From the IMG/VR virus record IMGVR_UViG_3300043120_000083, positions 1 to 64,000 of that record: a DNA stretch of 64,000 bases; one strand, given 5' to 3'. Origin of the DNA: a virus (taxonomy: Duplodnaviria; Caudoviricetes). The position numbers and the translations under genes are program-made. Positions 1-64,000 of the stretch are shown in pieces. The notes beneath the pieces were generated by a model that had not been told where the DNA came from, ran no database searches, and saw only the letters and a program-made list of their open reading frames with translations. Numbering within the stretch: the first letter of the stretch is position 1; every line of letters starts with the position of its first letter.

Positions 1-1
1 A

Positions 2-820
2 GTTGGTGGGGTAAATACAAGAGATACAAGAACATCTAATATAATAGAGATATTAAGAGATAGTTCAGATAAAAATAATGCTATTCTTCAGGAATTGTTA
101 GGTACATTTAATCAAACATCAAATAGAATACTTTCTGTATCAGGACAAATAAATACCGATGCTGTTGCTGCTGCTATTGGAGGAATTAAAGAAATTACGG
201 GGTTTGAAGGAAGGCAATTAGATAGGAGTGTTGATGCTATACAGGGGTTAGGGCAATCAAGGAACCCTGTAGCAAGAACTATGATGGCTCGTGCGTTTAG
301 AGAAGCAATGCCTGAAGCGACATGGTTTGAAACCCGTGCTGCAATGGAAAATCCTTTAGAACACACCGAAGCATTGTCTTCTGTATTTAAGAATTTGGAA
401 AGAATGACAGGAGGTGGAGAGCTTTATCAGAACGCTCTTTATGAAATGTTTGGAGGTAAACTATCTTATACTGATATAACACAACTTGAAAAAGGAGAAA
501 CTTTATCTTCCTTACAGAAAAAGAAGAGTGAAAAAAATGTTGCAACGTTAGGCCTTGATTATACTAAACAAGCCGGAGATTTTGTTTGGGAAGGAGAAAA
601 GGCAACAAAGAGGCTTGAAGCTATAATGCAAACTTATGGTAAAGACGTTGTAGATTTCACTTCTAAATTAATAGGTGAAGTTAACGAGTTAGCAAAAACG
701 GTTTTTTCTGAAGAAAAGAGGGAGGAAGTACAGGAAGATTCTACTGACTATAAGAAAATGGAAGACGCTGTAGCTCGTGGAGTAAAAAGAGGAGTTAAAG
801 ATGCACAAAGAGAAGGGTAA
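2..820 (+). CDS. 3' part of probable tail tape measure protein (5'-truncated by window edge)
   Basis: Frame is open from position 2. Helical Ala/Gly/Glu-rich sequence directly upstream of the baseplate hub gene. Confidence 0.55.
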   Translation, partial: VGGVNTRDTRTSNIIEILRDSSDKNNAILQELLGTFNQTSNRILSVSGQINTDAVAAAIGGIKEITGFEGRQLDRSVDAIQGLGQSRNPVARTMMARAFREAMPEATWFETRAAMENPLEHTEALSSVFKNLERMTGGGELYQNALYEMFGGKLSYTDITQLEKGETLSSLQKKKSEKNVATLGLDYTKQAGDFVWEGEKATKRLEAIMQTYGKDVVDFTSKLIGEVNELAKTVFSEEKREEVQEDSTDYKKMEDAVARGVKRGVKDAQREG

Positions 821-825
821 TTAAC

Positions 826-3012
826 ATGGCAGATTACGTAAGAATACCGTATTTAGGAAAAGAAAATACAACTGTAGAACAATTTTTACAGGATAACGAT
901 ACACGTATATGGAATTTATCTAAACAATCTTTTTTAGATTATGAGGAAGATACAGGGTATAGTAATTTAGAAAGGATTTATGAGAACTATAATGAAATAC
1001 AAAAAGCGGAATACAAGAATGATTGGTTGAATGGAAGTTTGAGTGTTATATTTCCCAACACGGATTTAATTATCCCTAAAACAAATACCGATTTACATAC
1101 AATAACTCTTTACGGAGATAATCAATACTTAAATCAAAAACAAAAATTCTTTACTTACTGGTCAGATAATTACAACGCTCTGATAACAAATGACGGCTTT
1201 GTAAAGACTGAGAACCTTACTGTAGAATCTGGGGTAAGGAATATAAAAAGTACAGTAAATACACAAATAATTAATGAAAACTTGCGTGTTTGGGTATGGT
1301 GCAGGGCATTAAATAGCATTATTAATCTTTCCCCTTTCATTTCTAACTTAAATACAAGTAAAGGCGAAGGTGCAGGTTCTTTTAATATTATAGCTGATCC
1401 GATTGTGGATTTGGAAGAAATACAATTTTCCGGCTCTGGGGTTATTAATTATTTCAATACAGACAATCCTTCTAAATCAAGTGTGTTAGATTTCTTCTCT
1501 AAACACTTTCAAAAGAATGATGTTGTATTTATTAGGTATGAAAAACTAAATCTTGAACAAGAAAATGAAGATAGCTCGCAATTAGATAGGCCGTTTGAAA
1601 TAAACAAAACATTGCTTGTAGGAGAATCAGAAGATTTACCTTTTGCGAGAAATTGGGACATGATAGGTTTAATAGATAATGTCAGGTCTTCTTATAGTGC
1701 TCAAAGTACAGATCAGTTTGTAAATATAGAAGGGAGAGATTTAACTAAATTATTAATAGATGATGGTTCATTCTTTGTTCCTGTAAGATATGTAGAGGGT
1801 AGTGATAAAAATTGGATTTGGGGTGGGGATTCTGCTTCTGGAGTTATACAAAGAAATAAAGTAAGTGGTTCTTATGATTATTTCTTTGCTTACGTAATGA
1901 AGTCAATTAAACAATCTTTAGGTTTTGTCATTAATCACCTTTCCAATTTAGGTATTGTCCCGGATGATTTGTTTGCAGCTTACGGAGATAAAATATCAAA
2001 AGTGTATGAATATCCTACTGAAGATAAAACGTATTTAGAGCAAAAGAAAGTAAAGGGAATATGGCAAATAGTTAAGTTGTTTATAGACCCACCAACGGAA
2101 GACAGAAGAATATCTGATGATAGCCTTGCTAACCCTGATGGAACATTGTTTGAATTGATAAATAAACTATGTCAGAAACCTTTTGTGGAATTTTGGGGAG
2201 ATACTAATGGAGATACGTTTGATTTTGTTGTACGTCAACCCCCCACATCTAAAGAACAAATACAGGATGTTGTAAATCAAGGTAAATTCATAACCATTGA
2301 AGACAAAGACTTAATTAGATATGATTTAGAATTTGATGAAAGATTTTATAGTTATTATCAATTACAACCAGAGAACACTTTTCTTGGTGAAGATGGATTT
2401 AGTGCATTAGCTTATCTTCCTATTGTTTATGTAGATAGAATTGCAGAAGTTTATGGAAATCAAAGGTTGGTAGAAAAAGATAATTATATTTCTATAAGAG
2501 CTTTAAAAGGGGATAAAAATGAAAATCAAGACTTCAATTTATTTCTAAATACATTACTGCCGGACTATAAATACATAATTGAATCAAATCAATATCTTCA
2601 ATTTACACGTAGAGGACAAATAACAATAAATGGGGATAGAAGGATAAAACGCGGAACTTTCATTAAATTCAATAAGACTAATGAATTGTTCTATGTAACT
2701 CAGGTTTCTCATTCTCTATCAATAGGTAAAGGTGTAATAGAAAGAACCACAACTATAAACGTAGAAAGAGGAATGATTTTCGATTATATAAAGGGAAGTA
2801 TGGTAGATTATGAGCTGAATGGAGAAGTAAGAAAAGAGTGGATAAGTTACTTTGATATAATAGACACAGAATTGTTATATCAAAACCTTATTGAGAATAT
2901 TAATTCAGAATCGGGAGCTAAAGGTTCACGATCAAAAGAAAATATAAAGACAAATTTTGGAGTAAGAGATGAAGTGTTTGATTTCTTTGTTAACAGAAAA
3001 CAATTTCAATAA
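826..3012 (+). CDS. baseplate hub / tail-associated protein (gp27/gpD-like)
   Basis: 728 aa. 'IEGRDLTKLLID' and C-terminal 'GQITINGDRRIKRGTFI..FYVTQVSHS..TTINVERG' are typical of hub proteins; follows the tape measure gene. Confidence 0.65.
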   Translation: MADYVRIPYLGKENTTVEQFLQDNDTRIWNLSKQSFLDYEEDTGYSNLERIYENYNEIQKAEYKNDWLNGSLSVIFPNTDLIIPKTNTDLHTITLYGDNQYLNQKQKFFTYWSDNYNALITNDGFVKTENLTVESGVRNIKSTVNTQIINENLRVWVWCRALNSIINLSPFISNLNTSKGEGAGSFNIIADPIVDLEEIQFSGSGVINYFNTDNPSKSSVLDFFSKHFQKNDVVFIRYEKLNLEQENEDSSQLDRPFEINKTLLVGESEDLPFARNWDMIGLIDNVRSSYSAQSTDQFVNIEGRDLTKLLIDDGSFFVPVRYVEGSDKNWIWGGDSASGVIQRNKVSGSYDYFFAYVMKSIKQSLGFVINHLSNLGIVPDDLFAAYGDKISKVYEYPTEDKTYLEQKKVKGIWQIVKLFIDPPTEDRRISDDSLANPDGTLFELINKLCQKPFVEFWGDTNGDTFDFVVRQPPTSKEQIQDVVNQGKFITIEDKDLIRYDLEFDERFYSYYQLQPENTFLGEDGFSALAYLPIVYVDRIAEVYGNQRLVEKDNYISIRALKGDKNENQDFNLFLNTLLPDYKYIIESNQYLQFTRRGQITINGDRRIKRGTFIKFNKTNELFYVTQVSHSLSIGKGVIERTTTINVERGMIFDYIKGSMVDYELNGEVRKEWISYFDIIDTELLYQNLIENINSESGAKGSRSKENIKTNFGVRDEVFDFFVNRKQFQ

Positions 3013-3842
3013 TGCAGGGAGTAAGTAGGAATAAAATATCAAATAATTTCCCCCCGGTAGGGATAGGATATATCATGATACCTTCTAATTTAGAAAGGGA
3101 TGAGTATGTACGTAATTGTTATGATAGAGAAAGAGTGTGTGTATATATAGAACAGTCTGGAAGCATGGCAAAGGATTGTTACATATCACAACAAGCCCTT
3201 AGAGATATAACTTTTCCTGCTGACACTACAAAACTTGGAAGCCCTGTAATATTCGTTTCTGAAAAATTTACAAATAAACCAATTGTAGTTTCTACGGTAT
3301 CTAAAGAAGATGAAACAGAATTACTTTCTGAATATAGGTTTAAACTTGAAAAAGCATATAAGAATAACAAAGTAAAGATTGAAGCCGATGCAGAAAAGGG
3401 TGTTTTAAATATATTTGTTGATGATAAGGAAGAGTTTGGTGTAATAAATTTATCAGTAAAGGGGAAAGAAGGTGGCGTATTAAATATAGACACATCAAAT
3501 AAGGTTCATATAAACGCTGATAAAGAAATTAATGCACAGTCATCAGGAGAAATTAAAATTAAGACTATTGACAGCCTTTCTGGGGACGTTAAATGCGAAA
3601 TAAGGGCAGATGGTCAAGACGTATATATAAAGCCCGAAAATGAGCTTAGAATAGGTGAATTTAATGAACCTTCTGTTTTAGGAGATACATTAGCTGATTT
3701 ATTAGATGGATTAATTACAGAAATATCAAATTCTCTTGTTTCCACAGCATTAGGGCCACAACCTCTATTAAACAAAGCACAGATTGCAGCTTATAAACAA
3801 CAATTAGAATCAATAAAAAGTAAGGTAATTAAAACAAGTTAA
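3012..3842 (+). CDS. baseplate central spike (gpV/gp5-like)
   Basis: Beta-helix-like middle region and C-terminal 'EPSVLGDTLADLLDGLI'; follows the hub gene. Confidence 0.55.
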   Translation: MQGVSRNKISNNFPPVGIGYIMIPSNLERDEYVRNCYDRERVCVYIEQSGSMAKDCYISQQALRDITFPADTTKLGSPVIFVSEKFTNKPIVVSTVSKEDETELLSEYRFKLEKAYKNNKVKIEADAEKGVLNIFVDDKEEFGVINLSVKGKEGGVLNIDTSNKVHINADKEINAQSSGEIKIKTIDSLSGDVKCEIRADGQDVYIKPENELRIGEFNEPSVLGDTLADLLDGLITEISNSLVSTALGPQPLLNKAQIAAYKQQLESIKSKVIKTS

Positions 3843-3843
3843 T

Positions 3844-4092
3844 ATGACAGTAGTAAAACCGACAATACAAACACAAATAAGAAGTATGCTTCAGGGGTTT
3901 AAAGATAAAACAACAGCAGAAGAGGCAGAAACTACTATGGATGAATTGGCAGATGAATTATCTACAATTATACAGGAAGCAATATTGTCTGCAACCATAA
4001 CAGTCCCAACGGGAATACCTGTTTCTACAACGGGAACAGCGGCAGCGCAAACGGGAGCAACGACTGCCCCGGCAACAGCAACAATAGCTTAA
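3844..4092 (+). CDS. small virion protein, possible spike-tip protein
   Basis: 82 aa with Thr/Ala/Gly-rich C-terminus, directly after the spike gene. Confidence 0.4.
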   Translation: MTVVKPTIQTQIRSMLQGFKDKTTAEEAETTMDELADELSTIIQEAILSATITVPTGIPVSTTGTAAAQTGATTAPATATIA

Positions 4093-4147
4093 TTAAATTT
4101 TTTAAAACCATTATTTTTTATTAATTTTAAGGTAAACAAAGTAGAGC

Positions 4148-4915
4148 ATGGATTTAGGGCAGATAACAAGAAGGTATCAGAATCAACTACAAACATTAGG
4201 TCGTTCCGGGCTTAATGCTTTGTTTCCTTATGATTTTGAGGTCTATATGGTAGCTCTTGAATTAACAAATAGTTCAGGACAGACCATTGATTATCTGTCT
4301 TTCCCTATTACTCCTGAATCAATAAGTAAAAGTGAACCGAAAAGGACAAATATTAGAAACACTTCTTCAGGGGTTACGGTATTGAGTTCAAGTACGTTCA
4401 TGCCTGAAGATATTACATTAAAAGGTAATTTTGGACGTAATTTTAAGATATTATTATCTGACAACGAACCCTCTATTGAGGGGGTTGCATATAGTACAAC
4501 AGCAGGAGTTTATGATTTAACACAAATAGGCACAACGAATAGAACACTTTCTCTAAACTCACCTTTATTCAATTTAGGAGTAAAGACAGGATATGGAGCA
4601 ACAAGGATTTTGAAAGCTATTGTTTCAAAAAGTAATGGTGTAGATAGAGATGGAAAACCGTTTAGGCTATATTTTTATAATTTAGCGTTAGGTGAAAGTT
4701 ATTTAGTAGCAGTTCCTCCAGCAGGAATAACAATATCTCAAACGAAAGATAAGAATATGATATGGGAGTATAACTTGAATTTGAAAACAATAGCTCCCTT
4801 GAGTAGTTTAAAATCAAATATAGGGGGTAGTTCTTTAATAAAAACATTATCCACTAATGTTATACAAAAAGGGATAAATACTGTAGGTTCGGAAATAGTT
4901 AATTTATTAAGTTAA
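4148..4915 (+). CDS. tail/baseplate structural protein (tube-initiator-like)
   Basis: 255 aa. 'FPITPESISKSEP..DITLKGNFG..WEYNLNLK' pattern; baseplate context. Confidence 0.45.
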   Translation: MDLGQITRRYQNQLQTLGRSGLNALFPYDFEVYMVALELTNSSGQTIDYLSFPITPESISKSEPKRTNIRNTSSGVTVLSSSTFMPEDITLKGNFGRNFKILLSDNEPSIEGVAYSTTAGVYDLTQIGTTNRTLSLNSPLFNLGVKTGYGATRILKAIVSKSNGVDRDGKPFRLYFYNLALGESYLVAVPPAGITISQTKDKNMIWEYNLNLKTIAPLSSLKSNIGGSSLIKTLSTNVIQKGINTVGSEIVNLLS

Positions 4916-5814
4916 TGGGGTTAGTTGAGTTTAAAAATAAAACAGGTTATGATTTGGAGAAATTCTTCAATGACTTTGTTATATTTATTAACGAAGACCT
5001 ACAACCTATTGTTAATTTTTATAATGGAGGTACAACCCCTAATGAATCTTTCAGGGAATTAGAAAGATTGTTATCAGAATCTTACAAAATTGAATCAATT
5101 TGGGAAATATATGGTTCTCGATTTAATAATGCCATATATTGGGAATTGTTAGATAAGTTTACTGAAGCACAAGGTAAACTATTTACTTGTAAAAAAATGT
5201 CAAAGTGGGCAAGAAGTTCAAGATTAGGAGAATTTGATAGTAGTATAAAGTTTCAAAGAGGGTTAAAACAATTTGAAACATTTGAGCAAGTTTCAAGTTC
5301 AACTGGATCTCAGTCTCCGCAAGATGATTGGGCAGATATAGCGATAAGTAATTTTAAGGTTGAGGAAGATTATACGAATGAAGGAGGTACAATATTTTCA
5401 GTAAGCCTAAAAAACAACATGAATTTTGATATTCCTAATATTGTTGATACTTTAGTGAATGAAAATATATATGGGAAGGATATAAATAAGGACGTTAAAT
5501 TTATAGATAATGATTTAGGTGTTGTGATGTTTAACGATGCTTTAAAACAATCATTAGACACTAAATTAGCTACATTAAAAGGAGATATACCGGAATTTCC
5601 TGAGATAGGCTTAAACCCAAAGTCAACATCTTCTAATGTTAACACAATACAATACCCTTCAATATTTAGAAACTTACTTAGTTCGTTTCAATTAGACGGT
5701 AGATGGGCAGAAATAAATTTATTAGATATAAGTAGAGAGGAAGATGGGGTGATGATTAAAATTGAAGTAAAAACTGTTTTAAAAGACAATTACGTCACTA
5801 ATTTAAAAGTTTAA
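4915..5814 (+). CDS. baseplate wedge protein with C-terminal gp25-like domain
   Basis: 'ATLKGDIPEFPEIGL..FQLDGR' resembles gp25/gpW; immediately upstream of baseplate J. Confidence 0.55.
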   Translation: MGLVEFKNKTGYDLEKFFNDFVIFINEDLQPIVNFYNGGTTPNESFRELERLLSESYKIESIWEIYGSRFNNAIYWELLDKFTEAQGKLFTCKKMSKWARSSRLGEFDSSIKFQRGLKQFETFEQVSSSTGSQSPQDDWADIAISNFKVEEDYTNEGGTIFSVSLKNNMNFDIPNIVDTLVNENIYGKDINKDVKFIDNDLGVVMFNDALKQSLDTKLATLKGDIPEFPEIGLNPKSTSSNVNTIQYPSIFRNLLSSFQLDGRWAEINLLDISREEDGVMIKIEVKTVLKDNYVTNLKV

Positions 5815-6983
5815 TGAACACAAGGGTAACAACAATAACAAAACTAAAGAATCTATTTATTGAGATTTTTCTTAATAAAACAGATAAAGTTTCTGATATA
5901 TCTGAAGATAGTGTATTAAATGCAACAGCTTTTGGTGTAGCTAAGGTAGGCCAAAAGGCTTTAAAGGATATAGCAATAACATCAAGTAAAATTTTCCCAG
6001 ACACAGCTTATGGAAGTTATTTGGATGAATCAGCTGCACTTTTTGGTGTTTCTGAACGCAAGGGGGCTTTAGGCTCTTCAACGTATGTAAGAGTTATAGC
6101 AGACGAAGGAACAACATATTTATTAGGTACGCATAGGTTTGTAAATACAAATGGTATTGTGTTTGAAATGGAGAATGATTTTACCGTAGGGGTAAACGGT
6201 TTCGGTTACATTAAAGTTAGAAGTGTAGATTCTGGAAATAAAACAAATGTAGAAGCAGCATCTATTGTAAATGTAACACCAAGACCTGAAGGTCATGTTG
6301 CAGTAACTAATGAGTATCAAGCTATCGGGGGAAGAGATGAAGAGAGTGATGAAATATTAAGGTTGAGAATTAAAAATAATCTAAACATCCTATCTATATC
6401 AACCGTTGAGTATTTTACCCAAGTTTTTCAGAACATAGATGATAGGGTATTAAGAATTGTAAATGTTGGAACTAATGATGACGGGAAAAGAGAATTAAGA
6501 GTATTAAGCCAAAATGGTATTGATTTTATACAATCCGAATTGCAAAATATGCTTGATCAGTCTAAAAACTTTTTCCCTCTTACAGATAAAAACAGGTTTG
6601 GTGACTTAATAGGTATTGAATTAAGGAATATAGAATGGTATTATATAGGAGGAGAACAGGGTGTAGATTTTCGTGTTCAGGTTGAAGATAATTACTCTGT
6701 AGATGAAGTAAGGAAGAAAATTCAAGTAAACCTTTCCAAGTATGCAGATTTTCGATTTTGGGATATTGATGACACGATACAATGGGACGACATGTTAGAG
6801 ATTGTGAAAGAAACAGAAGGTGTTAAATATGTGCCAGACAAATTCTTTAACCCTAATAATGATGAAGTAGTTCCATTGAATAAGTTTCCACGGATTAGGT
6901 CTTTTATTATGAGAGATTTAGATGGAAATATTTTATACGATAGCAATAATGTGTTAACTCCTGTTTTTTATCCGGCTGAATAA
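5814..6983 (+). CDS. baseplate J-like wedge protein
   Basis: 'DTAYGSYLD..A..FGV.RKGA' and 'GGRDEESDEILRLRI' are hallmark Baseplate_J motifs. Confidence 0.85.
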   Translation: MNTRVTTITKLKNLFIEIFLNKTDKVSDISEDSVLNATAFGVAKVGQKALKDIAITSSKIFPDTAYGSYLDESAALFGVSERKGALGSSTYVRVIADEGTTYLLGTHRFVNTNGIVFEMENDFTVGVNGFGYIKVRSVDSGNKTNVEAASIVNVTPRPEGHVAVTNEYQAIGGRDEESDEILRLRIKNNLNILSISTVEYFTQVFQNIDDRVLRIVNVGTNDDGKRELRVLSQNGIDFIQSELQNMLDQSKNFFPLTDKNRFGDLIGIELRNIEWYYIGGEQGVDFRVQVEDNYSVDEVRKKIQVNLSKYADFRFWDIDDTIQWDDMLEIVKETEGVKYVPDKFFNPNNDEVVPLNKFPRIRSFIMRDLDGNILYDSNNVLTPVFYPAE

Positions 6984-6986
6984 ATT

Positions 6987-7277
6987 ATGGCAGAAGAAAG
7001 ATTGATAAACACAAGAACTAATGTAAATATTTCGGGTAACAGTATATCAATACATACATTTTATACTGAACCTGAAGAATTTGTGTTAGAATTTTTTGTC
7101 CCTTTGCAGGATGAAACAGTTCAATCAATAAATTTTTTAGCCGGAGACTTGGGTTACACACAAGAAAATAATAGTGATATTTTTGAAATAAATGAAAATG
7201 GAGAATTGATTGTCTCTTCTCCTAATGCTGATAAATACAGTATTGATAATAATGGAGATTTAATTTATACCGAATAA
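6987..7277 (+). CDS. hypothetical tail-associated protein
   Basis: 96 aa ORF tightly coupled to its neighbours; repeated 'F/YxIxxNGxLI'. Confidence 0.5.
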   Translation: MAEERLINTRTNVNISGNSISIHTFYTEPEEFVLEFFVPLQDETVQSINFLAGDLGYTQENNSDIFEINENGELIVSSPNADKYSIDNNGDLIYTE

Positions 7278-9346
7278 TGGCAACAAGGAATTTAGGTAAT
7301 GTACGTGCTTTAATATCATCAGCAACACCTCCTACAAATAAAAATCTTATTTGGCAGGACACAAGTTCTATTCCCTACACTAAAAAAGTTTGGAATAATA
7401 ATTTGTTGATCTGGGAACCAATAAATCCTTCTGAAAGCACCGGAGAGGAAAACACGGCTTCTAATGTAGGTTTAGGTTCTGGTTTATACAAAGAAAAAGT
7501 AGGTGTAGATTTAAGATTTAAGAGTTTAAGTGCAGGGACTAATGTTTCAATTTCTGAACAACAAGACCAAGTTGTTATCAGTTCTTCAGGTAAACACTCT
7601 ATAGAAAATGAAGGTACAGGTGTCACCCCTGCAAACATTTTAAATTTTTTAGGGTTTGTAATCACTTACGACAGTGTTAATGGAAAGATAGTAATAGATA
7701 AGGGAGAACCTTCTAATACAATAGTGCAAACATTAACTGAATTACAAGCAATAACCGGGTATAAAGATGGAAATTCAGTATTGGTTGTTGATGAATTTTC
7801 TTGGTATAAATTTAATGCTGGTAGTGAATCAGGAACAAAGCCTGATGACGGGGGAACAGGTAGTTGGATTCAATACGCTGAATTTTCTGGGCTTGTAAGT
7901 GATTCTATTCATAATACAACAGAAAAACCAACACCAGTCGATGCAGACGAGTTTGGTATTTGGGGTAGTGTAAGTAGTGCATTGAGGAAGGTTACATGGG
8001 CGAACATAAAAGCAACCCTAAAAACATATTTTGATACACTTTATGTGTCCGTAACAGACGTTACAAGTCAAATGATTGCTAACTGGAATGAGGCGTATGG
8101 ATGGGGAGATCATGCAGCAGAAGGTTATTTAACAACAGAAACAGATCCGGTTTTTACAGCTCACCCTGCATCAAATGTTATTGACACAGGAGACGGAGAC
8201 AAATATTTGGCAGATGATGGGATATATAGGTTTGTTGAATCTGGAGATACTTCACTTTGGGAACCAGACACAATATCAGGAGCCACAACCGAGCACCCAA
8301 GGTGGAACGATTCAGGCGACCCGAATATTTACGGAACTGATAAGTTTGGATTTGGGGCTTTGCCGGCGGGGCATCGATATAGCGATGGAACATATTATTT
8401 AATTGGGACTATCGGGGAGTTCTGGACGAAAACACTGAATGAATTTAGTAATCCCATAGGAAGGCAGGCTGAAAATGACAATAAATCTATAGTTATATCG
8501 AATAGGAGTGCGAAAGAAGGTCTCTCTCTCCGTCTCGTCCGCCCCTACGCCCCCGCAGATGGTGACAAAATAGACGGTAGAATATTATACGATACTTTCA
8601 GCGATTATGATGGCAACACCTACGATGGTGTAATCATAGGCGATCAGGTTTGGTCAACAACTAACTTGAAGACTACTTCTTACGCAGATGGAACACCTAT
8701 CCTCACAGGCTACAATAATACAGATTGGTCAAATTTAACCACAGGCGCATACGCCGTTTACGATTACAATTTAGTTTCAGGCATTGATTCTGAAGATGAA
8801 ATGATCACAGCGTATGGCCTATTGTATAACTGGTATGCGGTCGATAATGCTTTAGGGTTAGCGACAAATGGAAGCGTTCCTACAGATGCGGAATTTACGC
8901 AGCTTACTGATTATCTTATTGCCACTTATCCTGAAATTGACAGCACAAATGTAGGCGATTATTTAAAATCTGTTAGACAAGTTAATTCGCCTTTTGAGTA
9001 TGAGAGTGATGAGATATTACGACCTAAAGAGAATTTGTCAGGGGAGAGGCGAAAAATATTAGCTGAAGATATTGTTGATGGCAATATAAAATCCTACACA
9101 ATAGACTTCCAAACCACCTCCTACTCTGCTATGGATATTAACATGTTCGGAGCCGGAACAATAACAGAGATAACGACTCAAAACATAGCCTCAATAGTCG
9201 TTACATACAGCGGAGGCGTACAGCAAGCTGTTAACCCTGCCGATCCGGCGTTGAGCATTGAGGCAGGCGACAATCTTTATTGGGAAATAACCCGAACCAC
9301 CGACGGCGAACCAGCCGCAATGGGTGTTAAACTTGAATTAAATTAA
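7277..9346 (+). CDS. tail fibre/receptor-binding protein with circularly permuted Fib_succ_major (FISUMP) domain
   Basis: Fibre-like N-terminus. Motifs HPRW, FGALPAG.R, GLSLRLVR, DYDGNTY..IGDQVW and YGLLYNWYAV appear in permuted order. Confidence 0.75.
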   Translation: MATRNLGNVRALISSATPPTNKNLIWQDTSSIPYTKKVWNNNLLIWEPINPSESTGEENTASNVGLGSGLYKEKVGVDLRFKSLSAGTNVSISEQQDQVVISSSGKHSIENEGTGVTPANILNFLGFVITYDSVNGKIVIDKGEPSNTIVQTLTELQAITGYKDGNSVLVVDEFSWYKFNAGSESGTKPDDGGTGSWIQYAEFSGLVSDSIHNTTEKPTPVDADEFGIWGSVSSALRKVTWANIKATLKTYFDTLYVSVTDVTSQMIANWNEAYGWGDHAAEGYLTTETDPVFTAHPASNVIDTGDGDKYLADDGIYRFVESGDTSLWEPDTISGATTEHPRWNDSGDPNIYGTDKFGFGALPAGHRYSDGTYYLIGTIGEFWTKTLNEFSNPIGRQAENDNKSIVISNRSAKEGLSLRLVRPYAPADGDKIDGRILYDTFSDYDGNTYDGVIIGDQVWSTTNLKTTSYADGTPILTGYNNTDWSNLTTGAYAVYDYNLVSGIDSEDEMITAYGLLYNWYAVDNALGLATNGSVPTDAEFTQLTDYLIATYPEIDSTNVGDYLKSVRQVNSPFEYESDEILRPKENLSGERRKILAEDIVDGNIKSYTIDFQTTSYSAMDINMFGAGTITEITTQNIASIVVTYSGGVQQAVNPADPALSIEAGDNLYWEITRTTDGEPAAMGVKLELN

Positions 9347-9351
9347 GAGAT

Positions 9352-9597
9352 ATGCAAATCCAACTAACACAAAACCTATACTGGGACACGGAATCCACCC
9401 AGCAATCCGAAGAGGTAATGGAGTACATTATGAATACAGTAAAACCCAACCTCTCCACACCTACACGTGACCAAATGGGGCGGCCTGTCGAAAGAACTTA
9501 CGAGACCGATACCGCCATCATAACAGAGAGACAGGTATATATTAATGACAAGAACTGGGCGCGTGACCACGTCGAATACATTGTAACAGCTAAGTAA
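9352..9597 (+). CDS. hypothetical protein (tail fibre module)
   Basis: 81 aa ORF in the higher-GC fibre module. Confidence 0.55.
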   Translation: MQIQLTQNLYWDTESTQQSEEVMEYIMNTVKPNLSTPTRDQMGRPVERTYETDTAIITERQVYINDKNWARDHVEYIVTAK

Positions 9598-9598
9598 T

Positions 9599-11437
9599 AT
9601 GAAACCAAATAAGTGGGAAACAATAATAAGCGGCGGAGTATATGCCGATAGCGATACAGGAAGCGATATCTTTGGAGACGGGTCGCCGGCCTATCCTTAT
9701 GAGACCTGCCGTAAATGTTTGGAATCAGGCACTGAAAGACCTTCTGTAATTATTATTAGAGGAAAATTCACAGAGGACTTAGCTGATGGTAATCATGTCT
9801 GTACAATAAGAGGTGATTATATGGGAGCGGCCACATTCGATGGTAACGATACGTACCTGATATATGGTTATACTCATGTAAATATGATTATTCAGAATTG
9901 CGCTCCAGGGAATTCAGAAATGAGCGTCTGGAGCGGCTCGTGGCTGTTGGCCGGTGCTGGCCGTGCTGTCTATGCTGGCTATGTTGGCTCTGCGTACCAC
10001 GTCAACGGGGTCGCTGGCTCACCTGTGATATGTCATAGAACGGGGTTGTACATGGGGGTCGCAGGCGGCATTTCCGCCGTCAAATATAATGTGTTTTCTA
10101 AGATAAAACCAAATTCAAGTTACCCGGTTTCTCTTGGTTTTCGATCTGGCAATTTAGAGCACAATACATTTTATGGTGTGCCGATTACTGACAGGAGGAA
10201 GCGCCTGACCTCTTACACTGGTATTATTTACACCTCAATATTTGGATTGTGGGACTTCTTTGCTGATGATGCAGGGATAGAGCTTAACGGATGCCTTATT
10301 ACAAGCGATTGTAAGTTCTATTACAACGGCACTGAAATACCGGTAACTGGTAGCACTTCCACAGACCGACACAATTCACTCATTGCAGGCATGGACTCAG
10401 CAGGTGTGCCTGCTGATGGCCGTATGGTTTTTGTCGATTGTATCTTTACGACTCTCACAGCAGATGAAGTCATGAACAATCCTGAAGCCGGAGACTTTAC
10501 CCCTAAAATTGACAGCCCTGCTGCCGTAGTGCCAGGGGTGTATATTGGTGCATTGCCACCGGCACTTGCTATTCCTATCAAAGATGACAGCACTGGCATT
10601 TCTGGTTCGTGGGATGAGAATACAGCTGCCGGCTGTTTGCTCATTAATGGAGATGCAATCTGCATCGATGAGCTATCGGCATCCATGGAAGGAGAAATAC
10701 TGAGTAAGGTCATTACAGTCAATCCTTCAGAAATAAATATTAACGCCCTGTTTGCTCAATTCGCAAGCAGGTTCAAAGGTTATCATGTATCTCTCAACAA
10801 TGAGGATAATGTTTCTACAGAATATTCCGAAGGTCAAGTGTTGCCACTCGGCTTTTACATTGTGAAAGGCACGATTGTTTACGATGGCCAAAATGCGGGT
10901 GACAATTCAATAGTAATGGTGAAAGTTGAAGGAACCACATTCTCTGATGCAGGTTCTGGTTCTACATTGCTGGCTATTGACGATCCTAATGTAGAGAATA
11001 TACTGTGGCTTCGGGAAACGCCGATGCCATACTTGAACATACTTGCCTCTGACGGATTAGAGGCAGGTGCCACCTATCTCAACCGTGGCAATGAGAATAT
11101 AACTTACAGATCCAGGACAATTGCTCCAGGGGAGTCATTCGTGGCAGAGAATTCAGTTGATAGCTTTACGGCTTCAGCTGGTTACAAGATAGGCGTCATG
11201 TTTGATGATAGCAGAGTGCCTTCTTCCGTTTGGATTCCTGCCCGAATGTGGGGTGAATATTTTGTATGGAAGAGCGCAGGAGTTGTTCAGTACGATGCAG
11301 ATGGATTGCCTATCAGCTCCGGCAATTATCTATCGTATCAGACAACTGCCAATGGTGGTTATTCTGACCAGATTATGAAAACAATTATGAATAAGGCATA
11401 CTTTCAGTTGAAAGTAACCGCAAAGAAATACAGATGA
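9599..11437 (+). CDS. putative tail fibre/adhesin, probable former DGR target protein
   Basis: 612 aa. N-terminal 'GSDIFGDGSPAYPYET' (DUF1565-like start); internal adenine-poor VR-like segment at 9930-10020. Confidence 0.6.
   Translation: MKPNKWETIISGGVYADSDTGSDIFGDGSPAYPYETCRKCLESGTERPSVIIIRGKFTEDLADGNHVCTIRGDYMGAATFDGNDTYLIYGYTHVNMIIQNCAPGNSEMSVWSGSWLLAGAGRAVYAGYVGSAYHVNGVAGSPVICHRTGLYMGVAGGISAVKYNVFSKIKPNSSYPVSLGFRSGNLEHNTFYGVPITDRRKRLTSYTGIIYTSIFGLWDFFADDAGIELNGCLITSDCKFYYNGTEIPVTGSTSTDRHNSLIAGMDSAGVPADGRMVFVDCIFTTLTADEVMNNPEAGDFTPKIDSPAAVVPGVYIGALPPALAIPIKDDSTGISGSWDENTAAGCLLINGDAICIDELSASMEGEILSKVITVNPSEININALFAQFASRFKGYHVSLNNEDNVSTEYSEGQVLPLGFYIVKGTIVYDGQNAGDNSIVMVKVEGTTFSDAGSGSTLLAIDDPNVENILWLRETPMPYLNILASDGLEAGATYLNRGNENITYRSRTIAPGESFVAENSVDSFTASAGYKIGVMFDDSRVPSSVWIPARMWGEYFVWKSAGVVQYDADGLPISSGNYLSYQTTANGGYSDQIMKTIMNKAYFQLKVTAKKYR
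9930..10020 (+). repeat. DGR variable-region (VR)-like segment
   Basis: Only 7 A in 9931-10020; constant codons are A-free (GCT, GGC, CGT, GTT, GTC). The 5' 35 nt match 11656-11690 with mismatches mostly opposite adenines. Confidence 0.7.
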
Positions 11438-11637
11438 TACAGCTAATAACAGCCATGAGCGTTGGAGCTCGTGAAAGATATATTCCTGATAAATCCGCAA
11501 TATTAATTCAATCCACCTCCGCAGGTGCTTTGGATAAGCGAAAAATAAAAGGGCCGCCTTGCCTGATTAGTGCCATGAGTGTTGGCATCGCCAGCGAAGT
11601 GGACATCAAGCCGGCGCGGATTATCAGAGTGAAATAA
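11434..11637 (+). CDS. small protein with three internal repeats (LIxAMSVG)
   Basis: LITAMSVG / LIQSTSAG / LISAMSVG; ATGA overlap with the upstream gene. Confidence 0.55.
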   Translation: MIQLITAMSVGARERYIPDKSAILIQSTSAGALDKRKIKGPPCLISAMSVGIASEVDIKPARIIRVK

Positions 11638-11655
11638 TATTTCAGGTGGCATATC

Positions 11656-11690
11656 AAAGCGGCTCGAGGCTGATGGCTGGTGCTGGTAGT
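11656..11690 (+). repeat. truncated DGR template repeat (TR) remnant
   Basis: Intergenic. 28/35 identical to 9930-9964; 5 of its 6 adenines differ in the coding copy, against 2 of 29 non-A positions. Confidence 0.65.
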
Positions 11691-11748
11691 CTCTAAAATG
11701 TAGAATCATATAATATTTAACTAACAATAAGGGCCACTTTAATAAGTT

Positions 11749-11874
11749 ATGAATTGTGAGAAAAACGCAAGCGATATTCGAGATTTAAAAAAGAAAGTAT
11801 TCGGAAATGGTCGAAAGGGACTTGATGATAGAATGACAATAATAGAGGAGATATGCAAACAACAGACTTTTTAA
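11749..11874 (+). CDS. short ORF (41 aa, MNCEKNASDIRDLKKKVFGNGRKGLDDRMTIIEE...), possibly truncated
   Basis: Read manually. 'FGNGxxGLxxRxxxxE' resembles small phage membrane proteins near lysis genes, but no TM helix follows. Confidence 0.35.
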   Translation: MNCEKNASDIRDLKKKVFGNGRKGLDDRMTIIEEICKQQTF

Positions 11875-12263
11875 TATTCATAGGACTAAAGCTATTACTA
11901 ATAGCAGTAATATTCAGTAAGGCATGGCATGATGTGAAAGGTAATAAAACGCAGCTTGATCATATCGTAACAGTATTACCAGAATTTATGATGATAGCAT
12001 TGCCGATATATTTTAGTTACTTCAGCTATAATTCACCAGTAATACAAGATGTGTGGATGTTATTACCTTCATATATTTTATTAAGACATGCTTTCTTTGA
12101 TGTGTTTCACAATAAGTTGGCTGGTCAAAGTTGGGATTATTTAGGTAATAATAATTGGGAGGATAAAATTAAGAGACGGATGTTGAGGATTGAAAAAGAA
12201 AATAAATTTCCTTTACTGACTTTAAGTAGATTTGTAGCAGGATTTTTAGGTGTAATGATGTAA
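11853..12263 (+). CDS. membrane protein (lysis region)
   Basis: 136 aa with several hydrophobic helices. Confidence 0.55.
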   Translation: MQTTDFLIFIGLKLLLIAVIFSKAWHDVKGNKTQLDHIVTVLPEFMMIALPIYFSYFSYNSPVIQDVWMLLPSYILLRHAFFDVFHNKLAGQSWDYLGNNNWEDKIKRRMLRIEKENKFPLLTLSRFVAGFLGVMM

Positions 12264-12273
12264 ATAAAAAGAT

Positions 12274-12879
12274 ATGAAAAAAGAAGATTTTTTAATATTA
12301 TGGGACAATGGACACGGCAATAATACTCCCGGTAAACGCTCACCTAAATGGAAAGACCAAAAACAACTATTGGAGTGGGAATGGACGAGAGAATTAGCTA
12401 AGTATTGCACCATAAAAGCAGAAGAAAAAGGAATATCCTCTAAAATATTAGTTCCTGAAGATTATGATGTCTCCCTAACCGAAAGATGCAGAAGAGAACA
12501 TAGAGAATTTAAAAATAATAACAATACGATATTTGTATCTTTACATGGTAATGCTTTTGGGGCGAATAATGTAAAAGGCTTTGAGGTGTTCACTTCACCG
12601 GGGATTACTGATTCTGATAAAGTGGCAAGAGAAATACTTTTAAGGTGTGAAAAAACAGGTTTTTTTAATATGCGTTACAATAATTCTCATGCTTACCTTA
12701 ATAAAGAAGCAAGATTTAGTGTACTTACAGGAACAAAAGGTAAGGCAGTATTGGTAGAGGCAGGGTTTTATACAAATAAAGAAGAAGCAGCATTTATGCA
12801 ATCAATAGAAGGTTTAAATTTAATATCTTCTATTATCGTTGAAGGAATAGAAAATTATATACAAGGAGAGATGAAATGA
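12274..12879 (+). CDS. endolysin, N-acetylmuramoyl-L-alanine amidase (Amidase_3)
   Basis: Motifs 'DNGHG..TPGKRSP', 'EWEW', 'VSLHGNA', 'AVLVEAGFYTN'. Confidence 0.92.
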   Translation: MKKEDFLILWDNGHGNNTPGKRSPKWKDQKQLLEWEWTRELAKYCTIKAEEKGISSKILVPEDYDVSLTERCRREHREFKNNNNTIFVSLHGNAFGANNVKGFEVFTSPGITDSDKVAREILLRCEKTGFFNMRYNNSHAYLNKEARFSVLTGTKGKAVLVEAGFYTNKEEAAFMQSIEGLNLISSIIVEGIENYIQGEMK

Positions 12880-13076
12880 CAAAGTTTTATTTAAGAATAA
12901 CAGCCAGTAAATTATTAGCTTACCTGATAGCTTTATGTAGTGGAATTTATGGTATATCAAGTAAAGACGGGGCTAACATGATGGTTGGTTTTGGTATTGC
13001 AGCTGGATTGTTCGCTAACAAACAATACCAAGACAGGAAAGAGGTTTTAAATAATAAAAAAGAAAGTAATGAATAA
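12876..13076 (+). CDS. putative holin
   Basis: 66 aa, two TM helices, charged C-terminus, next to the endolysin. Confidence 0.55.
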   Translation: MTKFYLRITASKLLAYLIALCSGIYGISSKDGANMMVGFGIAAGLFANKQYQDRKEVLNNKKESNE

Positions 13077-13623
13077 ATATTTTATTATAGCATTTTTAGC
13101 ATTATTGGGAATTGTTTCTGTTCAGACTTGTCAATTAAAAAAGGCAGGAGAAAAGATAGATAGAATCTCCACTAATTTTGAAGAGGTTCAGCAATCAAAT
13201 AAGAACCTCTCGTTGTCTTTAAAGGAGTTTAAAGGGTATATGTCAGAAAGAACAGATTCCATCCTAAAAACAGCTAAAATCAAACCAAAATGGGTAAAGG
13301 AATATACCACTATTGAAAACCATTATTATGATACCGTGAAAGTAGAAGTTCCTGTTGAACAGGTTGACACTTTTGATTATAGGTTTTTAGATAAAGGAGA
13401 ATGTATATCGGTAGGAGGTGTGGTTAATATTAAAGACTCAATCCCTAAAGTAACAATAGACCACAGGGAATTTACAGACAGCTTAGATTTGATTAAGTAT
13501 GTGAAGCCAAATAAATGGTGGTTCATACGTTCAGGGTTTTTATTCGGAAAAGATGAAAAGTTTGAGATACACGGTAATTGCGGAACGTATGAATATGAAA
13601 AAATAAAAGTAATTAAAGAATAA
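13069..13623 (+). CDS. putative spanin-like lysis protein
   Basis: N-terminal TM/signal ending in Cys, followed by coiled coil; last gene of the lysis cassette. Confidence 0.45.
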   Translation: MNKYFIIAFLALLGIVSVQTCQLKKAGEKIDRISTNFEEVQQSNKNLSLSLKEFKGYMSERTDSILKTAKIKPKWVKEYTTIENHYYDTVKVEVPVEQVDTFDYRFLDKGECISVGGVVNIKDSIPKVTIDHREFTDSLDLIKYVKPNKWWFIRSGFLFGKDEKFEIHGNCGTYEYEKIKVIKE

Positions 13624-13677
13624 TTTTCAAATCACATATAATTTTTATATTTTTAAGGCTGAATTTAAAGGTGATTA

Positions 13678-16254
13678 ATGGCGATAATTGAGAACATAGC
13701 AAGCGAAATAGGGGATGTAATTAGGATTAAAACAGAAGTTCCTGTTGTGGGGCTTCTGTTTCTTGACACATTTACAGATTCTACCGAAGGAGAAAGCCCA
13801 ACAGCTTATTTTAATAAAGAATTTCGGTACTCAAACGATGCAGGATTAAATTTTACTGCATGGCAACAGTTGAATTTACTTAATATTCAAGACGTTGTTG
13901 TTGAGAAAAGAGATCAGTTTGTACTTGAATATCGTTATGAAGTTGTTGGTTCAGAAACAGACCCGGAATTAAGATTTAATTCAATAACAGTTTCTGGAGA
14001 CTTTGAGAATTTGGATTATCCTATTTATGATTCAACGGTTTTCAATCAGTTTTTTGATGTAAATGATATAAATGTTCTTAATTGGGCAATAAATGTTCTT
14101 GAAAAATTATACAGAGGTGGGATTTTACCTGAATACATAAAGAGGGGAGAATCTGTAGATAATAATGCCGCAGATAAAGACTTTATTAGTTATTGGAATA
14201 CGATTACTCACTTTTTCGCATTAATTGTTTATTTTTTCCGTCAGTTTGAAAATATAACAGGACAAAAACAACTTCTTAAAAGTTTTCTTTCTAATAAAGA
14301 TTTGGCTTTACCAACTGATGACAATCTTTCTGAGTTAAGCTACATTTTATATAATTACATTGATGAATACAGAAAAAGAGGAACAGAAAGGATAATTTTT
14401 AAAGAAGGAGAAAATGGGGAAGGTATAGATGGAGAATTTTTACGGTTAATTAATTGGAGAGAACATGATGAAATGTTGTTTGCTCTTGCTAATAATAGTG
14501 AAACAGGATGGTGTTTGGGCGAAAGCTCCCCTATGTGGAGTGGAACAGAAAAGATTGTAAATCTAACTAAGGCATTTGAATTTACAGAAGATGTTCAGGA
14601 TTTGAGTAAATATCCATTGATAGATGAAAGTAGAACATCAATAGTCTATGATTCTGTTATAGATAAGAATGTTTTAAAATTTCCACTTGGTACGGGTCTT
14701 GGTATAAATGTTGGTATTGGGGTTATTAATCCAGTATCTATAGATCAGTTAATAAGAGTTGGGGAAGGGATAGATTATGAGATTTCTTTTTTTATTAAGA
14801 AAAATCTAACAAATCAGCCAGAAAATTTGTCTTTTAAGGTTATAGGCTACACAGAGGGAATGCAAAGAGTTGATAGTTTAACTCTTGATGAATTAGAGGT
14901 AAACTCATTTATAGATAGCAATATTGATGAAATTTTATTAAATAGGGATATTTATTATTACATTAGGGGTGTATTATTTAATTACGATAAAGAATATCAA
15001 TCATTAAAGTTAAATTTTAGAGGGGGGAGACCTTTAAAATTACAACCAACAACTAAATATATTGATGTACAGATTTATTTTCCATCTTCAATTACTCTTG
15101 ACGAAGAAGCTTCTATGTATATTTATGATTTAAAAGTTAAACCATTGAATTTACCAATGACACAGGGGTTATTGGGAACTAAAAATATTATTTTTTCATA
15201 TATAAATAATAGAGGTAGATTTAATAATAATATTTTAGAAAAATTCGTTCAAGATAAATTAATTCCTTACAATAGTTGGATTAAGCCGTATTACTGGGAA
15301 GATAGTGGATTGTTACCTTCAGTTAGACAAAATATAACTTTTAATGTGATAGATACAGGAGGTAATTCTGTTGAAAATGTTAAGATAACAATATTAGATA
15401 AAGATTATTTTACTAACAATATAGGAACAGTTGTTGTTTTGTTATATAATGGAACGTATAATTTTTCTGCAAGTAAGGATAATTTTGATGTTTATTCTGG
15501 AAGTTTCCAAGTTAATGATTCTCCATTAACTATTAATATTACTTTACAGGAAGAAAATTTATACACTACTGGAACTTTGTATAACGGATATACTCTATTA
15601 GAAGCAGAATCACATAATGGTTTTATTCAAGGAATGAATATACCAACACCTTCACAAACTAAAGAATTAGAAAATTATCTTATTGATAATTTCCCTACAA
15701 TAGAAGATATTGAAGGTACTCCTTATAATAACGTTGGGGCATATTTAAAATCAACAAGAAAATATCCAGACCCCTCTCCAAGATGGGTTAGTGATAGTGT
15801 AGATTTCGGTGAAGATATGTTTAGATTTTCAGCTTTACCTTCTGGCTATTCAGATTCTATTGGCAGGGTGTCTGAAATAGGGTATAGATTTTATTTTTGG
15901 GCATTTGAAAATAATTTTGGTTATAAACAATATATTGAAGAAAATGGTCACTTTAGGACATATTGGCCAGAAACTACAGATGCATTAACTGAACATTTTG
16001 GTTATTCGTTAAGATTAGTTAGAGATTTAACCGCCAACGAAATTAATGATTTTTTAGATGGGGATATTATAGAAGTTTTGTCTGATTATGATGGGAATAA
16101 ATATGAGATAGTAAAAATAGGAAATCAGGGTTGGACAAAACAAGATATTGGGACTTTACATTATTTAGACGGAACATCAATAAAACATTACAACATTTCG
16201 CAATATTGGGGGGATTATGATGCACCAGCTTTAAAAAATAATAATCCTACATAA
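13678..16254 (+). CDS. baseplate/tail protein with Ig/PEGA-like domain and C-terminal permuted Fib_succ_major domain
   Basis: 858 aa. 'GTYNFSASKDNFD' Ig-like segment, then GTLYN, FSALPSG, GYSLRLVRD, DYDGNKY..IGNQGW. Confidence 0.6.
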   Translation: MAIIENIASEIGDVIRIKTEVPVVGLLFLDTFTDSTEGESPTAYFNKEFRYSNDAGLNFTAWQQLNLLNIQDVVVEKRDQFVLEYRYEVVGSETDPELRFNSITVSGDFENLDYPIYDSTVFNQFFDVNDINVLNWAINVLEKLYRGGILPEYIKRGESVDNNAADKDFISYWNTITHFFALIVYFFRQFENITGQKQLLKSFLSNKDLALPTDDNLSELSYILYNYIDEYRKRGTERIIFKEGENGEGIDGEFLRLINWREHDEMLFALANNSETGWCLGESSPMWSGTEKIVNLTKAFEFTEDVQDLSKYPLIDESRTSIVYDSVIDKNVLKFPLGTGLGINVGIGVINPVSIDQLIRVGEGIDYEISFFIKKNLTNQPENLSFKVIGYTEGMQRVDSLTLDELEVNSFIDSNIDEILLNRDIYYYIRGVLFNYDKEYQSLKLNFRGGRPLKLQPTTKYIDVQIYFPSSITLDEEASMYIYDLKVKPLNLPMTQGLLGTKNIIFSYINNRGRFNNNILEKFVQDKLIPYNSWIKPYYWEDSGLLPSVRQNITFNVIDTGGNSVENVKITILDKDYFTNNIGTVVVLLYNGTYNFSASKDNFDVYSGSFQVNDSPLTINITLQEENLYTTGTLYNGYTLLEAESHNGFIQGMNIPTPSQTKELENYLIDNFPTIEDIEGTPYNNVGAYLKSTRKYPDPSPRWVSDSVDFGEDMFRFSALPSGYSDSIGRVSEIGYRFYFWAFENNFGYKQYIEENGHFRTYWPETTDALTEHFGYSLRLVRDLTANEINDFLDGDIIEVLSDYDGNKYEIVKIGNQGWTKQDIGTLHYLDGTSIKHYNISQYWGDYDAPALKNNNPT

Positions 16255-16263
16255 AATAAAAAT

Positions 16264-17706
16264 ATGAGTAAACTAAATATAAACAGAAAACTTTTTCTTG
16301 AACAGGAAGAACTTGTAAAATTTCAAGAATTTATTGCGGACTCTCCTTCTGAGAATGCAATAATTGGAAATACAAACTCTTGGGGGATACTTAGAACTGA
16401 TTTCACTTCTGATACAGATTTCAAAGTAGAATTAGGTTCTAACGCAGGAACTATTAAGATAGCTAAAGCAGAAAATAAAGCATTGACTGCTGAAGGTAAT
16501 AGGATTTTACAAAAGGCTGTAGATAATATTCAAATAACCAATGATGATTCTTGGTATTGGGTAAGAATTTCTCATGAATTTAGCAATCAAGAACCCGGAA
16601 CAGTAGATATTAATATAAACGGAGAAGTTAGTGGGGATGGCACTCAATTTATATCAGTATTAAGAGGGCAAGCAACAAAAGTTCCCACAAAAGTAAGGTT
16701 TGTAAAGCAAGATGGAAGTCCTGCAAACAATAGTGCTTTTTATGAAGTTGTAGATGTTATTGACAACCAAAACTGCATTTTATCTTCAGCTGTAGATTTT
16801 TCAGCAGAGTCGGATTTGAAAATGGTGGTTTTAGGAACAACCCCTATTGGAGAAGCACTTTCTGCATCACAAGAAGAAGGGTTATATAAATACGATAGCT
16901 GTAAACTTGAGTTAGTTCCTGAAGTTGTAACGGACACTCCTCCAACAAACGGTTATACAGAAGATTTGACCTTCTATATAGCAAGGGTTAAGAACAATGG
17001 AGGTGTGGTCACGATTGAAGACAAAAGGACGGATTGGTGGGAATTTAATATCGTAGGGCTTACTGACAAATTAAGCACATTTAATAATCTTTCAGACCTG
17101 AATGACCCGGATGCAGCATTGGAAAATTTAGGGCTGAGTACCGCTGGAGTAAATATTGCTAAATTAGATGTTTTAACAGAAAATGGATATTTGAGGATAA
17201 ATCCAGACGGAACTGTAAGTTTGTTAACTGGAACAGGTTTTGTCTCAAGTTTAAATACAGCACTTTCTGACATATTTTTAAAGAAAAGTAATAACCTTAA
17301 TGACTTAAATGATAAGCCTGCTGCAAGGAGTAATTTGGATGTTTATGGGAAGTCAGAAGTGTATCAAAAATCAGACCCTATATTTCAATCCGTTGTGGAA
17401 ATAATTGATGATGTGTCTGGAAATTCTGATTTAGACTCACCTACGAAAATAGTATTTTCCCAGTACGGTAATTTGGTGGTTGTTACCGGAGAAGTGTGGT
17501 TCTCTTCATTAGCAGGAGGAACAATTTTAAATATTCCAACTTCTATAGGTAACCCCGTGGATATAAATTTTGCAGTTGCTGGAGAATCGTCAGGGGGGAA
17601 CGCTCTTCTTTATTTTAACCCTGATGGAACAATAGTATTGGTTAATGCCCCATCACCAACATCAAGGCATCACCTTAATATGTCTTATATTACTGACACT
17701 TTTTAA
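16264..17706 (+). CDS. tail fibre protein
   Basis: Fibre repeats 'NNLSDLNDPDAALENLGL' and 'NNLNDLNDKPAARSNLDV'; C-terminal 'QYGNLVVVTG' tip domain. Confidence 0.75.
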   Translation: MSKLNINRKLFLEQEELVKFQEFIADSPSENAIIGNTNSWGILRTDFTSDTDFKVELGSNAGTIKIAKAENKALTAEGNRILQKAVDNIQITNDDSWYWVRISHEFSNQEPGTVDININGEVSGDGTQFISVLRGQATKVPTKVRFVKQDGSPANNSAFYEVVDVIDNQNCILSSAVDFSAESDLKMVVLGTTPIGEALSASQEEGLYKYDSCKLELVPEVVTDTPPTNGYTEDLTFYIARVKNNGGVVTIEDKRTDWWEFNIVGLTDKLSTFNNLSDLNDPDAALENLGLSTAGVNIAKLDVLTENGYLRINPDGTVSLLTGTGFVSSLNTALSDIFLKKSNNLNDLNDKPAARSNLDVYGKSEVYQKSDPIFQSVVEIIDDVSGNSDLDSPTKIVFSQYGNLVVVTGEVWFSSLAGGTILNIPTSIGNPVDINFAVAGESSGGNALLYFNPDGTIVLVNAPSPTSRHHLNMSYITDTF

Positions 17707-17717
17707 CAATTATTTAT

Positions 17718-18272
17718 ATGCAATTATACTACACAACTTCAGCAGGAGAAGACGAAGAGCAATTATTACCTCAAGCAAGTCTTGGAGGTTTTAAATCTTC
17801 AACAGGGTTTAGAAACGATGATTTTGATAACTTGTTTGGAGAAATAAGTACTCTAACTTTAAAACAAAATAGAGATCACTATATAGGATTAATGTTAGTA
17901 AACGAAGAACAAACAGACAAGACTAACGTACAGATATGGATAGAAAAACCCGAAACTTCTATTTGTGACTTTCAAATAGCAGCTGTTGACCCAGCTATGA
18001 AAGACGGGGTTTATCAGATAGAAAGAACAAGAGAGATTTACAACCGTCCAGTTTATGCTAACTTTGTTACTGCTGACGGATTAAATAAAGCACAAATTGG
18101 TACATTAACAGCAGGAAGTTATTTGGGATTGTGGTTTAAACGTTCCCTAACCGAAGAAGCAGTAAGTGGAAATGAAGAGTTTTATGAAGAAGACCCTGAT
18201 AGGAATAAAATGTACAGAGAAAAAGCAAAATCTCTATTAGAGGAAGTTAAGATTCAAATTTCATGGGATTAA
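17718..18272 (+). CDS. tail-associated structural protein
   Basis: 'SLGGF.SS..NLFGEIS..GLWFKR' pattern seen in phage tail modules; last gene before a terminator. Confidence 0.5.
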   Translation: MQLYYTTSAGEDEEQLLPQASLGGFKSSTGFRNDDFDNLFGEISTLTLKQNRDHYIGLMLVNEEQTDKTNVQIWIEKPETSICDFQIAAVDPAMKDGVYQIERTREIYNRPVYANFVTADGLNKAQIGTLTAGSYLGLWFKRSLTEEAVSGNEEFYEEDPDRNKMYREKAKSLLEEVKIQISWD

Positions 18273-18279
18273 AAAGTTT

Positions 18280-18303
18280 GGGAGATTTTCTCCCTTTCTT
18301 TTT
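18280..18303 (+). terminator. intrinsic terminator ending the structural operon
   Basis: GGGAGA-ttt-TCTCCC followed by TTTCTTTTT. Confidence 0.7.
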
Positions 18304-18311
18304 ATGTAAAT

Positions 18312-18333
18312 ACATATAAAAGTTATATGTTTG
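18312..18333 (+). promoter_or_regulatory. conserved promoter motif ACATATAAAAGTTATATGTTTG (copy 1)
   Basis: Identical to copies at 31223 and 48223; ends in the Bacteroidota -7 element TAnnTTTG. Confidence 0.75.
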
Positions 18334-18337
18334 CGAT

Positions 18338-18844
18338 GTGAAAAAATTAGAAGAATACATATCAGAAACTTACGAATACCTATTCCAGAGAACTTCTGGA
18401 AACCCAATGTTTAAATTCAGACTTACTCAAAGTACAAGTAAGAATCTTGAAAATTTTTTAAACAGAATGCCCGAAGGGGCAGGAGAAGAATGGGTATTTG
18501 ATTTTCTATTGTTTCAATTTAGCCGTTACCATGATAAGAAAACAAAGATGGGGAAAGGGGTTGTTCCTTTCAGTTGGCTTGTAGGGAAGAAAGCATTTGA
18601 AACATGGAATAACCGAACAGAACAACAAGTGTGGTACAGTCACAAGTTCAAACTTGACTACGGGATTAAAAAGGAAGTTGATTATGAGATAAACCTATCT
18701 AACAATTACAAAGATTCAATACGTAAAAGGTTTCTAAATACAGATAGAGGTTTTGTGTTCTGTAAGGAGAATTTTTTGAAGAGAGAAAAGGGGAATAGGT
18801 ATTGTTTAAAGTGTAAATTCAAAAATATTTGTAATGAGGTATGA
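18338..18844 (+). CDS. hypothetical protein with C-terminal Cys cluster
   Basis: 168 aa, GTG start, C..CxxC....C. Confidence 0.6.
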   Translation: MKKLEEYISETYEYLFQRTSGNPMFKFRLTQSTSKNLENFLNRMPEGAGEEWVFDFLLFQFSRYHDKKTKMGKGVVPFSWLVGKKAFETWNNRTEQQVWYSHKFKLDYGIKKEVDYEINLSNNYKDSIRKRFLNTDRGFVFCKENFLKREKGNRYCLKCKFKNICNEV

Positions 18845-19307
18845 ATATGGAGTTTGTTCAAGGTGTGATAAAAAAAGGTTGATTGTAAACAAAACTCATA
18901 ATTTATGTGAAGAATGTAACCATATAAGATTACACGGAGTAACAAAAATTCAATCTCACTTTTATAAAAACAAAGGGGTTGGGAACAAAAGAAAAAATCA
19001 AATTGAGAAAGATGAAGAAACTTACGAAGAAGTATTCAGAGAAAAACCTTACAAGTGTGAAAATTGTGGAGCACCTCTTCCCACTAAATTCAGGGATGAT
19101 GAGGGTAAGATTATAGCAAGATTTCAGTATTCTCATATATTAAGTAAAGGAGCATGGCCTCAATACCGAAATAAAAGTTGGAATATTATGAAGAATTGTC
19201 TTCGGTGTCATGGAGAATGGGATTTTGGAGAGAAACAACAAATGCCAGTATATAAAAAATGTAAACAATTAATTATTAATAAAACAGGGAGAGACTTATT
19301 AGTATGA
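18834..19307 (+). CDS. Zn-finger/HNH-like (NinG-like) nuclease
   Basis: Four CxxC pairs; 'SHILSKGAWP..N..CLRCH'. Confidence 0.6.
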   Translation: MRYEYGVCSRCDKKRLIVNKTHNLCEECNHIRLHGVTKIQSHFYKNKGVGNKRKNQIEKDEETYEEVFREKPYKCENCGAPLPTKFRDDEGKIIARFQYSHILSKGAWPQYRNKSWNIMKNCLRCHGEWDFGEKQQMPVYKKCKQLIINKTGRDLLV

Positions 19308-19825
19308 ATGAATATTTAAAAAGTGCAGGTAAAAGGTTTAAAGATAAGTTTGGTAAGGAATTTTTGATTAACCCTATTTCTAATATAGATGGGGAGATAG
19401 TTACGGAAATTATAGAATTATTTAAAAAACTAAAAGCCAATGAGATTGTAGCAGTATTAAAAGAATATAAGTATAAAAAAGATACAGAAATAAGAGACTC
19501 CCTTTTAGATTTGAATACTAATTTTAAAACTAAGTCTGTAAGTATTGATAAAGAATTAGGAGAGGAAGAAGAAACGGAAGAAAAATCAAGAATCTTGTAC
19601 TTCCGAGACTACCAAGAAACATTCATTAAAAAGTATTTTGTGTTGGGAGGAAGAAAAATGGTCTTTGTGGACAAAGAGACAAGAGCAGAGTTTCCTTCTA
19701 TACTTCTAAATGAAGTTAGTGAATTAGCTACTTCTAAACCTATGTATTCAAATACTATGCTTATGTATGAATCAGAAGAAGAAAGGGATGAAGATTTTCA
19801 GATGTTACTTTCTGAAATGAAATAA
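19304..19825 (+). CDS. hypothetical protein
   Basis: 173 aa ORF overlapping the upstream stop. Confidence 0.6.
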   Translation: MNEYLKSAGKRFKDKFGKEFLINPISNIDGEIVTEIIELFKKLKANEIVAVLKEYKYKKDTEIRDSLLDLNTNFKTKSVSIDKELGEEEETEEKSRILYFRDYQETFIKKYFVLGGRKMVFVDKETRAEFPSILLNEVSELATSKPMYSNTMLMYESEEERDEDFQMLLSEMK

Positions 19826-19854
19826 TCGTTGAGAATAATAAATATTAAAAATAG

Positions 19855-20070
19855 ATGAAAATAAGGCTATATGAGAACGTAAATTTATCAGACATGAGAA
19901 TATACCTAAATAAGAATTTCAGCAAGAGAAACGGTGCTGAGATAACAATTCCAGACGTTCAGGGGTATATTGAAAGGGGTAAACTTCCCGGATATATGGG
20001 TAACTATTCAATAGAAAGAAATAAGGAAATAAAAAGTGTTAAACTGTATAACTTAATTAAAAATGGCTGA
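19855..20070 (+). CDS. hypothetical protein
   Basis: 71 aa ORF in operon. Confidence 0.55.
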   Translation: MKIRLYENVNLSDMRIYLNKNFSKRNGAEITIPDVQGYIERGKLPGYMGNYSIERNKEIKSVKLYNLIKNG

Positions 20071-20713
20071 TTACAAAAATTACATTTTTACTGTTGACGT
20101 TGAAACAGGAGGATTGCCTTCTAAGCTGAAAAAGAAAGCAGTTCATGAGGTAGCATTGACAGAGATTGCGTGGGTAATTATAGATAATGATACTCTTGAG
20201 ATTGTTGAAAAAGAAAGTTGGCTAATTAAACCTTACGATGACAATTTGATCTATGATCCATTTGCTGCCAAAGCCTCAAATATCACAAAAGAAATGTGTG
20301 AAGAACAGGGTGTAACTATTGAAGAAGCATTTGAAGGCACTCTACAACTATTGAAGAAATATAAAAGAGGGAGAAAGAAACCGTATCTTGCAGGACAAAA
20401 CATATTAAAATTTGATTTAGATTTCATTGAAGGGTTTTTTGAATGGAATAAAAAAGATGCTTCAGATTTCTTTCATGAAGAAATTATAGATACAATGGTT
20501 TGGTCTCGTCACCGTTGGCCGGAGGAAGGTAAGCATAATCTTGCTGTAATATCAGAGCGTTGCGGATTAGAACATACAGAAGCCCACAGAGCATTGCCCG
20601 ATACTGTTATTACAGGGCAAGTGGTTATAGATTTCATAAAAGGTATGAGAGGAATGGGAAGTAAGGTTGAAGAAAAAGAGGAAGTAAGATTTAGGGACAC
20701 ATTTGAAATTTAA
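20063..20713 (+). CDS. DEDDh 3'-5' exonuclease (DnaQ/epsilon-like)
   Basis: ExoI 'DVETGG', ExoII 'GQNILKFD', ExoIII 'HRALPD'. Confidence 0.9.
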   Translation: MADYKNYIFTVDVETGGLPSKLKKKAVHEVALTEIAWVIIDNDTLEIVEKESWLIKPYDDNLIYDPFAAKASNITKEMCEEQGVTIEEAFEGTLQLLKKYKRGRKKPYLAGQNILKFDLDFIEGFFEWNKKDASDFFHEEIIDTMVWSRHRWPEEGKHNLAVISERCGLEHTEAHRALPDTVITGQVVIDFIKGMRGMGSKVEEKEEVRFRDTFEI

Positions 20714-20716
20714 AAT

Positions 20717-23700
20717 ATGCCGAATATTGAAGAAAATAAAGATGAAATATTACTATCATACAGACAAATACAACAGGTTCAACAATATTCAAATGAAATA
20801 ATAGACAATCTACCAGCAAAAGCTTTAGATGAGTTATTAGGAGGGTATTACTATGACCAAGAAGGATTGTTGAATGAGATATACAGTCAGGTAAATTCTG
20901 TATTAAATTTAGGTGGTAGTTTAAATTCAGACAGGTTAGGGTATCTGGACGACCTGGAAGAAAGTATGGACAGAACTTTACGTAAACTGTCTTACAATTA
21001 CTTCAAAACAACATGCCTTCCTAATTTCAATCAAGGGTGGAGGAATTTAGAATGGGGAAACCTTGTTCAACTTTATCCGTGGTCGTTGTTTCTTGCTGCA
21101 AGGGCGCATGGGAAATCGTATGAGTGGGTTTTCGGGTTCTTACTTTGGAGGTTGTACAGTTATGACAGGCCAGATTATCACCAAAGAGACACTGTGGATA
21201 ATAAGAATAGAAAAGAAACACTGATAATAACTAACGAGAGTTCTCTTGGTGTCACCCACCTTGCTAAAGTTATTGAAGAAATAAACCATAATGATGTTTT
21301 AAAAGAAAAACTTAATCCCACAGGAAAAGAATTAGGGAAGACAGGGTTTGCGACTGCAACAGGTTCTCTTGTAAAATTACGTTCCCTGTTTAGTTCAGGT
21401 ATTAGAGGAAACCATTGCGGAACGGTAATTTATGATGATTTATTAGATGAAAGTTCACTTTATTCTAAAGATCAAAGAGCAAAAGCAAAAGAAATTTTTT
21501 ACGGAGCAATAACACCAGTAGTTGAACCGGGAGGATTTTTAGTTGGTGGTGGTTGTGTAAACCCTAATAGTATTATCCAAACAGATAATGGGTTGCAGAG
21601 AATTGGGAATATCTCTCCTAAGTCATCATTAAAAGAAAAAGATGTTGTTGACTTTAATTATAGTGTTTATGGAAAGAATGGTTATCAATTAACATCTAAG
21701 TATTGGTATAATGGGTTAACTGATACTAATAAAATTAAAACATTAATAGGTTTAAATTTAGAATGTAGCCAAATACACCCTTTATATAAGTTGAATGAAA
21801 ACAGTTTAATAGAATGGAAACAATCCAAAGAACTTAAGGTAGGTGATTATATAGGGGTTTTGTATAATACAGGTATTGGAAATGGAGAGAAAATTAAACT
21901 AAGTCATAAAAAATATGATGTTGATTATCCTAATAGAGTCATCTTATCCCATGATGGATTTTTAGATAAAGATTTAGCTTATTTTATGGGACTGTGGGTT
22001 GCTGACGGCAGTTTTAGTAAATGTAAATCTGGATTTACTATCACTAAATTAAACAAAGGAGTTAGAGATTTTGTTTTGTCGGGATTCAATAATACTAAAT
22101 TTAAAGCTGTTGATGATATACACATGAACTTTAATAGTGTTGATATGTTAGATATTTTTCAGCAAGTAGGAATGAAAATATCGACAGCTAAAGATAAGTC
22201 TATCCCCGATAAAATATTATCATCAGACAAAGAAACAATTACTTCATTTTTATCTGGAATGTTTGATGGAGATGGATGTTTTAGTAATAATTTCATATCT
22301 TACTCAAGTATAAGTGAAAATTTAATAGACACACTTCAAGTTATATTATTACATTTAGGTATTATATCTTATAAAAGAAATGTAGGAATAGGTATATCTA
22401 AAAAGGTTGTAGGGAAACATGACCTGTTTACCTTGTCTATTTATGGAAAATCAGTAGAAGTGTTTATGAACACCATTGGTTTTAGATATAGCGGCAAAGG
22501 AGATAATTTTAATCCAGATAGATTGAATGTAGAAATTATTACCGGAGTACCGTTCCAAAATAAATTAATAAAACAAATAAGGGAAGAAAATAAAGAAATA
22601 TTAAAACCAAGAAAATTAAAATCTCCCGTTAAAACCAATAAATTAGTAAGTGAAAGGATTAAATATAAATACTTAAAGAGTATGTATGATTGGTTTGTAT
22701 CATGCGGATGCAAAGGGGATAGTTTAGAAAAGTTAGGTGTTATTTGTGAAAATGAAAATATATTGTGGCTACCTATAGAATCTATAAATAAAGGACAATG
22801 TTATACGGTTGATTTTGTAATACCAGAAGGTCATAATTTTGTTTCAAATGGTATAATTTCACACAACACCCCCTACGCAAGTGGAGATTTGTACACCGAT
22901 ATAAAAAATGATCCAAACCACATGGTTTTTGAATACCCAGCTATTGTTCCTCAATATAATAATGGTACATTGGGGTATAAATTATTAGCCCCTGATAGAT
23001 TCACATATAAAGGATTGTTAGATATTAAAGAATCATTAGGTTCTGCTGTGTTTTCCCGTGAGTATTTAACTTCACCGGTTACAGATGGAAGTTCGATATT
23101 CCCTTATGAAATCCTTGACAAGTGCCATATTGGAATGGAGAATATAGGATTTGCTAACAATATAGAATCATTCCCTGTTAAGATGAAAAGGGTTATTTGT
23201 GGTTGCGATTTTGCAATTTCTGGGAATATTGGTTCTGATTTTAGCGTCTTTAGTGTTTGGGGGATAGACAATAACGAGACTTACTATCTTATGTATGTTT
23301 GGCGTAAAAGCGGAGCAAGCCATAATGAACAGGTAAATCAAATTGTGGCTATTGATCAAAGATTTAAGCCAAACATGATAGTTTGTGAGAACAACGGTTT
23401 TCAAAAAATTATTGCTGATTTAGCTAAACAAAGAGGGTTAAGGAATATTGAACCTTTTACAACAACAAGTCACAATAAAAAGAATAGCTATGACGGTTTA
23501 CCTTCATTGGCAGCAATAATGGAGCGTGGTCAAATGCGTATGCCTTACAAAGAAGGAACAACACGTGACACAGTTGAAGTATTTAGGCAAGAGTTCCATG
23601 AAATATCTTTCAATGAAGATAAAGGCACTTTAGAGGGTGTGGGAACGCATGATGATTGTCCAATGAGTACTTTCTTCGCTATAACAAAATTGAGGGAGAA

Positions 23701-23731
23701 TACAGTAAGATTTAGAGCACATTTAGTGTAA
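20717..23731 (+). CDS. terL: terminase large subunit containing an intein
   Basis: Walker A 'AARAHGKS', 'IRGNH', Walker B 'VIYDDLL', 'FSREYL', nuclease 'GCDFA..SDFS', C-terminal 'HDDCPMS'. Confidence 0.9.
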   Translation: MPNIEENKDEILLSYRQIQQVQQYSNEIIDNLPAKALDELLGGYYYDQEGLLNEIYSQVNSVLNLGGSLNSDRLGYLDDLEESMDRTLRKLSYNYFKTTCLPNFNQGWRNLEWGNLVQLYPWSLFLAARAHGKSYEWVFGFLLWRLYSYDRPDYHQRDTVDNKNRKETLIITNESSLGVTHLAKVIEEINHNDVLKEKLNPTGKELGKTGFATATGSLVKLRSLFSSGIRGNHCGTVIYDDLLDESSLYSKDQRAKAKEIFYGAITPVVEPGGFLVGGGCVNPNSIIQTDNGLQRIGNISPKSSLKEKDVVDFNYSVYGKNGYQLTSKYWYNGLTDTNKIKTLIGLNLECSQIHPLYKLNENSLIEWKQSKELKVGDYIGVLYNTGIGNGEKIKLSHKKYDVDYPNRVILSHDGFLDKDLAYFMGLWVADGSFSKCKSGFTITKLNKGVRDFVLSGFNNTKFKAVDDIHMNFNSVDMLDIFQQVGMKISTAKDKSIPDKILSSDKETITSFLSGMFDGDGCFSNNFISYSSISENLIDTLQVILLHLGIISYKRNVGIGISKKVVGKHDLFTLSIYGKSVEVFMNTIGFRYSGKGDNFNPDRLNVEIITGVPFQNKLIKQIREENKEILKPRKLKSPVKTNKLVSERIKYKYLKSMYDWFVSCGCKGDSLEKLGVICENENILWLPIESINKGQCYTVDFVIPEGHNFVSNGIISHNTPYASGDLYTDIKNDPNHMVFEYPAIVPQYNNGTLGYKLLAPDRFTYKGLLDIKESLGSAVFSREYLTSPVTDGSSIFPYEILDKCHIGMENIGFANNIESFPVKMKRVICGCDFAISGNIGSDFSVFSVWGIDNNETYYLMYVWRKSGASHNEQVNQIVAIDQRFKPNMIVCENNGFQKIIADLAKQRGLRNIEPFTTTSHNKKNSYDGLPSLAAIMERGQMRMPYKEGTTRDTVEVFRQEFHEISFNEDKGTLEGVGTHDDCPMSTFFAITKLRENTVRFRAHLV
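21554..22867 (+). mobile_element. intein (438 aa) with LAGLIDADG homing endonuclease in TerL
   Basis: Starts 'CVNPNS', has block B 'CSQIHP', LAGLIDADG blocks 'YFMGLWVADGS' and 'FLSGMFDGDG', ends 'NGIISHN' followed by Thr. Removal restores 'VGGG-TP'. Confidence 0.93.
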
Positions 23732-23753
23732 ATATTTTAAATTCGTTATTAAC

Positions 23754-25121
23754 ATGTCAAACAAATTAACTGACAATTTCTTGCTTGAGTTGTTTAAACT
23801 CGCATTCCTTAAACAGCCAGTTCTTGAATCTGTGGTCACTCATTTAAAATATGAGTTCATCCCTATTGAATTGGCTCATTACAAAAAGGTTTTAAAATCA
23901 ATAGTTAATATTTATAAGGTTTCCGGTAAACTTCCCACCTACGGTGCGGTAAGCCAACAACACAATCTTGATTCAGATGTTCAGGAATTATTGAAAGATA
24001 TAAAAGACTGCCACGTTGCTGATTCTGAGATTATATTTGACCAACTTGAAGAATACATTAAGAGTATCAGGTTTCAGATACTTAGTGATCAGATTTATGA
24101 TTTATACACAGAAGGAAGAAAAGAAGAAGCTATTACCCTATCAGCTAAAGAAAGTGAGGGAATAGCTAACTTCTCTATTCGTAACGACAATGGTAAATAT
24201 CTAAGGTTATTCAAAGATTTTACAGAACAACAAAGGGCAAGAAGGGTAGATGAAGAGGAAGAAGTATCTGAAAAAGTTCCCTTTGGTATTGATTTTCTTG
24301 ATGATTTGACTCATGGGGGAATAGATATAACGGAAACTGCATTAATTATTGCACGTTCAGGTATTGGTAAATCAACAAGTCTTAAATGGACTGGTTTTTA
24401 TGCAGCCCGGTTAGGCTATGATGTTTTACATATTCAGTTAGAGGGTTCAGAAAAGGAAGCATACGATAAATATGCACAAGTTTGGACTGGATTAAGTTAT
24501 ACTAATATAAGAACAGGCAATATACCGCAAAAAGAATTTGAAGGCTTCGAGAAGGCTGCTAAGATGATGAATAATAAGGGTAAGGAACTTACTATTTATT
24601 CATTTGAAAAGTTCGATGATGTTACAATGTCAGATATACGGGATATTACTTTAGAATATGAACGTATAAATGGAAAAGTACCTGATCTGATTGTGATTGA
24701 TTCTTTAGACCTTGTTCATCCGGGAGATGGACTGAAGTATGGGGTTGACACACAAAGCATAAAAATGAAACTTCAAAACTCAGCTAAAAGGATGAAGAAC
24801 TTAACAGTTGAGTTGAAAACAAGAATATTGACTGCTACACAAACTGGAGATGTTCCACCAACAATATGGAATGATCCTGATAAGGTAATAACAAGAAACA
24901 ACACAGAAGGAGATAAAACACTTGTAAAACCTTTCTCATACGTTTACACCCTAAATCAAACAGACGATGAATTAAAGATGAAGGAGATGCGTATTTATAT
25001 AGATAAGTTCCGTAACTACTCAGTAGGAAATAAAATATATAAGATATGCACTCACTATGAGAATGGTAGGTTTTACGACAAAAAGAGAACTGCTAAAAAA
25101 TACCTGAAGCAAGATGATTAA
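23754..25121 (+). CDS. dnaB: replicative DnaB-like helicase
   Basis: 'ARSGIGKS', 'HIQLEG', 'LIVIDSLD', 'TATQ', 'IDKFRN'. Confidence 0.85.
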   Translation: MSNKLTDNFLLELFKLAFLKQPVLESVVTHLKYEFIPIELAHYKKVLKSIVNIYKVSGKLPTYGAVSQQHNLDSDVQELLKDIKDCHVADSEIIFDQLEEYIKSIRFQILSDQIYDLYTEGRKEEAITLSAKESEGIANFSIRNDNGKYLRLFKDFTEQQRARRVDEEEEVSEKVPFGIDFLDDLTHGGIDITETALIIARSGIGKSTSLKWTGFYAARLGYDVLHIQLEGSEKEAYDKYAQVWTGLSYTNIRTGNIPQKEFEGFEKAAKMMNNKGKELTIYSFEKFDDVTMSDIRDITLEYERINGKVPDLIVIDSLDLVHPGDGLKYGVDTQSIKMKLQNSAKRMKNLTVELKTRILTATQTGDVPPTIWNDPDKVITRNNTEGDKTLVKPFSYVYTLNQTDDELKMKEMRIYIDKFRNYSVGNKIYKICTHYENGRFYDKKRTAKKYLKQDD

Positions 25122-26124
25122 AGTTGAGAAAGTCAAAGAAGCTTTAAACTTACATTCTTTCGGTGCCAAAGGTTGGATGACAAATAGGAGTATAAATTGT
25201 CCAGAGTGCGGAAGAGCAGGTAAGTTTGGGTTTAAGTTTGATAAAAAAGGTGGTGCTGTTCATTGTTTTTTCTGTGACCACTCTCAAAACATATATAAGT
25301 ATTTAAGGAGCATAAACAGAAAAGATTTAATATCTAATGATGTTGAAATTAGCCTTGAATCTGGTCTTAAAAATATAAAAAGGGGTAATACCCCAGAGGA
25401 AGAAAAAGAGGACGTAAAAGAGGTTAATTTGCCACGAGGATTCAAAAGAATATATGACGATGAATATTTGAATGACAGGGGATGGTTGCCGGAACATTAT
25501 GAAGAGTATGAAGTGGGTTACACTAAACATTTTTTAGAAAAGAAGATTCATGGGTATTTAATATTCTCAATATTTCAAGAAGGAAAAAGAGTTAGTTGGT
25601 TAGCCAGAACAAAACATAACTATCAATGGCATAAAGAAAATATAATGGCAGCAAAGGAAGGGGAAGAGAAATTGATACCCCGTTACCGTAACAGTGATGG
25701 AACTGAATTTGATGAAATATTAGGAGGTTCGGATAAAATAACAGACAATACCCACACAGTTATTTTAGTTGAAGGTATGATGGATGCTATAAATACTGAT
25801 AATATATTAGGCTTAAATGAATCAGAAGAAGTAAAATGTTGCTTTACATTCGGGAATAAAGTAAGTGATAATCAAATAAATATATTAAGAAAGAAGAAAG
25901 GAGTTGAGACTGTAATATTGATGTATGATGAGGGCACAATAAAACAATCAAAAACTTATGGGTTAAAACTTTGTAAATATTACGAAACTTTTATAACTTT
26001 AAATAAAAACCCAGATGTTGATCCCGGAAATATGGATCTAAAATTTGCCATAAATCTATTGAAACACAAACAACCTGCATTAGAGTTTTATTTAAACGTA
26101 ATAGAAAGAAAGAGTTATGGCTAA
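25114..26124 (+). CDS. DNA primase (Zn finger + Toprim)
   Basis: CPEC..CFFC; Toprim 'LVEGMMDA', 'MYDEG', 'DPG'; coupled to the helicase gene. Confidence 0.85.
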   Translation: MIKVEKVKEALNLHSFGAKGWMTNRSINCPECGRAGKFGFKFDKKGGAVHCFFCDHSQNIYKYLRSINRKDLISNDVEISLESGLKNIKRGNTPEEEKEDVKEVNLPRGFKRIYDDEYLNDRGWLPEHYEEYEVGYTKHFLEKKIHGYLIFSIFQEGKRVSWLARTKHNYQWHKENIMAAKEGEEKLIPRYRNSDGTEFDEILGGSDKITDNTHTVILVEGMMDAINTDNILGLNESEEVKCCFTFGNKVSDNQINILRKKKGVETVILMYDEGTIKQSKTYGLKLCKYYETFITLNKNPDVDPGNMDLKFAINLLKHKQPALEFYLNVIERKSYG

Positions 26125-26605
26125 AAAGAGTAGGGATATACCTATCACAGAGTATTTTACAAATTTACAATTGGAATGGATTTCTTACAAGTTGAGGGAA
26201 TTAACTTACGACCGTGAGATTGACCGTAAAAGATTTCACGATATATGTGATATGAAGAGGGAGAAGATTGAAAAGTTTGCTTTTAGGAATTGTTGCAATT
26301 CAATATTTTCTTCAGAAAGTATGAAGAATAAGTACATAGATAAATTTTTAGGTGACGGATTTGGCCTTCCTAATTTTCAATATAGAGATGAAAGACAAAG
26401 AGAAGTAAATGGAATGTGGGATAAGGTTCACTACTTTAAATATGGGGTTACGATAGAGAATCAAGGAAATAATTATAAAATTAGAAGGAATATACCTAAA
26501 ATGGGTAAAGTTCAGGTGGGTATTGGTGGAGATGCTCAACAATTTTATTACGAAGATATAAAGGTTTTAGGTATATTTGATGAAATTTTTAACATGATAG
26601 GATAA
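26117..26605 (+). CDS. hypothetical protein
   Basis: 162 aa ORF in operon. Confidence 0.6.
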   Translation: MAKKSRDIPITEYFTNLQLEWISYKLRELTYDREIDRKRFHDICDMKREKIEKFAFRNCCNSIFSSESMKNKYIDKFLGDGFGLPNFQYRDERQREVNGMWDKVHYFKYGVTIENQGNNYKIRRNIPKMGKVQVGIGGDAQQFYYEDIKVLGIFDEIFNMIG

Positions 26606-29566
26606 ATGAGTAACTGGCAACAAGAAATAGACGATAAGAACTATCTACAATCTTTCAATTTAGAGAAGTCTTTCAATTCAAATTTAATTACTGAGAGCGA
26701 ATTTAAAGACCTTTTAGATAATGGGTATGAGTTAGTATCAGATAATATAGAAAAGGCTGAAAAGGACACTTCTAAACTAATAAAAAAGGAAGTCTGGGTA
26801 TCCAGACAAGGCAAGCAATTTAAACAAACGGTTTATGTAAAACCTTCTTCTGAAGAGCAGGAAGAAACCCCGGTTGGGTTTGAATTATCTCCAGAGGTTA
26901 AAGGAATGCAAATTGAAAAATATTCTGATAAAGCAATCCTAATTAAAGGCGATACTTATGCGAACGTGGACATTATGCGTAGCATTAAGAAAGAGATAGG
27001 TGTTGGAAGTTTTAATAAAAAATTATCAGGTTGGGTATTTCCTATTAAGTTCTTAGAAACTGTTTTGGGTTACTTGTGGTCAGATGTAAAAGAAAAAGAT
27101 GAAGAGAAAGCGGAAGCTATTAAAAATCAGAAAAATTCTGGATTAGATGTAGGACAAGAAGTTAATGTGGGTGAAGAAAAAGGAACAGTTGAAGAAAATG
27201 TTTCAGACAATACCGGAATAAAATATAATATCAAAACAGAAACAGGTTTGTTTTTAAACAGAGTAGATGAAAGAATTTTAGACGTTCAGCCAGAGACCGA
27301 TAATCAGAAAATTTCAGAAATTTTAAATAATGTAACTCCAGAGAGTAGATTTAAAACTACTAAAAAACTTTTCGGGATAAAACCTATTCAAGATATTCAC
27401 AAATATTCTCTACGTGAATACATGGAACTTCATGGTATCAGCAATAATGATATTGAGAAGGCTATAAATAGAATTAAAGGAAAGAAAGAAAAAAGCGAAG
27501 ATTCTAAAACAAAGACATCTACTTCGGGAGGGAGCGGAACAAAGAAAGAAAAAAGTCAAGAACTTACTAAGAATCAAATAATATCTAAACTTATATATAA
27601 TCATTATCAGGCTGTTCGTTCTGCTGTTGAAAAAGGGGAAGAATTAAAGCCTGAAGCGTTAGAGTTATATGATGAACTCAAAACTTTATACAATCAAAAA
27701 AGAAAAGCAATGTCTGAAGAAACTAAACGTAAAATTTCTGAGGCATTAAAGAAAAACAAACAAGAAGCAGAAGAAGTTGTAGATAATTTCACTAAAGAAG
27801 AGATAGATGAAATAAAAAATTCTTTCAAAGATGCTGTAAACGAAATGGTAGATAAAGAACAGTCTGTTTTGGCAGATATGTTAGTGAAAAAAGAAAAGTT
27901 AGAAGGGGAGATAAAAGATTTACGTGAAAAAGAAACGGGTTCGGAAAATTATGAAGATAGAGCTTCTTTAGGTAAAAAGAGACTGGAGAAAAGAGGAGAA
28001 CTTGAAAAATTAAATAGTGATATACGTCAACAAAAGAATGTTGTTAAAGTACTTTCCAATAAAGGTGATTTAGCTACGGTTACAGATAAGGTGGGAGTAA
28101 AACACGATAGAGTTCCTGACTTTACAAAAGTTGATACAGAAGATATTGATTTTAATGTAGATAACATTCTAACTAAAGAAAAGCCTTATTATATACCTGA
28201 AATTAATGAAGATGATTTTAGAAGTGGAGGTTACATTTTTGATGTAATTAAAATTGGTGATGATAAATACATGTTATCCACTAATAAATATAAAGAATTT
28301 TCTGAAATAAGGGATGGGTTAAGTATAGAAAGAGGGGATTACAACCCCAAAGATGGTAATTTTGTAATGATGACTTTAGATCAGGTCGTATTAACACAGG
28401 ATTACTACTCCACTAAACAGAAAGCCAAATTTAAACAAGAGGCTGAAAGAAAAAACAAAAGACAATTAGAACATTGGAATACCTTTACGGATAAAAGTAA
28501 AGAATATTACTACAATCAACGTAATTTCTATGAAGGTATGCCTGTTGCTGTAAAAAAGAAAATATCTAAAGATAAATGGGAATCTTTATCTGTCGAAGAA
28601 AAAGAAGAGATTTATATTCCAGTTAAAAAATACAGGCCAGAAAAACTTAAATCAAAATTTGATGATAAACACATGGCTAATTCTTTTCATTCTATGTATG
28701 AAAGATTTGTTGATCCTGAAAAACTAAGAACGGACGGCAAAGGAAGAACATTAAAGAGAGGAGAAAGATCTTACAGTAGTTATGCTAATCCAGAAGTTTT
28801 TCAAACTTGGAGGGATTATAGACAAACAATAGGGTGGAAAATTAACGATATTAATATTCAAAGGGAAGAAATATCTGAACAAAGAAGTAAGGCTTTAGAA
28901 ACTTCTTATGGTGAATCTGGAACAAAAGACATTCTAAAGGACAAATACGGAATTAAAGTAAAAAGACAGAATGGTGAAGAAATACAGCCTATACAGGTTG
29001 AACAAATAGAAAAAGCATGGAATAACATTCAAAAGACTTACGGTAATTTAAAAGAAAGTGCTTCAAAAGATAATTTGAAAATTTCTCATGCTGGAGAAAC
29101 TTATATGTTTGCAAGCAAAGCAATAGGAGTTTATGTGCCTTCTATGGGTACAATAGGTGTAACAGCTAAATTAGGAGATGATCAATTAGGGTTTACCTTA
29201 GGACATGAAGTTGCACACTGGTTGGATGATATTGTAGGAAGGAAAGAAGGTAAAAGACATGCTTCAGATAACTATGATTCTACTGCTGGACAGATAGCCA
29301 CAACTTTTAGGCAGAAGATGAATAAAGCTACCAACAGTAACTATCTTAATTCCACCCATGAATGTTTAGCACGTGCTTTTGAAATGCACCACGCTGTGCA
29401 GACAGAAGGTGTTAATGCGTTAAGAGGTAAAAAGGATCGTTATCAAGATGCACCTGAGTATGTATCTTTAGATGTTTATCAGAACCAAATAGAACCCCTT
29501 ATTAAACAATTCCTAAACGAAAATAAAGACATATTAAAAGCCTACGGCTTTGATTTGTTTGGTTAA
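26606..29566 (+). CDS. large polyvalent-type protein with C-terminal LPD1-like zincin domain; possible internal head/ejected protein
   Basis: 986 aa. 'GHEVAHWLD...YLNSTHECLARAFE'; N-terminal LEKS/IEKA motifs followed by 'LIKKEVWVSRQGKQFKQTVYVKP'. Confidence 0.6.
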   Translation: MSNWQQEIDDKNYLQSFNLEKSFNSNLITESEFKDLLDNGYELVSDNIEKAEKDTSKLIKKEVWVSRQGKQFKQTVYVKPSSEEQEETPVGFELSPEVKGMQIEKYSDKAILIKGDTYANVDIMRSIKKEIGVGSFNKKLSGWVFPIKFLETVLGYLWSDVKEKDEEKAEAIKNQKNSGLDVGQEVNVGEEKGTVEENVSDNTGIKYNIKTETGLFLNRVDERILDVQPETDNQKISEILNNVTPESRFKTTKKLFGIKPIQDIHKYSLREYMELHGISNNDIEKAINRIKGKKEKSEDSKTKTSTSGGSGTKKEKSQELTKNQIISKLIYNHYQAVRSAVEKGEELKPEALELYDELKTLYNQKRKAMSEETKRKISEALKKNKQEAEEVVDNFTKEEIDEIKNSFKDAVNEMVDKEQSVLADMLVKKEKLEGEIKDLREKETGSENYEDRASLGKKRLEKRGELEKLNSDIRQQKNVVKVLSNKGDLATVTDKVGVKHDRVPDFTKVDTEDIDFNVDNILTKEKPYYIPEINEDDFRSGGYIFDVIKIGDDKYMLSTNKYKEFSEIRDGLSIERGDYNPKDGNFVMMTLDQVVLTQDYYSTKQKAKFKQEAERKNKRQLEHWNTFTDKSKEYYYNQRNFYEGMPVAVKKKISKDKWESLSVEEKEEIYIPVKKYRPEKLKSKFDDKHMANSFHSMYERFVDPEKLRTDGKGRTLKRGERSYSSYANPEVFQTWRDYRQTIGWKINDINIQREEISEQRSKALETSYGESGTKDILKDKYGIKVKRQNGEEIQPIQVEQIEKAWNNIQKTYGNLKESASKDNLKISHAGETYMFASKAIGVYVPSMGTIGVTAKLGDDQLGFTLGHEVAHWLDDIVGRKEGKRHASDNYDSTAGQIATTFRQKMNKATNSNYLNSTHECLARAFEMHHAVQTEGVNALRGKKDRYQDAPEYVSLDVYQNQIEPLIKQFLNENKDILKAYGFDLFG

Positions 29567-29567
29567 T

Positions 29568-29589
29568 ACATATAATTATTTAACATTTG
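29568..29589 (+). promoter_or_regulatory. degenerate copy of the ACATATAA-N10-TTTG promoter motif
   Basis: ACATATAATTATTTAACATTTG, same 22-nt spacing, intergenic. Confidence 0.55.
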
Positions 29590-29610
29590 TAGTTCCTAAA
29601 ATATATAAAA

Positions 29611-30717
29611 ATGAAGTTTGAAGAAGAAATAATGAAAGCTCAAAGATCGCAAGAGCTAAATATGAATCTAAGTATAGAAGGTACAGACGAAAATACTTTT
29701 ATGAAGTCTTTTCAAGAAATTCTATATGAGAGTTACGACCGTGAAAGTTTTGAAAAAGCATGGTCTAAAGATTTACAAAGTAAATTTCCTTCTGGGGGCT
29801 GGAGGACAATCAACGGTGCAAAAGTTTTCATCAATAACGGTAAAGTGATTGCCGGATTAGATGGGTTTAACGGAGCGATTGATAAATTTTTTGAAGAGAA
29901 GAAGGGGAAAAGTGAAGGTAAGGGGAGTAGTAAATTACAAGAAAGAACAGATAAATTATTAAAGGAATATTACGAAAAAGATAAAGGGATAAAAGAAAAG
30001 GTAGTAAAAAGGGGTGTTGCAGAAAGCACGGCCAAAATAGATGCTAAAAAAAGAGGTAGTGAATTTTCAGTAAAGCCTGACGAAAATGAAAAAGGTAAAT
30101 TTAAGGTAGTTCATAATGTAAAAGGTGATGCAGAAGGGTTGTCTTTTGAGCAGTATAAAGATAAATATGGAGATCAATTATCAGTTACAGCTAAAAACCA
30201 AATAGATTACAAAGATAAAAATGAAGGCAAAGGTTCAGACAGTAAAAGTCTATCAAAAGAAAGTAAGGAAGAGATAAAAGAAAGAATTAAAGAATATAAG
30301 TCATTATCTGAAAAAGAAAGAAATAAAAAAAGAGATAAATGGATGTCTAATATTATGGAATTAAAGACTGATTTAGAAAAACAAACAGATGAGAAGGTTA
30401 AGGAGGTGTATGAAAAACAACTTAAATATTGGGATGAATTATTTACAGAGAAAAACAAGGCAGATAAAGAATTAAATATCCCTATATTAAAACAATCAGA
30501 TAAGCAATTCCTTGAAGGCTCGTGGAAATTTGGAGGAACACGTAAGGAACTTGTAGAAGGATGGACAGAACAAGCATTACAAGAAGTAGGTAAGGGTAAG
30601 AAATTTAACACTAAAGAAGAAGCTGCCAAAGAAGTTATGAGTATGGCTAAAGTTATTAAAGGTATTGATGATGAAAAATATAGAGCCTATAAAATGGTAG
30701 CAGAAAATCTTAAATAA
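29611..30717 (+). CDS. Lys/Glu-rich putative internal virion protein
   Basis: Repeated IMKA/FMKS/FEKA followed by 'WRTINGAKVFI'. Confidence 0.5.
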   Translation: MKFEEEIMKAQRSQELNMNLSIEGTDENTFMKSFQEILYESYDRESFEKAWSKDLQSKFPSGGWRTINGAKVFINNGKVIAGLDGFNGAIDKFFEEKKGKSEGKGSSKLQERTDKLLKEYYEKDKGIKEKVVKRGVAESTAKIDAKKRGSEFSVKPDENEKGKFKVVHNVKGDAEGLSFEQYKDKYGDQLSVTAKNQIDYKDKNEGKGSDSKSLSKESKEEIKERIKEYKSLSEKERNKKRDKWMSNIMELKTDLEKQTDEKVKEVYEKQLKYWDELFTEKNKADKELNIPILKQSDKQFLEGSWKFGGTRKELVEGWTEQALQEVGKGKKFNTKEEAAKEVMSMAKVIKGIDDEKYRAYKMVAENLK

Positions 30718-30745
30718 TAACAAATCAATTAAACACTATTAATTT

Positions 30746-31180
30746 ATGCAAGTAAAGATTATCAACAAGAGTAACAACCCCAACCCATCTTTTTCAACTG
30801 AAGGCTCAGCAGGTGTTGATCTTAGAGCTTTTATTGATGAAGAAATTATTGTGAAACCATTAGAAAGAGTTATGGTACCTACAGGATTGTTTATTGAATT
30901 ACCTAAAGGAACAGAAGCTCAAATTAGACCCAGAAGTGGTTTGTCGGCAAAGTATGGTATTACAGTTCTTAATTCTCCGGGAACTATAGATTCTGACTTT
31001 AGGGGTGAAATTAAGGTAATTCTTGTAAATCTATCATCGGAAGATTTTAAAATATCTAACGGAGATAGGGTTTGCCAAATGGTAATAAGTAAATATGAAA
31101 AATTTACTTGGGAAGATATTTCGGAAATTACCCAAACAAACAGAGGTTCAGGTGGTTTTGGTCATACAGGAGTAAAATAA
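30746..31180 (+). CDS. dut: trimeric dUTPase
   Basis: 'SAGVDL', 'RPRSGL', 'GTIDSDFRGEI', 'RGSGGFGHTG'. Confidence 0.97.
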   Translation: MQVKIINKSNNPNPSFSTEGSAGVDLRAFIDEEIIVKPLERVMVPTGLFIELPKGTEAQIRPRSGLSAKYGITVLNSPGTIDSDFRGEIKVILVNLSSEDFKISNGDRVCQMVISKYEKFTWEDISEITQTNRGSGGFGHTGVK

Positions 31181-31185
31181 ATTTT

Positions 31186-31216
31186 AAGTGGGGAGTAAAA
31201 TCCCCACTTTTATTTT
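31186..31216 (+). terminator. intrinsic terminator
   Basis: AAGTGGGGA-gtaaaa-TCCCCACTT followed by a T-rich tail. Confidence 0.8.
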
Positions 31217-31244
31217 GTAAAAACATATAAAAGTTATATGTTTG
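31214..31244 (+). promoter_or_regulatory. Bacteroidota-type promoter with embedded palindrome (copy 2)
   Basis: TTTG(31214)-19 nt-TATGTTTG(31237); contains the perfect inverted repeat AAACATATAA-aag-TTATATGTTT. Confidence 0.8.
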
Positions 31245-31275
31245 TCTCCAGATAAAAACCAAAACAAAACACAAA

Positions 31276-32946
31276 ATGATTAACAAAGATTTCTATCCAA
31301 CACCAGAAGAAGTAATTCTTCAGATGGTTCAATTTGCTGATTTTCAAAACAAAGTTTGTTACGATCCAAGTGCAGGGAAAGGAGACATTATAGACTTCTT
31401 AAACTTGAATGGAGCAAAAGAGGTATTATTCTCAGAAATTGAGCCGGACTTAATTAAAATATGCGAAACTAAAGGAAGAAAAATAGGCGAAGACTTTTTG
31501 AAAGTAGAATCACATCAAATTTCACATGTAGATTTTATATTTATGAACCCTCCCTATTCTAAAGATGAAACACATATTCTACATGCTTACGAGATAGCTC
31601 CTCCCGGATGTCAAATTGTAGCCTTATGTAATTGGGAAACTTACAATTTAGCAAGAAGTAGAGAAAGAATACAATTTAAAATCCTTGTAGATAAACATGG
31701 AGGTATTGAAAACATAGGTAATGCTTTTAAAAGTGCCGAAAGAAAAACAAATATTGAGATAGGGTTAATCCGTCTATTTAAACCAGCAGAAAGCGAAGAG
31801 TCCGAATTTGAAGGCTATTTTGATTTAACTGATGAAGAAGAAGCTCAATATAATAACGGAGTAATGCCTTTTAATGAAATTAGAGATATTGTAAATAGGT
31901 ATGTGGGTTCAGTTAAAAGATTTGATCAAGTAATGCGGGTCAATAAGGAGATGAACGACATTATACGGCCAATATCCACTAAGATTAATGTTTCTTTTGG
32001 TGTTCAAGGACAAGGGGTAAACGATAGAGAAAGTTTCAAGAAAGAACTTCAAAAAGCTGCATGGTGGACAGTATTTCATAAGATGGATATGCGTAAATAC
32101 ACTACCGAAAGTGTAATGCGAAAACTTAACAACTTTGTGGAGAAACAGGAAAAAATCCCTTTTACTATGTCTAATGTGAAGAAGATGGTTGAGATGGTTA
32201 TAGGAACGCATGGTGACAGAATGGGACGGGTACTCATAGAGATATTTGATTGGCTGACCGAACGCTATAAGGAGAACAGAAAGGGATTGGAAGGATGGAA
32301 AACAAACTCTATGTATTTTGTCGATAAAAAGTTTATTGCCCCTTATACAGGAATAGGTATGGATTCCAGCGGTCATCCTGAAATACGATGGAGTCAGTCT
32401 GGACAAAAAATGGATGAATTAACTAAAGCATTATGTTTCCTAACTGGACAGAATTACGATAACTTTGAAGACTTGTATAGTTTTTTCAGGCCAAAAGAGG
32501 TATATAATTACGATGCTCAGGAAGCTATTGAAGAACTTGCAGAATATATGGGTATTGATAAAGATAAAGCAGAGATTATCCACAATAAATGTAAATATGT
32601 AGATGAAGAGGTAAACAGAAATAGATTTTACAACAATTTTCACTACAATTTAGGTTTAAGTAAAGAGTTCATAGATAAAGTTTACGACTTCTATATTGAA
32701 AAGAAATACCCGGAGAAGTGTTGGGGTAAAATGTATGAAAAGAAAGAATGGGGGACTTGGATGGATTGGGGTTTCTTTGAGATAAAAGTTTTCAAAAAAG
32801 GCACGATGCACGGAAAGTTCAAAGATGAAAAAGTATGGGAGATGTTTAACGTAGCTTGTGCAAAAGCAAAAGGTTGGAAACTTCCTACTAATACCGGAAG
32901 TGACGTAAGAAGAAAAACAAACGGAGTAGAAATATATCAAGACTAA
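31276..32946 (+). CDS. N6-adenine DNA methyltransferase fused to DUF4942-like domain
   Basis: 'FYPTP', 'DPSAGKG', 'MNPPY'; C-terminal 'GFFEIKVFKKGTMHGKF'. Confidence 0.8.
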   Translation: MINKDFYPTPEEVILQMVQFADFQNKVCYDPSAGKGDIIDFLNLNGAKEVLFSEIEPDLIKICETKGRKIGEDFLKVESHQISHVDFIFMNPPYSKDETHILHAYEIAPPGCQIVALCNWETYNLARSRERIQFKILVDKHGGIENIGNAFKSAERKTNIEIGLIRLFKPAESEESEFEGYFDLTDEEEAQYNNGVMPFNEIRDIVNRYVGSVKRFDQVMRVNKEMNDIIRPISTKINVSFGVQGQGVNDRESFKKELQKAAWWTVFHKMDMRKYTTESVMRKLNNFVEKQEKIPFTMSNVKKMVEMVIGTHGDRMGRVLIEIFDWLTERYKENRKGLEGWKTNSMYFVDKKFIAPYTGIGMDSSGHPEIRWSQSGQKMDELTKALCFLTGQNYDNFEDLYSFFRPKEVYNYDAQEAIEELAEYMGIDKDKAEIIHNKCKYVDEEVNRNRFYNNFHYNLGLSKEFIDKVYDFYIEKKYPEKCWGKMYEKKEWGTWMDWGFFEIKVFKKGTMHGKFKDEKVWEMFNVACAKAKGWKLPTNTGSDVRRKTNGVEIYQD

Positions 32947-32950
32947 ACCT

Positions 32951-33148
32951 ATGAGAACAAGAAAAAGAAGAACTATAAAGAAACTTCCTCCCAACTCTAA
33001 CATTGTTGCAGTTAAAGAAAATTTATGCGCAAAAGCTAAGTTTTACCATGTATTTAATATAGATGGATATTTGGAGAAGTGTAAACAAGAAAATAAAATT
33101 GCTTACTTTGCAGGAGTTTCTAACGGAAAAGGAGAATTAGTTTTATGA
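32951..33148 (+). CDS. hypothetical protein
   Basis: 65 aa ORF in operon. Confidence 0.45.
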   Translation: MRTRKRRTIKKLPPNSNIVAVKENLCAKAKFYHVFNIDGYLEKCKQENKIAYFAGVSNGKGELVL

Positions 33149-33378
33149 CAACAATCAAACAACAAAAAACTTGGGAAACCGTTTTCTTTACAGCAGAAGA
33201 AGATGGTATTACAGCCACAGTAGAACTTGAACTAAACCATTCCACAGAACAATGGCAAATTTGCACGTCTGGACAGGAAATGGTGGACTTTGAGAAGGAT
33301 TCTATACAAGAGGGTGAACTAAGAATAAAGGCTTTAAATGCAGCCGTAAACTATGTAAAACAACAATTTGATAAATAA
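33145..33378 (+). CDS. hypothetical protein
   Basis: 77 aa ORF, ATGA overlap. Confidence 0.55.
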   Translation: MTTIKQQKTWETVFFTAEEDGITATVELELNHSTEQWQICTSGQEMVDFEKDSIQEGELRIKALNAAVNYVKQQFDK

Positions 33379-33382
33379 AATT

Positions 33383-34270
33383 ATGAATAAATTAACTTAT
33401 TTATGTTGCCCGTACACATGGTCTCCTGAAGAGTCATTTAATATAGCTAATGATGTAGCAGCTAAATTTATGAAGGATGGTAATGCAATATTTAGTCCAA
33501 TCTCACAATCGCATCCAATAAGTTTTTATATGGACAAAAAACTTCAAACAGATCATTCTTTTTGGATGAATATGGACTTACCTATGTTAAAAAAATGTGA
33601 TGAGCTGATAGCTGTTGTAATATCAAAAAATTATGGTTATGAACTATTAAACAACAGTAGGGGATGTCAAGAAGAAATAGAGTTAGCTAAGAAATTAAAC
33701 ATACCTACAAAATATTTTATTTATGAATATGAAGTATGGAAAGATGTTGTTGGATTTGAAGGTTTTTATCAAGTCAGCAACAAAGGTAGAGTTAAAAGTT
33801 TAAATAGATACACTAATCATAATTATGGAGGGCAAGCACTAAAAAAATCAAAAATACTAAAAATACAAAATTACAAAAACGGTTACACTTATGTACATTT
33901 AATGAATTTAAGTTATCACAAAAAAGTTAAAATTCACAGAGCTGTTGCCGAAGCATTTATCCCAAATCCTGAAAACAAAGAAACAGTTAACCATATTGAC
34001 GGAGACAAGTCAAATAATGATATTAGTAATTTAGAGTGGGCAACTTGGACAGAAAACAACAATCACGCCAGAATAAATAAATTAAATATTCCCGCTGTAG
34101 GAGAAAAGATTTTTCAATCTAAACTTAAAACTTGTCAGGTCAAAGAGATAATACAAATAAAAAAAGAACAAAAAATAAGTAATGCTAAAATAGCCAAAAT
34201 GTATAATGTGTCTTCTGAAACTATAAGAAGTATAGTTTCACGAAAGTCTTGGATACATGTTAATCTTTAA
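33383..34270 (+). CDS. DUF1937/nucleoside deoxyribosyltransferase-like domain fused to NUMOD4-HNH homing endonuclease
   Basis: N-terminal 'YLCCPYT..FSPISQSH..CDEL..SRGCQEEIELAKKLNIP', then 'EVWKDVVGFEGFYQVSNKGRVKS' and 'HRAVAEAF..VNHIDGDKSNN..NLEW'. Confidence 0.8.
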   Translation: MNKLTYLCCPYTWSPEESFNIANDVAAKFMKDGNAIFSPISQSHPISFYMDKKLQTDHSFWMNMDLPMLKKCDELIAVVISKNYGYELLNNSRGCQEEIELAKKLNIPTKYFIYEYEVWKDVVGFEGFYQVSNKGRVKSLNRYTNHNYGGQALKKSKILKIQNYKNGYTYVHLMNLSYHKKVKIHRAVAEAFIPNPENKETVNHIDGDKSNNDISNLEWATWTENNNHARINKLNIPAVGEKIFQSKLKTCQVKEIIQIKKEQKISNAKIAKMYNVSSETIRSIVSRKSWIHVNL

Positions 34271-34287
34271 TATAAACTATTATCAAT

Positions 34288-34698
34288 ATGTCAGAGAATA
34301 ACCCTAAATACGGATTAAGGTACAACGAAAATAAACCACAATGGTCACTTGTTGATTTTGATTCATTAGAATCTATGGTAAAAGTTTTAGAGTATGGAGC
34401 GCACAAATATAGCATATTTGAAGATGATAACGGAAAACAATACAAGGGTTCAGAAATAACAAAAGAACAGGCATGCAAGCTAACACAAATTTATTCTGGA
34501 AAAGATAATTGGAAAAATGGAATGCCAGTTTCTAAAATTATGGAGTCTTTATTAAGACACGCCTTTGCTTTACTTAGAGGAGAATTTGTAGATGAAGAAA
34601 TCGGACAAGAACATATAGGTCATTTAATGTGCAATGCTATGTTTGTCTCTTATATGCTGAAAAATAAACCAGAATTAAACGATTTAATAAAGAAATAG
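34288..34698 (+). CDS. dATP/dGTP diphosphohydrolase-like protein (DUF5664)
   Basis: 'GLRYNENKPQWSLV..VLEYGAHKY..DNWKNG..SLLRH..D.E.G..H..H..CN'. Confidence 0.8.
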   Translation: MSENNPKYGLRYNENKPQWSLVDFDSLESMVKVLEYGAHKYSIFEDDNGKQYKGSEITKEQACKLTQIYSGKDNWKNGMPVSKIMESLLRHAFALLRGEFVDEEIGQEHIGHLMCNAMFVSYMLKNKPELNDLIKK

Positions 34699-34702
34699 AT
34701 AT

Positions 34703-35353
34703 ATGAAAGTAAAACTAATTAGCTTAACTCAAGGACAAGGAGAATTTGAAGGCAAAACAGCAGAAGAAATAATTGTATATGCAGCCCGGGTTTCTTCTAA
34801 TCGAAAAGATAAATTTGAATCCCCGGATAAACTTTTGGCTTATTGTATTAAAAACAAACATTGGTCTATCTTTGAGACAGCATATATAACCTTTGAGATA
34901 AACACAAGTCGTTCTATTGGAAGGCAGTTATTACGTCATCGTTCAGCAACCTTTCAGGAATTTTCCCAAAGATATTCAAAAGTTAACAATTTTGAAGATA
35001 TTGAGTTAAGACAGCAAGCCAAAATAAACAGGCAAAGCAGTGAAGATGTTATCAACCCAACTTTGGATAGTGGCTTGACAGCACAGGAAGAAATAGAAGG
35101 AGCGTTGAGTAATATTAGCTCCCTATATGATGAACTGATAGAAAAAGGAGTCGCTAAAGAAACTGCAAGAGATATACTCCCTGCATGTGCTTCTACAAAA
35201 ATGTATATGACAAACAACCTAAGAAATTGGATTCATTTTATTCAGGTACGGGAAGACGGTCATGCACAAAAAGAAGTAAGATTGATAGCTACAGAGATAA
35301 AAAACTACTTAAAAACTTATTTCCCTAATGTATCAAAAGCATTAAACTGGTAA
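34703..35353 (+). CDS. thyX: flavin-dependent thymidylate synthase
   Basis: 'HWSIFE', signature 'RHRSATFQEFSQRY', 'ARDILP', 'HAQKEVR'. Confidence 0.95.
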   Translation: MKVKLISLTQGQGEFEGKTAEEIIVYAARVSSNRKDKFESPDKLLAYCIKNKHWSIFETAYITFEINTSRSIGRQLLRHRSATFQEFSQRYSKVNNFEDIELRQQAKINRQSSEDVINPTLDSGLTAQEEIEGALSNISSLYDELIEKGVAKETARDILPACASTKMYMTNNLRNWIHFIQVREDGHAQKEVRLIATEIKNYLKTYFPNVSKALNW

Positions 35354-35355
35354 TT

Positions 35356-38300
35356 ATGTCAGAACTTGAACAATACCTAAAAGATCAAATAATTTCGTAT
35401 AAAAAAGACGGAGAAGTATTTCTAATAGATGGGAAGAAATACCAAGAAGTATTCCCAACAGAAGAAGGAATATTCTTTGATACTAATTTTCATTTTGTAT
35501 TTACCGAAGACGTACCTGAAGATTTAGATTTTTATATATACAAGTTCGGAGGTGTTTACTATTACACAACAGTAGGGCAAGAAAAAGACCCAAAAATTAA
35601 GAAACTTAAATACGTAGGTAAAGCAAAGCAATCCCTAAAAACAACTTCTTTCTTAGGGGTTCGTGGAGGATTTGAGTTATTGAATGGTTCCCGGTTATAT
35701 AAAGATTGGTGCGAAAAAGCAAAGTTTTTAGGGGTTAAGAATTTGGGTATTTGTGAAAAAAATACCCTTGCCGGAGCATTGAAATTCCAACTTGAATGCG
35801 AAAAGAATGAAATTAACCCTATCATAGGTGCAACTTACACTATCTTCAATAAGAAAAGGGATTTAAGATATGATGTAAAGTGTTATGTGGAGAATGAAAA
35901 AGGGTGGCATAACCTACTTGACTTGAATAAATATGTGAATATTGACAACCTTTCTTTCATTGAAGAAGAAACATTCTATAATCACATAGATGGATTAGTG
36001 ATAGTTCTTGACCCAAAGTCTTTGAATTTTGAAGATATTCCGGTTTACGGAGCATTTGATTTAGGAGCGCATTCTAATGTTTATTTTCAACTTGATACGG
36101 TTGAGTATGAAATGAATGAAAGAGATAAAGAATACCTTCTAAACCTGAAAAAATATGTAAATAGCGATATTCCCCCTGTAAGTATTACAGATGCTTTTTA
36201 TCTTGACAAAGAAGATAGCTACATTAAGAACATCCTAAATTCAATCAGTAATGTAAGGGAAAATAAAAGCCACAATCAATATTTCAAAAATAAGGATGAT
36301 TATTTCTTTGAATTAGATGGGTTATTTAACCCGGAAAATGAGAGGTTTGAAACTATATTTAATGAAGCAGTAAATAACGAAAAAGAGATAGTGAGTCGTT
36401 GTAAATTTAAGGTTGACACAAAACAACGTCACCTCCCTAAATATACGATGAGTGAAGAAGAGAAAGAGAAATATGAAGATAATTTAGATATGTTTTGGGG
36501 ATTGATAGAAGAAGGTTTACAAAGGATTAACCCTAAAACAGATTTGAATAAGTATATTGAAAGGATAGATAAGGAGGTTGATGTAATCCAGAAGGGTAAT
36601 GTAGTTGATTACTTTTTGATAACTTATGATATTATTAGGTATTGTCGTGAGAATGAGATACTTACAGGGGTAGCACGTGGATCAGCCGGGGGTTCTTTAG
36701 TTAGTTTTTGTTTAGGAATTATTCACATTGATCCGTTAGAATTTGACCTTTTGTTTGAGCGTTTTCTTAATGAGGGCCGCGTAACTGTCTCATTACCAGA
36801 CATTGACAGTGACATGCCGGGAGAAAAAAGGCATTTAGTTAAATCGTTCATAGAAGAGAAATACGGTCACGATCAGGTTTGTTCTGTTGGAACTTACACG
36901 GCTCTTCAGTTAAGAGCAGCTATAAAAGATATTTCCAGACATTACAATATTGATTTTGGAGAGGTAAACATTGCTACTTCAGTTCTTGAAGTTGGAGATA
37001 AAACGGTTGAAGATTTGTTTAAAAAAGCATGTAAGAAAAGGATTTTAAAATCATTCATTAACAAACATCCAGAAGTAATCCATGATTTGCAATTAGTTTT
37101 AGGTCAACCAAAAGCAAAGTCAATACATGCCTGTGCAATGATTATCTTCCCTAAAGAAAAATCAATGTATCATTGGGTTCCGGTAAGAGAGCAAGACGGT
37201 ATGATTGTAAGCGAATGGGAAGGGGGAGAGTTAGATTCAGCAGGATTCTTAAAGCAGGATATTCTGGGGATTAAACAACTTGATAAATATCAAAGTATTC
37301 TTGATTCTATAAAGAAAATAGAAGGAGATGAAGTAAATATTTACAAGCTTCCTCTAAATGAAAAAGAAGTCTATAAATACTTTCAAAAAGGGTGGAATGG
37401 AGATATTTTTCACTTTGGCTCTAAAGGATTGACAAGTTATTGTAAAGATTTGAAACCTGAGAATATTGAAGATTTATTTGCTGCAATTTCCCTATATAGA
37501 CCGGGAGCAATGGAAAACAATTTTCATAACGAATATGTATTAAGAAAGGAGGGGAAAAGAGATGTTGAATATTTAGAAGGTCTTGAAAAGATAACAAGTG
37601 AAACTCTTGGTATTATCATTTATCAAGAACAAGTTATGCAAGCATGTGTACAGGTAGCTGGTTATTCGTTAGTTGAGTCTGACGACATCAGAAAAGCAAT
37701 GGGGAAAAAGAAAATGTCAATTCTTGGCAAACAAAAACCCAGATTTATAGGTGGATCAAAAGAAAACGGATATTCAGAAGAATACGCTGAAGAGTTATGG
37801 GAAAAACTTATTAAGTTTGCCGGGTATGGTTTTAATAAATCCCACGCAGCAGCTTATGCGGTTACAGGCTATATAGGTCAATGGCTAAAAGTACATTACC
37901 CTATCCATTTCTGGAGTACTGCTATTAACTACGCAAGTGAAGATGATATCCCCAGCTACATTAGTGAGATTAATACAACAGGTATTGTAAAAATTGCTTC
38001 TCCTGACATAAACAAGTCAGATACTAAGGTAAATACTGATTTTAACACCAATACAATCTATTGGGCATTAAGCAGCATTAAACAGTGTGGAGAAACTTCT
38101 ACTAACCAAATAATGAAGGAAAGAGAAGAAAATGGGGAGTATTTTAGTTTAGATGAGTTCTTGGAACGTCACTCCTTTAAAGGCAGTAAGGTAAATAAAA
38201 GGGTTATAGAAAACCTTATCTTATCCGGTGCATTTGATGAGATTGAGGATGTAAAAATGCCACAGGATAGATATACTCTAATTAATAAATTCAGGGAACG

Positions 38301-38754
38301 AAACAAGGTTAAAATAGACGAAGAAAAGGATTTCATAGATGAGAACTTTGTAAACGATGAATGGTGGTGGACACTTCAACAAAAGAGATTGTCAGGGATA
38401 GCATTTTTCAATTATACTGATATGTGTGATGTTCTATTAGATAGACCATACAAAGACCCGGTAGATTTTGAAGAAGAAACTTCTGTAAATGATAATGCTG
38501 GTGTTGGAGGTTACGTATTGGATGTTGAAGTTAAGAATAGTAAAAAAGGTTCTTTTGCTAAACTACTGATTGAGAATAATTACTCAATGATAAACATCCT
38601 AATTTGGCCTGAGCAGTATGAGCAGTTTGAAGAAGTTATTACAGATTGTAAGAAGTCTTTACTATTCATGACAGGAGTTGTGAAGTATGATAGCTATGGG
38701 AAAACCAATGTTCTTCAAAGCGACAGCAATTCTCAAATAAAAGTTCTCAAATAG
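35356..38754 (+). CDS. dnaE: DNA polymerase III alpha subunit (family C)
   Basis: 'RGSAGGSLV', 'LLFERFLN', 'LPDIDSD', 'YRPG', 'YQEQVM', 'GYGFNKSHAAAY'. Confidence 0.96.
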   Translation: MSELEQYLKDQIISYKKDGEVFLIDGKKYQEVFPTEEGIFFDTNFHFVFTEDVPEDLDFYIYKFGGVYYYTTVGQEKDPKIKKLKYVGKAKQSLKTTSFLGVRGGFELLNGSRLYKDWCEKAKFLGVKNLGICEKNTLAGALKFQLECEKNEINPIIGATYTIFNKKRDLRYDVKCYVENEKGWHNLLDLNKYVNIDNLSFIEEETFYNHIDGLVIVLDPKSLNFEDIPVYGAFDLGAHSNVYFQLDTVEYEMNERDKEYLLNLKKYVNSDIPPVSITDAFYLDKEDSYIKNILNSISNVRENKSHNQYFKNKDDYFFELDGLFNPENERFETIFNEAVNNEKEIVSRCKFKVDTKQRHLPKYTMSEEEKEKYEDNLDMFWGLIEEGLQRINPKTDLNKYIERIDKEVDVIQKGNVVDYFLITYDIIRYCRENEILTGVARGSAGGSLVSFCLGIIHIDPLEFDLLFERFLNEGRVTVSLPDIDSDMPGEKRHLVKSFIEEKYGHDQVCSVGTYTALQLRAAIKDISRHYNIDFGEVNIATSVLEVGDKTVEDLFKKACKKRILKSFINKHPEVIHDLQLVLGQPKAKSIHACAMIIFPKEKSMYHWVPVREQDGMIVSEWEGGELDSAGFLKQDILGIKQLDKYQSILDSIKKIEGDEVNIYKLPLNEKEVYKYFQKGWNGDIFHFGSKGLTSYCKDLKPENIEDLFAAISLYRPGAMENNFHNEYVLRKEGKRDVEYLEGLEKITSETLGIIIYQEQVMQACVQVAGYSLVESDDIRKAMGKKKMSILGKQKPRFIGGSKENGYSEEYAEELWEKLIKFAGYGFNKSHAAAYAVTGYIGQWLKVHYPIHFWSTAINYASEDDIPSYISEINTTGIVKIASPDINKSDTKVNTDFNTNTIYWALSSIKQCGETSTNQIMKEREENGEYFSLDEFLERHSFKGSKVNKRVIENLILSGAFDEIEDVKMPQDRYTLINKFRERNKVKIDEEKDFIDENFVNDEWWWTLQQKRLSGIAFFNYTDMCDVLLDRPYKDPVDFEEETSVNDNAGVGGYVLDVEVKNSKKGSFAKLLIENNYSMINILIWPEQYEQFEEVITDCKKSLLFMTGVVKYDSYGKTNVLQSDSNSQIKVLK

Positions 38755-38755
38755 T

Positions 38756-38786
38756 TTTGCAAATACATATAAAAGTAATTAATTTG
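38756..38786 (+). promoter_or_regulatory. promoter motif copy (TTTG...ACATATAAAAGTAATTAATTTG)
   Basis: Same spacing as the copies at 31214 and 48214. Confidence 0.65.
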
Positions 38787-38806
38787 TAGCACTTAAAAAT
38801 CAAAAC

Positions 38807-39319
38807 ATGAATCTAATTATTCACTTAGGAGACAATCCAGTCTCCCTAAAATTCAGAGAATTTGAAGAAGAAGTAGATGTTGACACACTAACATCTATTA
38901 ATTACAGCAACTTATACGGCGAAGCCGTTAGTGTTTCTGCACTTCTTAATCAAATTGGCTTATTAAAGGCAGAAGCAGAGAAGACCCACTCTATTAAAAA
39001 ACTTGAATTTGATATTTACGAAGCTGAGTTGAGAAGAAACATTCGTAAAGATTATTCTAAAAACAGTCTGAAACTTACAGAGAAAAACTTAGATGAAGAA
39101 GTTACTTTAGACAAGGCATGGCAGATTAGTAAAAAATCAGTTATTTCAGCAAAAAGAGATATGGATTTTATTGATGCTCTCTATTGGTCTATTCAAAGTA
39201 AGGATAAAAAACTTTCTGTGTTAGTTAAAGGAGTTACTCCTGAAGAACTTTACAATGAATTGGTTGACGGAGTTATAAATAATATAGTTATCAAAAAAGT
39301 TAAATCACCTTTAAAATAA
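38807..39319 (+). CDS. coiled-coil protein, possibly UvsY-like recombination mediator
   Basis: Helical 170 aa; 'KLTEKNLDEEV..D..W' pattern; near the ssb and recA genes. Confidence 0.4.
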   Translation: MNLIIHLGDNPVSLKFREFEEEVDVDTLTSINYSNLYGEAVSVSALLNQIGLLKAEAEKTHSIKKLEFDIYEAELRRNIRKDYSKNSLKLTEKNLDEEVTLDKAWQISKKSVISAKRDMDFIDALYWSIQSKDKKLSVLVKGVTPEELYNELVDGVINNIVIKKVKSPLK

Positions 39320-39324
39320 AAACT

Positions 39325-39891
39325 ATGCAACAATTACATTTAATCGCTAAAGACAATTCAGGATTACGTCCCATTACGGATTACATCCTACTGACAAAAG
39401 AAAATGTTTATGCTTCGGATAGTCATGTAGCAGTTATTCACAAAACAGAAAATTTGTTTGGTAAAGAATTTTCTGAAAAGATGTTGGAAACGGATAGATT
39501 TTTAATTCATGCAACACAATGGAAAAAACTTTGTAAGAACGGTATTGTTGGTTATGAATTTAATGGGGGTACAATTAAGGCAGTAGATAAAAAAGGACAA
39601 GTAGATATTGTCCCATTAATTAAAGAGGGAAATGTGGGCAATTACCCAAAAGTTGAAAGCGTTATCCCTGAAGAAGCTAATGAAAAATGTGATATGATAG
39701 GGTTAAATCCTGAATTGTTACATAATTTACAACTCGCTATTTACCCAGAGAAACCTAAAAAGAATGAAACTTTAGGGTTGTATTTAAAGATGTCAAGAGT
39801 AAGTGATGGTCAGGCAAATGGTGCTATCAGAGTTTATATTAATGGAAATTATAATTTTGACTTTAAGGCTGTCATTATGCCTATATATTAA
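39325..39891 (+). CDS. beta sliding-clamp-like protein (shortened)
   Basis: 'LRPI..ASDSH', 'GNYPKVESVIP', 'IGLN' and terminal 'VIMPI' match DnaN domain 2-3 motifs; only 188 aa. Confidence 0.55.
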   Translation: MQQLHLIAKDNSGLRPITDYILLTKENVYASDSHVAVIHKTENLFGKEFSEKMLETDRFLIHATQWKKLCKNGIVGYEFNGGTIKAVDKKGQVDIVPLIKEGNVGNYPKVESVIPEEANEKCDMIGLNPELLHNLQLAIYPEKPKKNETLGLYLKMSRVSDGQANGAIRVYINGNYNFDFKAVIMPIY

Positions 39892-39912
39892 GAGAAAATA
39901 AAATTTAACATT

Positions 39913-40227
39913 ATGGAACTAAGGTATAAAAATTACATTGCAGTGCCTTCAATAATGGGTGACAGGTTTGACTTTGTTATCGAACAGGAATCCCAAAAAA
40001 TAGGGACAGGTACATTGCAGGAACCTAACGGAGAAAAGTATCTGAAAAAGAAAACTTTAGGGTACGATATGAGATTAGATTGGATTGTCGAACGCATAAT
40101 AACAATGGAGGTTAAAAAGAATGAAGTAACTTACGATTTAGAACAGTTTCTTGAAAAGTTCAAGGAAGTTCAAGAGGACATTAAGAAAGAATTTAATATT
40201 AGTAACAAATTATTTAAAACTGAATAA
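39913..40227 (+). CDS. hypothetical protein
   Basis: 104 aa ORF in operon. Confidence 0.6.
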   Translation: MELRYKNYIAVPSIMGDRFDFVIEQESQKIGTGTLQEPNGEKYLKKKTLGYDMRLDWIVERIITMEVKKNEVTYDLEQFLEKFKEVQEDIKKEFNISNKLFKTE

Positions 40228-40228
40228 A

Positions 40229-41587
40229 ATGGCATTTGATAGATCAAAATACAAGAGCGTGTCTCTTAAAAAAGTTAGCGATCAAGTAAGCGAAGCCGAA
40301 TCCAACAGTAAAACGAGTTTTTCAGGAGGTTCTGGTCGTACAAAGTATCATAAAATTGAAGAGGGTGATAACTGGTTTAAAATTGCTCCGGCTCATGACC
40401 CGGAAAATAGTCCGTATGTTCCCATTTCAACAGCAAATCTTGAATGTGAAGGAGATAAGTGGGAAGATGGAGAGATTGTGGGAAAAGAAGTTAGAAACCG
40501 TAAGGTATTTATTGCCACAGTTCACTCTCCTAAAGATAAGCATGGTAAGTTTATGATGACCAAAGACCCGGTTGAGACTTACCTTGAATACGTTCACAAG
40601 AAGTTGAATGATGAATATCCTGAAAAAGCAGAAAGAGAAAAGAAAATGGCTCCTTTGCGTGGATTCAGAGGTAGTGATGGTAAGTGGGTATTCGGTATTC
40701 AACCTGACCATAAAATTGCTACGTGGTCTTGGGATAACAAATGGGAAATTGGTCGTTTAGATTTGAATAAGAAGTGGTACAAAGATATGGAAAAGCTTTC
40801 CATTCGTGAAACTGCTGATGAGCCAGTACCAAGCGATATTTTTGTGGATTTGGATGAAGGGTTTCCTTTGATTCTCACTAAAACAGTAACTCAAGAAGGA
40901 AAAAGGAAGAAGACTGAATATAAAGTTGACACCGATAAGCCTAACATTCGTAAACGTGAATCAGTAGATGATTTCTTTGAGCGTGTTGCAGTGCCGGAAA
41001 AAGCATTGGAAGAGTGGCAAGAAAAGAAGTCCTTGGAAGAAATGTTGGTTGGAGTTTACAGTGAGAAAGATTTCAACATGGCTGTTGATGGGCTTGAAAG
41101 GTTTGATAAAAAGTGGGGTTTTGAGATTTTTGAGAACACTGAGTTTCTTGACGAGATGGAAGAAATTTCAAAGATGGTTGAGAATCTTCCTAAAAAAGAA
41201 GAGAAAAAAGATGGGGATTCAGAAGAATCAGAGTCTAAAGAAAGTAAGGAAGAAACTCCAGAGGAAGAAACACCTTCTGAAAGTAAAGTAACTCCTGTTA
41301 AAATGAAGAGGTTTATTAGAACTTTCATTGATGAAAATTACGATGAAAGCGATTTACCGGACGGTAAGACTTCTGAAGAGATTGTGAAAGAACTAAAAGG
41401 TTCTGCTATTGAAGAATGGTACACAATCGCTAAAGAAGGTAATGAACTTCCTTTTGAAAAAACAGAAAGTGAAGAGGAAGAAAGCGATGAAGAATCACCT
41501 GTTGAAGATTCATCTCCAGATGATGCAGTAGAAGCTGATGTTGCTTCTGAGTTAGCTAAATTACGTGCAAGACGTAAGAAAAAGTAA
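40229..41587 (+). CDS. single-stranded DNA-binding protein (T4 gp32-like)
   Basis: Start at ATG 40229 (MAFDRSKY). 'EGDNWFKIAP', 'DLDEGFPLILTK..TEYKV', long acidic tail. Confidence 0.65.
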   Translation: MAFDRSKYKSVSLKKVSDQVSEAESNSKTSFSGGSGRTKYHKIEEGDNWFKIAPAHDPENSPYVPISTANLECEGDKWEDGEIVGKEVRNRKVFIATVHSPKDKHGKFMMTKDPVETYLEYVHKKLNDEYPEKAEREKKMAPLRGFRGSDGKWVFGIQPDHKIATWSWDNKWEIGRLDLNKKWYKDMEKLSIRETADEPVPSDIFVDLDEGFPLILTKTVTQEGKRKKTEYKVDTDKPNIRKRESVDDFFERVAVPEKALEEWQEKKSLEEMLVGVYSEKDFNMAVDGLERFDKKWGFEIFENTEFLDEMEEISKMVENLPKKEEKKDGDSEESESKESKEETPEEETPSESKVTPVKMKRFIRTFIDENYDESDLPDGKTSEEIVKELKGSAIEEWYTIAKEGNELPFEKTESEEEESDEESPVEDSSPDDAVEADVASELAKLRARRKKK

Positions 41588-41600
41588 GGTTATTTTAAAC

Positions 41601-41626
41601 AGGGTGGGGTTTAGTTACCTCACCCT
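41601..41626 (+). other. intergenic stem-loop after ssb
   Basis: AGGGTGGGGT-ttagtt-ACCTCACCCT with no clear U-tract. Confidence 0.5.
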
Positions 41627-41644
41627 AAATTAAATTCTTCTAAA

Positions 41645-42676
41645 ATGCCAAAACCAATAGCAATACAAATAAACGATATACATATAGACAAGGGGAATAT
41701 AGAACAAGTCACTGATATATTCCATCAACTTTGTGATTTATGTATAAAAGAAAGTATCTACACAGTATTTATAGCCGGAGATATATTTGAAAGCAGAACA
41801 AGTCAAAGACTTGAAACTTTAAATGCTTTCCTAAATATATTGAACATTCTACATTCAAGTAATATTCATGCTTATCTAATACCCGGAAACCACGACAAAA
41901 CAAGGTATGATGTAAAAGAATCTTTTGTGGATGCTTTTAGTTATCATCCAGCACTTACAATATTCGATGATTATGACTATGAAGATTTAGAGAAGGGGGT
42001 AAGAGTTCATTTTATGCCATTCTTTAGAGAAGATGTTTGGTTAGAGAAATTTAAACCTGACTTTCTAAAAGATGGGAAAAATATTTTAATTACTCACGTG
42101 GCAATTACTGGAAGTGTAAATAATGATGGTTCAATAGTTGAATCTCCCCTTTCTATTAATACGTTTGAAGGTTTTGATAGAGTGTATTCAGGTCACTACC
42201 ACCAAACACAAGTGATTAAGAAAAATTTTATACATTGCCCTTCTCCCTATCAGGCTAATTTCGGAGAGGATAACAAAAAGGGGTTTACAATTATTTATGA
42301 TGATTTAACCTATGAAATTAAAAAAGCAAAGTTCAAAGAATACAAAAAGGTAAAGGTAAACCTTGATGAAATAAAAAAGGCCGAATTAGACGATTTAATG
42401 AAGGAATATTCCAATTCTGATGACAATATAAGGTTTGAAGTTTTAGGAAGCGAGAGCAAGGTTAAATCAATAAAAAAGGATAGTTTCTATGCTGTAGGTA
42501 TAGATATTAAGACAAAAGTAAAAGAAGTTGAGGATTCTCTAATTTATGCAGAACAGGATGAAATAGTATCTTTTAATAAAACTTCATTAGTTGAAGAGTT
42601 TAAAGAGTGTTGCGAAGAAAATGATTGGGAATTTGAAACCGGAAACAAATATTTAGAAAGGAAATTAAATGGCTGA
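41645..42676 (+). CDS. sbcD: SbcD/Mre11/gp47-like nuclease
   Basis: Metallophosphoesterase motifs DIH, GDIFE, GNHD, SGHYH. Confidence 0.88.
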   Translation: MPKPIAIQINDIHIDKGNIEQVTDIFHQLCDLCIKESIYTVFIAGDIFESRTSQRLETLNAFLNILNILHSSNIHAYLIPGNHDKTRYDVKESFVDAFSYHPALTIFDDYDYEDLEKGVRVHFMPFFREDVWLEKFKPDFLKDGKNILITHVAITGSVNNDGSIVESPLSINTFEGFDRVYSGHYHQTQVIKKNFIHCPSPYQANFGEDNKKGFTIIYDDLTYEIKKAKFKEYKKVKVNLDEIKKAELDDLMKEYSNSDDNIRFEVLGSESKVKSIKKDSFYAVGIDIKTKVKEVEDSLIYAEQDEIVSFNKTSLVEEFKECCEENDWEFETGNKYLERKLNG

Positions 42677-43442
42677 AATAGATATTTATTGTTGCGACAA
42701 TCTTGATTTGATGTCTGATATTCCAGATAATACGATTGACTTAATTTATTGTGATATTTTATACGGAACTGGTAGAAAGTTTAAAGATTATCAAGATTTA
42801 AATCCGGATAGGAAAATAATTGAGGAGCATTACATTCAAAGAATAAAAGAAATGCACCGAATATTAAAGCCAACAGGAAGCATTTATTTGCAAATGGATA
42901 CACGTATTAATCATTGGATTAGGTGTGTTCTTGATGATATTTTTGGGTATGATAATTTTAGAAATGAAATAATTTGGCATTATGAAGACACAATGCAAGG
43001 CAATAGTTCAATTAAGTTACCTAAAAAACATGACACAATTTATTTTTATTCTAAATCAAAAACTCACAGAATTAATAAAGTGAAAATACCTCTCAAAAAA
43101 CCTAAAAAAAGGGGGAATTTTAATTTCACAGAAGGTAAATTAAAATCTGTAGATGGGTTTTCAATGTATAATGAGAAAAATATTGATTCTGTTTGGAATA
43201 TAGGTGTTACATCTGTGATAAGTTCAAGAAGTAAGCAATTTATTGATTTTGAAACTCAAAAACCAAAAGAACTAATTGAACGAATAATTAAAGTGAGTAG
43301 TAACGAAGGTGATTTAGTTGCAGACTTTTATCTAGGTTCAGGAACAACTTCTGAAGTATGTAAAGACCTGAATCGTAATTTTATAGGGTGTGATATTAGT
43401 GAGAGAGCAGTAGAAATAAGTAAACAAAGATTAAATAAATAA
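42669..43442 (+). CDS. beta-class N4/N6 DNA methyltransferase with atypical DILY motif IV
   Basis: 'IDLIYCDILYG', 'RILKPTGSIY', 'TQKPKELIERII', 'DFYLGSGTT'. Confidence 0.85.
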   Translation: MAEIDIYCCDNLDLMSDIPDNTIDLIYCDILYGTGRKFKDYQDLNPDRKIIEEHYIQRIKEMHRILKPTGSIYLQMDTRINHWIRCVLDDIFGYDNFRNEIIWHYEDTMQGNSSIKLPKKHDTIYFYSKSKTHRINKVKIPLKKPKKRGNFNFTEGKLKSVDGFSMYNEKNIDSVWNIGVTSVISSRSKQFIDFETQKPKELIERIIKVSSNEGDLVADFYLGSGTTSEVCKDLNRNFIGCDISERAVEISKQRLNK

Positions 43443-43446
43443 CTAT

Positions 43447-44433
43447 ATGGCTAATAAAGAAAGTGTAAAAATATCAGACGTAGTTGCTAACGTAAAGAAA
43501 CGTTTCGGAGATGAAGCAATAGCTGGAGTGTCTAAAAACGTTGAATGGTTAAATACAGGCAGTATCGGATTAAATCAGGCCCTCGGTGGAGGTTGGGCTA
43601 AAGGCCGTATTGTTGAATTGTTTGGGTGGGAAAGTTCTGGAAAGTCAACACTTGCCCTTCACGCTTCAGCAGAATGCCAAAAGGAAGGTAAGGTTGTTGC
43701 ATATATTGATATGGAACATGCACTTGACCCTTTCTATGCTGAAGCATTAGGTGTAGATACAAGTGAAAAAAGTGGGTTGTGGTATTTAAGTCAACCAGAT
43801 GATGGGGAAACAGCTTTAGAAATAGTGCGTGAATTTGCTAAAAGCGATGAAGTTGGGTTGATTGTTGTTGATTCAGTTTCTGCTTTACTTCCACGTGCAG
43901 TTATTGCTGGAGAAGCAGGAGATCAGAAAATAGGTTTGTTAGCACGGTTAATGTCACAAATGGTTCCAACTTTAATTGCCCCTGCTAAAAAATCAGGAGC
44001 AGTGATAATGTTTATTGGGCAGTTACGTGAAAAAATAGGAATATCGTGGGGTGACCCTTCTGTCACTACAGGGGGGAATGCTTTAAAATTTTATTCATCA
44101 CAAAGAGCTCAAGTAGCAAGGAGTGGTCAAGATAAAGATGGGGATGAAATTGTTGCTAATGGGACACGTGTTAAGGTCATTAAAAATAAAGTCGCTCCCC
44201 CTTTTAAGCAAACTAAATTCTTTATTGAGTTTGGGACAGGTATTGATAAATTAAGAGAGGTTATTGATGTAGCTGTTGAATTAGGCATTATTAACAAGAA
44301 AGGTGCAGGATGGATGAGTTACGGTGATACTAAGTTAGGGCAGGGTGTTGATGCTGTTAAGATTTTATTGGAAGATAATCCTGAATTGCTTGAAGAAATA
44401 CAAGAAAAAATAAATGAAGAACTAAACAAATAG
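43447..44433 (+). CDS. recA: RecA recombinase
   Basis: 'GRIVELFGWESSGKST', 'IVVDSVSAL', 'ARLMSQ', 'TTGGNALKFYSS', 'KNKVAPPF'. Confidence 0.97.
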   Translation: MANKESVKISDVVANVKKRFGDEAIAGVSKNVEWLNTGSIGLNQALGGGWAKGRIVELFGWESSGKSTLALHASAECQKEGKVVAYIDMEHALDPFYAEALGVDTSEKSGLWYLSQPDDGETALEIVREFAKSDEVGLIVVDSVSALLPRAVIAGEAGDQKIGLLARLMSQMVPTLIAPAKKSGAVIMFIGQLREKIGISWGDPSVTTGGNALKFYSSQRAQVARSGQDKDGDEIVANGTRVKVIKNKVAPPFKQTKFFIEFGTGIDKLREVIDVAVELGIINKKGAGWMSYGDTKLGQGVDAVKILLEDNPELLEEIQEKINEELNK

Positions 44434-44435
44434 TT

Positions 44436-46439
44436 ATGAAATTCGTCTCAATTAAAGCTAAAAATTTTCTTTCTTTTAAGGAATTAGAATATAACTTCAA
44501 ATCTCACCCTGTGTTAATTCAGGGTGAGAACTTAACAGAACCAGAAAGTCAAAAATCTAATGGTTCTGGCAAGACTACAATACAATGCGCTATTGAATAT
44601 GCTTTATTGACAACTACCTCACGTAAAGTTAGGGATGCAGAATTAGTATTTTGGGGGGAAAAAGAGGGCAGTGTAGAACTGGAAATTTATTGTGCTGTAC
44701 GCAAACAATCACTAATTATTGAGCGTAAGTTGCCTGTTAAGGGTAGCAATAAACTTGAATTGTGGTTGAAAAAAGGGGAAGAAGTTACCCCTGTTAATTT
44801 TTCTACAGTAGCAGACGGTAACAAGTATATTCTTGATTGGGTTGATTTAAGTAAGGAAGATATTCAGAACTTCTATATAGTCAACAAGGAACGTTACACT
44901 TCCTTCTTTTCTTCTCCTAACGCAAAGAAAATTGAATTAATTTCCCGGTTCTCTAATTCTTATATGATTAACGGTGTTGATAAGTTAGTACAGGAAGATG
45001 TAAAGAAGTTGGAAGAAGTAATAAGAGAAAAAGAAATAAACAAATCTGCTATTCAGGGAGTGATTGACGATTCCAAGGAAGAGATTGATAAATTAGAAAA
45101 TGAAGACTTTGAAGAAGAGAAAGAAAAGAAGATTAAATATAAAAGGTTAGAAATTGTAGAAGTCGGGAATGAGATAATTGAAGGAATTGATTTACGTAAA
45201 AACCTTGAAGAAAAGAATAAAGAAGTTTCTAAAAAGTTAGAATCAACAGGAAAGGAAGTAGGTGAATTAGAAACCAAAATTAAAGAACTAAACAAGGTTT
45301 CTTTTGAAGAAGAGTATAATAAGATAGAAGAAAAAGTAAAGGTTGTTAACACAGATATTGATAAGAAAAGTAAGGAAAAAAGAACTGTGAAATCATCCAT
45401 AGATGAAATTTCAGATATGATGGATGAAATAAATAAGAATATTAAAGGTGCTGTAAAATGTCCAAAATGTTCACATGAGTTCTTGGTTGGAGACCCGGAA
45501 GTTGATATTGAGGAAGAGAAAAGGGAATTGATAGACGTTGAAAAACTTTACAATTCCACTAAAACAAAACTAACTTCTATTAATGATGTTATTGAAGAAC
45601 TAAATAAGAAAGTAGATAAAATAAATTCTGAAAAAACAGTAATATCTAAGAAAGAAGAAGAACACAACAAAAAGGTAAGGGGGTTGAAACGTCAGTTGAG
45701 AGATATTACAGAAGAGGTTGATAGTTTAAATAAACAAATATCTCAGAATAAAAACTCTATTGAAAACTCAGTTCTTCAGGAACAACACCTAAACACAAAA
45801 ATTGAATCTTTAAAACAACAAATTAAGGAAATAAAAGCACAAACAGGTAATTCTGAAAGAATAAAAGAACTGAATGAGAAAATTGCAACTAAAACGCAAG
45901 AACTTGAAAAGGTTGAAAAAGCAATAAAAGAAAAAGAAACTGAGCTTTACAATACAAGTCAATGGGTATTTAATTTTAAGAAGTTTTACGGTCATTTAGC
46001 CAATAAATCACTGAAAGTTATACAAGGGTATTGTAATAAGTATTTAGGAGAAATAAACAGTGATTTACAAGTGAAATGGGAAGGTTTTAAGATGAAAGCG
46101 GACGGAACACTGTCTGAAAAGATTACTCCTTATATTATGCGCTCTGGAGAGATGAAAGACTTCTGGTCTTTTTCAGGAGGAGAAAGGGCAAGGTTAGATT
46201 TTGCTATGATCCTCACTATTCAGGGAATTATTAATAGTTCACATAAATATGGAGGCGTAGAATTTATAAGTTTGGATGAAGTTTTGGAAGGAATTGACGA
46301 TGTAGGTTTGGGTAATCTAATGAAGTCTTTAAAGAACATGGATAAAACAATCCTTCTAACAACACATGTAACAGACAGGAATACCCCCGGAGATATATTA
46401 TTAGTGAGAAAAGTAAACGGAGTATCAACATTAAATTAA
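44436..46439 (+). CDS. sbcC: SbcC/Rad50/gp46-like ATPase
   Basis: Walker A 'NGSGKTT', coiled coils, zinc hook 'CPKC', signature 'FSGGE', Walker B 'LDEV'. Confidence 0.9.
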   Translation: MKFVSIKAKNFLSFKELEYNFKSHPVLIQGENLTEPESQKSNGSGKTTIQCAIEYALLTTTSRKVRDAELVFWGEKEGSVELEIYCAVRKQSLIIERKLPVKGSNKLELWLKKGEEVTPVNFSTVADGNKYILDWVDLSKEDIQNFYIVNKERYTSFFSSPNAKKIELISRFSNSYMINGVDKLVQEDVKKLEEVIREKEINKSAIQGVIDDSKEEIDKLENEDFEEEKEKKIKYKRLEIVEVGNEIIEGIDLRKNLEEKNKEVSKKLESTGKEVGELETKIKELNKVSFEEEYNKIEEKVKVVNTDIDKKSKEKRTVKSSIDEISDMMDEINKNIKGAVKCPKCSHEFLVGDPEVDIEEEKRELIDVEKLYNSTKTKLTSINDVIEELNKKVDKINSEKTVISKKEEEHNKKVRGLKRQLRDITEEVDSLNKQISQNKNSIENSVLQEQHLNTKIESLKQQIKEIKAQTGNSERIKELNEKIATKTQELEKVEKAIKEKETELYNTSQWVFNFKKFYGHLANKSLKVIQGYCNKYLGEINSDLQVKWEGFKMKADGTLSEKITPYIMRSGEMKDFWSFSGGERARLDFAMILTIQGIINSSHKYGGVEFISLDEVLEGIDDVGLGNLMKSLKNMDKTILLTTHVTDRNTPGDILLVRKVNGVSTLN

Positions 46440-46444
46440 AAGTT

Positions 46445-46678
46445 ATGGTTAAACCAGTATTGATTGTCAAGAATGACGGAAGAATGTCACATGAAGATTA
46501 TGATACATTGAGAGATAAGGGTTTCTCTAAAGAATTAAAGGAAGAATACCATATTTTATTGGTAATTGATGATACAATAGAAAGTTCTTTTGAGTTTCAA
46601 TGTCTTAATGTCGAAGATTCAGATAAGATAGATTTTAAGGAATTACAACAACATATTGATAACATTTTAAAGAAATGA
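46445..46678 (+). CDS. hypothetical protein
   Basis: 77 aa ORF in operon. Confidence 0.55.
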   Translation: MVKPVLIVKNDGRMSHEDYDTLRDKGFSKELKEEYHILLVIDDTIESSFEFQCLNVEDSDKIDFKELQQHIDNILKK

Positions 46679-46681
46679 ATT

Positions 46682-46876
46682 ATGCAACATTCAGAACAAG
46701 ATTTAACACGTAAGTATAAACAAGACACTGGTCTTGATGCTTACAGTGATGGAGAAGCCACTCCAGAATACGTCAGTTGGCTTCAGGAAGAACTATCTTC
46801 TAAATATGATAAAGAAAGCGATCTGAATAAATCAGATGAGTTCACTAAAATTAAACGAAATGATATAATGAAATGA
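46682..46876 (+). CDS. hypothetical protein
   Basis: 64 aa; 'YKQDTG...YVSWL'. Confidence 0.55.
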   Translation: MQHSEQDLTRKYKQDTGLDAYSDGEATPEYVSWLQEELSSKYDKESDLNKSDEFTKIKRNDIMK

Positions 46877-47361
46877 AAAAAGTTTTAGCAATTGACCCCG
46901 GAGACACAGAATCAGCTTATGTGTTATGGGATGGTGAGAATATTATAGACAAAGCGAAAGAAAAGAATGATATTGTTTTAAGAAAAATATCTGAAATATT
47001 TTTTGATGTTCCTAATTTAGAAGTAGCTATTGAAATGGTTGCTTCGTATGGTATGCCAGTAGGTAAAACTGTATTTGACACATGTGTTTGGATTGGAAGG
47101 TTTATTCAAGTTTGTGACAGTTTAAGTGTAAAATACAGACAGGTTTATCGTAAAGAAATAGTTAGTCATATATGTCATTCTGCAAGAGCAAAAGATTCAA
47201 ATGTTATTCAGGCATTAGTGGATAGGTTTGGAGATGTTCACGAACATGGGAAATATGGGAAAGGAACAAAGAAAAATCCGGGATTTTTTTACGGGTTCTA
47301 TAAAGATGTTTGGCAATCATTTGCTGTAGGGGTTTTTTATTTTGATAATTTTGCAGAATAG
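46873..47361 (+). CDS. RuvC-like Holliday junction resolvase
   Basis: 'VLAIDPG', 'VAIEM', 'DVWQSFAV'. Confidence 0.7.
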   Translation: MKKVLAIDPGDTESAYVLWDGENIIDKAKEKNDIVLRKISEIFFDVPNLEVAIEMVASYGMPVGKTVFDTCVWIGRFIQVCDSLSVKYRQVYRKEIVSHICHSARAKDSNVIQALVDRFGDVHEHGKYGKGTKKNPGFFYGFYKDVWQSFAVGVFYFDNFAE

Positions 47362-47381
47362 TAATATAAATAAAATTTATA

Positions 47382-47546
47382 ATGGAACTAACTTATAAAG
47401 AAAAACAATATATCTGGACTCCAGAGATGGATTATGATACTTTTATCAGGGTGAACGGGTTAGATAAGTATTACCCTCCTAATTTCAAAGCATTTGAATT
47501 TTTTGAACGTCAGTATATTTTTAACGAATTTGGGGAGGACAAATAA
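47382..47546 (+). CDS. hypothetical protein (54 aa, not in ORF track)
   Basis: MELTYKEKQYIWTPEMDYDTF...GEDK* fills the gap exactly. Confidence 0.55.
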   Translation: MELTYKEKQYIWTPEMDYDTFIRVNGLDKYYPPNFKAFEFFERQYIFNEFGEDK

Positions 47547-47548
47547 AT

Positions 47549-47875
47549 ATGCCAAGATTTGAATGTTTAAATGAAGAGTGTTCTGAGTATCAAAAAGAGG
47601 TGTTTTTCACTAAAATAAATTACAGGTTTGATAAAACAAAAGGTGAATTAGTAGCTTCTGAGGATTTAAAATGTAAAGAATGTGGAGTTGAATTAACTCT
47701 AAAAAAGAAAGAAGGGTATCCGCAACTAATGAAGTTCAATTCCCTTTCCGAAGGAGAAAAAAGAAAAGTAATTCATAACCGAGCACAGACACACTTTGAT
47801 AAAGTAGGGAAAGAGCAAAAGTTACATATTAAGAAAAACGTACTTAAAAGACAGATAGAAAATGGTAATCACTAA
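47549..47875 (+). CDS. FmdB-like zinc-ribbon protein
   Basis: 'MPRFECLNEEC...CKECG'. Confidence 0.6.
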   Translation: MPRFECLNEECSEYQKEVFFTKINYRFDKTKGELVASEDLKCKECGVELTLKKKEGYPQLMKFNSLSEGEKRKVIHNRAQTHFDKVGKEQKLHIKKNVLKRQIENGNH

Positions 47876-48161
47876 TTATTACAACAGGGCACGTGCAACT
47901 TCTGAGACATCACTTGTTGATATTCTCATGAAGAAAAACCATGCAGATAACAAATGGGAGTTTTATGTAGTTATTGAGTTTTCTCCTAAAAGCGATATAA
48001 ATAACTATAATGAACTTCTGGGGCGAAGAATTACAAATATAATTGAAACAATGAATGATTCAGGTTTAGATGATAATATTTTCAGTCAAAAACTTGAAGA
48101 TATTCCTGCTGAAAGTATTAAATTTGAGCATACAGAATGGGAGTATATAAGTGTTAAGTAG
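47862..48161 (+). CDS. hypothetical protein
   Basis: 99 aa ORF. Confidence 0.55.
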   Translation: MVITNYYNRARATSETSLVDILMKKNHADNKWEFYVVIEFSPKSDINNYNELLGRRITNIIETMNDSGLDDNIFSQKLEDIPAESIKFEHTEWEYISVK

Positions 48162-48181
48162 TTAAGTGTTAGTAGTTTAAG

Positions 48182-48212
48182 AAAGGGGTGGTTTAAATAA
48201 CTACCCTTTTTG
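48182..48212 (+). terminator. intrinsic terminator
   Basis: AAAGGGGTGGTT...AACTACCCTTTT plus T run. Confidence 0.7.
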
Positions 48213-48213
48213 T

Positions 48214-48244
48214 TTTGTAAAAACATATAAAAGTTATATGTTTG
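48214..48244 (+). promoter_or_regulatory. Bacteroidota-type promoter with embedded palindrome (copy 3)
   Basis: 31 nt identical to 31214-31244. Confidence 0.8.
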
Positions 48245-48266
48245 CGAATGAATTAAAAATGAAACC

Positions 48267-48701
48267 ATGAAAGAAGAACTTATAACATTTGAAACGGCTA
48301 AATTAGCTAAGAGAAAAGGGTTTAATGAAGAAAGTTTTTATTGTTACAATAGTGAAGGTGGGTTGGTAAAACCTTATGAAGAAAACGGCAGCAGTACGGA
48401 TACAGAATTTAGGGTAGAATTAGATGATTTACTTGATTACCATAATTCAAAACATAATAATACTTTTTCGGCTCTAACTCAATCTTTATTGTCTAAATGG
48501 CTACGGGATAAACACAACATCTTAATCTCTGTTTATTCTAATGCCTCCGGGTATTTATGGGAAGCGATGAAAGCTGTTGGTGGAACAACTATGCGTTGGA
48601 GTGAATATGAGGGAGATGACGAAGAAAGTGGAACATACACTACTTACGAGAAAGCTATGGAGGATGCTTTGCAATATGCACTACAAACTATTAAGAAATA
48701 A
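48267..48701 (+). CDS. conserved phage hypothetical protein
   Basis: 'EELITFETAKLAKRKGF...TQSLLSKWLRDKHNI...TYEKAMED'. Confidence 0.65.
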   Translation: MKEELITFETAKLAKRKGFNEESFYCYNSEGGLVKPYEENGSSTDTEFRVELDDLLDYHNSKHNNTFSALTQSLLSKWLRDKHNILISVYSNASGYLWEAMKAVGGTTMRWSEYEGDDEESGTYTTYEKAMEDALQYALQTIKK

Positions 48702-48705
48702 ATCT

Positions 48706-50643
48706 ATGAACCAGAAAACTTTAGAAACACTAATCACCAAAGCTAACGAGAAGTACCGGAAAGGTGAACCAATCATGTCAGACAAAGAATATGATGAAGT
48801 ATTGGAAACGTTAGCATACAAATACCCTGACAGCGAATTAGTAAAGAAAGCTGTTATAGAAGAACCGGAAGAAAGCAGAAAACAACCACTCCCGGTTCCT
48901 ATGTTCTCTTTAAACAAGGTTAAAACGTTTGAAGAACTTACTAAGTGGATTAAAAGTATTGATCTTTCTAAGGAAGATGAACTTGTTTTAACCCCTAAAT
49001 ACGATGGTATTTCTCTTTGTGTAAATGAAGCAATAGGTAAGTGTTGGACAAGAGGAAATGGTGTTGAAGGCCAAAAAAGCGACAAACATTATTCTTTAAT
49101 AGATTCACGTATAAATTGGGATATTCCTATGGGTTATACCTTTGGTGAAGCTATCATGAAAAAAGATACCTTCAATGAGAAATATAAGGGAGATTATAAA
49201 TCAGCACGTAACTACGTAGCAGGAATTTTCAATCGTAAACAAGCTATTCCAGCAACTAAAGATGTTGATTACATAAGGTATGGAAGGGTAGATTCAACAA
49301 CCGGAAGCAAATATGCACATATCCTTTCCTTAAATGAAATAAATAAGGTTAAAGTGCCTCTCCTTCTAATCAAAGTAAAAGACCTTACTGAAGAAGTTAT
49401 TGAATCATTCTTTGAAGGTAATAATCAGATTTACCAAATTGATGGTGTTGTGATAGACGTTAATGACGGTAAAAAGAGAAAAGAGTTAGGAAGGGAAGAA
49501 AACAACAACCCCCGATATGCACGTGCATATAAGAATCCAGAGTGGTCAAGCAAACATACCTCTATCGTTAAAGATGTTATTTTCAATGTGAGCAAACAAG
49601 GCAAATTAAAGCCTGTTATCTTGATTGAACCTGTAGATATTGATGGTGTAATTGTAGAAAGGGTAACAGGTTACAATGCTAAATATATTTTTGACAACAA
49701 TATTGCTAAAGCAAGCGAAATAGAGTTAACCCGGTCAGGAGATGTTATCCCTAAACATCTTAAAACGTTGACTTATATTGATGTTAATGTAGAAGGATTA
49801 GCAGATAGGGCTGTTGAATGTCCGGTATGTGGAAGTGTAACAAAATGGGATGATACATTAACTGAGATTGTTTGTACTAATATTTATTGTGAAGGCCGGA
49901 TGATTAGTAAATTTGAACACTTCTTTAAAACAATAGGGGTTGAAGAGTTTGCCAGACCTTCCATTGTTCAACTATATGAAGCAGGATTTGATAGGATTGA
50001 TTCAATTTTAAATATCCCAAAGGAAGAACTGTCTAATCTTGATGGTTGGGGAGAACGTAGTGCAGAGGTTCTTTTAGAGCAGTTTGAGCGTGTAATAACG
50101 CAAGGTTTACCGTTAGCTAAGGTTTTTCATGCTATGGATATTTTTAACGGCCAAATAGGGGAGAAAACGTGTCAATTGATAATTGATAATTATGACATTA
50201 GTGAAGGTATTGATTCTTTTTCTATTCCTGAGATAGTTAAAATAAAAGGTGTAGCAGAGAAAACAGCATGGGTATATAAAAGTGGAATTGAAGTCTTTTA
50301 CTTTGGGATGAGTCAATCTTACTGTAATTTCAACAGTGAATTACTGGAAGGGTTTATGTTACCTATTAAAATTTCCTATATCCAAACCCCTAAAAAAGAA
50401 GTAACTGGAGATAAATATAAAGGATGGAAAGTATGTTTTACAGGGGTGAGAGATAAAGAACTGGAAGAGTATATAAAAGAACAAGGAGGAGAAGTTGTTT
50501 CAGGTGTAAGCGGTAAAACAACTCATCTAATTGTGAAAGATTTGGAGAAAAAAACATTGAGTTCTTCCAAGGCTAAGAAGGCAAAAAGTATGGAAATTGA
50601 GATAATTCCAATAGAAAAATTGAGGTTTCCAGATTTTGAGTAA
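48706..50643 (+). CDS. ligA: NAD-dependent DNA ligase
   Basis: 'MFSLNK', KxDG 'PKYDGIS', 'TRGNG', 'RSGDVIP', Zn finger CPVC, BRCT 'CFTG'. ATG 48706 preferred as start. Confidence 0.95.
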   Translation: MNQKTLETLITKANEKYRKGEPIMSDKEYDEVLETLAYKYPDSELVKKAVIEEPEESRKQPLPVPMFSLNKVKTFEELTKWIKSIDLSKEDELVLTPKYDGISLCVNEAIGKCWTRGNGVEGQKSDKHYSLIDSRINWDIPMGYTFGEAIMKKDTFNEKYKGDYKSARNYVAGIFNRKQAIPATKDVDYIRYGRVDSTTGSKYAHILSLNEINKVKVPLLLIKVKDLTEEVIESFFEGNNQIYQIDGVVIDVNDGKKRKELGREENNNPRYARAYKNPEWSSKHTSIVKDVIFNVSKQGKLKPVILIEPVDIDGVIVERVTGYNAKYIFDNNIAKASEIELTRSGDVIPKHLKTLTYIDVNVEGLADRAVECPVCGSVTKWDDTLTEIVCTNIYCEGRMISKFEHFFKTIGVEEFARPSIVQLYEAGFDRIDSILNIPKEELSNLDGWGERSAEVLLEQFERVITQGLPLAKVFHAMDIFNGQIGEKTCQLIIDNYDISEGIDSFSIPEIVKIKGVAEKTAWVYKSGIEVFYFGMSQSYCNFNSELLEGFMLPIKISYIQTPKKEVTGDKYKGWKVCFTGVRDKELEEYIKEQGGEVVSGVSGKTTHLIVKDLEKKTLSSSKAKKAKSMEIEIIPIEKLRFPDFE

Positions 50644-50662
50644 TTTTTATGGTTTTTGTTTT

Positions 50663-50703
50663 AGTGCCCTGTTTTCTAACAAGTTAGCAGGGCATTTTTA
50701 TTT
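50663..50703 (+). terminator. intrinsic terminator
   Basis: GTGCCCTGTT...AGCAGGGCAT followed by TTTTATTT. Confidence 0.7.
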
Positions 50704-50829
50704 AAAATGATTTTAAATAACAAAATTTTTAAAGGTTCCAGGTTAAAATATTTTGTTGGTAAAAAAGAACCCATTATATTAGTGGTGTAATTAAAACAAA
50801 AACAAAGGCAAACACTAAAAATTGAAACC

Positions 50830-51231
50830 ATGAAAGTAGTAATTGAATCATCTCTGAATCCATCTCACGAAAAGTTTAATCAAATGATGAGAGAACTTAA
50901 TGAAGTAAATGAGAATGTGAATAATATTACATATAGTAACATATTGAGTAATATTGACATTGTTAAAGATATTAACTTAACCAAAAAATTAATGTCATTA
51001 TCTTACAAAGAATTATCAGGAGGAATAAAAGCTGTTTGGAATTACCCCAATGAAAATCCAAGTAATGTCGTAATTGCTTTTGAGAATAGTGAGCCAATTG
51101 GTGTTATTACGAATACAAATGGTAATCAAAATATATTTATTAAACCAGAATATAGAAAATTAGGAATAGGTTCAAAATTAAAGGATATTATGTATAAAAT
51201 GCGACCCGCATGTCAGGGTAAATTTTTTTAG
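50830..51231 (+). CDS. GNAT-like acetyltransferase
   Basis: Acetyl-CoA motif A 'IFIKPEYRKLGIGSKL'. Confidence 0.6.
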   Translation: MKVVIESSLNPSHEKFNQMMRELNEVNENVNNITYSNILSNIDIVKDINLTKKLMSLSYKELSGGIKAVWNYPNENPSNVVIAFENSEPIGVITNTNGNQNIFIKPEYRKLGIGSKLKDIMYKMRPACQGKFF

Positions 51232-51233
51232 TT

Positions 51234-51569
51234 ATGAGTCATTTTTCAGTATCCCCCAAGCATTACCCGGCAAACTTAGTCGGATATAAGAAATACCTAA
51301 AAGATTTAGGTATTGAGTACAGGGCTAATGAATATAATCCATTTTCGATAACCTTCTCTGAATTTAAGTCTATTGATAGACGGACAGAGAAGGAGAGGTT
51401 GAAGGATGAGTCAATGAGGATCCGTAAGGCCGTCATTTACATAGGTAATCAGCTTATAGATATACAAGATAACGGAGGAAGTCAAGAATTGTATGACTCT
51501 CTTATGATTGATTATGAAGAGAGAAAGAATCAATTAAGGATAATAGATGAAGCAAGGGGAGTCTTGTAA
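51234..51569 (+). CDS. hypothetical protein
   Basis: 111 aa ORF. Confidence 0.55.
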   Translation: MSHFSVSPKHYPANLVGYKKYLKDLGIEYRANEYNPFSITFSEFKSIDRRTEKERLKDESMRIRKAVIYIGNQLIDIQDNGGSQELYDSLMIDYEERKNQLRIIDEARGVL

Positions 51570-51641
51570 ATCTTAAAATTCGGGGATTACAGCATCCGGT
51601 TATCACACTGCAATATTGTTTAATTTATTTTTATTTTCGTT

Positions 51642-52241
51642 ATGAACAATTTACTTTCCATATTAACAGACAATAAGCAAGTTCAAGAATTTATTGAATC
51701 ATTTGATATTCACCCAACACCAGACAATAATGGCAGATTTCATGCTCCTTGCGATGGGTTTGAATACGAAGGAAAGGTTTATGGTGCTGGAGAATTTCTC
51801 CATGAAGAAGGTTATGTTCAAAAAATAAATTACAGGGTAAAGGTTAGATTGTCTGACGTTGAAAAGATCAAACAATTGCCTCAATTCATTAGAGCTGGTA
51901 AAAGCTGGGATCAGAAAGGAGAACAAGTTTGTTATGTGTACCTGAAAGTATCACAAAAACAAAAAGATAAGATTGATGATCTTAACAAATTGCCCAGAAA
52001 AGAATTAATTTTGAACGAAGATCGTAATGAAAATTGCGGACAACCTTTTATTTTAAAAATAAAAAGGAAGATTAATTATAAGATAAATGTTTTAGGTTTA
52101 GAGCCGGGAATGATTGATGCAGACTTAGAGTCTCAAGGTCTTAATGTTAATTGGTCATTTGATAAGAATGGTAAAATTCAAGTCCCTATGGAAGGAAAAG
52201 AAGTTTGCTTCCGGTATAATAACGATATTGTGAATGTTTAA
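51642..52241 (+). CDS. hypothetical protein
   Basis: 199 aa; 'GRFHAPCDGF...Y.AGEFL'. Confidence 0.6.
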   Translation: MNNLLSILTDNKQVQEFIESFDIHPTPDNNGRFHAPCDGFEYEGKVYGAGEFLHEEGYVQKINYRVKVRLSDVEKIKQLPQFIRAGKSWDQKGEQVCYVYLKVSQKQKDKIDDLNKLPRKELILNEDRNENCGQPFILKIKRKINYKINVLGLEPGMIDADLESQGLNVNWSFDKNGKIQVPMEGKEVCFRYNNDIVNV

Positions 52242-52308
52242 TTTTAATTGGGCAGAATCAATTTTAAACTTAGTAAAATAATTACAAACTACAAAAACCA
52301 AAACAACC

Positions 52309-52551
52309 ATGAAATCACTAAAAGAAACAGCACGTCAAGCAGCAATGAGAGACATCTCTAAAGTAGAAGGTAACATAGCGAAGTACCGAAGATTTGTCGG
52401 TAAATCAGGATATAAAGCTGAAGGATACAATCCTGTAAAACATTACGCTGAAGGTAAAATCTTTGATCCTTCTGATGCACCCTTTGATTACAACTTCCTA
52501 ACAGGGTTCTGTATTCGTGATTCTTTTTCTCCTGCTAAATTTAAATTCTAA
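52309..52551 (+). CDS. hypothetical protein
   Basis: 80 aa ORF after an A-rich leader. Confidence 0.55.
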   Translation: MKSLKETARQAAMRDISKVEGNIAKYRRFVGKSGYKAEGYNPVKHYAEGKIFDPSDAPFDYNFLTGFCIRDSFSPAKFKF

Positions 52552-52557
52552 ATCGCT

Positions 52558-53508
52558 ATGAAACTTTTAAAAATATCAGCAATTATAGCTTCAATATTTT
52601 CAGTAATTTTTTCTCTAAGTATTGTTTTTAATCTTAAAGAGTTTGTTGCTCCCGGTGTATTTACCTTCTCTACTATATTTGTTACCCTTCTGGTTATCTT
52701 CAATGAATGGGTGAAAGTAGGAGAACTAAGGAAACGTTATTGGGGAAAGAAATCTTCACTAACTATCATTATTATCACTTTCATTTTTTCTTTTGCAATG
52801 TCAACAACCGGGATTTACCTTTGGGTGAACCAAACACAGGAAATTGATATTGAAATTAATGATAGTTTAAGTAAGGAAAAGTTAGATATTGAAGAAAAGT
52901 ACAATCAAAAACTTGATTCAATCGACAACCTCCCTAAAGGTAGTGAATACAAAGAAGTTCTCGAACAAATAGAGTATTGGAAAGACCGTTCTCCTGCTAA
53001 TTTACAAGAAAGGCAAATGATTCGTGAAAATATAGCGGATTTAGAGACGGAAAAGAATAATCTGTACAAATCCTTCATTGAATATAGATCCGGCCTTAAA
53101 TCAAGGCTAAACAATCAAAAACAGGCTGAATTAAGCTATATTGAAACCCAAGCCAGAGGAGAAGTAAAGAAATTGAATAAAAATGATTTTCTCTCCACTA
53201 TTTTCTTCTTGATGGTAGCCTTCACAGAGTTCGTTATCATATTCATACAATACCGAATTAGTGTCTTTTATACAGAGGAACAAAGGAATGTGATAGCAAT
53301 GGTAAGAGACTTTGAATTAAGAAACCTTGATACAGTTCATATAAACAAAGTAAAGTATAGTAAACTTCACGCAATTGAAGATTTTGAAGAAATAAAACTG
53401 TTGTACAATTTATTAATAGAAGTTGGTTCTTTGGATGAGACTGGAATGATGAAAACAGGAGCCACAAATAAGATTAAGAATTACTATTCCCAGATAAATA
53501 AATTTTAA
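52558..53508 (+). CDS. membrane protein with 3+1 TM helices around a coiled coil
   Basis: Three N-terminal hydrophobic helices, coiled coil, fourth TM helix. Confidence 0.65.
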   Translation: MKLLKISAIIASIFSVIFSLSIVFNLKEFVAPGVFTFSTIFVTLLVIFNEWVKVGELRKRYWGKKSSLTIIIITFIFSFAMSTTGIYLWVNQTQEIDIEINDSLSKEKLDIEEKYNQKLDSIDNLPKGSEYKEVLEQIEYWKDRSPANLQERQMIRENIADLETEKNNLYKSFIEYRSGLKSRLNNQKQAELSYIETQARGEVKKLNKNDFLSTIFFLMVAFTEFVIIFIQYRISVFYTEEQRNVIAMVRDFELRNLDTVHINKVKYSKLHAIEDFEEIKLLYNLLIEVGSLDETGMMKTGATNKIKNYYSQINKF

Positions 53509-53512
53509 ATTC

Positions 53513-53534
53513 CCATATAAAAGATATTAATTTG
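53513..53534 (+). promoter_or_regulatory. promoter motif copy (CCATATAAAAGATATTAATTTG)
   Basis: Same 22-nt frame; 4 nt upstream of the helicase ATG. Confidence 0.6.
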
Positions 53535-53538
53535 CCGT

Positions 53539-54870
53539 ATGAATTACGTTTTAAGAGATTATCAAGAAAGGGCAGTTCAGGATGGATTAAACTTCTTCCG
53601 TTCTAAAAGCAAAAAGAATGGGTATATGGTGCTTCCTACCGCAGCAGGGAAATCAATTATCGTTGCTAATATAGCTAAACAACTGAATACCAACGTTTTA
53701 GTTTTACAACCCACCAAGGAGCTTTTATTTCAGAACCATGAAAAATTTATTTCATACGGCTATGATGCTTCAATCTACTCAGCAAGTTTTGATAGCCGGG
53801 AAGTAGGACAAGTGACTTTTGCAACGATAGGGAGTATCTACAAGAAACCTGAATTATTTAAAGATTTTCATTATATCATCATTGATGAGTGCCATTTAGC
53901 TTCCCCGGACGATAGCTCAATGCATAAAAAGTTTTTTAATGAATTGAAAGTTAAGGTTTTAGGGTTAAGTGCGACACCATTTAGGCTGAAAAGCTACAAC
54001 TTCCCAACCCGTCACTCTAAGTTAAACTTTCTTGACCGAATGAGGCCAAAGATTTTTAGTGAACTGGTTCATGTTACTCAGATTCAAGAAATGACAGAAA
54101 GAGGTTACTGGGCACCTCTGGGATACATTAGTAAGCCTTTTGACCGTTCTAAGCTTAAAGTAAATTCAACCGGAGCAAACTACACAGATGATTCTATAAA
54201 ACAAGCTATGATTGAGCAGGATGTTGTTCAACAGGCTTACGAAATGGCTTTGATATTAAAGAAAGAAGGTAGGAAGAAGATTTTAATTTTCATGCCCGAA
54301 ATAGCAATGGCTGAAGAGCTTGCTGAAATGTTAGGGGTTAATGCTGTAAGCAGTAAAACAAAGAAAAAGGAAAGGGAAGAGTATATTAATAATTTTAAGG
54401 CTGGAATTGATTTTGCTATTATAAACGTTAATGTGTTGGCTGTTGGATTTGATGATCAAAGAATAGATGCAATAATAGATGGTAAACCCACTATGTCTCT
54501 GGGTATTTATTATCAGAAGTATGGGAGAGGGGTGAGGGTTGATTTATCCACTAATCCGGTTAAGCATGATTGCCTGATTGTTGATTTGGTAGGTAACTAC
54601 GAAATGTTTGGCAAAATAGAAGATTTCATAATAAAAAAGAATGCAATAGGCAAATGGGCTTTGTTTTGTGGAGATAAGCAACTAACAAATACAGAACTTG
54701 TAAAGGATAAAAATGTAAACCTTGAAGATGAAATAATGGGGTTTGGTAAATATAAAGGAGAGCCTTTCAGGTTCATACCTAAAAGTTACTGGAGATTTAT
54801 TCGAGACAACTTCAAAAGAAGTGCAGAAAATGAGAAGTTATTTAATTATATAGAAACTATTGAATTGTAG
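53539..54870 (+). CDS. SF2 DEAD/DEAH-box helicase (YejH/UvsW-like)
   Basis: 'LRDYQ', 'LPTAAGKS', 'IIDECH', 'LSATPFR', 'QKYGRGVR'; C-terminal 'FGKYKGE' domain. Confidence 0.9.
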   Translation: MNYVLRDYQERAVQDGLNFFRSKSKKNGYMVLPTAAGKSIIVANIAKQLNTNVLVLQPTKELLFQNHEKFISYGYDASIYSASFDSREVGQVTFATIGSIYKKPELFKDFHYIIIDECHLASPDDSSMHKKFFNELKVKVLGLSATPFRLKSYNFPTRHSKLNFLDRMRPKIFSELVHVTQIQEMTERGYWAPLGYISKPFDRSKLKVNSTGANYTDDSIKQAMIEQDVVQQAYEMALILKKEGRKKILIFMPEIAMAEELAEMLGVNAVSSKTKKKEREEYINNFKAGIDFAIINVNVLAVGFDDQRIDAIIDGKPTMSLGIYYQKYGRGVRVDLSTNPVKHDCLIVDLVGNYEMFGKIEDFIIKKNAIGKWALFCGDKQLTNTELVKDKNVNLEDEIMGFGKYKGEPFRFIPKSYWRFIRDNFKRSAENEKLFNYIETIEL

Positions 54871-55078
54871 GCAAATGAATGATATGATAAAAGAAATAGT
54901 TGAGCGTAAACTAAGTTATAATAAAAAACAATTGCAGAAATTTATAGATGTAGGTAATAAATCTGCAATTCGTGACTATGAAGTAAGGTGTCATACATTA
55001 GAGGATATACTTGAAGATGCAGACGAAGCGAATGAAGGTCAACAACCAGGCAGCAACTGCAATATTACCGCATGTTAA
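54860..55078 (+). CDS. hypothetical protein of the distal cassette, possibly frameshifted from a zinc-ribbon C-terminus (55071-55178)
   Basis: 72 aa ending NCNITAC*. The +1 frame continues HVNVSVCPKCGC...WCQNEECDFVEAD*. Confidence 0.5.
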   Translation: MNCRQMNDMIKEIVERKLSYNKKQLQKFIDVGNKSAIRDYEVRCHTLEDILEDADEANEGQQPGSNCNITAC

Positions 55079-55183
55079 CGTTTCGGTTTGCCCTAAATGC
55101 GGTTGTAATAAAATTACTGGAGATGGAACGAAAAGCTGGTGTCAAAATGAAGAATGTGACTTTGTGGAGGCAGACTGAGCGTT

Positions 55184-55272
55184 AACGTCCCGGCTTGTAT
55201 GTGCCGTGCAGGCCGCACACAGTAAATTTTCACGGCACTAACTTAACAAGCATGGCATATTACAAGCTTGTT
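55184..55272. repeat. attC-like site S1
   Basis: AAC(55184), arm GCTTGTATGTGCCGTGC (55193-55209), arm GCATGGCATATTACAAGC (55250-55267), GTT(55270). Confidence 0.8.
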
Positions 55273-55575
55273 AGAAAACGTTTTAGCGCGATGGGCAATA
55301 ATATGATATCAATTCACGATTTAAAGGAAAATCTTTGTAAAAAATATTATGGGAGTAATAGAAAAGTGTATAGACAATGTGACATGAATCAACTTTTGAG
55401 AATGTGGTCTGATTTAAACCATTTAACAGAATTACATGAAAGGACTAGGCTTGTTCCTTACAACCTTGAATTTAGAAGTAAAAAAGCCATCCCTATTTAC
55501 AACGCCCACTTATCAGTATTACAGAAGAAGTACCCACATATTTTAGAATTTCAACAAATGAGGCACATACAATGA
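55252..55575 (+). CDS. cassette hypothetical protein (start uncertain: 55252, 55291 or 55303)
   Basis: Open frame; the first ATG lies inside the right arm of S1. Confidence 0.55.
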   Translation: MAYYKLVRKRFSAMGNNMISIHDLKENLCKKYYGSNRKVYRQCDMNQLLRMWSDLNHLTELHERTRLVPYNLEFRSKKAIPIYNAHLSVLQKKYPHILEFQQMRHIQ

Positions 55576-55793
55576 TTTCACAAATAGCAATTATGATTTT
55601 TGGAGCTTCAGCAATTTGGTTTGTGAGTAGAACTGAAAAATGGAAACGATGGGGCTATATATTAGGACTGTGTGGACAGCCATTTTGGATATATACAACT
55701 ATACAAAATGAACAGTGGGGAATTTTAATCATGACATTGGTTTACGCTTATTCATGGGCACAAGGAATTTGGAATTATTGGATTAAAAAATAG
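55572..55793 (+). CDS. cassette small membrane protein (PnuC/SemiSWEET-like three-helix)
   Basis: 73 aa, three TM helices, 'WGYILGLCGQPFWIY..QWG..GIWNYW'. Confidence 0.6.
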   Translation: MISQIAIMIFGASAIWFVSRTEKWKRWGYILGLCGQPFWIYTTIQNEQWGILIMTLVYAYSWAQGIWNYWIKK

Positions 55794-55797
55794 ATAT

Positions 55798-55974
55798 ATG
55801 GAAACGATTTTTACTAAATTAAGTGGTAATACTTCTGGAAATAAATATGGAGGTTATACAGATCAAAGCATTGTAATAACTCAAATAATTGATGGAGAGC
55901 AGAAAGTTATTATCCTAAATAAAAAAGAGTTAGAAGAATTAGAAAGAGTTATAGGCGCTAAATTTAAAGCTTAG
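55798..55974 (+). CDS. cassette hypothetical protein (58 aa, not in ORF track)
   Basis: METIFTKLSGNTSGNKYGGYTDQSIVITQ...AKFKA*. Confidence 0.55.
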   Translation: METIFTKLSGNTSGNKYGGYTDQSIVITQIIDGEQKVIILNKKELEELERVIGAKFKA

Positions 55975-55999
55975 ACTTGCGGGAAGGAAATGTTTTTCT

Positions 56000-56120
56000 A
56001 ACGTTGAGTATATGATTTCGGTGGCGATTGATTGCAGGACTTTTCGCATACCGACTAACTAACAAGACTGCACAGTGGTTAAATTCGACACCTTAACGCC
56101 ACTGAATTATATACATTATT
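56000..56120. repeat. attC-like site S2
   Basis: AAC(56000), GTATATGATTTCGGTGGCG (56008-56026) / CGCCACTGAATTATATAC (56097-56114), ATT(56118). Confidence 0.8.
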
Positions 56121-56199
56121 AGGTGCTGTACGGTAAATAACCGATAAACTTGATTTGAAAAACTAACGTAAAAAATTAAAAAATAGGGAGGAAATTTTT

Positions 56200-56940
56200 A
56201 TGAAATATATGGGAAGTAAAAACAGAATTGCAAAGCACATTTTACCTATAATGCTAAAATATAGAACACCTGAAATGACTTGGGTAGAACCTTTTGTTGG
56301 CGGTGCAAATATGATTGATAAGGTTGAGGGTAAAAGAATAGGTGGAGAATACAATAAGTATATTGCCGAAATGTGGAAAGCACTTGAAGCAGGATGGATT
56401 CCAAGAAGCGACTATACGAAGGACGATTACTACAACATAAAGGCGAATATGGATAGAAACCCTGCTGAAGCGGGATATGTTGGGATTGCAGTAAGTTATT
56501 GTGGTAAGTGGTTTGGTGGATATGCTGGACTTTGCGACAATAAAAGCCGTGGGCCTGTTGACTACCAAAAACAGGCATACAACAACTTAATAAAGCAATT
56601 GCCAAATATTAAAGGTATTAAATTTATACATAGTAGCTACCAAGACTTAGAAATACCACCAAATAGCCTTATTTATTGCGATCCTCCTTATGAAAGTACA
56701 ACAAAATACAAAGACGACTTTAACCATGCTGAATTTTGGCAATGGTGTAGAGACAAATCAAAAGAAGGACACACCGTATTTGTGAGTGAATATAATGCTC
56801 CAGATGATTTCTACTGCATTAAAAAGGTACAAACAAATACGCAACTTGGAAATGGCTGCCAGACAGGAAGCCAAAATAAGTGCGATAAACTTTTTACCCC
56901 AATGGCTGCGATAGCAGACAAAGAGCGTGGGCTTTTTTAA
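56200..56940 (+). CDS. cassette-borne Dam-like (D12 class) DNA adenine methyltransferase
   Basis: 'KYMGSK', 'EPFVGGAN', 'YCDPPY', 'VFVSEY'. Confidence 0.88.
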   Translation: MKYMGSKNRIAKHILPIMLKYRTPEMTWVEPFVGGANMIDKVEGKRIGGEYNKYIAEMWKALEAGWIPRSDYTKDDYYNIKANMDRNPAEAGYVGIAVSYCGKWFGGYAGLCDNKSRGPVDYQKQAYNNLIKQLPNIKGIKFIHSSYQDLEIPPNSLIYCDPPYESTTKYKDDFNHAEFWQWCRDKSKEGHTVFVSEYNAPDDFYCIKKVQTNTQLGNGCQTGSQNKCDKLFTPMAAIADKERGLF

Positions 56941-56995
56941 TTTTTGGTAATATACTACGAACCTTCATTAAGAGAACGAAGGCAGTATTGCACCT

Positions 56996-57268
56996 AACGG
57001 TAAATGCAAGGGTATGTGCTGCCTTGAAAACTGTACAAAAGTAGATACGAGTAAATAACGATTAAATAATTAAGCGATGGCAAAAATTAATGAATTTGAG
57101 ATAAGCATGGTTTGTTATAATGAAGATAACAAATACACATTAGAAGAAATAAACGATATGCTTGTAGAATGGGCTGAAAGTAAAGATATATACTTAGGTG
57201 GCTCTGTTAAACCGTGTGCGCCGGAGGAAACTTCGGACGAGAGCGCAGCATTACCTTTGCATGGTGTT
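56996..57268. repeat. attC-like site S3 with 222-nt coding loop
   Basis: AAC(56996), ATGCAAGGGTATGTGCTGC (57004-57022) / GCAGCATTACCTTTGCAT (57245-57262), GTT(57266). Confidence 0.75.
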
Positions 57269-57391
57269 AGCCAACAACGTGAACTGTTATTGGCTTTTGC
57301 TAAATGGGAGTACGAAAGTGCAGAATTTGACGACACTAACGAATACTTAGTTGACAAGTTTTTGGAAGAAAAAGCCAATAATTGTGGCTAA
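57077..57391 (+). CDS. cassette hypothetical protein reading through site S3
   Basis: 104 aa. 'AALPLHGVSQQRELL' is encoded by the right arm and GTT box; the stop TAA overlaps the next AAC box. Confidence 0.7.
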   Translation: MAKINEFEISMVCYNEDNKYTLEEINDMLVEWAESKDIYLGGSVKPCAPEETSDESAALPLHGVSQQRELLLAFAKWEYESAEFDDTNEYLVDKFLEEKANNCG

Positions 57392-57514
57392 CGTCAAACT
57401 TGTATAAAATGGCGGGGATATGTAGCACTGACGTATCAACCCGGCATAAACCTTAAATAACAGTGCAAGCGGGCTAAAAAGTCACCACAACCCCGCTTTT
57501 TTATACAAATTGTT
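57390..57514. repeat. attC-like site S4
   Basis: AAC(57390), TTGTATAAAATGGCGGGG (57400-57417) / CCCCGCTTTTTTATACAA (57491-57508), GTT(57512). Confidence 0.8.
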
Positions 57515-57531
57515 GTGGTGCGTTTTTGTTT

Positions 57532-57789
57532 ATGTTTGACAATTGCATATCACAATTAAGGCACGATGTTCAGAAATATCAGGATATATTGAACGCTATT
57601 GAACAGGCTCAACAAAAATTACCTGAGTTTAAAGTAAAGGGCCCTGGGTCAAAGCATGAGTTTTATCTCAATTGTATTGAAGACTGGAAAAAACAAATTG
57701 AAGAATTAGAGGTCACACTTTTACCATCTATGAAAGAATTTGAAGAAAAATATAAAAACAAACACCATTTAAAGGAATTGGGTTTTTAA
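57532..57789 (+). CDS. cassette hypothetical coiled-coil protein
   Basis: 85 aa from ATG 57532; fills the segment between the GTT and AAC boxes. Confidence 0.6.
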   Translation: MFDNCISQLRHDVQKYQDILNAIEQAQQKLPEFKVKGPGSKHEFYLNCIEDWKKQIEELEVTLLPSMKEFEEKYKNKHHLKELGF

Positions 57790-57797
57790 TGCACCAC

Positions 57798-57883
57798 AAC
57801 GGTACGGCAATATGATTAGTTGCCACACCACAGACTTTGAAATTTAGTAATAATTTGACAGGCAATTAATTATATTGCTTGTC
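57798..57883. repeat. attC-like site S5
   Basis: AAC(57798), GGCAATATGATTAGTTGCC (57806-57824) / GGCAATTAATTATATTGCT (57861-57879), GTC(57881). Confidence 0.8.
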
Positions 57884-57901
57884 ATAAATCTGATAAAAAT
57901 T

Positions 57902-58090
57902 ATGAGGAAACTAACTCAAGAACAAAAACAAATGATGGATAGAGCAATAAAGTTTGCACCAGCACGACAGATATTTATGTGGGTGTGGTGGGAGATTTTT
58001 TGCCACCGAAAAGCAGATAAACTTATAAAATGTGTAGAAGTTGGAATGACTTGGATCGCTGCATACACAATCGCAAAAAATGTGCGATAA
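57902..58090 (+). CDS. integrase-proximal cassette hypothetical protein
   Basis: 62 aa from ATG 57902. Confidence 0.55.
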   Translation: MRKLTQEQKQMMDRAIKFAPARQIFMWVWWEIFCHRKADKLIKCVEVGMTWIAAYTIAKNVR

Positions 58091-58099
58091 TTTTTATTT

Positions 58100-58144
58100 G
58101 TTTATAACTATTATATATAAATATTTACCTTTAAACATTTGATT
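58100..58144 (-). other. putative attI-like site
   Basis: GTTTATAAC (58100-58108; minus strand GTTATAAAC) closes the last cassette. It is followed by AT-rich DNA and the integrase start, not by a hairpin. Confidence 0.5.
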
Positions 58145-58954
58145 ATGAATATAAAACACAAATCAACATTAGGAAAATTTGAAAAATATCTTAACCTTAA
58201 AGGATATTCTAAAAGGACTATTGATATGTATATTCATTACACAAAAGAATATATTAATAGTTTTAATAAGCCAGCCATACATTTAACAATTAAAGATTGT
58301 CAGAATTATATAGAATCATATAAATTTTCTTCTAAATCTCAACAAAACCAAATTTATTCATCTTTAAAGGCATACTATAAAAGTGTGTTGAATATTGATC
58401 TTTCACATAAAATATTTTTAGAACGTCCCAGAAAAGAAAAACGTCTTCCACAAATAATAGAGAAAGAATACCTATTGTCCTGTATCAATAATATCAAAAA
58501 TTTAAAACACAAGTCAATAATTTCTTTAGGGTTTTCGGTAGGATTAAGAGTTTCTGAGGTTTGTAATTTAAAGATTGAAGATATTGATTCAAAAAGAATG
58601 ATTATTAATATAAGGCAAGCTAAAGGGAGAAAAGATAGGGTTGTGCCCTTATCTCAGAATATACTTAATCTTTTAAGGGAATATTATAAACAATACAGAC
58701 CAAAAACTTATTTATTTAACGGGCAAAATTCAATCAAATATTCTCCAACTTCCTGCAATAAAATAGTAAAGAAATATATTGGGGAACAATATCATTTTCA
58801 CCAATTAAGACATTCATCCTTCACCTCTCTTTTAGAATCAGGAACAGATTTAAGGATAATACAAAAACTTGCTGGTCATCAAAATTCCAAAACTACAGAA
58901 CTTTATACACATGTATCAAATGAGACTCTTTCTAAAATAAGCCTTCCTATTTAA
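58145..58954 (+). CDS. integron-integrase-like tyrosine recombinase
   Basis: N-terminal SAM-like 'GYSKRTIDMY', 'PRKEKRLP', R 'GLRVSE', K 'AKGRKDR', HxxR 'HQLRHS', 'GTDLRIIQKLAGH', Y 'TTELYTHV'. Confidence 0.9.
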   Translation: MNIKHKSTLGKFEKYLNLKGYSKRTIDMYIHYTKEYINSFNKPAIHLTIKDCQNYIESYKFSSKSQQNQIYSSLKAYYKSVLNIDLSHKIFLERPRKEKRLPQIIEKEYLLSCINNIKNLKHKSIISLGFSVGLRVSEVCNLKIEDIDSKRMIINIRQAKGRKDRVVPLSQNILNLLREYYKQYRPKTYLFNGQNSIKYSPTSCNKIVKKYIGEQYHFHQLRHSSFTSLLESGTDLRIIQKLAGHQNSKTTELYTHVSNETLSKISLPI

Positions 58955-59418
58955 TGCAAACAATCACTATCTATACAGACGGTTCATGTTACTATAAAAC
59001 CCGACAAGGAGGTTTTGGTGTTTATATAGTAAATACAGGTCGGGCAATACATAAAGGGTACGATAACACTACCACAGCACGAATGGAGATTAGAGGGGTG
59101 CTAACTGCAATAAAACAGATAAAAAACACTCCCTGTAGAGTGATAATAAAATGTGATAACGAATATTGTGTAAAAACAATCCGGGAAGGTTGGATTTACA
59201 AATGGGCACATGAAGGATGGGAAGGAAGAAAAAATAGTGATTTATGGCAGGAAGTTTTGGTAGAGATAAATAAAAGACCTAACGTTGTGTTTCGTTTAGA
59301 ATGGGTAAGAGGACACCAAAAAGACTTGAATGACGAAGATACTTTCTATAACAACTTAGTTGATAAACTTGCAGACTATAAACAATTCACAGAAAGAGAA
59401 ATAGATTTAAAAGAATAA
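58954..59418 (+). CDS. rnhA: ribonuclease HI
   Basis: 'IYTDGS', 'TTARME', 'DNEY', 'KNSDLW', 'WVRGH', 'NNLVDKLA'. Confidence 0.92.
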   Translation: MQTITIYTDGSCYYKTRQGGFGVYIVNTGRAIHKGYDNTTTARMEIRGVLTAIKQIKNTPCRVIIKCDNEYCVKTIREGWIYKWAHEGWEGRKNSDLWQEVLVEINKRPNVVFRLEWVRGHQKDLNDEDTFYNNLVDKLADYKQFTEREIDLKE

Positions 59419-59423
59419 AACCT

Positions 59424-60884
59424 ATGAAAGATTCAATTTACCAATCAAAGATTTATGAAATTTACGACAACACAAACAAAAACATCTTTATTAATGCCAG
59501 TGCCGGCAGCGGTAAGTCGCATATTTTAAGGCAGTTATGTAAAAGAACACCTCCGAATAAAAGAATATGTTTTTTAGCTTTCAATAAAAGTATAAAAGAG
59601 GAAGCAGAGGTAAAATTCCCTCCTAAGGTTGACATCAGTACTTCACACTCTAAAGGCTATAAGATTTTACGAGATAATATAAATATGAATGTAACCCTAA
59701 ATGAGAATAAAAACTTCATCTATTGTAAAAACACATTAAGAGATAAGAAATTCCCTAACCAACGTAAAAGAAATGCCTACTTTTTTATTATTAGTGACAT
59801 CATAAACTTTGTGAAGTTAAACCTTGCCCCACACACAATAGAAGGAATAAATGGAATATGCCAAAAGTTTGGTATCCCGGTAAGCCCGGAACAAATAAAA
59901 GACACAATTAAGGTATTGAAAGAAATAGAGAGTTGGGAGAAGAACTTGAACGGGAAGAAACCAAAGTTTATTAATTATACTGATATGCTTTATCTGGCTG
60001 TCACGAAAGTTAAACCTGAGAATTTCCCTAAGTATGATGTTGTGTGCCTTGATGAAGTGCAAGATTTTAACGTTCTTCAACAAAAATTAACACTTAATCT
60101 TTTGAAGCCTAACGGTAGATTAATAGCAGTAGGAGATGAAAAACAAAATATCTATGGATTCATAGGAGCTTCATTAGATACCTTTAATTTCTTCAAGAAT
60201 AGACCAAATACTGAATCATTAACTCTCCCTATGACGTACCGTTGTGGAAAGAAAATAGTTGAGTTAGCTAATACTATCTTTCCTGAAGGAACAATCCCGT
60301 TTGAAGAAAATAAAGATGGGGAAATACGTAAAGGAGAAGTAATAGGAGCAACTGATGGGGATTTGATTATTTGCCGGAACAATAAACCTCTAATTAAAGC
60401 ATGGATAAAATTAGCTGCACAAAAACAAAAAGCGTATATCATAGGCAAAGACTTCGGATTTACTTTAAAAGGTATATTGTTCGGACTTAAACATATTACG
60501 GACATACAGGTAGTTCTATCGGACAAAATAACGGAGTTAGTTGATTTAGGTATCACCAACCCAACTTCTAATAAATCATATCAAGCATTGAAAGAAAAAT
60601 GTGATATAATAGAATTACTATATGAAGAAATTGGAGACCTAAGAGAAGTAACAAAAGTAATAGACAGTATATTCCAGAAAGATGAAACAGGGAAAGGAGT
60701 AAGGATGTCAACCATACATAAAGCCAAAGGGCTGGAGGCTGAAAGATGCTTTATCCTAAATTGGGGATTGTTACCTTCAGAATATGCAACAACAGAAAGC
60801 GAACTGTATGGGGAACGTTGTCTTCAGTATGTAGCAATAACAAGAGCAAAAAGCGAATTAGTATTTACAGAAATAGATGTTTAA
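59424..60884 (+). CDS. UvrD/Rep-like SF1 helicase
   Basis: 'ASAGSGKS', 'LAFN', 'LDEVQD', 'VGDEKQNIYGF', 'TYRC', 'STIHKAKGLE', 'YVAITRAK'. Confidence 0.92.
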   Translation: MKDSIYQSKIYEIYDNTNKNIFINASAGSGKSHILRQLCKRTPPNKRICFLAFNKSIKEEAEVKFPPKVDISTSHSKGYKILRDNINMNVTLNENKNFIYCKNTLRDKKFPNQRKRNAYFFIISDIINFVKLNLAPHTIEGINGICQKFGIPVSPEQIKDTIKVLKEIESWEKNLNGKKPKFINYTDMLYLAVTKVKPENFPKYDVVCLDEVQDFNVLQQKLTLNLLKPNGRLIAVGDEKQNIYGFIGASLDTFNFFKNRPNTESLTLPMTYRCGKKIVELANTIFPEGTIPFEENKDGEIRKGEVIGATDGDLIICRNNKPLIKAWIKLAAQKQKAYIIGKDFGFTLKGILFGLKHITDIQVVLSDKITELVDLGITNPTSNKSYQALKEKCDIIELLYEEIGDLREVTKVIDSIFQKDETGKGVRMSTIHKAKGLEAERCFILNWGLLPSEYATTESELYGERCLQYVAITRAKSELVFTEIDV

Positions 60885-60900
60885 TATATAAATAATAACT

Positions 60901-61200
60901 ATGAACTATTTAATTCCAATCCCTAACGGGCAATGCCTTTCAACTAAGAGATTGAAAGAGGTTAAAAAATTTATCCCTGAGAATAACGTTCTCAGGTTAC
61001 ATTTAGTAAATGAGAAACTTTCTCTAAATCAGAATAAGAAATACCAACCTCAACCGTACATCGTTCAAATAACTCAAAAAGAAATGGATGAAATAAAGAA
61101 AGAGATCAATAAAAAAGCAAAGTATAATTTGAATGAGGTTTATATCCTTGTTCAATCTCGTAATTTACCAATTGTAAAAATAGAAGTAGGAAATGAATAA
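60901..61200 (+). CDS. hypothetical protein
   Basis: 99 aa ORF. Confidence 0.5.
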   Translation: MNYLIPIPNGQCLSTKRLKEVKKFIPENNVLRLHLVNEKLSLNQNKKYQPQPYIVQITQKEMDEIKKEINKKAKYNLNEVYILVQSRNLPIVKIEVGNE

Positions 61201-63862
61201 ATACACAAGAGAGGAAGCTGTAAAAGCAGCAACGAAGTATTTCGGTGGAGATAGTTTAGCCGGGAATGTGTGGACAGATAAATATTCTTTGAAGGATTCA
61301 GAAGGGAATATTTACGAAAAAACCCCGGATGATATGCACTGGAGGTTAGCAAGGGAGTTAGCACGTATTGAAGCTAAATACCCAAACCCCATGAGCGAAG
61401 AACAAATATTTGGGCTATTAAAAGAGTTTAGGTATTTAGTTCCTCAAGGTGGCCCGATGGCTGGTATTGGAAATAATTTTGTAACAACATCCCTCAGTAA
61501 CTGTTTCGTCATCCCATCTGCAAAAGATTCATATTCAGGGATAATGAAGACAGATCAAGAACAGGTTCAAGTTATGAGGCGAAGAGGAGGTTGCGGACAT
61601 GATATTTCAACCCTTCGCCCTCATGGAACAACAGCCAATGGAGCTAAACTTAAAGGGAATACTGGTTCTACTTTGTTTATGGAACGTTTCTCTAATTCAA
61701 CAAGGGAGACTGCTCAGGACTCAAGAAGGGGAGCACTTATGTTAAGTATGGATATAAAACATCCAGATGCAGAAAGATTTATTGACATGAAAGTTGACAC
61801 TAATAAAGTTACCGGGGCCAATATTTCTGTAAGAATTTCTGATGATTATATGGAAAGCGTTAAGCACAAAGGAAAGTTTAAACAACAATTCCCTATTGAT
61901 TCAGAAAAACCCATAATGGAAAAAGAAATAGAAAGTAAAAAATTGTGGGATAAAATAATTCATAATGCGTGGAAGTCAGCAGAACCCGGAATTTTATTTT
62001 GGGATAATATTTTAAATGAATCTCCAGCTAAAGGGTATGGGGAGGATTGGAAAGAAACATCAACTAATCCGTTAGCCAATTAAATAACGTGCGGATTTAA
62101 AACCTCTTCTTATTGACTTGGACGGTGAACACACACCTACAGGGGGCAAGTTTAAATACAGCTTGAGAGACTAAGCGAAGAGGACACGAAAGTGTATGCG
62201 ATAGTCCAGCGCACAGTAAGAAAGTGTTTGATACTTACGGTGTGAGGCGGTGAGATTCCCCTTAACCCACAAGATAGCTGTAGATTACTGGCTATCAACT
62301 TGTTTTCTTATGTGAATAATCCTTTCACTAAAGAGGCACAATTTGATTTCGGTTTGTTTAAAAAGCATGTAAAATATGCCCAAAGATTAATGGATGATAT
62401 AGTTGACCTTGAGATTGAAAAGATTGATAAAATTATTGAAAAGGTTTTAAAAGACCCAGAACCATTAGAAGTAAAACAAGTTGAATTAAACCTATGGAAA
62501 AACGTAAAAGAACGTGCATTAGAAGGCCGAAGAACCGGATTAGGAGTAACTGCTGAAGGAGATATGTTAGCAGCCTTAAACATGGTATATGGTACTGAAT
62601 TAGCCACTTCATTTAGTGAAGACGTTCATAAAAATTTAGCCATTGCTGCTTATGAGTCTTCTATTGATATGGCTAAAGAAAGAGGAACGTTTAAAATATG
62701 GGATAGAGAAAAAGATTTGAATGGTGGTTCTAAGTTCATTGATCGTATTTACAAACAACTTTCTTCAGAATACCAAAGGAAATGGATTGAGACTGGACGT
62801 AGAAACATTGCTTTGTTGACCATTGCTCCAACCGGAACAACCAGCCTGATGACACAAACAACTTCAGGAATTGAGCCTGTATTTTTGCCTTTCTATAAAA
62901 GAAGAAGGAAGACAGAAGACCCTGAAAAATGTGTATTTACTGATGAAGTTGGTGATATGTGGGAAGAATACATGGTTGTTCACCCTAAATATAAAATGTG
63001 GTATGAGATAAATAGAATGGGTTTTGTAGGTATTGATAAAGTAGATATTGAAGACCTCACGGAAGAAGAGATGGAAACCATCTACAAAATGTCTCCATAT
63101 TACAAAGCAACTTCTAGTGATGTTGATTATTTAGGTAAAGTTGATATGCAGGGTAGAGTTCAAAAGTGGGTTGATCACTCTATTAGTGTCACTATCAATA
63201 TGCCTAAAGAAGTTACAGAAGAAACTGTAGGTGAAGTTTACATGAAAGCATGGGAAGTTGGCTGTAAAGGGGTAACTGTTTACCGTGACGGTTCCCGGTC
63301 TGGAGTTCTTATCTCAGGTAAGGAAGAAAAGAAAGAAGGGGAAATAATTTACAACGATGCCCCTAAAAGACCCAAGAATTTGCCTGTAGATGTTTATCAC
63401 AAAATGGCTTTGGGTAAAGAGTTTACTATCCTTGTAGGTCTTTTAAAAGGAAAACCGTATGAAATATTTGCTTTTGAACAATTATCACAGTCAGAATTTC
63501 CTAAAGAGATAGAAAGGGCAGAGTTAACCAGAGTACGTAAGAATCACTACAGGTTAACCGGATACCGTGGAGAACAAAAGTTTGTCATCGAGAATATTGT
63601 GGAAAATATGAATGATGATGAGAAGTTTCAAACCCGTGATTTTTCTCGTAGTTTAAGGCATGGAGAACATCCTAAATATATCTGTAATGATATTGATAAG
63701 AGTTCTTTTGTGAGTAGTTTTAGGAAGGTTGTAAGTCGGGTTTTGAAAAACTATCTTACTAATGAGGATGTGAAAGACAAATGTCCTGATTGTGGGGGAG
63801 AACTTAAATTTGAGAGCGGGTGCAAACAATGCGATAATTGTGGGTGGTCAGCCTGTGGATAA
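61193..63862 (+). CDS. nrdJ: class II (adenosylcobalamin) ribonucleotide reductase; exons 61193-62072 and 62247-63862 (831 aa spliced)
   Basis: 'SLSNCFV', 'RRGALM', 'SAEPGILF'; splicing restores 'STNPCGEIPL'; 'TIAPTGT', 'GIEP', 'GCKGVTVYRDGSR'; C-terminal Zn ribbon. Confidence 0.93.
62073..62246 (+). ncRNA. group I self-splicing intron (174 nt, no ORF)
   Basis: Exon end AAUCCGU pairs with IGS GCGGAUU (62091-62097), U.G at the splice site. P3 CCUCUUC/GAAGAGG; P7 GACUA/UAGUC; P8 ACAC-GAAA-GUGU; terminal G at 62246. Confidence 0.9.
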
Positions 63863-63896
63863 TTTTAATATCCCAAAAATTTAAGTAAATAAGTTT

Positions 63897-63947
63897 AAAC
63901 CGTTGTAACTTGTTCTAATAAAATGGGTTGCAACGGTTTTCTTATTT
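63897..63947 (+). terminator. intrinsic terminator after nrdJ
   Basis: AAACCGTTGTAACTTGTT / AATGGGTTGCAACGGTTT stem plus T-rich tail. Confidence 0.7.
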
Positions 63948-64000
63948 AAACTCAATATAAATAACAATATTTTTCAATGTTTCGCTTTTTTCATACATAT

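Follow-up and report, generated by a model that had tools for sequence, protein, structure and literature searches.

The region at 55.1-58.95 kb of this 101-kb phage genome is very likely a phage-encoded integron-like gene-capture platform, judging from its sequence organisation and from that of related elements. It is predicted to comprise an Xer-type recombinase, a double-stranded attI-like site (AAC/TATTATATAT..., the slash here and below marking the junction) and five cassettes, with a possible sixth as a relic. The cassette array and recombinase appear to be one member of a large and apparently undescribed family in Bacteroidota phages, in which small accessory genes would enter singly at a constant position next to the recombinase gene. 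The first-pass annotation of the 64,000-nt stretch analysed here (the window) had proposed an integron-like array served by the adjacent tyrosine recombinase, and this core claim was supported by a model built from other loci, by the rule that the boxes follow, by the placement of the array and by junction polymorphism. Its view of integrons as normally chromosomal or plasmid elements is out of date, since integron components of phages have been published (PMC9892861). CALINs (attC clusters that have no integrase) were described by Qi et al. (2023, Front Microbiol) in virulent phages, Polaribacter phage P12002L among them, and were read as integron components carried by phages (PMC9892861). 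To that study our analysis adds the polarity of the cassettes, natural insertion events and, beside the array, a dedicated recombinase with an attI-like junction.

Layout of the array and its recombinase

Sites A-E share one layout: YTAAC, G followed by 4-7 nt, an arm of 17-19 bp, a loop, the second arm, 1-3 nt and GTTA (Table 1). The imperfect 17-19-bp inverted repeat originally noted in each spacer is present in all five, starting 5-7 nt 3' of the AAC and stopping 2-3 nt 5' of the GTT, those of sites D and E being the inverted repeats I2 (26 nt, 81 % complementary) and I7 (89 % complementary). The spacer lengths first given (89, 121, 273, 125 and 86 nt) include both triplets; counted from AAC to GTT they are 83, 115, 267, 119 and 80 nt. 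The limits of cassette 5 run from the C of one AAC to the AA of the next, a polarity borrowed from comparisons at other loci. The loop of site C holds the ATG of ORF 57077, which continues across the right arm and the R' box, and the weak PHROG match of this ORF covers only the part after R'. A terminator scan placed a terminator-like hairpin at 58070-58088, inside predicted cassette 1. Six cassettes had been claimed, of which five are supported; the sixth, C1, extends from a GTTAAC palindrome (55074-55079) to the first R'' box and may, on weak evidence, be either a relic cassette that has no hairpin or the original attI's left half. The cargo consists of a Dam-like methyltransferase, a small membrane protein and ORFs without assigned function, with plausible roles in host takeover or anti-defence. 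SbcCD-like nucleases and functions in recombination or replication are also encoded by the phage.

Table 1. Features of the array and its flanks (positions in the window; R1, covariance model)
Feature	Position	Strand	Evidence
SF2 helicase (ResIII/DEAD/Helicase_C), upstream backbone gene, left flank of array	53539..54870	+	Pfam
Zinc-ribbon-like small ORF (body C1)	55017..55178	+	sequence; weak PHROG matches only
Site A, attC-like, imperfect arms	55176..55280; AAC 55184-55186, GTT 55270-55272	+	R1 29.0 bits, E 9e-4; fold
Predicted cassette 5: hairpin A + three small ORFs	55186..56001	+	boxes GTTAGAAAACG / TGTTTTTCTAAC 6/8; PHROGs
Cassette 5 ORFs	55291-55575; 55572-55793 (small membrane protein); 55798-55974	+	PHROGs
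Site B, attC-like, 18/19-nt arms	55992..56128; AAC 56000-56002, ATT 56118-56120	+	R1 29.2 bits, E 8e-4; fold
Predicted cassette 4: hairpin B + Dam-like N6-adenine DNA methyltransferase (56200-56940)	56002..56997	+	Pfam PF02086, phrog_56
Site C, attC-like, long loop	56996..57268; AAC 56996-56998, arms 57004-57022/57245-57262, GTT 57266-57268	+	sequence
Predicted cassette 3: hairpin C + ORF 57077-57391 (104 aa)	56998..57391	+	boxes 6/8
Site D, attC-like, 18-nt arms	57382..57522; AAC 57390-57392, GTT 57512-57514	+	R1 21.2 bits, E 0.058
Predicted cassette 2: hairpin D + ORF 57532-57789 (85 aa)	57392..57799	+	boxes GTTGTGGTGCG / TGCACCACAAC 7/8, P 0.0008
Site E, attC-like, 18-nt arms	57790..57891; AAC 57798-57800, GTC 57881-57883	+	R1 54.9 bits, E 8.8e-10
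Predicted cassette 1 (adjoins attI): hairpin E + ORF 57902-58090 (62 aa)	57800..58107	+	boxes 5/8
attI-like junction, AAC/TATTATATATAAATATTTACC..., up to integrase ATG	58106..58144	+	conserved 5' of homologous integrases
Tyrosine recombinase, 269 aa, Xer/XerA-like, without IntI insertion	58145..58954	+	profile and sequence comparison
RNase H, downstream backbone	58954-59418	+	
UvrD-like helicase, downstream backbone	59424-60884	+	

The recombinase ORF is intact, with a complete R-K-H-R-H-Y set and the motif ...LYTHV..., and its ATG lies 36 nt 3' of AAC 58106-58108, in agreement with its first description as an intact recombinase with YTHV. A whole-genome search found it to be the sole PF00589 gene of the phage. 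Strictly it is not "IntI-like", as it had been called, because the IntI-specific insertion of ~50 aa is missing, its scores stay below the cut-offs of the IntI models and XerA scores best (P. abyssi XerA 4a8e, 149.6 bits; NF040815, 180.6 bits). In classical integrons this insertion contacts extrahelical bases, and folded-site recognition by an enzyme without it therefore has no structural precedent in the clade of the recombinase. The catalyst of the array would nevertheless be this adjacent enzyme.

A site family and body-specific boxes

The covariance model R1 was built from 33 sites, all outside the window's own locus, and when both strands of the 101-kb genome were searched it matched sites E, B, A and D (the last at E 0.058) and a sixth, satellite site at genome 76138-76276 (E 1e-9), all on the + strand. 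Site C was not matched in this search because of its loop of about 220 nt. Compensatory changes were found at 19 of 26 pairs in the 33-site alignment, whose members from other loci had been pre-selected by a stem scan, which inflates the percentage of paired positions. The covariation score was 0.594, as compared to 0.164 for shuffles (0/500 reach it) and 0.06-0.14 for slid controls. With strand-symmetric detection, stem mismatches on the + strand comprised 633 G-T and 141 A-C. Single-sequence folding of the sites was weakly better than that of shuffles (z-scores -0.8 to -2.05), a modest effect, and folding energy by itself is insufficient to make the case.

The boxes of bodies C1-C6 were all found where they had been placed. 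We scored them as the ungapped complementarity between the 8 nt that follow the GTT-type triplet and the 8 nt that precede the terminal AAC of the same body, which gave 5, 6, 6, 6, 7 and 5 of 8 for C1 to C6. Random genomic GTT/AAC pairs average 2.15 and attain at least 6 with a probability of 0.0066 and at least 7 with one of 0.00076; C2-C5 are therefore convincing, whereas C1 (P about 0.04) and C6 are weak singly. Across the hairpins the scores (2, 2, 3, 0 and 2) stay at the random level. The statement that boxes pair within a body, unlike neighbours across a hairpin, stands firmly for C2-C5, and the joint chance probability of the complementarity in the window is about 1e-15. The rule extends to 210 IMG/VR bodies, where 45.7 % reach at least 7/8, as compared to 1.3 % of random pairs and 0.4 % of across-hairpin pairs.

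Related loci and events at the junction

At least 286 IMG/VR loci carry recombinases that are 55-67 % identical. Their arrays share the strand of the recombinase, lie 5' of it and terminate at a conserved junction, YTAAC/TA(Y)nATATAT, with variable DNA to the left, and this order of array, junction and integrase is constant across dozens of unrelated phage backbones. Of the 278 R1 matches in 74 viral loci, 274 were on the integrase strand and nearly all lay upstream of the integrase, and 54 of 65 viral loci had at least two sites within 4 kb upstream of it.

Natural insertion and replacement polymorphisms occur exactly at the junction in these related elements. Loci L044 and L047 share 99.98 % identity over 8851 nt from the junction but are unrelated to its left, and the same pattern (99-100 % identity right of the junction) was seen for L020/L023, L033/L034 and L030/L032. 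L021 equals L023 plus a single 797-nt unit inserted at the junction, between ...GGAGCATAAC and TATCATATAT; a hairpin opens the unit, GTTATGTACA... follows and ...TGTACATAAC closes it. Differences between near-identical elements fall exactly at the AAC junction; a search for a close relative with cassette gain or loss in the window's own array found none.

In 79 cases a segment shared between loci comprised a hairpin with its downstream body, in one case an upstream body with the hairpin, and in 39 cases upstream-body homology stopped at the AAC. The hairpins, first described as spacers separate from the cassettes, each travel with the downstream body. Bodies were also shared from the GTT onward without the hairpin in 52 comparisons, which a single crossover point does not predict.

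The methyltransferase has a homologue with 79 % nucleotide identity in P12002L, where it lies in an array whose sites belong to the same family. The boxes of the methyltransferase cassette differ between the window, P12002L and L023, and each pair is internally complementary. A search of the P12002L genome found no tyrosine recombinase despite the similar array, and an array can therefore be maintained, or acted on in trans, with no integrase gene next to it. Phage attC-like sites recombine with attI1 under IntI1, among them one at the end of the P12002L array, where the published attC2 maps; the same study detected only two P12002L sites, in divergent orientations, and no integrase with the arrays (PMC9892861).

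These data leave some room, though little, for a passive CALIN, in which cassettes are captured from or moved by a bacterial integron integrase of the host and the recombinase beside them has an ordinary role in lysogeny or dimer resolution. The P12002L array and the activity of IntI1 on phage sites are consistent with it, as are the annotation of the nearest phage homologues of the enzyme (Polaribacter and Cellulophaga phages) plainly as integrases and the presence of related integrases and arrays in Bacteroidota chromosomes. It is opposed by the fixed order on one strand in so many backbones and by a conserved junction that abuts the integrase gene and receives insertions exactly there. In addition, the ORFs of phage cassettes are opposite in orientation to those of bacterial chromosomal arrays (all 11 bacterial and 6 viral arrays examined), and the two cassette pools are therefore not simply shared.

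Less probable still is shuffling by homology or microhomology at conserved intergenic hairpins, as has been proposed at T4-type promoter stem-loops, without a site-specific recombinase. The hairpins are indeed the most widely shared sequence (940 hairpin-only HSPs between loci), and the bodies shared without a hairpin and the phage's own nucleases and recombination functions would also fit. Such shuffling leaves unexplained the complementary body ends, which co-vary even between homologous cassettes, the 79-to-1 asymmetry and the constant link to one integrase clade, and the breakpoints of L021/L023 and L044/L047 have just 4-6 nt in common. Least probable of all is a static array in which the hairpins between small genes act only at the RNA level (in processing, stabilisation, attenuation or translation): G-U pairs in mRNA would fit the G-T surplus over A-C equally well, some loops hold start codons and the genes are co-transcribed with the hairpins, but Rfam gave no match for the sites, the terminator scan gave no T-tails or terminator calls at them, and AAC insertions and replacements, boxes that are complementary across as much as 1 kb of coding sequence and the integrase link are unexplained.

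Proposed mechanism and known systems

For the integron-like platform we propose a cassette unit of C, imperfect hairpin, GTTA-box, gene(s) and a complementary box ending ...TAA. From the locus comparisons we infer that the mobile unit is a hairpin with its downstream body and that crossover, and presumably the cleaved bond, lies near AA/C. In an excised circle the two body-specific boxes would combine with the hairpin arms into a single long attC folded from the + (coding) strand, and the recombinase would exchange strands near AA/C. Circles would be inserted at attI and cassettes excised between neighbouring sites, as by IntI, with phage DNA replication as the source of single strands and the means of resolving the product. 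The sites would accordingly fold as single-stranded DNA, circular cassette intermediates would arise, and the window's own array may still be active.

Integrons (class 1 and the Vibrio cholerae chromosomal type) likewise have a tyrosine recombinase gene that reads away from an adjacent attI where new cassettes enter, and cassettes split by imperfect hairpin sites with RYYYAAC...GTTRRRY-like outer boxes, of which structure is kept while sequence varies and the first and last box of one cassette match. In contrast, the phage enzyme lacks the IntI-specific insertion and falls under the IntI-model cut-offs, the carrier is a phage genome, and the cassette ORFs are inverted with respect to the sites, toward attI and co-directional with all other phage genes. 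The phage hairpins stand 5' of their gene and can hold its start codon, and the outer boxes are complementary over a greater length, as much as 13 nt here and about 30 nt in P12002L.

Xer enzymes (XerC/D, archaeal XerA) are the best sequence matches of the recombinase, but the task of Xer systems is dimer resolution at a single dif site or the integration of a single element, and they build no cassette arrays with cassette-specific boxes. An Xer-type enzyme does act on a folded single strand when CTX phage integrates via its folded single-stranded attP. The PeSL "mobile regulatory cassettes" of T4-type hyperplastic regions resemble the array as small accessory genes in replication-gene regions, separated by stem-loops and shuffled among relatives; their shuffling is attributed to homologous recombination, and they have no dedicated integrase, attI or gene-specific complementary ends. 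The CALINs of virulent phages represent the same kind of phenomenon, with P12002L common to both data sets, although theirs are without an integrase whereas a recombinase and an attI-like junction accompany the array here (PMC9892861).

Setting of the array and layout of its sites

The record, of which the window covers the first 64 kb, is 101,026 bp long, 96 % complete (CheckV) and 33 % in G+C, and it encodes a large terminase, a DNA polymerase, SbcCD-like nucleases and a NAD-dependent ligase, which identify it as a phage genome; 129 of its 131 long ORFs lie on the + strand. The genes are tightly packed except in 55-58 kb, where five gaps of 112-225 nt, some with a higher G+C content, lie between them. 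This region holds an array of gene-bearing bodies (C1-C6), flanked on one side by an SF2 helicase gene and on the other by genes for RNase H, a UvrD-like helicase and a split ribonucleotide reductase. The array ends at an attI-like junction, 36 nt before the sole tyrosine recombinase gene of the genome. A prophage end with host DNA left of the junction was rejected, as the array is situated mid-genome between replication genes of a 96 %-complete phage and as two compared loci, L021 and L023, are the same on either side of one inserted unit.

The first-pass annotation had described bodies that open with a GTT-type box, close with its reverse complement and are parted by spacers with an inverted repeat of 17-19 bp. 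Every box it quoted was found in place, and each spacer (sites A-E) contains arms of 17-19 nt. The common plan is ...YTAAC, G plus 4-6 bases, a 17-19-nt arm, a loop of 36 to about 220 nt, the complementary arm, 2-3 bases and GTTA (ATTA at site B, GTCA at site E). We scored the complementarity between the 8 nt after the GTT-type triplet and the 8 nt before the closing AAC of the same body. The results showed 5, 6, 6, 6, 7 and 5 complementary positions of eight for C1 to C6, respectively, and 7 of eight for the body of a satellite cassette at 76.3 kb. Random box pairs have a mean of 2.15 and reach 6 with a probability of 0.0066 and 7 with a probability of 0.00076, and the two boxes flanking one hairpin scored 2, 2, 3, 0 and 2, which is the random level. 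Set against random and across-site pairs, the within-body scores show that the matching of body ends is real and far above chance, and the annotated contrast between ends that match per body (5-7/8) and differ across a site (0-3/8) was thereby reproduced. Complementarity between the first and last boxes of one cassette is the hallmark of circular cassettes that recombine at a single point. The folding-energy z-scores of the window sites (−0.8 to −2.05) are unimpressive taken alone.

Features of the array and its surroundings (window coordinates unless marked as genome; E-values are from covariance model R1, built from other loci)
Feature	Coordinates	Strand	Remark
SF2 helicase	53539-54870		one flank of the array
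Possible relic	55079-55185		no hairpin
Site A	55176-55280	+	E 9e-4
Predicted cassette	55186-56001	+	
Site B	55992-56128	+	E 8e-4
Predicted cassette	56002-56997	+	
Predicted cassette	56998-57391	+	
Site D	57382-57522	+	E 0.058
Predicted cassette	57392-57799	+	
Site E	57790-57891	+	E 8.8e-10
Predicted cassette	57800-58107	+	
attI-like junction (AAC)	58106-58108		
Tyrosine recombinase	58145-58954	+	269 aa; SAM-like and catalytic domains, all catalytic residues
Site F (satellite)	genome 76138-76276	+	E 1.2e-9

In some hairpin loops an ATG opens a frame that continues across the right arm and the GTTA box and enters the body, providing possible starts (window 57077-57268; 13206-13268 of L170, which is this genome beyond the window; and, in two other loci, L007:1145-1201 and 3499-3552 and L017:7318-7374). 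A conserved leader (...T.Q/KLGI..V...) is encoded by one class of 120-140-nt hairpins, to which site F and sites in L007 and L017 belong. Across the region, a single terminator-like hairpin followed by a T-tail occurs on the + strand; it is at 58070-58088, at the end of the last cassette ORF and before the attI-like junction.

The site family and its occurrence in viruses

Sites of 70 nt or less were rare (3 candidates), and the 80-105-nt class was taken for model building instead. A permissive hairpin scan (12-bp stem, at least 11 pairs) gave about 20 hits on each strand even in shuffled genomes, too high a background to be of use alone; it became informative with stricter scores and with strand and side controls. 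An alignment of 33 non-redundant sites, all from other loci, gave a consensus hairpin in which both sides had changed in 19 of 26 pairs. The covariation score was 0.594, as compared to 0.164 for shuffles (0/500 reached 0.594) and 0.06-0.14 for slid controls; because the sites had been chosen by stem scan, the proportion of paired positions is inflated, but the compensatory changes are not. Covariance model R1 was built from these 33 sites, with the window sequence absent from it. The annotation had proposed a covariance model made from the five window sites; this external model recognised sites A, B, D and E as well as satellite site F, and missed site C, the loop of which is about 220 nt long. 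Outside the array, R1 gave weak matches at window 47057-47154 (−) and 63924-63989 (+), with E of 0.11 and 3.7.

Stem mismatches in 373 distinct sites were strongly biased on the + strand, with 633 G-T against 141 A-C under strand-symmetric detection. Two G-T pairs are invariant or nearly so (columns 12/98 and 30/84 of the stem alignment A2, in 33/33 and 32/33 sites), and in window site E these are G57801 with T57880 and the corresponding stem position. A conserved loop motif, AAATTTAG.AC, was also observed. The fixed G-T pairs and the loop motif may serve for recognition in place of the extrahelical bases of classical attC. The G-T excess would fit integron-type folding of the + strand, which is the "bottom" strand in the classical geometry, and in this respect it agrees with the integron model. 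Folding of RNA would fit the bias equally, but a reading of the hairpins solely as RNA elements cannot explain the DNA polymorphisms between loci, and neither Rfam families within 54.0-59.5 kb nor, in a terminator scan, terminator calls or terminator-type tails at the sites were found.

A search with an alignment of six integrases identified at least 286 relatives of the recombinase in IMG/VR and at least 507 in prokaryote genomes, mostly Bacteroidota. The 80 IMG/VR relatives kept are 54-67 % identical and lie on contigs of up to 362 kb; the best metagenome integrase (71 % identical) is found on contigs that start at the junction. When 11 IMG/VR loci were compared protein by protein, the integrase alone was common with this backbone, save for a weak ribonucleotide reductase match in one. 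The elements of the relatives occupy unrelated phage backbones. Upstream of the related integrases there are arrays of small same-strand ORFs parted by the same kind of site. On the integrase strand upstream, the stem scan gave a density of 0.72 sites per kb, as compared to 0.05-0.06 per kb on the other strand and downstream. At least two sites are present within 4 kb upstream in 54 of 65 loci. This was further supported by R1, for which 274 of 278 matches in 74 viral loci were on the integrase strand, nearly all of them upstream. Among 210 bodies between consecutive sites in viral loci, 45.7 % had boxes complementary in at least seven of eight positions, as compared to 1.3 % of random pairs and 0.4 % of the pairs around one hairpin.

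Cassette turnover at the junction

Directly upstream of the integrase start, the loci have YTAAC followed by TA(Y)nATATAT in common (in the window AAC/TATTATATATAAAT, the slash marking the junction), and the DNA left of the junction AAC varies from locus to locus. Pairs of loci that nearly coincide rightward of the junction are decisive. Loci L044 and L047 are 99.98 % identical over 8851 nt from the junction and unrelated leftward, and the same pattern, near-identical to the right and unrelated to the left, was seen for L020/L023, L033/L034 and L030/L032. L021 and L023 share 118 identical bases ending ...GGAGCATAAC, and their attI-integrase sides are 97.6 % identical. Between these parts L021 has an extra unit of 797 nt, consisting of a hairpin followed by GTTATGTACA, one ORF and the end TGTACATAAC. 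By this comparison, the extra unit is a single cassette that was inserted at attI. The cassette gain at AA/C that the annotation had suggested looking for was therefore found in relatives of the integrase, as this insertion and as replacements of the L044/L047 type, but not around the present genome, for which no close relative was available: blastn against 50,697 phage records matched the methyltransferase gene only, and helicase relatives reach at most 39-45 % identity, so that the helicase-to-RNase H interval had no counterpart for comparison. The attI-integrase joint, searched as an exact pattern, had no match in the viral and metagenome contigs scanned.

Six independent contigs (L173, L174, L177, L184, L006 and L008; metagenome, IMG/VR) begin exactly at (C)TAAC/TA..ATATAT upstream of the integrase. 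Assemblers end contigs at polymorphic joints, and these starts suggest that heterogeneity of the population at the junction interrupts assembly.

To define the exchanged unit we counted classes of segment sharing between loci that are not colinear. A hairpin was shared together with its downstream body in 79 cases, and a body together with its downstream hairpin in 1. In 39 cases an upstream body was shared with homology stopping at AAC, and in 52 a body was shared from GTT onward with the hairpin excluded; a single crossover point leaves these 52 unexplained. Taken together with the L021 insertion, the sharing classes define a unit of the form C-hairpin-GTTA...body...TAA, exchanged near AA/C on the + strand. 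The bodies with matching ends in the annotated layout were thus retained, but the hairpins are not separate spacers, since each travels with the body downstream of it. This polarity divides the window into the five predicted cassettes of the table. Read on the complementary strand the layout is classical, with the integrase pointing away from attI, G/TT opening and attC closing each cassette, except that the genes are antisense to this reading. Homologous recombination at conserved hairpins accounts for the many hairpin-only matches; however, the body-specific complementary ends, the 79-to-1 asymmetry, the constant integrase and a breakpoint overlap of just 4-6 nt are left unexplained by it.

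As a cassette, the window's Dam-like methyltransferase is found again in Polaribacter phage P12002L (77-81 % nucleotide identity) and in L023 (65 %). The boxes differ between the copies and each pair is internally complementary, showing that box pairs co-vary between homologous cassettes.

A satellite cassette lies outside the window, 18 kb downstream of the integrase (genome 76138-76440, L170:13138-13440). It has the site F hairpin with perfect 19-bp arms and the boxes GTTAGCAACTG / TAGTTGCTAAC, and it carries one Cys-rich 69-aa ORF that starts inside the loop. Another attI-like sequence, AAC/TCTCATATATAAAATC, comes next, and no integrase adjoins it.

The recombinase and the relation to integrons

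The recombinase scored 180.6 bits with NCBIfam NF040815 (XerA / "integron integrase", cut-off 220), 148.6 bits in two pieces with NCBIfam TIGR02249 (IntI, cut-off 265), 87 with PRK15417 (cut-off 435), and 138 and 137 with the XerC and XerD models (cut-offs 335 and 330). It therefore passes neither the IntI models nor the XerA, XerC or XerD equivalog cut-offs. Among structures, XerA of P. abyssi (PDB 4a8e) gave 149.6 bits and V. cholerae IntI (VchIntIA, PDB 2a3v) 99 bits in two stretches. In the alignment to 2a3v, query residues 189-217 (28 residues) correspond to IntI residues 187-265 (78 residues), so that about 50 residues are absent and the enzyme is without the defining integron-integrase insertion. 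The annotation of an intact tyrosine recombinase was correct, but the enzyme is not IntI-like in this defining sense. Among phage proteins, it is closest to the integrases of Polaribacter phages Freya and Leef and Cellulophaga phage Ingeline, which are 34-38 % identical to it.

The feature is real, and its sequence organisation predicts that the phage array works like an integron. In common with strict integrons it has attC-like sites that are imperfect hairpins with RYYYAAC...GTTRRRY outer boxes, conserved in structure and variable in sequence, first boxes that complement the last box of the same cassette (in the window and the 210 bodies elsewhere), and an attI-like junction beside the integrase gene, with cassette entry there in the relatives. 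It differs from them in two respects: the IntI-specific additional domain is missing, and the cassette ORFs, on the YTAAC...GTTA strand, read towards attI instead of away from it as when expressed from Pc. We infer catalysis by this recombinase, folding of a single strand and circular intermediates.

The most serious rival is a passive cluster of attC sites without an integrase (CALIN) that is served by host enzymes, because P12002L has an array and no tyrosine recombinase. This phage, published as "virulent", has at least 4 sites of the family around a Dam-like methyltransferase and a Mom-like gene (NC_028924, ~36.9-39.3 kb), with complementary body ends of up to about 30 nt, and no PF00589 recombinase was found in the whole record. 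Qi et al. reported integron components in 21 phages, including CALINs in virulent phages such as P12002L, and showed that IntI1 recombines several phage attC sites; no integrase was found with these arrays, and the junction, the polarity and insertion events were not described (Qi et al. 2023, PMC9892861). P12002L_attC2 of that study maps to the end of the P12002L array. Against a passive cluster in the case of this family, the order array-junction-integrase is fixed in many backbones, the ORF orientation differs from that of bacterial arrays, and here the recombinase gene directly follows the array, where a CALIN has at least two attC sites and no integrase nearby. IntegronFinder would probably still class the array as a CALIN, as the enzyme has no IntI domain. 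The annotation had proposed an undescribed phage system: phage CALINs are already published (PMC9892861), but the family appears to be widespread and undescribed as such, and full-text literature searches turned up no account of an array encoded by a phage together with a non-IntI integrase.

R1 also finds chromosomal arrays beside short integrases of 38-50 % identity in Bacteroidota, in genera including Gaetbulibacter, Seonamhaeicola, Flavobacterium, Gelatiniphilus, Flagellimonas and Croceitalea. The ORFs are opposite to the site form, as in the classical arrangement, in 11/11 bacterial arrays, and on the same strand in 6/6 viral arrays and in the window. These bacterial arrays look like an unrecognised integron lineage in Flavobacteriia and Bacteroidia. 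Almost no complete integrons were found in Bacteroidetes with IntegronFinder 2.0 (PMC9024848), which is expected if short integrases get filtered out. On balance, we slightly favour the view that the window belongs to a large integron lineage, so far unrecognised, that Bacteroidota and their phages have in common and whose integrases are short, Xer/XerA-like and devoid of the IntI domain. The phage arrays would mirror the bacterial ones, with inverted genes that read with the phage genome and hairpins placed before the genes, sometimes giving them a start codon and a short N-terminal leader, and phages would own a separate exchangeable pool of accessory or anti-defence cassettes, swapped in co-infection.

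Integrons are the standard example of how bacteria capture genes rapidly. An integron owned by phages would concretely explain how small accessory genes, including methyltransferases and probably anti-defence genes, turn over in variable regions of phage genomes, and it would show that recombination of folded sites is possible without the IntI-specific domain. Current integron finders, which require this domain, would then overlook an entire lineage in Bacteroidota and their viruses. The cassettes would be a ready catalogue of short mobile phage genes, and the recombinase with its sites could become a compact tool for DNA insertion.

The bacterial array contigs (L142, L144, L158, L136, L139, L104, L155, L121 and L110) show two placements of the integrase, either divergent from the array or upstream and co-directional. 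In the present genome, SbcD- and SbcC-like subunits of a palindrome- or hairpin-specific nuclease are encoded at window 41645-46439, which is of note as the genome keeps long hairpin sites. The large subunit of ribonucleotide reductase is divided over two ORFs, 61193-62083 and 62300-63862, separated by about 220 nt that are richer in G+C and structured-looking; Rfam gave no match to this gap at E≤0.1, and it could be a small intron.

Follow-up and report, generated by a model that had tools for sequence, protein, structure and literature searches.

The region at positions 55,184 to 58,144 of the window, meaning the whole 64,000-nucleotide stretch of viral DNA analysed here, is very probably part of a phage-borne, integron-like platform for gene cassettes that forms the mirror image of the bacterial integron with regard to its genes. 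The array consists of five units, each a hairpin followed by at least one open reading frame (ORF), and ends in a simple site, TAAC followed by TATTATATATAAA; immediately after this site comes a tyrosine recombinase gene oriented away from the array. The polarity proposed in the first-pass annotation, with crossover at the plus-strand AAC, attI beside the integrase and genes pointing toward attI, is supported by natural variants of related loci.

Structure of the array

The array lies within the replication module of a 101-kb phage, the host of which is probably a member of the Bacteroidota; a ligase and a ResIII helicase are encoded upstream, and an RNase H, a UvrD helicase and a ribonucleotide reductase downstream. 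The plus-strand AAC boxes, described earlier as invariant at all six cassette ends, were confirmed by direct reading (55184-55186, 56000-56002, 56996-56998, 57390-57392, 57798-57800, and 58106-58108), as was the G that follows the first five, internal boxes; the sixth has a T there. Three partner triplets read GTT (55270, 57266, and 57512); those at 56118 (ATT) and 57881 (GTC) are degenerate, as had been stated. As an argument for polarity this asymmetry between AAC and its partner is present in the window but anecdotal and not decisive: across 72 related sites, pre-selected for no more than one mismatch in nine to the next R'' box, GTT varies no more than AAC.

Each unit starts immediately behind the AAC of its hairpin's 5' foot and contains first the hairpin and a GTTA box, then at least one ORF, and finally an end box, NNNNNTAA, that is complementary to the unit's own GTTANNNNN. 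All five are given on the plus strand. Cassette A (55186-56001) runs from the C of the AAC at 55184-55186 to the AA at 56000-56001; its hairpin has the foot TTAAC-G, arms GCTTGT (55193-55198) and ACAAGC (55262-55267), TT, and at 55270 the R' box GTTAGAAAAC, which is complementary to the R'' box GTTTTTCTAAC ending at 56002. Three small ORFs follow (55291-55575, 55572-55793, and 55798-55974), none with a match in a Pfam search. Cassette B (56002-56997) has a hairpin from the AAC at 56000-56002 with arms of about 20 bp and a degenerate R' box, ATTAGGTGC (56118-56126), complementary to GCACCTAA(C) at 56990-56998; the gene after the hairpin encodes a D12-class DNA adenine methyltransferase (56200-56940). 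The hairpin of cassette C (56998-57391) has a long loop between its left arm (57004-57022) and right arm (57245-57262), with the R' box GTTAGCCA at 57266-57273. Its ORF (57077-57391) starts in the loop, covers the right arm and R', and uses the TAA of GGCTAAC as its stop codon, so that a crossover between G and TT (G/TT) of the GTT at 57266, which sits within it, would split the ORF. In cassette D (57392-57799) the hairpin from the AAC at 57390-57392 has arms of about 21 bp and, at 57512, the 10-nt R' box GTTGTGGTGC, perfectly complementary to GCACCACAAC ending at 57800; ORF 57526/57567-57789 follows. Cassette E (57800-58107), which adjoins the integrase gene, has a hairpin from the AAC at 57798-57800 with 18-bp arms (57807-57824 and 57861-57878) and a degenerate R' box, GTCATAAA, at 57881; this hairpin aligns with an 80-nt hairpin class, its ORF spans 57902-58090, and TTTATAA(C) closes the cassette. 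One further, isolated unit built in this way is present at 76,140-76,425 of the phage genome and ends in TAAC followed by TCTCATATATAAAAT.

The distal end of the array is ill-defined. Only a right half-site had been recognized there, and GTTAACG at 55074 does exist without a left arm. A doubtful distal unit (55074-55185, plus strand) can be drawn from this GTTAACG to the CGTTAAC that it faces at 55180-55186, with no left hairpin arm; the best stem score at the half-site is 4, compared to 5-15 at the other sites in the identical test, and the half-site lies inside an ORF (55011-55178) for a small Cys-rich protein. Because GTTAAC is its own reverse complement, the half-site is weak evidence for a sixth unit.

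The attI-like site

The attI-like simple site (58101-58123, plus strand) reads TTTATAAC (58101-58108) followed by TATTATATATAAATA, forms no hairpin, and lies 22 nt before the region of the integrase start codon. The absence of a hairpin at this AAC box, reported in the first-pass annotation, is borne out by the fold of 58080-58150 (-2.3 kcal/mol, z = 0). At least 286 stretches in IMG/VR encode relatives of the 269-aa recombinase, and 82 loci were examined. In 64 of the 82, the box TAAC followed by TAYTATATATAAA is conserved upstream of the recombinase gene; contigs with identical recombinase genes part exactly at its TAAC, which is the point of divergence of 22 contigs. The claim that attI adjoins the integrase therefore holds, and with the conserved box and its exact breakpoint the integron criterion of a simple attI-type site at the 5' end of the integrase gene is met. 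An exact-match search of IMG/VR with the attI flank of the window itself found no close relative.

Natural variants and the mobile unit

Among the 22 contigs with one and the same attI flank, 14 different cassettes occupy the proximal position. The position beside the recombinase gene is hypervariable in these natural relatives, which is the outcome of a check that had been suggested for the proposed polarity. The variable left flanks might be read as bacterial DNA beside an attP site; this was rejected because the flanks are mutually nested hairpin cassettes, and is also ruled out by the phage genes on both sides in the window.

Variant pairs were compared in which the integrase is 100% identical over 900 nt. 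Lakes were the source of contigs L016-L019 and L088-L102. The L019 array ends in ...GGAGCATAAC at attI, while L017, with the integrase of L019, has the same left flank followed by GGTTG, a hairpin, TT-GTTATGTAC, an ORF, and ...GTACATAAC at attI; the difference is also seen in the independent contigs L087 and L095. L089 and L028 are nested in the same way. L016 and L018 have 419 nt in identical form; this stretch opens precisely at the upstream hairpin's ATAAC, and the cassettes before it are unrelated. In all three pairs the unit gained, lost, or moved is a hairpin with its downstream ORF, and the junctions are at the plus-strand AAC. Both the claimed crossover point and the claimed mobile unit (for example 56998-57391, which agrees with cassette C) are thus upheld by the variants. 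In addition, homology between L098 and L102 stops exactly at a hairpin AAC, and in L040/L043 and L026/L028 the difference begins immediately to the left of TAAC. The alignments cannot place the cut within the shared (T)TATAAC bases. Nor can insertion be distinguished from deletion in the sequences: the unit at 57800-58107 does adjoin the integrase at the coordinates first given, but its description as the newest cassette would rest on the integron analogy. An all-against-all blastn comparison of 110 units for cassettes shared across arrays gave almost no close pairs outside near-identical contigs because the cassettes are extremely diverse.

Hairpin folding and strand choice

The z-scores of single hairpin folds in the window are weak (-0.2 to -2.4), and generic scans of the 101-kb genome for AAC-stem-GTT or for GTT...AAC inverted 8-10-mers gave near-shuffle levels and are uninformative alone; the hairpin pattern is far beyond chance at the family level only. 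Chains of one to nine hairpin sites per array were found in 52 of the 57 loci with enough upstream sequence, and at most links in these arrays the R' 9-mer matches the complement of the next R'' box, a link being defined by at most one mismatch in nine between the two. At the positions that define links, complementarity of R' was 0.89-1.0 to the R'' at its own cassette end and 0.17-0.58 to the R'' in its own hairpin; at position -10, which is unconstrained, the values were 0.69 and 0.39. Both polarity models predict this complementarity, which cannot separate them.

Compensatory changes were found in 18 of 25 base pairs of the hairpin, and 96.5% of cells were paired compared to 75% in shuffles, values that none of 500 shuffles reached. 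At 62 of 69 sites the plus strand gives the more stable fold (Wilcoxon p = 1e-11), and with strand-symmetric detection the isolated mismatches were G.T in 98 cases and A.C in 5. The ORF-sense strand is the strand selected to fold. Since the mRNA has plus-strand sequence, selection on RNA folding could account for the G.T bias, either in place of selection on single-stranded DNA or in addition to it. With TAACG/TGTTA feet, a stem of about 20 bp, the compensatory pairs, and one favoured strand, the criterion for attC-type sites is met. No extrahelical bases of the canonical kind were seen, their place being taken by an asymmetric bulge and G.T pairs at fixed positions. No Rfam family matched the hairpins.

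Cassette genes and their orientation

That the ORFs run toward attI, unlike those of classical integrons, was found to be general: the longest ORF is on the plus (integrase) strand, and so directed toward the recombinase gene, in 93 of 97 units. For 39 of 96 units the start of this ORF lies inside the hairpin, upstream of the R' GTT, so that a G/TT crossover would cut it; the stop codon is in the TAA of TAAC in 20 of 96. In L028 and in gp59 of Polaribacter phage P12002L, the hairpin arms surround nearly the whole ORF. So far, the cargo that has been identified consists chiefly of orphan DNA methyltransferases, along with an ADP-ribosyltransferase domain; the methyltransferases suggest exchange of counter-defence genes between co-infecting phages.

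With genes that face attI, a Pc-type promoter is unusable. The cassettes are presumably read through from the operon of the phage replication module or from internal promoters. A scan for sigma-70 promoters and terminators was at chance level, with no plus-strand site near 53513, where a promoter motif had been annotated, and a search for the Bacteroidota -7 motif (TAnnTTTG) gave a single suggestive site, at 57531. A terminator-like hairpin is present at 58070-58088.

The recombinase

The gene at 58145-58954 (plus strand) encodes an Xer/IntI-like tyrosine recombinase with Pfam Phage_integrase and SAM_4 matches and conserved catalytic R, K, HxxR, H, and Y; its length is 269 aa as compared to about 320. 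Because this gene abuts the array, the CALIN criterion that an element has no integrase is not met. Assignment to the Xer family would need a score above a curated cutoff, and none was reached: NCBIfam XerA gave 180.6 bits (cutoff 220), XerC 138 (cutoff 335), and XerD 137 (cutoff 330). The integron integrase model TIGR02249 gave 148.6 bits, split over two stretches (cutoff 265), and PRK15417 gave a score of 87 (cutoff 435). The best PDB match is XerA (4a8e), and the alignment with IntI4 (2a3v) reaches only residue 187; judged by sequence, the recombinase is closest to archaeal XerA. The IntI-specific insertion (I2) is absent, as no insert separates KGRKDR from YLFNGQ when the protein is aligned with relatives, and the criterion of an insertion in the catalytic domain that marks the IntI family is not met.

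Proposed mechanism and alternative explanations

By analogy with IntI, the recombinase would bind the folded plus-strand hairpin, in which a 5-bp TAACG/TGTTA helix is followed by an asymmetric, AAC-side bulge and then by a stem of some 20 bp containing fixed G.T pairs. It would cut between the A and C of the 5' AAC and exchange the strand with the colinear attI-like site, and replication would resolve the product. An excised circle would regain an R helix of 9-10 bp; the junction predicted for the circle of unit C is ...TTGTGGCTAA joined to CGGTAAATGC.... Only indirect signs (strand bias, covariation, and R-box pairing), besides a heterologous IntI1 assay on one site of P12002L (PMC9892861), suggest that this recombinase acts on folded single strands, and no experiment with it exists. 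The analogy is imperfect, as the unpaired bases are on the AAC side of the folded plus strand and not on the 3' arm as in canonical attC sites, and the I2 insertion that IntI requires for attC recognition is missing. A separate role for the recombinase, for example in lysogeny or dimer resolution, is not excluded.

If the polarity were classical, each ORF would be followed by its attC, crossover would be at the plus-strand G/TT, the recombinase would stand at the far downstream end, and attI would be helicase-proximal or absent. The plus-strand sites after each ORF have a textbook-like RYYYAAC...GTTRRRY form, the R-box complementarity of the flanks fits equally well, and the unpaired bases would be on the 3' arm were the minus strand the folded one; however, nested variants break at AAC rather than GTT, the hairpin moves with the downstream ORF in L016/L018, and the last unit of every array has no downstream hairpin. 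In addition, the longest ORF spans the GTT in 39 of the 96 units, a full hairpin rather than a simple site occupies the leftmost position, and the minus strand folds worse at 62 of 69 sites. Classical polarity is already contradicted and retains next to no credibility.

The unit boundaries would be unchanged if recombination took place in the manner of Xer on double-stranded core sites, with a duplex of TAAC, 5 nt, and a GTATA-like box at each palindrome's left foot pairing with the similar attI-like site and the palindrome serving another purpose, such as a cruciform, protein binding, or RNA structure. This is unlikely but has some support, as the recombinase is closest to XerA without the IntI insertion and the attI-like TAAC-TATTA-TATATA is colinear with the left arm TAAC-GNNNN-GTATA. 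The strong stem covariation counts against it, as does the extended pairing of the end box with the R' of its unit, which would be of consequence only for a folding single strand, and the asymmetry between G.T and A.C indicates selection on one strand. It is very improbable that the hairpins are simply RNA elements (terminators, or elements for processing or translation control) separating small phage genes, with gene turnover by illegitimate or homologous recombination and a recombinase for lysogeny or dimer resolution. The hairpins are on the sense strand with G.U-compatible pairs at fixed positions, one terminator-like hairpin is at 58070-58088, and functional data on the recombinase are lacking, but base-exact breakpoints at a 4-nt core in several independent pairs with unrelated hairpins would not be expected. 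The complementary end boxes of each unit, the attI-like box conserved at the recombinase gene, the location within the replication module of a 101-kb phage, and the lack of an Rfam match are also against RNA elements alone.

Significance

The mirrored cassette platform is a natural system in which the logic of recombination is kept while the genes are flipped and the IntI insertion is absent. Its carriers are virulent-looking phages, including contigs of 100-360 kb, and relatives occur in hundreds of phage contigs. The evidence leans toward a widespread capture system owned by phages, probably of Bacteroidota, either as a sister of integrons or as an independent invention, with an Xer-like recombinase without the IntI insertion, coding-strand hairpins, and hairpin-first cassettes read toward attI, and with a counter-defence pool among co-infecting phages that includes integrase-less arrays such as that of P12002L. 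Several questions become testable: whether the I2 domain is needed for recombination of hairpin cassettes, why strand choice is tied to gene orientation, how cassettes are expressed without Pc, and whether phages trade anti-defence genes via site-specific cassettes. Arrays of this kind may be under-counted in viromes.

Comparison with known systems

In classical integrons it is the bottom (non-coding) strand that folds, the genes leave attI under the Pc promoter, and extrahelical bases are recognized through the IntI insertion. Bacterial integrons (class 1; Vibrio chromosomal) share with the phage array a tyrosine recombinase gene that is directed away from the array and has a simple attI-type site at its 5' end, units parted by imperfect hairpins with AAC/GTT feet, one strand selected to fold, complementary end boxes in each unit, and a hypervariable position on the attI side. 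In the phage, however, the ORFs are antisense to the classical layout, the hairpin comes before the gene, and it is the coding strand that folds. Where canonical sites have extrahelical bases, the phage hairpin shows a bulge of 3-5 nt on its AAC side together with fixed G.T pairs; many ORFs start within the hairpin loop, and Pc-type expression is impossible. The criterion for classical cassettes (ORF then attC, sense-strand G/TT, transcription away from attI under Pc) is therefore not met by units with sense-strand AAC junctions and 93 of 97 ORFs directed toward attI. The phage system also differs in its carrier, with no sign of lysogeny genes nearby.

The "inverted integrase" integrons of Treponema and others have a flipped integrase gene upstream of the cassettes and keep the order of ORF then attC. 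They resemble the phage array in having the integrase and cassette genes on one strand, but in the phage the integrase keeps its classical place with respect to attI, and the inversion affects the ORFs inside the cassettes. XerA and XerC/XerD provide the closest solved structures and profile matches and are likewise simple two-domain proteins; the phage recombinase differs in its genomic context, which is a cassette array rather than a dif site, and in its inferred targets, which are hairpins with a TAAC core.

A literature search found no account of the system beyond one study (PMC9892861), which holds only fragments of it, namely the CALIN in P12002L. CALINs were reported there in virulent phages including P12002L (Qi et al. 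2023; PMC9892861), for which a screen of phage genomes with IntegronFinder and HattCI gave two sites "with divergent directions" and no integrase; attC2 was the only P12002L site that recombined in the IntI1 assay (PMC9892861). The arrangement described here explains why the published screen found only two "divergent" sites in P12002L. In the present orientation the attC2 strand delivered in that assay is the ORF-sense strand, and attC2 abuts the terminal TAAC box of what is here read as a chain of seven hairpins plus that box. No homologue of the recombinase was found in P12002L, which fits the CALIN category. Its hairpin sites are of the same kind as those of the window, and the arms of hairpin E resemble one of them. 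The P12002L methyltransferase is homologous to that of cassette B and has a similar hairpin upstream, while gp58 is homologous to the cassette C ORF, with the same layout and a different hairpin after it; these pairs (65-73%) are too diverged to judge which hairpin accompanies the gene. Unlike P12002L, the window has the full platform, including a recombinase and an attI-like site of its own.

Array structure and genomic context

The source record is a single virus record of 101,026 bp with 33% G+C and an estimated completeness of 96%. Every gene from 48.5 kb to 64 kb lies on the + strand, in the order NAD-dependent DNA ligase, GNAT protein, ResIII/DEAD helicase (53539-54870), array region, 269-aa tyrosine recombinase (58145-58954), RNase H, UvrD-type helicase, and ribonucleotide reductase. 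The large subunit of the last is in two ORFs with a 216-nt gap between them, 61193-62083 for positions 1-201 of the barrel domain and 62300-63862 for positions 240-523; the split could reflect a frameshift, an intron, or an intein-like insertion.

The first-pass annotation had correctly described six + strand AAC boxes within 55184-58108. The first five (sites A-E, left to right) are followed by G and a hairpin closing on a GTT-type triplet (GTT 55270, ATT 56118, GTT 57266, GTT 57512, and GTC 57881), and the sixth (58106-58108) is followed by TATTATATATAAATA and has no fold. The first impression that site C lacks a hairpin was ruled out by the right arm (57245-57262) and GTT found 250 nt downstream, inside an ORF (57077-57391) that starts in the hairpin loop. 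The half-site at 55074, at the distal end of the array, lacks a left arm, and what it shares with 55180-86 is the palindrome GTTAAC. In long-loop cassettes the right hairpin arm and GTT are translated (window 57245-57275; 2040-2060, 2650-2670, and 2970-2990 in L008, a Polaribacter phage P12002L locus), so the DNA recombination signal doubles as coding sequence; the recurrent peptide type is A-(L/F)-x-L-x-G-V, and the window version is AALPLHGV.

In each unit the box after the hairpin and the box closing the next ORF block are reverse complements. The pairs are GTTAGAAAAC (55270) and GTTTTCTAAC (ending 56002) for the first unit, ATTAGGTGC and GCACCTAAC for the second, GTTAGCCA and TGGCTAAC for the third, GTTGTGGTGC and GCACCACAAC for the fourth, and GTCATAAA and TTTATAAC for the fifth. 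Such complementary ends are the signature of circularising units. They are expected equally from a + strand G|TT crossover, as in classical integrons, and from the AA|C crossover proposed in the first-pass annotation, and so do not settle the polarity.

Relatives, hairpin classes, and cargo

At least 286 relatives of the recombinase are present in IMG/VR viral contigs; the best 80 of these share 54-67% identity, on contigs of up to 362 kb. Of 82 loci, 64 have an attI-like box, NNNNNTAAC|TAYTATATATAAA, upstream of the recombinase gene. A chaining script, which starts at this box and searches upstream for the complement of the hairpin-adjoining 9-mer, found 1-9 linked hairpin sites in 52 of the 57 loci having enough upstream sequence, most links being perfect 9-mers. 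The hairpins form size classes of ~80 nt, ~118 nt, and long-loop forms of 130-440 nt. Aligning 26 sites of the 80-nt class, site E among them, gives a 20-bp stem separated from a 5-bp foot (TAACG/TGTTA) by a bulge of 3-4 nt on the AAC side. In this alignment 96.5% of cells are paired, compared with 75% when shuffled and ~40-55% with partners slid; compensatory changes occur in 18 of 25 pairs, and four fixed positions hold G.T pairs.

The nearest relatives in bacterial genome assemblies are nearly all from Bacteroidota, some with the same box and arrays, in agreement with blastn, in which the methyltransferase cassette matched phages of Polaribacter and Cellulophaga. A TAAC|TACTATAT box and 1-5 chained hairpins lie upstream of a recombinase homologue in a Flavobacterium urumqiense isolate (L112) and two Bacteroidota MAGs (L116, L175); such arrays may be chromosomal, or they may belong to prophages or binned phage contigs. 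Chromosomal relatives in Maribacter, Croceitalea, and Flagellimonas genomes (L122, L123, L132) are more distant (43-45% identity) and have, ~100 nt upstream of the recombinase match, the common downstream sequence TATTGGATATCCG... and unrelated left flanks, with the break point after AAC in L122 and L132 and after GAC in L123. They may be a related element family with a similar core.

A solitary cassette, built like those of the array, lies outside the window in the same genome (G000:C1:76140-76425), 18 kb from the recombinase. It consists of ATAGCTAAC, GGTTG, a 19-bp stem, GTTAGCAACT, an ~69-codon ORF starting in the loop, and AGTTGCTAAC|TCTCATATATAAAAT; no hairpin follows, and this terminus is in effect another attI-like end. 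Phages that are otherwise unrelated have in common short (~42-nt) hairpins with the 11-nt loop TCGTTTTAATG, at L003 6430-6445 and 6850-6865, just left of the terminal box in L028, L091, and L098, and between the P12002L methyltransferase genes gp36 and gp35 (L184, P12002L 29300-30900). In L028, L091, and L098 it lies between a GTTA box and the complementary TAAC box without an ORF and looks like an empty mini-cassette.

Among 101 scanned cassette ORFs, ~6 are DNA methyltransferases (C5, N4/N6, and D12 types), one each matches ART-PolyVal, dual-specificity phosphatase, HNH endonuclease, and nucleotidyltransferase, and the majority have no family. A sigma-70 promoter scan, with a model ill-suited to Bacteroidota, was at chance. 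The only Bacteroidota -7-like TAnnTTTG motif in the array is TATGTTTG (57531-57538), ~35 nt upstream of ATG 57567; a terminator-like hairpin with a T-run (58070-58088) lies where the last cassette ORF ends, immediately ahead of the attI-like site. Neither is by itself above chance.

Natural variants and polarity

Contigs with recombinase regions 100% identical over 900 nt and different arrays were compared. L019 ends in ...GCAATGGAGCATAAC|TATCATATAT; L017 equals it over 118 nt to the same AAC and continues with GGTTG, an 80-nt hairpin, TT, GTTATGTAC, an ORF, and CTTGTACATAAC|TATCATATAT, a form found again in the independent contigs L087 and L095. L089 ends in ...TTGTTTATAAC|attI, and L028 has the same 63 nt to that AAC, then a unit with arms CAAATATAAACA and TGTTTATATTTG around a complete ~55-codon ORF, followed by TT, GTTATAAAA, 11 nt, and TTTTATAAC|attI. 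L016 and L018 share 419 identical nt, from ATAAC of the hairpin that precedes the last ORF into the recombinase gene, and are unrelated upstream of this AAC; in L098 and L102, with backbones 89% identical, homology stops exactly at a hairpin AAC. Among 22 contigs with one attI flank, a set enlarged by pattern search, 14 different sequences lie immediately left of TAAC.

In every variant comparison the mobile unit is a hairpin plus the downstream ORF between + strand AAC boxes, and the breakpoints fall at AAC, not GTT, as the first-pass annotation had proposed; its placement of attI beside the integrase is borne out by the box upstream of the recombinase gene and the varied left neighbours of one flank. 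Classical polarity, in which crossovers occur at GTT and the hairpin belongs to the upstream gene, is equally compatible with the complementary ends, but the GTT crossovers it needs were not seen in these comparisons, and it would assign identical 190-nt hairpins to two upstream genes that are unrelated. In the 39 of 96 units whose longest ORF starts upstream of the GTT box, the gene would also be cut by a G|TT crossover. By analogy with integrons, the cut is inferred to fall between A and C, and the newest cassette would be the one next to the integrase.

The genes were also predicted to point toward attI, and in 93 of 97 non-identical units the recombinase strand carries the longest ORF. In 20 of 96 units the TAA of TAAC serves as the stop codon, and many further ORFs end within 20 nt of it. 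When sites are defined symmetrically for the two strands, 62 of 69 have the more stable hairpin on the + strand (means -13.5 vs -11.8 kcal/mol; Wilcoxon p = 1e-11), and isolated stem mismatches are G.T in 98 cases and A.C in 5. Recombination via folded single-stranded DNA is likewise inferred by analogy with integrons; the G.T bias may just as well stem from RNA folding, as the hairpins are in the sense strand.

Comparison with known systems

P12002L, in which a CALIN has been published (Qi et al. 2023, PMC9892861), has seven chained hairpins and a hairpin-less terminal GGGTAAC box, all of the same polarity (L008, P12002L 34209-42817, reverse complement, 1860-5560); of these sites and the gp36/gp35 hairpin, only two are in the published CALIN. 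P12002L lacks a homologue of the recombinase. The gp54 methyltransferase and gp58 that it encodes are homologous to window cassettes B and C. IntI1 recombined one site, attC2, with its 'bottom' strand active, and attC1, between two methyltransferase genes and predicted in classical orientation, was inactive (PMC9892861). Placed from the published primer table (PMC9892861), attC2 abuts the terminal GGGTAAC box, and its active strand is the ORF-sense strand in the present orientation. This is weak support for reversed polarity, experimental but via a foreign integrase. Beyond that report (PMC9892861), a literature search found nothing on such a system.

The best profile matches of the recombinase are archaeal XerA (180.6 bits, cutoff 220), integron integrase (148.6 bits, cutoff 265, in two stretches), XerC, and XerD, and the best relatives with a solved structure are Pyrococcus XerA (4a8e) and Thermoplasma XerA (5hxy). 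Its catalytic residues are intact, and relatives conserve them. With Vibrio IntI4 (2a3v) the alignment goes no further than residue 187, the start of the IntI insertion; lacking this defining feature, the recombinase is not a member of the IntI family, although the system would operate in the manner of an integron. The folded strand, 5'-RYYYAA|C ... GTTRRRY-3', is arranged like the bottom strand that recombines in a classical attC, but it is the coding strand in the phage system. In the phage units the gene meets the unit boundary with its 3' end, just as it does with its 5' end in classical cassettes. The system is best classed as an integron-like platform with reversed gene polarity, an Xer-like recombinase that lacks the IntI insertion, and a host range among phages.

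Follow-up and report, generated by a model that had tools for sequence, protein, structure and literature searches.

A phage gene that begins inside the loop of an attC-like hairpin and is read through its arm and core box, in a putative integron-like cassette array

The window, a 64,000-nt stretch of viral DNA, derives from a marine phage of about 101 kb, probably with a host among the Flavobacteriia; its methyltransferase gene shows 79% DNA identity to that of Polaribacter phage P12002L. Positions 56998-57392 form a single gene cassette of 395 bp on the + strand, which carries a hairpin, an open reading frame and a closing box (Table 1). As an AAC...GTT hairpin stands at the 5' end of this cassette on the coding strand, ORF 57077-57391 (ORF104) starts in the hairpin loop, and the recombination-type site (56992-57272, 281 nt) is located 5' of its own ORF, which it overlaps. 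The loop measures 215 nt with the longest pairing and 222 nt with the arms trimmed to GCTGC/GCAGC. An initial sequence-only reading had proposed that a gene starts in the loop of this hairpin (S3) and is translated through the arm and GTT box, with site and coding sequence superimposed; all of these elements lie where that reading had placed them, and the superimposed layout recurs in 43 loci. Its parallel remark on a second hairpin, S1, stands only weakly, as the S1 right arm does contain ATG 55252, with GTT 55270 in frame, but the example is ambiguous: the gene call on an identical contig starts at 55291 and the S1 fold is not significant (z -1.4). We also considered a nested site within the S3 loop (AATAAC|G at 57062, GTTAAAC at 57212) and rejected it because its flanks are not complementary.

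Table 1. Features of the cassette, the surrounding array and the adjoining recombinase gene (positions in the window)
Feature	Position	Strand	Remarks
Integron-like cassette array	55070-58108 (approximate start)	+	each cassette bounded by YAAC|; upstream of recombinase
Left AAC box ACCTAAC	56992-56998	+	junction with methyltransferase cassette
First spacer GGTAA	56999-57003	+	directly after left AAC box
Left hairpin arm, non-coding, 5' UTR	57004-57025	+	pairs with 57241-57262
Hairpin loop	57026-57240	+	holds 5' UTR, start codon 57077 and N-terminal half of ORF
ORF104, 104 aa	57077-57391	+	encodes ...AALPLHGVSQQ..., GTT read as Val64
Parts of ORF104		+	N-module, residues 1-47; linker and right-arm-encoded part, 48-63; C-module from Val64
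Right hairpin arm, coding (ESAALPLH)	57241-57262	+	followed by spacer GGT
GTT box GTTAGCC	57266-57272	+	GTT = Val64 of ORF104
Invariant 24-mer including GTT box, GTTAGCCAACAACGTGAACTGTTA	57266-57289	+	read VSQQRELL; module exchange point
C-module, coding hairpin, 127 nt	57266-57392	+	second hairpin
C-module stem 1	57266-57277 with 57382-57392	+	
C-module internal loop CGTGAACTG	57278-57286	+	unpaired
C-module stem 2	57287-57301 with 57367-57381	+	
Closing AAC box GGCTAAC	57386-57392	+	right cassette boundary; TAA 57389-57391 is the stop codon
Last array box	58100-58108	+	followed by attI-like TATTATATATAA
XerA-like tyrosine recombinase, 269 aa	58145-58954	+	adjoins array

Comparison with relatives shows selection on the ORF at the level of the protein. 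The frame of GTT is open before the box in 73 of 74 loci and after it in 74 of 76, the two alternative frames are nearly always closed, and differences fall at third codon positions 149 times versus 70 and 54 times at the others; over the box itself the frame (xxT GTT AGC) is identical in all loci. The two halves of the protein, which the sequence-only reading had suggested searching separately, have different partners: the nearest protein relatives are P0002, 73% identical, and P0003, which shares the N-half and has a different C-half, and homologues of the N-module also occur as free-standing phage proteins of 45-58 aa. ORF104 had no match among Pfam and NCBIfam profiles, reached only PHROG 30067 (E 0.0037) and no significant named family in PHROGs, and gave no usable match in an Atlas search; its AlphaFold model is of low confidence (mean pLDDT 65.6) and contains just three helices. 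The family is best explained as small two-part proteins with a constant two-helix tail and a hypervariable head.

Decisive support for the predicted long-loop hairpin is comparative. In each of 43 loci that differ in their arm pairs, the coding right arm is complementary to a left arm that starts 5-6 nt past an AAC box, and the arms change from locus to locus yet compensate mutually within the same ACCTAAC...GTTAGCC layout (17-22-bp arms in the window); the upstream complementary arm, whose absence from homologues would have spoken against the superimposed layout, is present in most relatives. An AAC within 12 nt of the left arm is met by chance in 25% of controls, and a G directly follows the AAC in 35 of the 43 loci. 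The spacers are unequal, 5-6 nt on one side versus 3 nt on the other, the latter ending in a T just before GTT that is invariant (55 of 55 relatives), and bulges are present. Loops range from 96 to 250 nt and hold the start codon in all scored loci, with the ATG 3-59 nt past the left arm in relatives. In the window itself, the minimum-free-energy fold of 56985-57285 yields exactly the 57004-57025/57241-57262 long-range stem and the arms pair at z 6.4-8.7 against shuffled arms, while the single-sequence fold is weak by itself (z -1.9 for the + strand, -0.6 for the - strand). Wobble pairs across the 43 loci number 107 G.T versus 12 A.C under symmetric scoring, which points to the + strand as the one that folds; this is also the mRNA strand, so a role in RNA would explain the bias equally well.

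The GTT box opens a second coding hairpin, the C-module, which folds at z -3.3 in the window. In an alignment of 55 C-modules 96% of cells are paired, and compensatory changes occur in 7 of 9 stem-2 pairs, values reached by none of 500 shuffles. At its start stands the 24-mer GTTAGCCAACAACGTGAACTGTTA, identical in 60 of 76 distinct loci and unchanged even at synonymous sites, with a mean pairwise identity of 0.97 versus 0.54 before it and 0.37 after it; exact copies were found on 63 viral contigs and, among some 186,000 prokaryotic species genomes, in only 3. The alleles of the 24-mer are CAA..CGT and CAG..CGC. The end of the module, AATTGTGGCTAAC, persists in 54 of 59 loci, even when the gene uses another frame and stops 8-14 nt sooner. 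A search of 54800-58200 against Rfam gave no credible match. The 'xxHxVS' linker at which the sequence-only reading had placed the joining of protein halves corresponds to an invariant word in the DNA, T-GTTAGCCAACAACGTGAACTGTTA, and not to a peptide motif alone.

The cassette belongs to an integron-like array, and one of its neighbors there, the cassette with a 62-aa ORF (57801-58108), occupies another array position in locus L003. AAC...GTT hairpins cluster on the coding strand, where 114 were counted, versus 28 for the opposite strand and 2 for shuffled sequences. In four lineages (the window, L003, L006 and L008) a tyrosine recombinase directly follows the array, joined to it by YAAC|TAYNATATA, a hairpin-less junction and putative attI that was spotted by eye and lies 30-50 nt ahead of the recombinase start codon. 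In Pfam terms the window enzyme combines Phage_int_SAM_4 with Phage_integrase, as IntI/Xer do. No NCBIfam profile, XerA being the best match, reaches its cut-off; for TIGR02249, where 265 bits would be needed, the match comes to 148.6 bits and is split in two. Its residues 192-218 (27 aa) face 77 aa of IntI4 (PDB 2A3V), about 50 residues being missing, and the IntI-specific additional segment is absent; its best match is archaeal XerA (PDB 4A8E, 1e-42). We found no homologue of this recombinase in 66 other viral stretches with the 24-mer, and no tyrosine recombinase in 4 of 5 complete phage genomes with it. Relatives carry arrays of 2-12 sites without a recombinase, which makes them CALINs by definition, whereas the window itself has the Xer-like enzyme. 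Gene gp58 of Polaribacter phage P12002L carries the same long-loop hairpin and C-module.

The borders of the mobile unit can be read from identity blocks. The sequence of cassette 56998-57392 is 100% identical in L003 and L005, in surroundings that are unrelated or about 72% identical; the match starts and stops inside the two CTAAC boxes, resolved to within 1 nt, with one extra C at the left junction in L003, and each context was independently assembled at least twice. Two more whole-cassette blocks likewise run from AAC to AAC (L084 versus L101, L030 versus L034). In four cassette comparisons identity ends in AAC boxes, every whole-cassette block has AAC borders and none has GTT borders, and we found no cassette with GTT on both sides. 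Whole cassettes, as comparison shows, move as AAC-to-AAC units, and as they are bounded at + strand AAC boxes and not at GTT, the ordinary crossover would lie outside the ORF. We accordingly favor, with a probability of about 0.65 for the whole, an integron-like cassette whose site stands at its 5' end, whose gene is written into the loop of that site and which would be cut by a tyrosine recombinase. Such a cassette would run from just past one + strand AAC box to the next, and its folded site, on the same strand as the gene, would be ordered AAC, spacer, arm, loop, arm, T, GTT. Because the loop of a site of this kind may be of any length, we propose that a gene has moved into it, so that 5' UTR and start codon would come to lie in the loop and the right arm and GTT box would be read as codons (ESAALPLH-G-VS), with the non-coding left arm tracking changes of the coding right arm; the sequence past GTT would form the second coding hairpin, ending in the next AAC box, whose TAA would stop translation. 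We infer a cut at AA|C on the folded + strand, by the neighboring XerA-like enzyme or by one acting in trans. Action of the window recombinase on folded DNA is putative, and its lack of the IntI insertion counts against the model, as do the carriers without any recombinase, a loop much longer than in any characterized attC, the identity of the folding strand with the mRNA strand and the extra C at the L003 left junction; nor does the cassette model account for the strict invariance of the 24-mer, the unpaired CGTGAACTG included.

Within cassettes, N-terminal parts and C-modules have changed partners. In 20 locus pairs the C-module is at least 93% identical and the upstream sequence unrelated, in 7 pairs the pattern is reversed, with the upstream sequence common and the C-module not, and the 71 N parts sort into 56 unrelated clusters. 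As the sequence-only reading had anticipated in placing the junction at the GTT box, breakpoints fall at the edges of the invariant word of 24-27 nt, either 1-3 nt before the G of GTT or 26-28 nt after it. Comparison thus shows that the hairpin with its N-terminal part and the C-module assort independently, with a break inside the invariant 24-mer. Assembly chimeras formed at the 24-mer are an unlikely source of these combinations, as reads and the final k-mers in common use both exceed the 24-mer in length, several combinations recur across independent samples (L031/L032/L033/L035; L084/L099/L101), and one carrier of the 24-mer is a sequenced isolate. The same reading had further proposed that rare recombination at GTT could swap the halves; the halves do reassort there, but over the invariant 24-27 nt the position of a breakpoint leaves no trace, any crossover within the word looks alike, and a site-specific crossover at G|TT therefore cannot be separated on sequence from homologous or microhomology exchange in the invariant stretch. 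In L064 the exchanged N part runs from ATG to GTT, and the left arm left behind no longer pairs; in L013 the exchange likewise begins at the ATG but stops at the right arm's edge, before the arm itself. Homology or selection would explain both swaps better than cutting guided by a hairpin, and we regard homologous or microhomology exchange in the invariant word as the more likely route of reassortment over a second site-specific cut.

The alternative that survives best holds that the GTT box within the ORF is a working crossover point, used for example with the opposite strand folded or between two attC sites, at which a tyrosine recombinase would join loop-encoded N segments in frame to the C-module; we consider it possible, if unlikely. 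Every identity block confined to the C-module or to the upstream sequence breaks at the GTT word, the frame over the box never varies, the L039 and L064 sequences coincide over more than 700 nt starting at GTT and show no relation immediately before it, and in ordinary integrons the less favored strand recombines too, at a lower rate (PMC9892861). The ambiguity within the invariant word blunts these points, and neither the L064 swap, which begins at ATG, nor the L013 swap, which stops before the right arm, has a left end at a box. Hairpins of the opposite strand would moreover hold A.C mismatches, no whole-cassette block is bounded by GTT, and most carrier genomes encode no recombinase. A related proposal, in which the GTT word is a true in-frame joint served by a tyrosine recombinase often supplied in trans and the C-module is itself a folded DNA site, we hold to be rather doubtful; were it true, marine phages would build two-part proteins combinatorially through site-specific DNA recombination, and the enzyme would recognize its site by the invariant CGTGAACTG loop.

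It is distinctly improbable, in our estimate, that the hairpins work mainly in mRNA, for example in translation control, processing or stability, with the cassettes swapped by general phage recombination; the 5' UTR would then pair with codons 55-62, the C-module would be a 3' structure and the likeness to a recombination site would be secondary. The folding of the coding strand, on which the wobbles would be G.U, is what such a role predicts, as are a start codon always accessible in the loop and an invariant internal loop in the C-module, typical of protein-bound RNA, and most carrier phages indeed have no recombinase. Yet identity blocks stop exactly at AAC boxes without the flanking homology that general recombination would use, and AAC/GTT triplets, asymmetric spacers, an array beside an IntI/Xer-type enzyme and a conserved proximal junction make up the layout of a DNA site; no Rfam family matched, and attC-type hairpins of other phages, none yet of this array's kind, recombine with IntI1 in E. 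coli.

IS200/IS605 elements insert 3' of a short target word, on one strand, with a characteristic pattern of guide and cleavage sites. A single-strand hairpin transposase of this type (Y1 HUH) could move the cassettes in trans, inserting them 3' of TAAC, which would suit the strand-specific hairpins, units that each follow a TAAC-type word and end in one, and the many carriers from which a tyrosine recombinase is missing. We nonetheless think this very unlikely: the Y1 HUH profile (PF01797) has no match in the 101-kb genome of the window, where control genomes do match, the tandem arrays share a common junction and lie beside a tyrosine recombinase in four lineages, and inverted AAC...GTT boxes are the integron pattern, unlike the guide and cleavage sites of IS200/IS605. 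That the long-range complementarity arose by chance and the ORF is no real gene, as the weak single-sequence fold scores might suggest, is virtually excluded and already refuted by arms that covary in 43 loci, a conserved frame with its codon-position pattern, and homologues of both halves.

The favored cassette reading draws on a close likeness to integrons. Integron attC sites are recombined by IntI as a folded bottom strand, and a cassette normally consists of a gene followed by its site. The arrangement described here shares with them an imperfect inverted repeat with AAC and GTT boxes and an unequal unpaired spacer, a single folding strand, cassette ends at a conserved triplet, cassettes whose own two boxes are complementary (GTTAGCCA / TGGCTAAC), a tandem array that meets the 5' end of a recombinase gene at a simple hairpin-less junction, and stop codons within the TAAC of a box. 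It differs in that the folding strand carries the genes, which face the recombinase, so that the site is 5' and not 3' of the gene, and in that the ORF starts inside the site; in length, as attC sites total 57-141 nt while the loop alone measures 96-250 nt here, beyond any characterized attC; and in a recombinase that is XerA-like, without the IntI insertion, and absent from most carriers. Xer/dif modules, for their part, have a 28-bp dif-like site at their borders, two 11-bp arms around a 6-bp spacer, and the borders observed in the array are AAC/GTT hairpins.

Clusters of attC sites without an integrase (CALINs) in virulent phages, Polaribacter phage P12002L included, are already published (Qi et al. 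2023, PMC9892861), and the phages and their cargo are of the same kind as in the window array; the coding overprint and the GTT junction were not previously described. That study mentions neither long-loop hairpins, ORF overlap, the C-module nor the invariant 24-mer, and describes no array of this sort with a Xer-like recombinase of the phage next to it. Five phage sites recombined with IntI1 in E. coli, of which four are ordinary short hairpins from two other virulent phages; of the two sites predicted in P12002L, the hairpin-type attC1 failed with IntI1 and attC2 was active (PMC9892861). In our comparison attC1 is a short hairpin with a TCGTTTTAATG loop, as also found in arrays related to that of the window, and attC2 lies elsewhere in the genome, with a doubtful structure and no hairpin of the long-loop kind; since the tested sites thus differ in kind from long-loop hairpins, their strand data leave the polarity here unsettled.

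Reading frames that cross a crossover point, and take a stop codon or an N-terminus from the adjoining unit, have precedents in ORF-11 of attI1 in class 1 integrons, in fused cassettes and in N-terminal variants of aacA4 (reviewed in PMC8876359). ORF-11, however, is a leader of 11 aa that helps the first cassette to be translated, and known cassette fusions arise by loss of attC, whereas here an intact site lies inside a conserved gene in dozens of lineages. Outside integrons, polymorphic toxins use conserved junction motifs, such as VENN before CdiA-CT, as recombination points for module swapping, and they resemble the present case in a short conserved word between a constant and a hypervariable domain whose sides assort independently; here, in contrast, it is a small N-terminal part that varies (median 46 codons), the word belongs to a folded recombination-type site, and no toxin/immunity pair is evident. 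PeSL (promoter-early stem-loop) cassettes, units of promoter and terminator that shuffle small ORFs in T4-type phages by homology, likewise exchange small phage ORFs between conserved structured elements as modules, but they have neither AAC/GTT boxes nor an adjoining tyrosine recombinase, and their ORFs are not overprinted on the element.

Our findings describe a gene order that is inverted relative to the usual cassette, with the site first and the gene inside it, the arm and core box serving as codons and a second structured element encoding the tail of the protein. A folded-DNA site of the recombination type thus seems able to bear a loop of more than 200 nt together with a full coding load, compensating changes being absorbed by the non-coding arm. 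One carrier, P12002L with gp58, is lytic and available in culture, so that direct tests are possible for the recombination step as well as for the role of the protein. The element is widespread in phages of the marine Flavobacteriia type, in which one constant module is combined with dozens of unrelated heads, and a constant tail with varied heads is a pattern typical of fast-evolving interaction proteins.

Re-reading of the sequence bore out the sequence-only reading of this locus: the hairpin site S3 has the position and the 222-nt loop claimed for it, and an ORF (ORF104, for its 104-aa product) begins in that loop, continues through the right arm and the GTT box, where GTT is read as valine, and ends at the TAA of GGCTAAC. 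The parent virus record spans 101 kb, is 96% complete and carries every gene on the + strand. The long-range stem is formed in the minimum-free-energy fold of the + strand and the arms pair with z = 6.4-8.7 against shuffled arms, while single-sequence fold z-scores are weak (-1.9 for the + strand, -0.6 for the - strand).

Features of the ORF104 site, of a three-ORF cassette in the same array, and of related short hairpins (window positions unless a numbered related locus is named)
Feature	Position	Strand	Remark
Left AAC box ACCTAAC	56992-56998	+	GGTAA next, then 22-nt arm
Left arm, 22 nt	57004-57025	+	complementary to 57241-57262
Right arm	57241-57262	+	complement of left arm; followed by GGT and GTT box; codons read ESAALPLH
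GTT box GTTAGCC	57266-57272	+	translated Val-Ser in ORF104
ORF104, 104 aa	57077-57391	+	start codon between hairpin arms
Closing box GGCTAAC	57386-57392	+	its TAA is the ORF104 stop codon
First ORF of cassette 55187-56002	55252 or 55291 to 55575		
Second ORF of cassette 55187-56002	55572-55793		PnuC-like membrane protein by PHROG
Third ORF of cassette 55187-56002	55798-55974		
Hairpins with loop word TCGTTTTAATG	L008:4405-4470 and 4825-4880		
Hairpin with loop word TCGTTTTAATG	L017		after its C-module
Hairpin with loop word TCGTTTTAATG	L019		
Hairpin with loop word TCGTTTTAATG	P12002L		attC1

Relatives gathered through the C-module, the part of ORF104 from Val64 onward, comprise 6 viral and 80 metagenomic loci. 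The proposed superposition of site and coding sequence is confirmed in 43 of these loci, which have distinct arm sequences and in which a left arm situated 96-250 nt upstream is complementary to the 25 nt that precede GTT. The left arm starts 5-6 nt past an AAC (an AAC within 12 nt is expected by chance in 25%), and 35 of the 43 loci have G as the next base. The arms vary among loci through mutually compensating changes, and G.T or T.G pairs outnumber A.C or C.A pairs by 107 to 12, with both wobble classes scored alike, which indicates that the + strand folds; the G of the wobble pair lies in the non-coding left arm in 80 of the 107. Start codons fall 3-59 nt past the left arm, within the loop. 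The frame set by GTT is open upstream of the box in 73 of 74 loci and downstream in 74 of 76, other frames being almost never open. Third codon positions hold most differences between related copies (149, against 70 and 54). By these comparisons the ORF is real in evolutionary terms, and the overprint is a conserved design and not an accident. It extends beyond the ORF104 family, as a 125-aa ORF of locus L003 reads LFSVSN across GTTAGCAAC and a 94-aa ORF of L013 reads LLG across GTTAGGCAAC. Translation across an integron crossover point is known from ORF-11 of attI1 and from fused cassettes (PMC8876359); of these, ORF-11 is a short leader peptide and fused cassettes result from attC loss, and in neither case is an intact site preserved within a conserved gene. 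The distal member of a tandem pair of C-module cassettes (L015:2211-2427) has a right arm, a GTT box and a C-module but neither AAC box nor left arm upstream; the left arm that matches it is found downstream, within the following cassette.

A search of all proteins in a representative library revealed ORF104 to be bipartite, with heads and tails that assort separately, as the sequence-only reading had anticipated for its N- and C-terminal halves. The N-module (residues 1-47) occurs elsewhere as free-standing phage proteins of 45-58 aa, as the C-terminal part of other proteins or joined to different tails, and the C-module follows many unrelated heads: clustering of 71 N parts gives 56 groups without detectable similarity, and at least 7 C-module alleles are each attached to 2-5 different heads. 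Twenty locus pairs share only the C-module (93-100% identical, upstream parts unrelated), with identity running from 1-3 nt before GTT usually to the closing AAC, and 7 pairs show the reverse, identity stopping 26-28 nt after the G. The 24-mer starting at GTT (57266-57289, read VSQQRELL) is reminiscent of the VENN-type motifs at which polymorphic toxins swap modules. The first 45 bases of one public metagenome contig (L039:1-45, ...AGATGTGTATAAGAGACAG) are an apparent sequencing-adapter remnant and hence not phage sequence.

The modules thus do reassort at the box; the accompanying proposal of rare recombination at the GTT side is possible as a site-specific mechanism; ordinary cassette movement uses the AAC side. 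The swaps do not identify an enzyme, for three reasons. The breakpoints fall at the edges of the invariant word, so that cutting at G|TT would look the same as homologous exchange over 24-27 identical bases. In L064 the swapped segment runs from ATG to GTT and includes a right arm that does not pair with the left arm already there, and in L013 it runs from ATG only as far as the right arm; since the left ends of both swaps are not at boxes, we favour exchange wherever sequence is conserved, followed by selection for an intact frame. Whole-cassette movement leaves different limits. The ORF104 protein is identical letter for letter on five contigs, among them L003 and L005, which represent another phage: their methyltransferase is only ~72% identical in DNA and their recombinase ~50% identical to those of the window, and the pair of small ORFs downstream of ORF104 in the window is missing or located elsewhere. 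Despite these diverged surroundings, 56998-57392 is 100% identical, and both ends of the identity block lie inside the two CTAAC boxes. Two further cassettes of the ORF104 family (L084 versus L101; L030 versus L034) have the same AAC-to-AAC limits between unrelated flanks, and the cassette of a 62-aa ORF (57801-58108) occupies a different array position in L003. We regard 56998-57392 as one mobile cassette.

From GTT to the closing AAC, the C-module spans 127 nt and folds independently (z -3.3), as a second hairpin that is itself coding. Among 55 sequences, stem 1 (GTTAGCCA-CAA with TTG-TGGCTAAC) and the unpaired CGTGAACTG show zero variation, stem 2 has compensatory changes in 7 of 9 pairs (64 cells), and 96% of C-module cells are paired overall, values reached by none of 500 shuffles. 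Copies whose stop codon comes 8-14 nt sooner, in a different frame, still retain the 3' word AATTGTGGCTAAC. In 60 of 76 distinct loci the 5' word GTTAGCCAACAACGTGAACTGTTA shows no difference at any of its eight synonymous sites, an invariance unaffected by our having ascertained loci through the peptide VSQQRELL, which does overstate invariance at the protein level. Pairwise identity of this word averages 0.97, compared with 0.54 in the preceding 24 nt and 0.37 after it, and the T preceding GTT is invariant.

YTAACG boxes on the + strand are concentrated within 55075-57393, and the end of the array, at 58108, is marked by TATAAC and then TATTATATATAA, ~35 nt upstream of the recombinase gene. 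This hairpin-less junction, YAAC|TAYNATATA, is also found ahead of the recombinase homologues in L003, L006 and L008, upstream of which lie textbook AAC-arm-loop-arm-T-GTT hairpins of 60-135 nt. Read on the - strand, the array resembles an integron, with a divergent integrase, a putative attI beside it and a site ending each cassette; the array differs in that the genes run on the strand that folds, in the direction of the recombinase, so that each site is 5' of its gene. The recombinase has Phage_int_SAM_4 and Phage_integrase domains, scores below every curated NCBIfam cut-off and has archaeal XerA as its closest solved relative; it lacks ~50 residues where IntI4 has its specific segment. No Y1 transposase was found in the 101-kb genome.

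Cassettes of the array are not restricted to one gene apiece, as 55187-56002 is a single cassette between GTTAGAAAACG and TGTTTTTCTAAC with three small ORFs. At the array's start, a 67-aa ORF (54875-55078) has as its stop codon the TAA of the first AAC box (55075-55079); its end is overlapped by a 55-aa ORF (55011-55178) that reads through this box, with a zinc-ribbon-like CPKC...C..EEC pattern and faint similarity to HNH endonuclease in PHROG (E 0.009). A subfamily of short (~60-nt) AAC...GTT hairpins shares the loop word TCGTTTTAATG while the arms differ, and a similar word, TTTTTAATG, lies just upstream of the box at 57784-57792. A 306-nt intergenic stretch (62084-62389) has G+C above its surroundings, many short complementary runs and no Rfam family match.

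Profile searches gave no family match for ORF104, and its structure model is of low confidence, with the C-module as two helices. At L105:289-1356 a free-standing 51-aa N-module homologue directly follows a Gad2-domain gene (PF26128, anti-Gabija family), and this one neighbour gives no more than a hint that the setting is early or counter-defence. The homologue also lies near thymidylate synthase, in a tightly packed operon without hairpins.

The exact 24-mer occurs in 63 viral contigs; among 185,579 species genomes of prokaryotes just 3 have it (a Flavobacteriales MAG, a Maribacter genome and one small MAG contig). The whole design is present in gp58 of the cultured lytic Polaribacter phage P12002L, where (at L103:3316-4110) this C-module gene directly follows the annotated HNH endonuclease gp59. 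A homologue of the window's recombinase was found in 0 of 66 viral stretches carrying the 24-mer, and 4 of 5 complete carrier genomes have no tyrosine recombinase of any kind. Across 40 loci, the coding strand has 114 AAC...GTT hairpins, the opposite strand 28 and shuffles 2. Four short attC hairpins of two other virulent phages recombined with IntI1 in E. coli; for P12002L only two sites are listed, of which attC1, a site of the hairpin type, did not recombine and the active one, attC2, is located elsewhere (PMC9892861). That study does not describe long-loop hairpins, ORF overlap, the C-module or a Xer-like enzyme beside an array. The carrier copies still lie in arrays, and are therefore integrase-free site clusters of the kind already published for virulent phages (PMC9892861).
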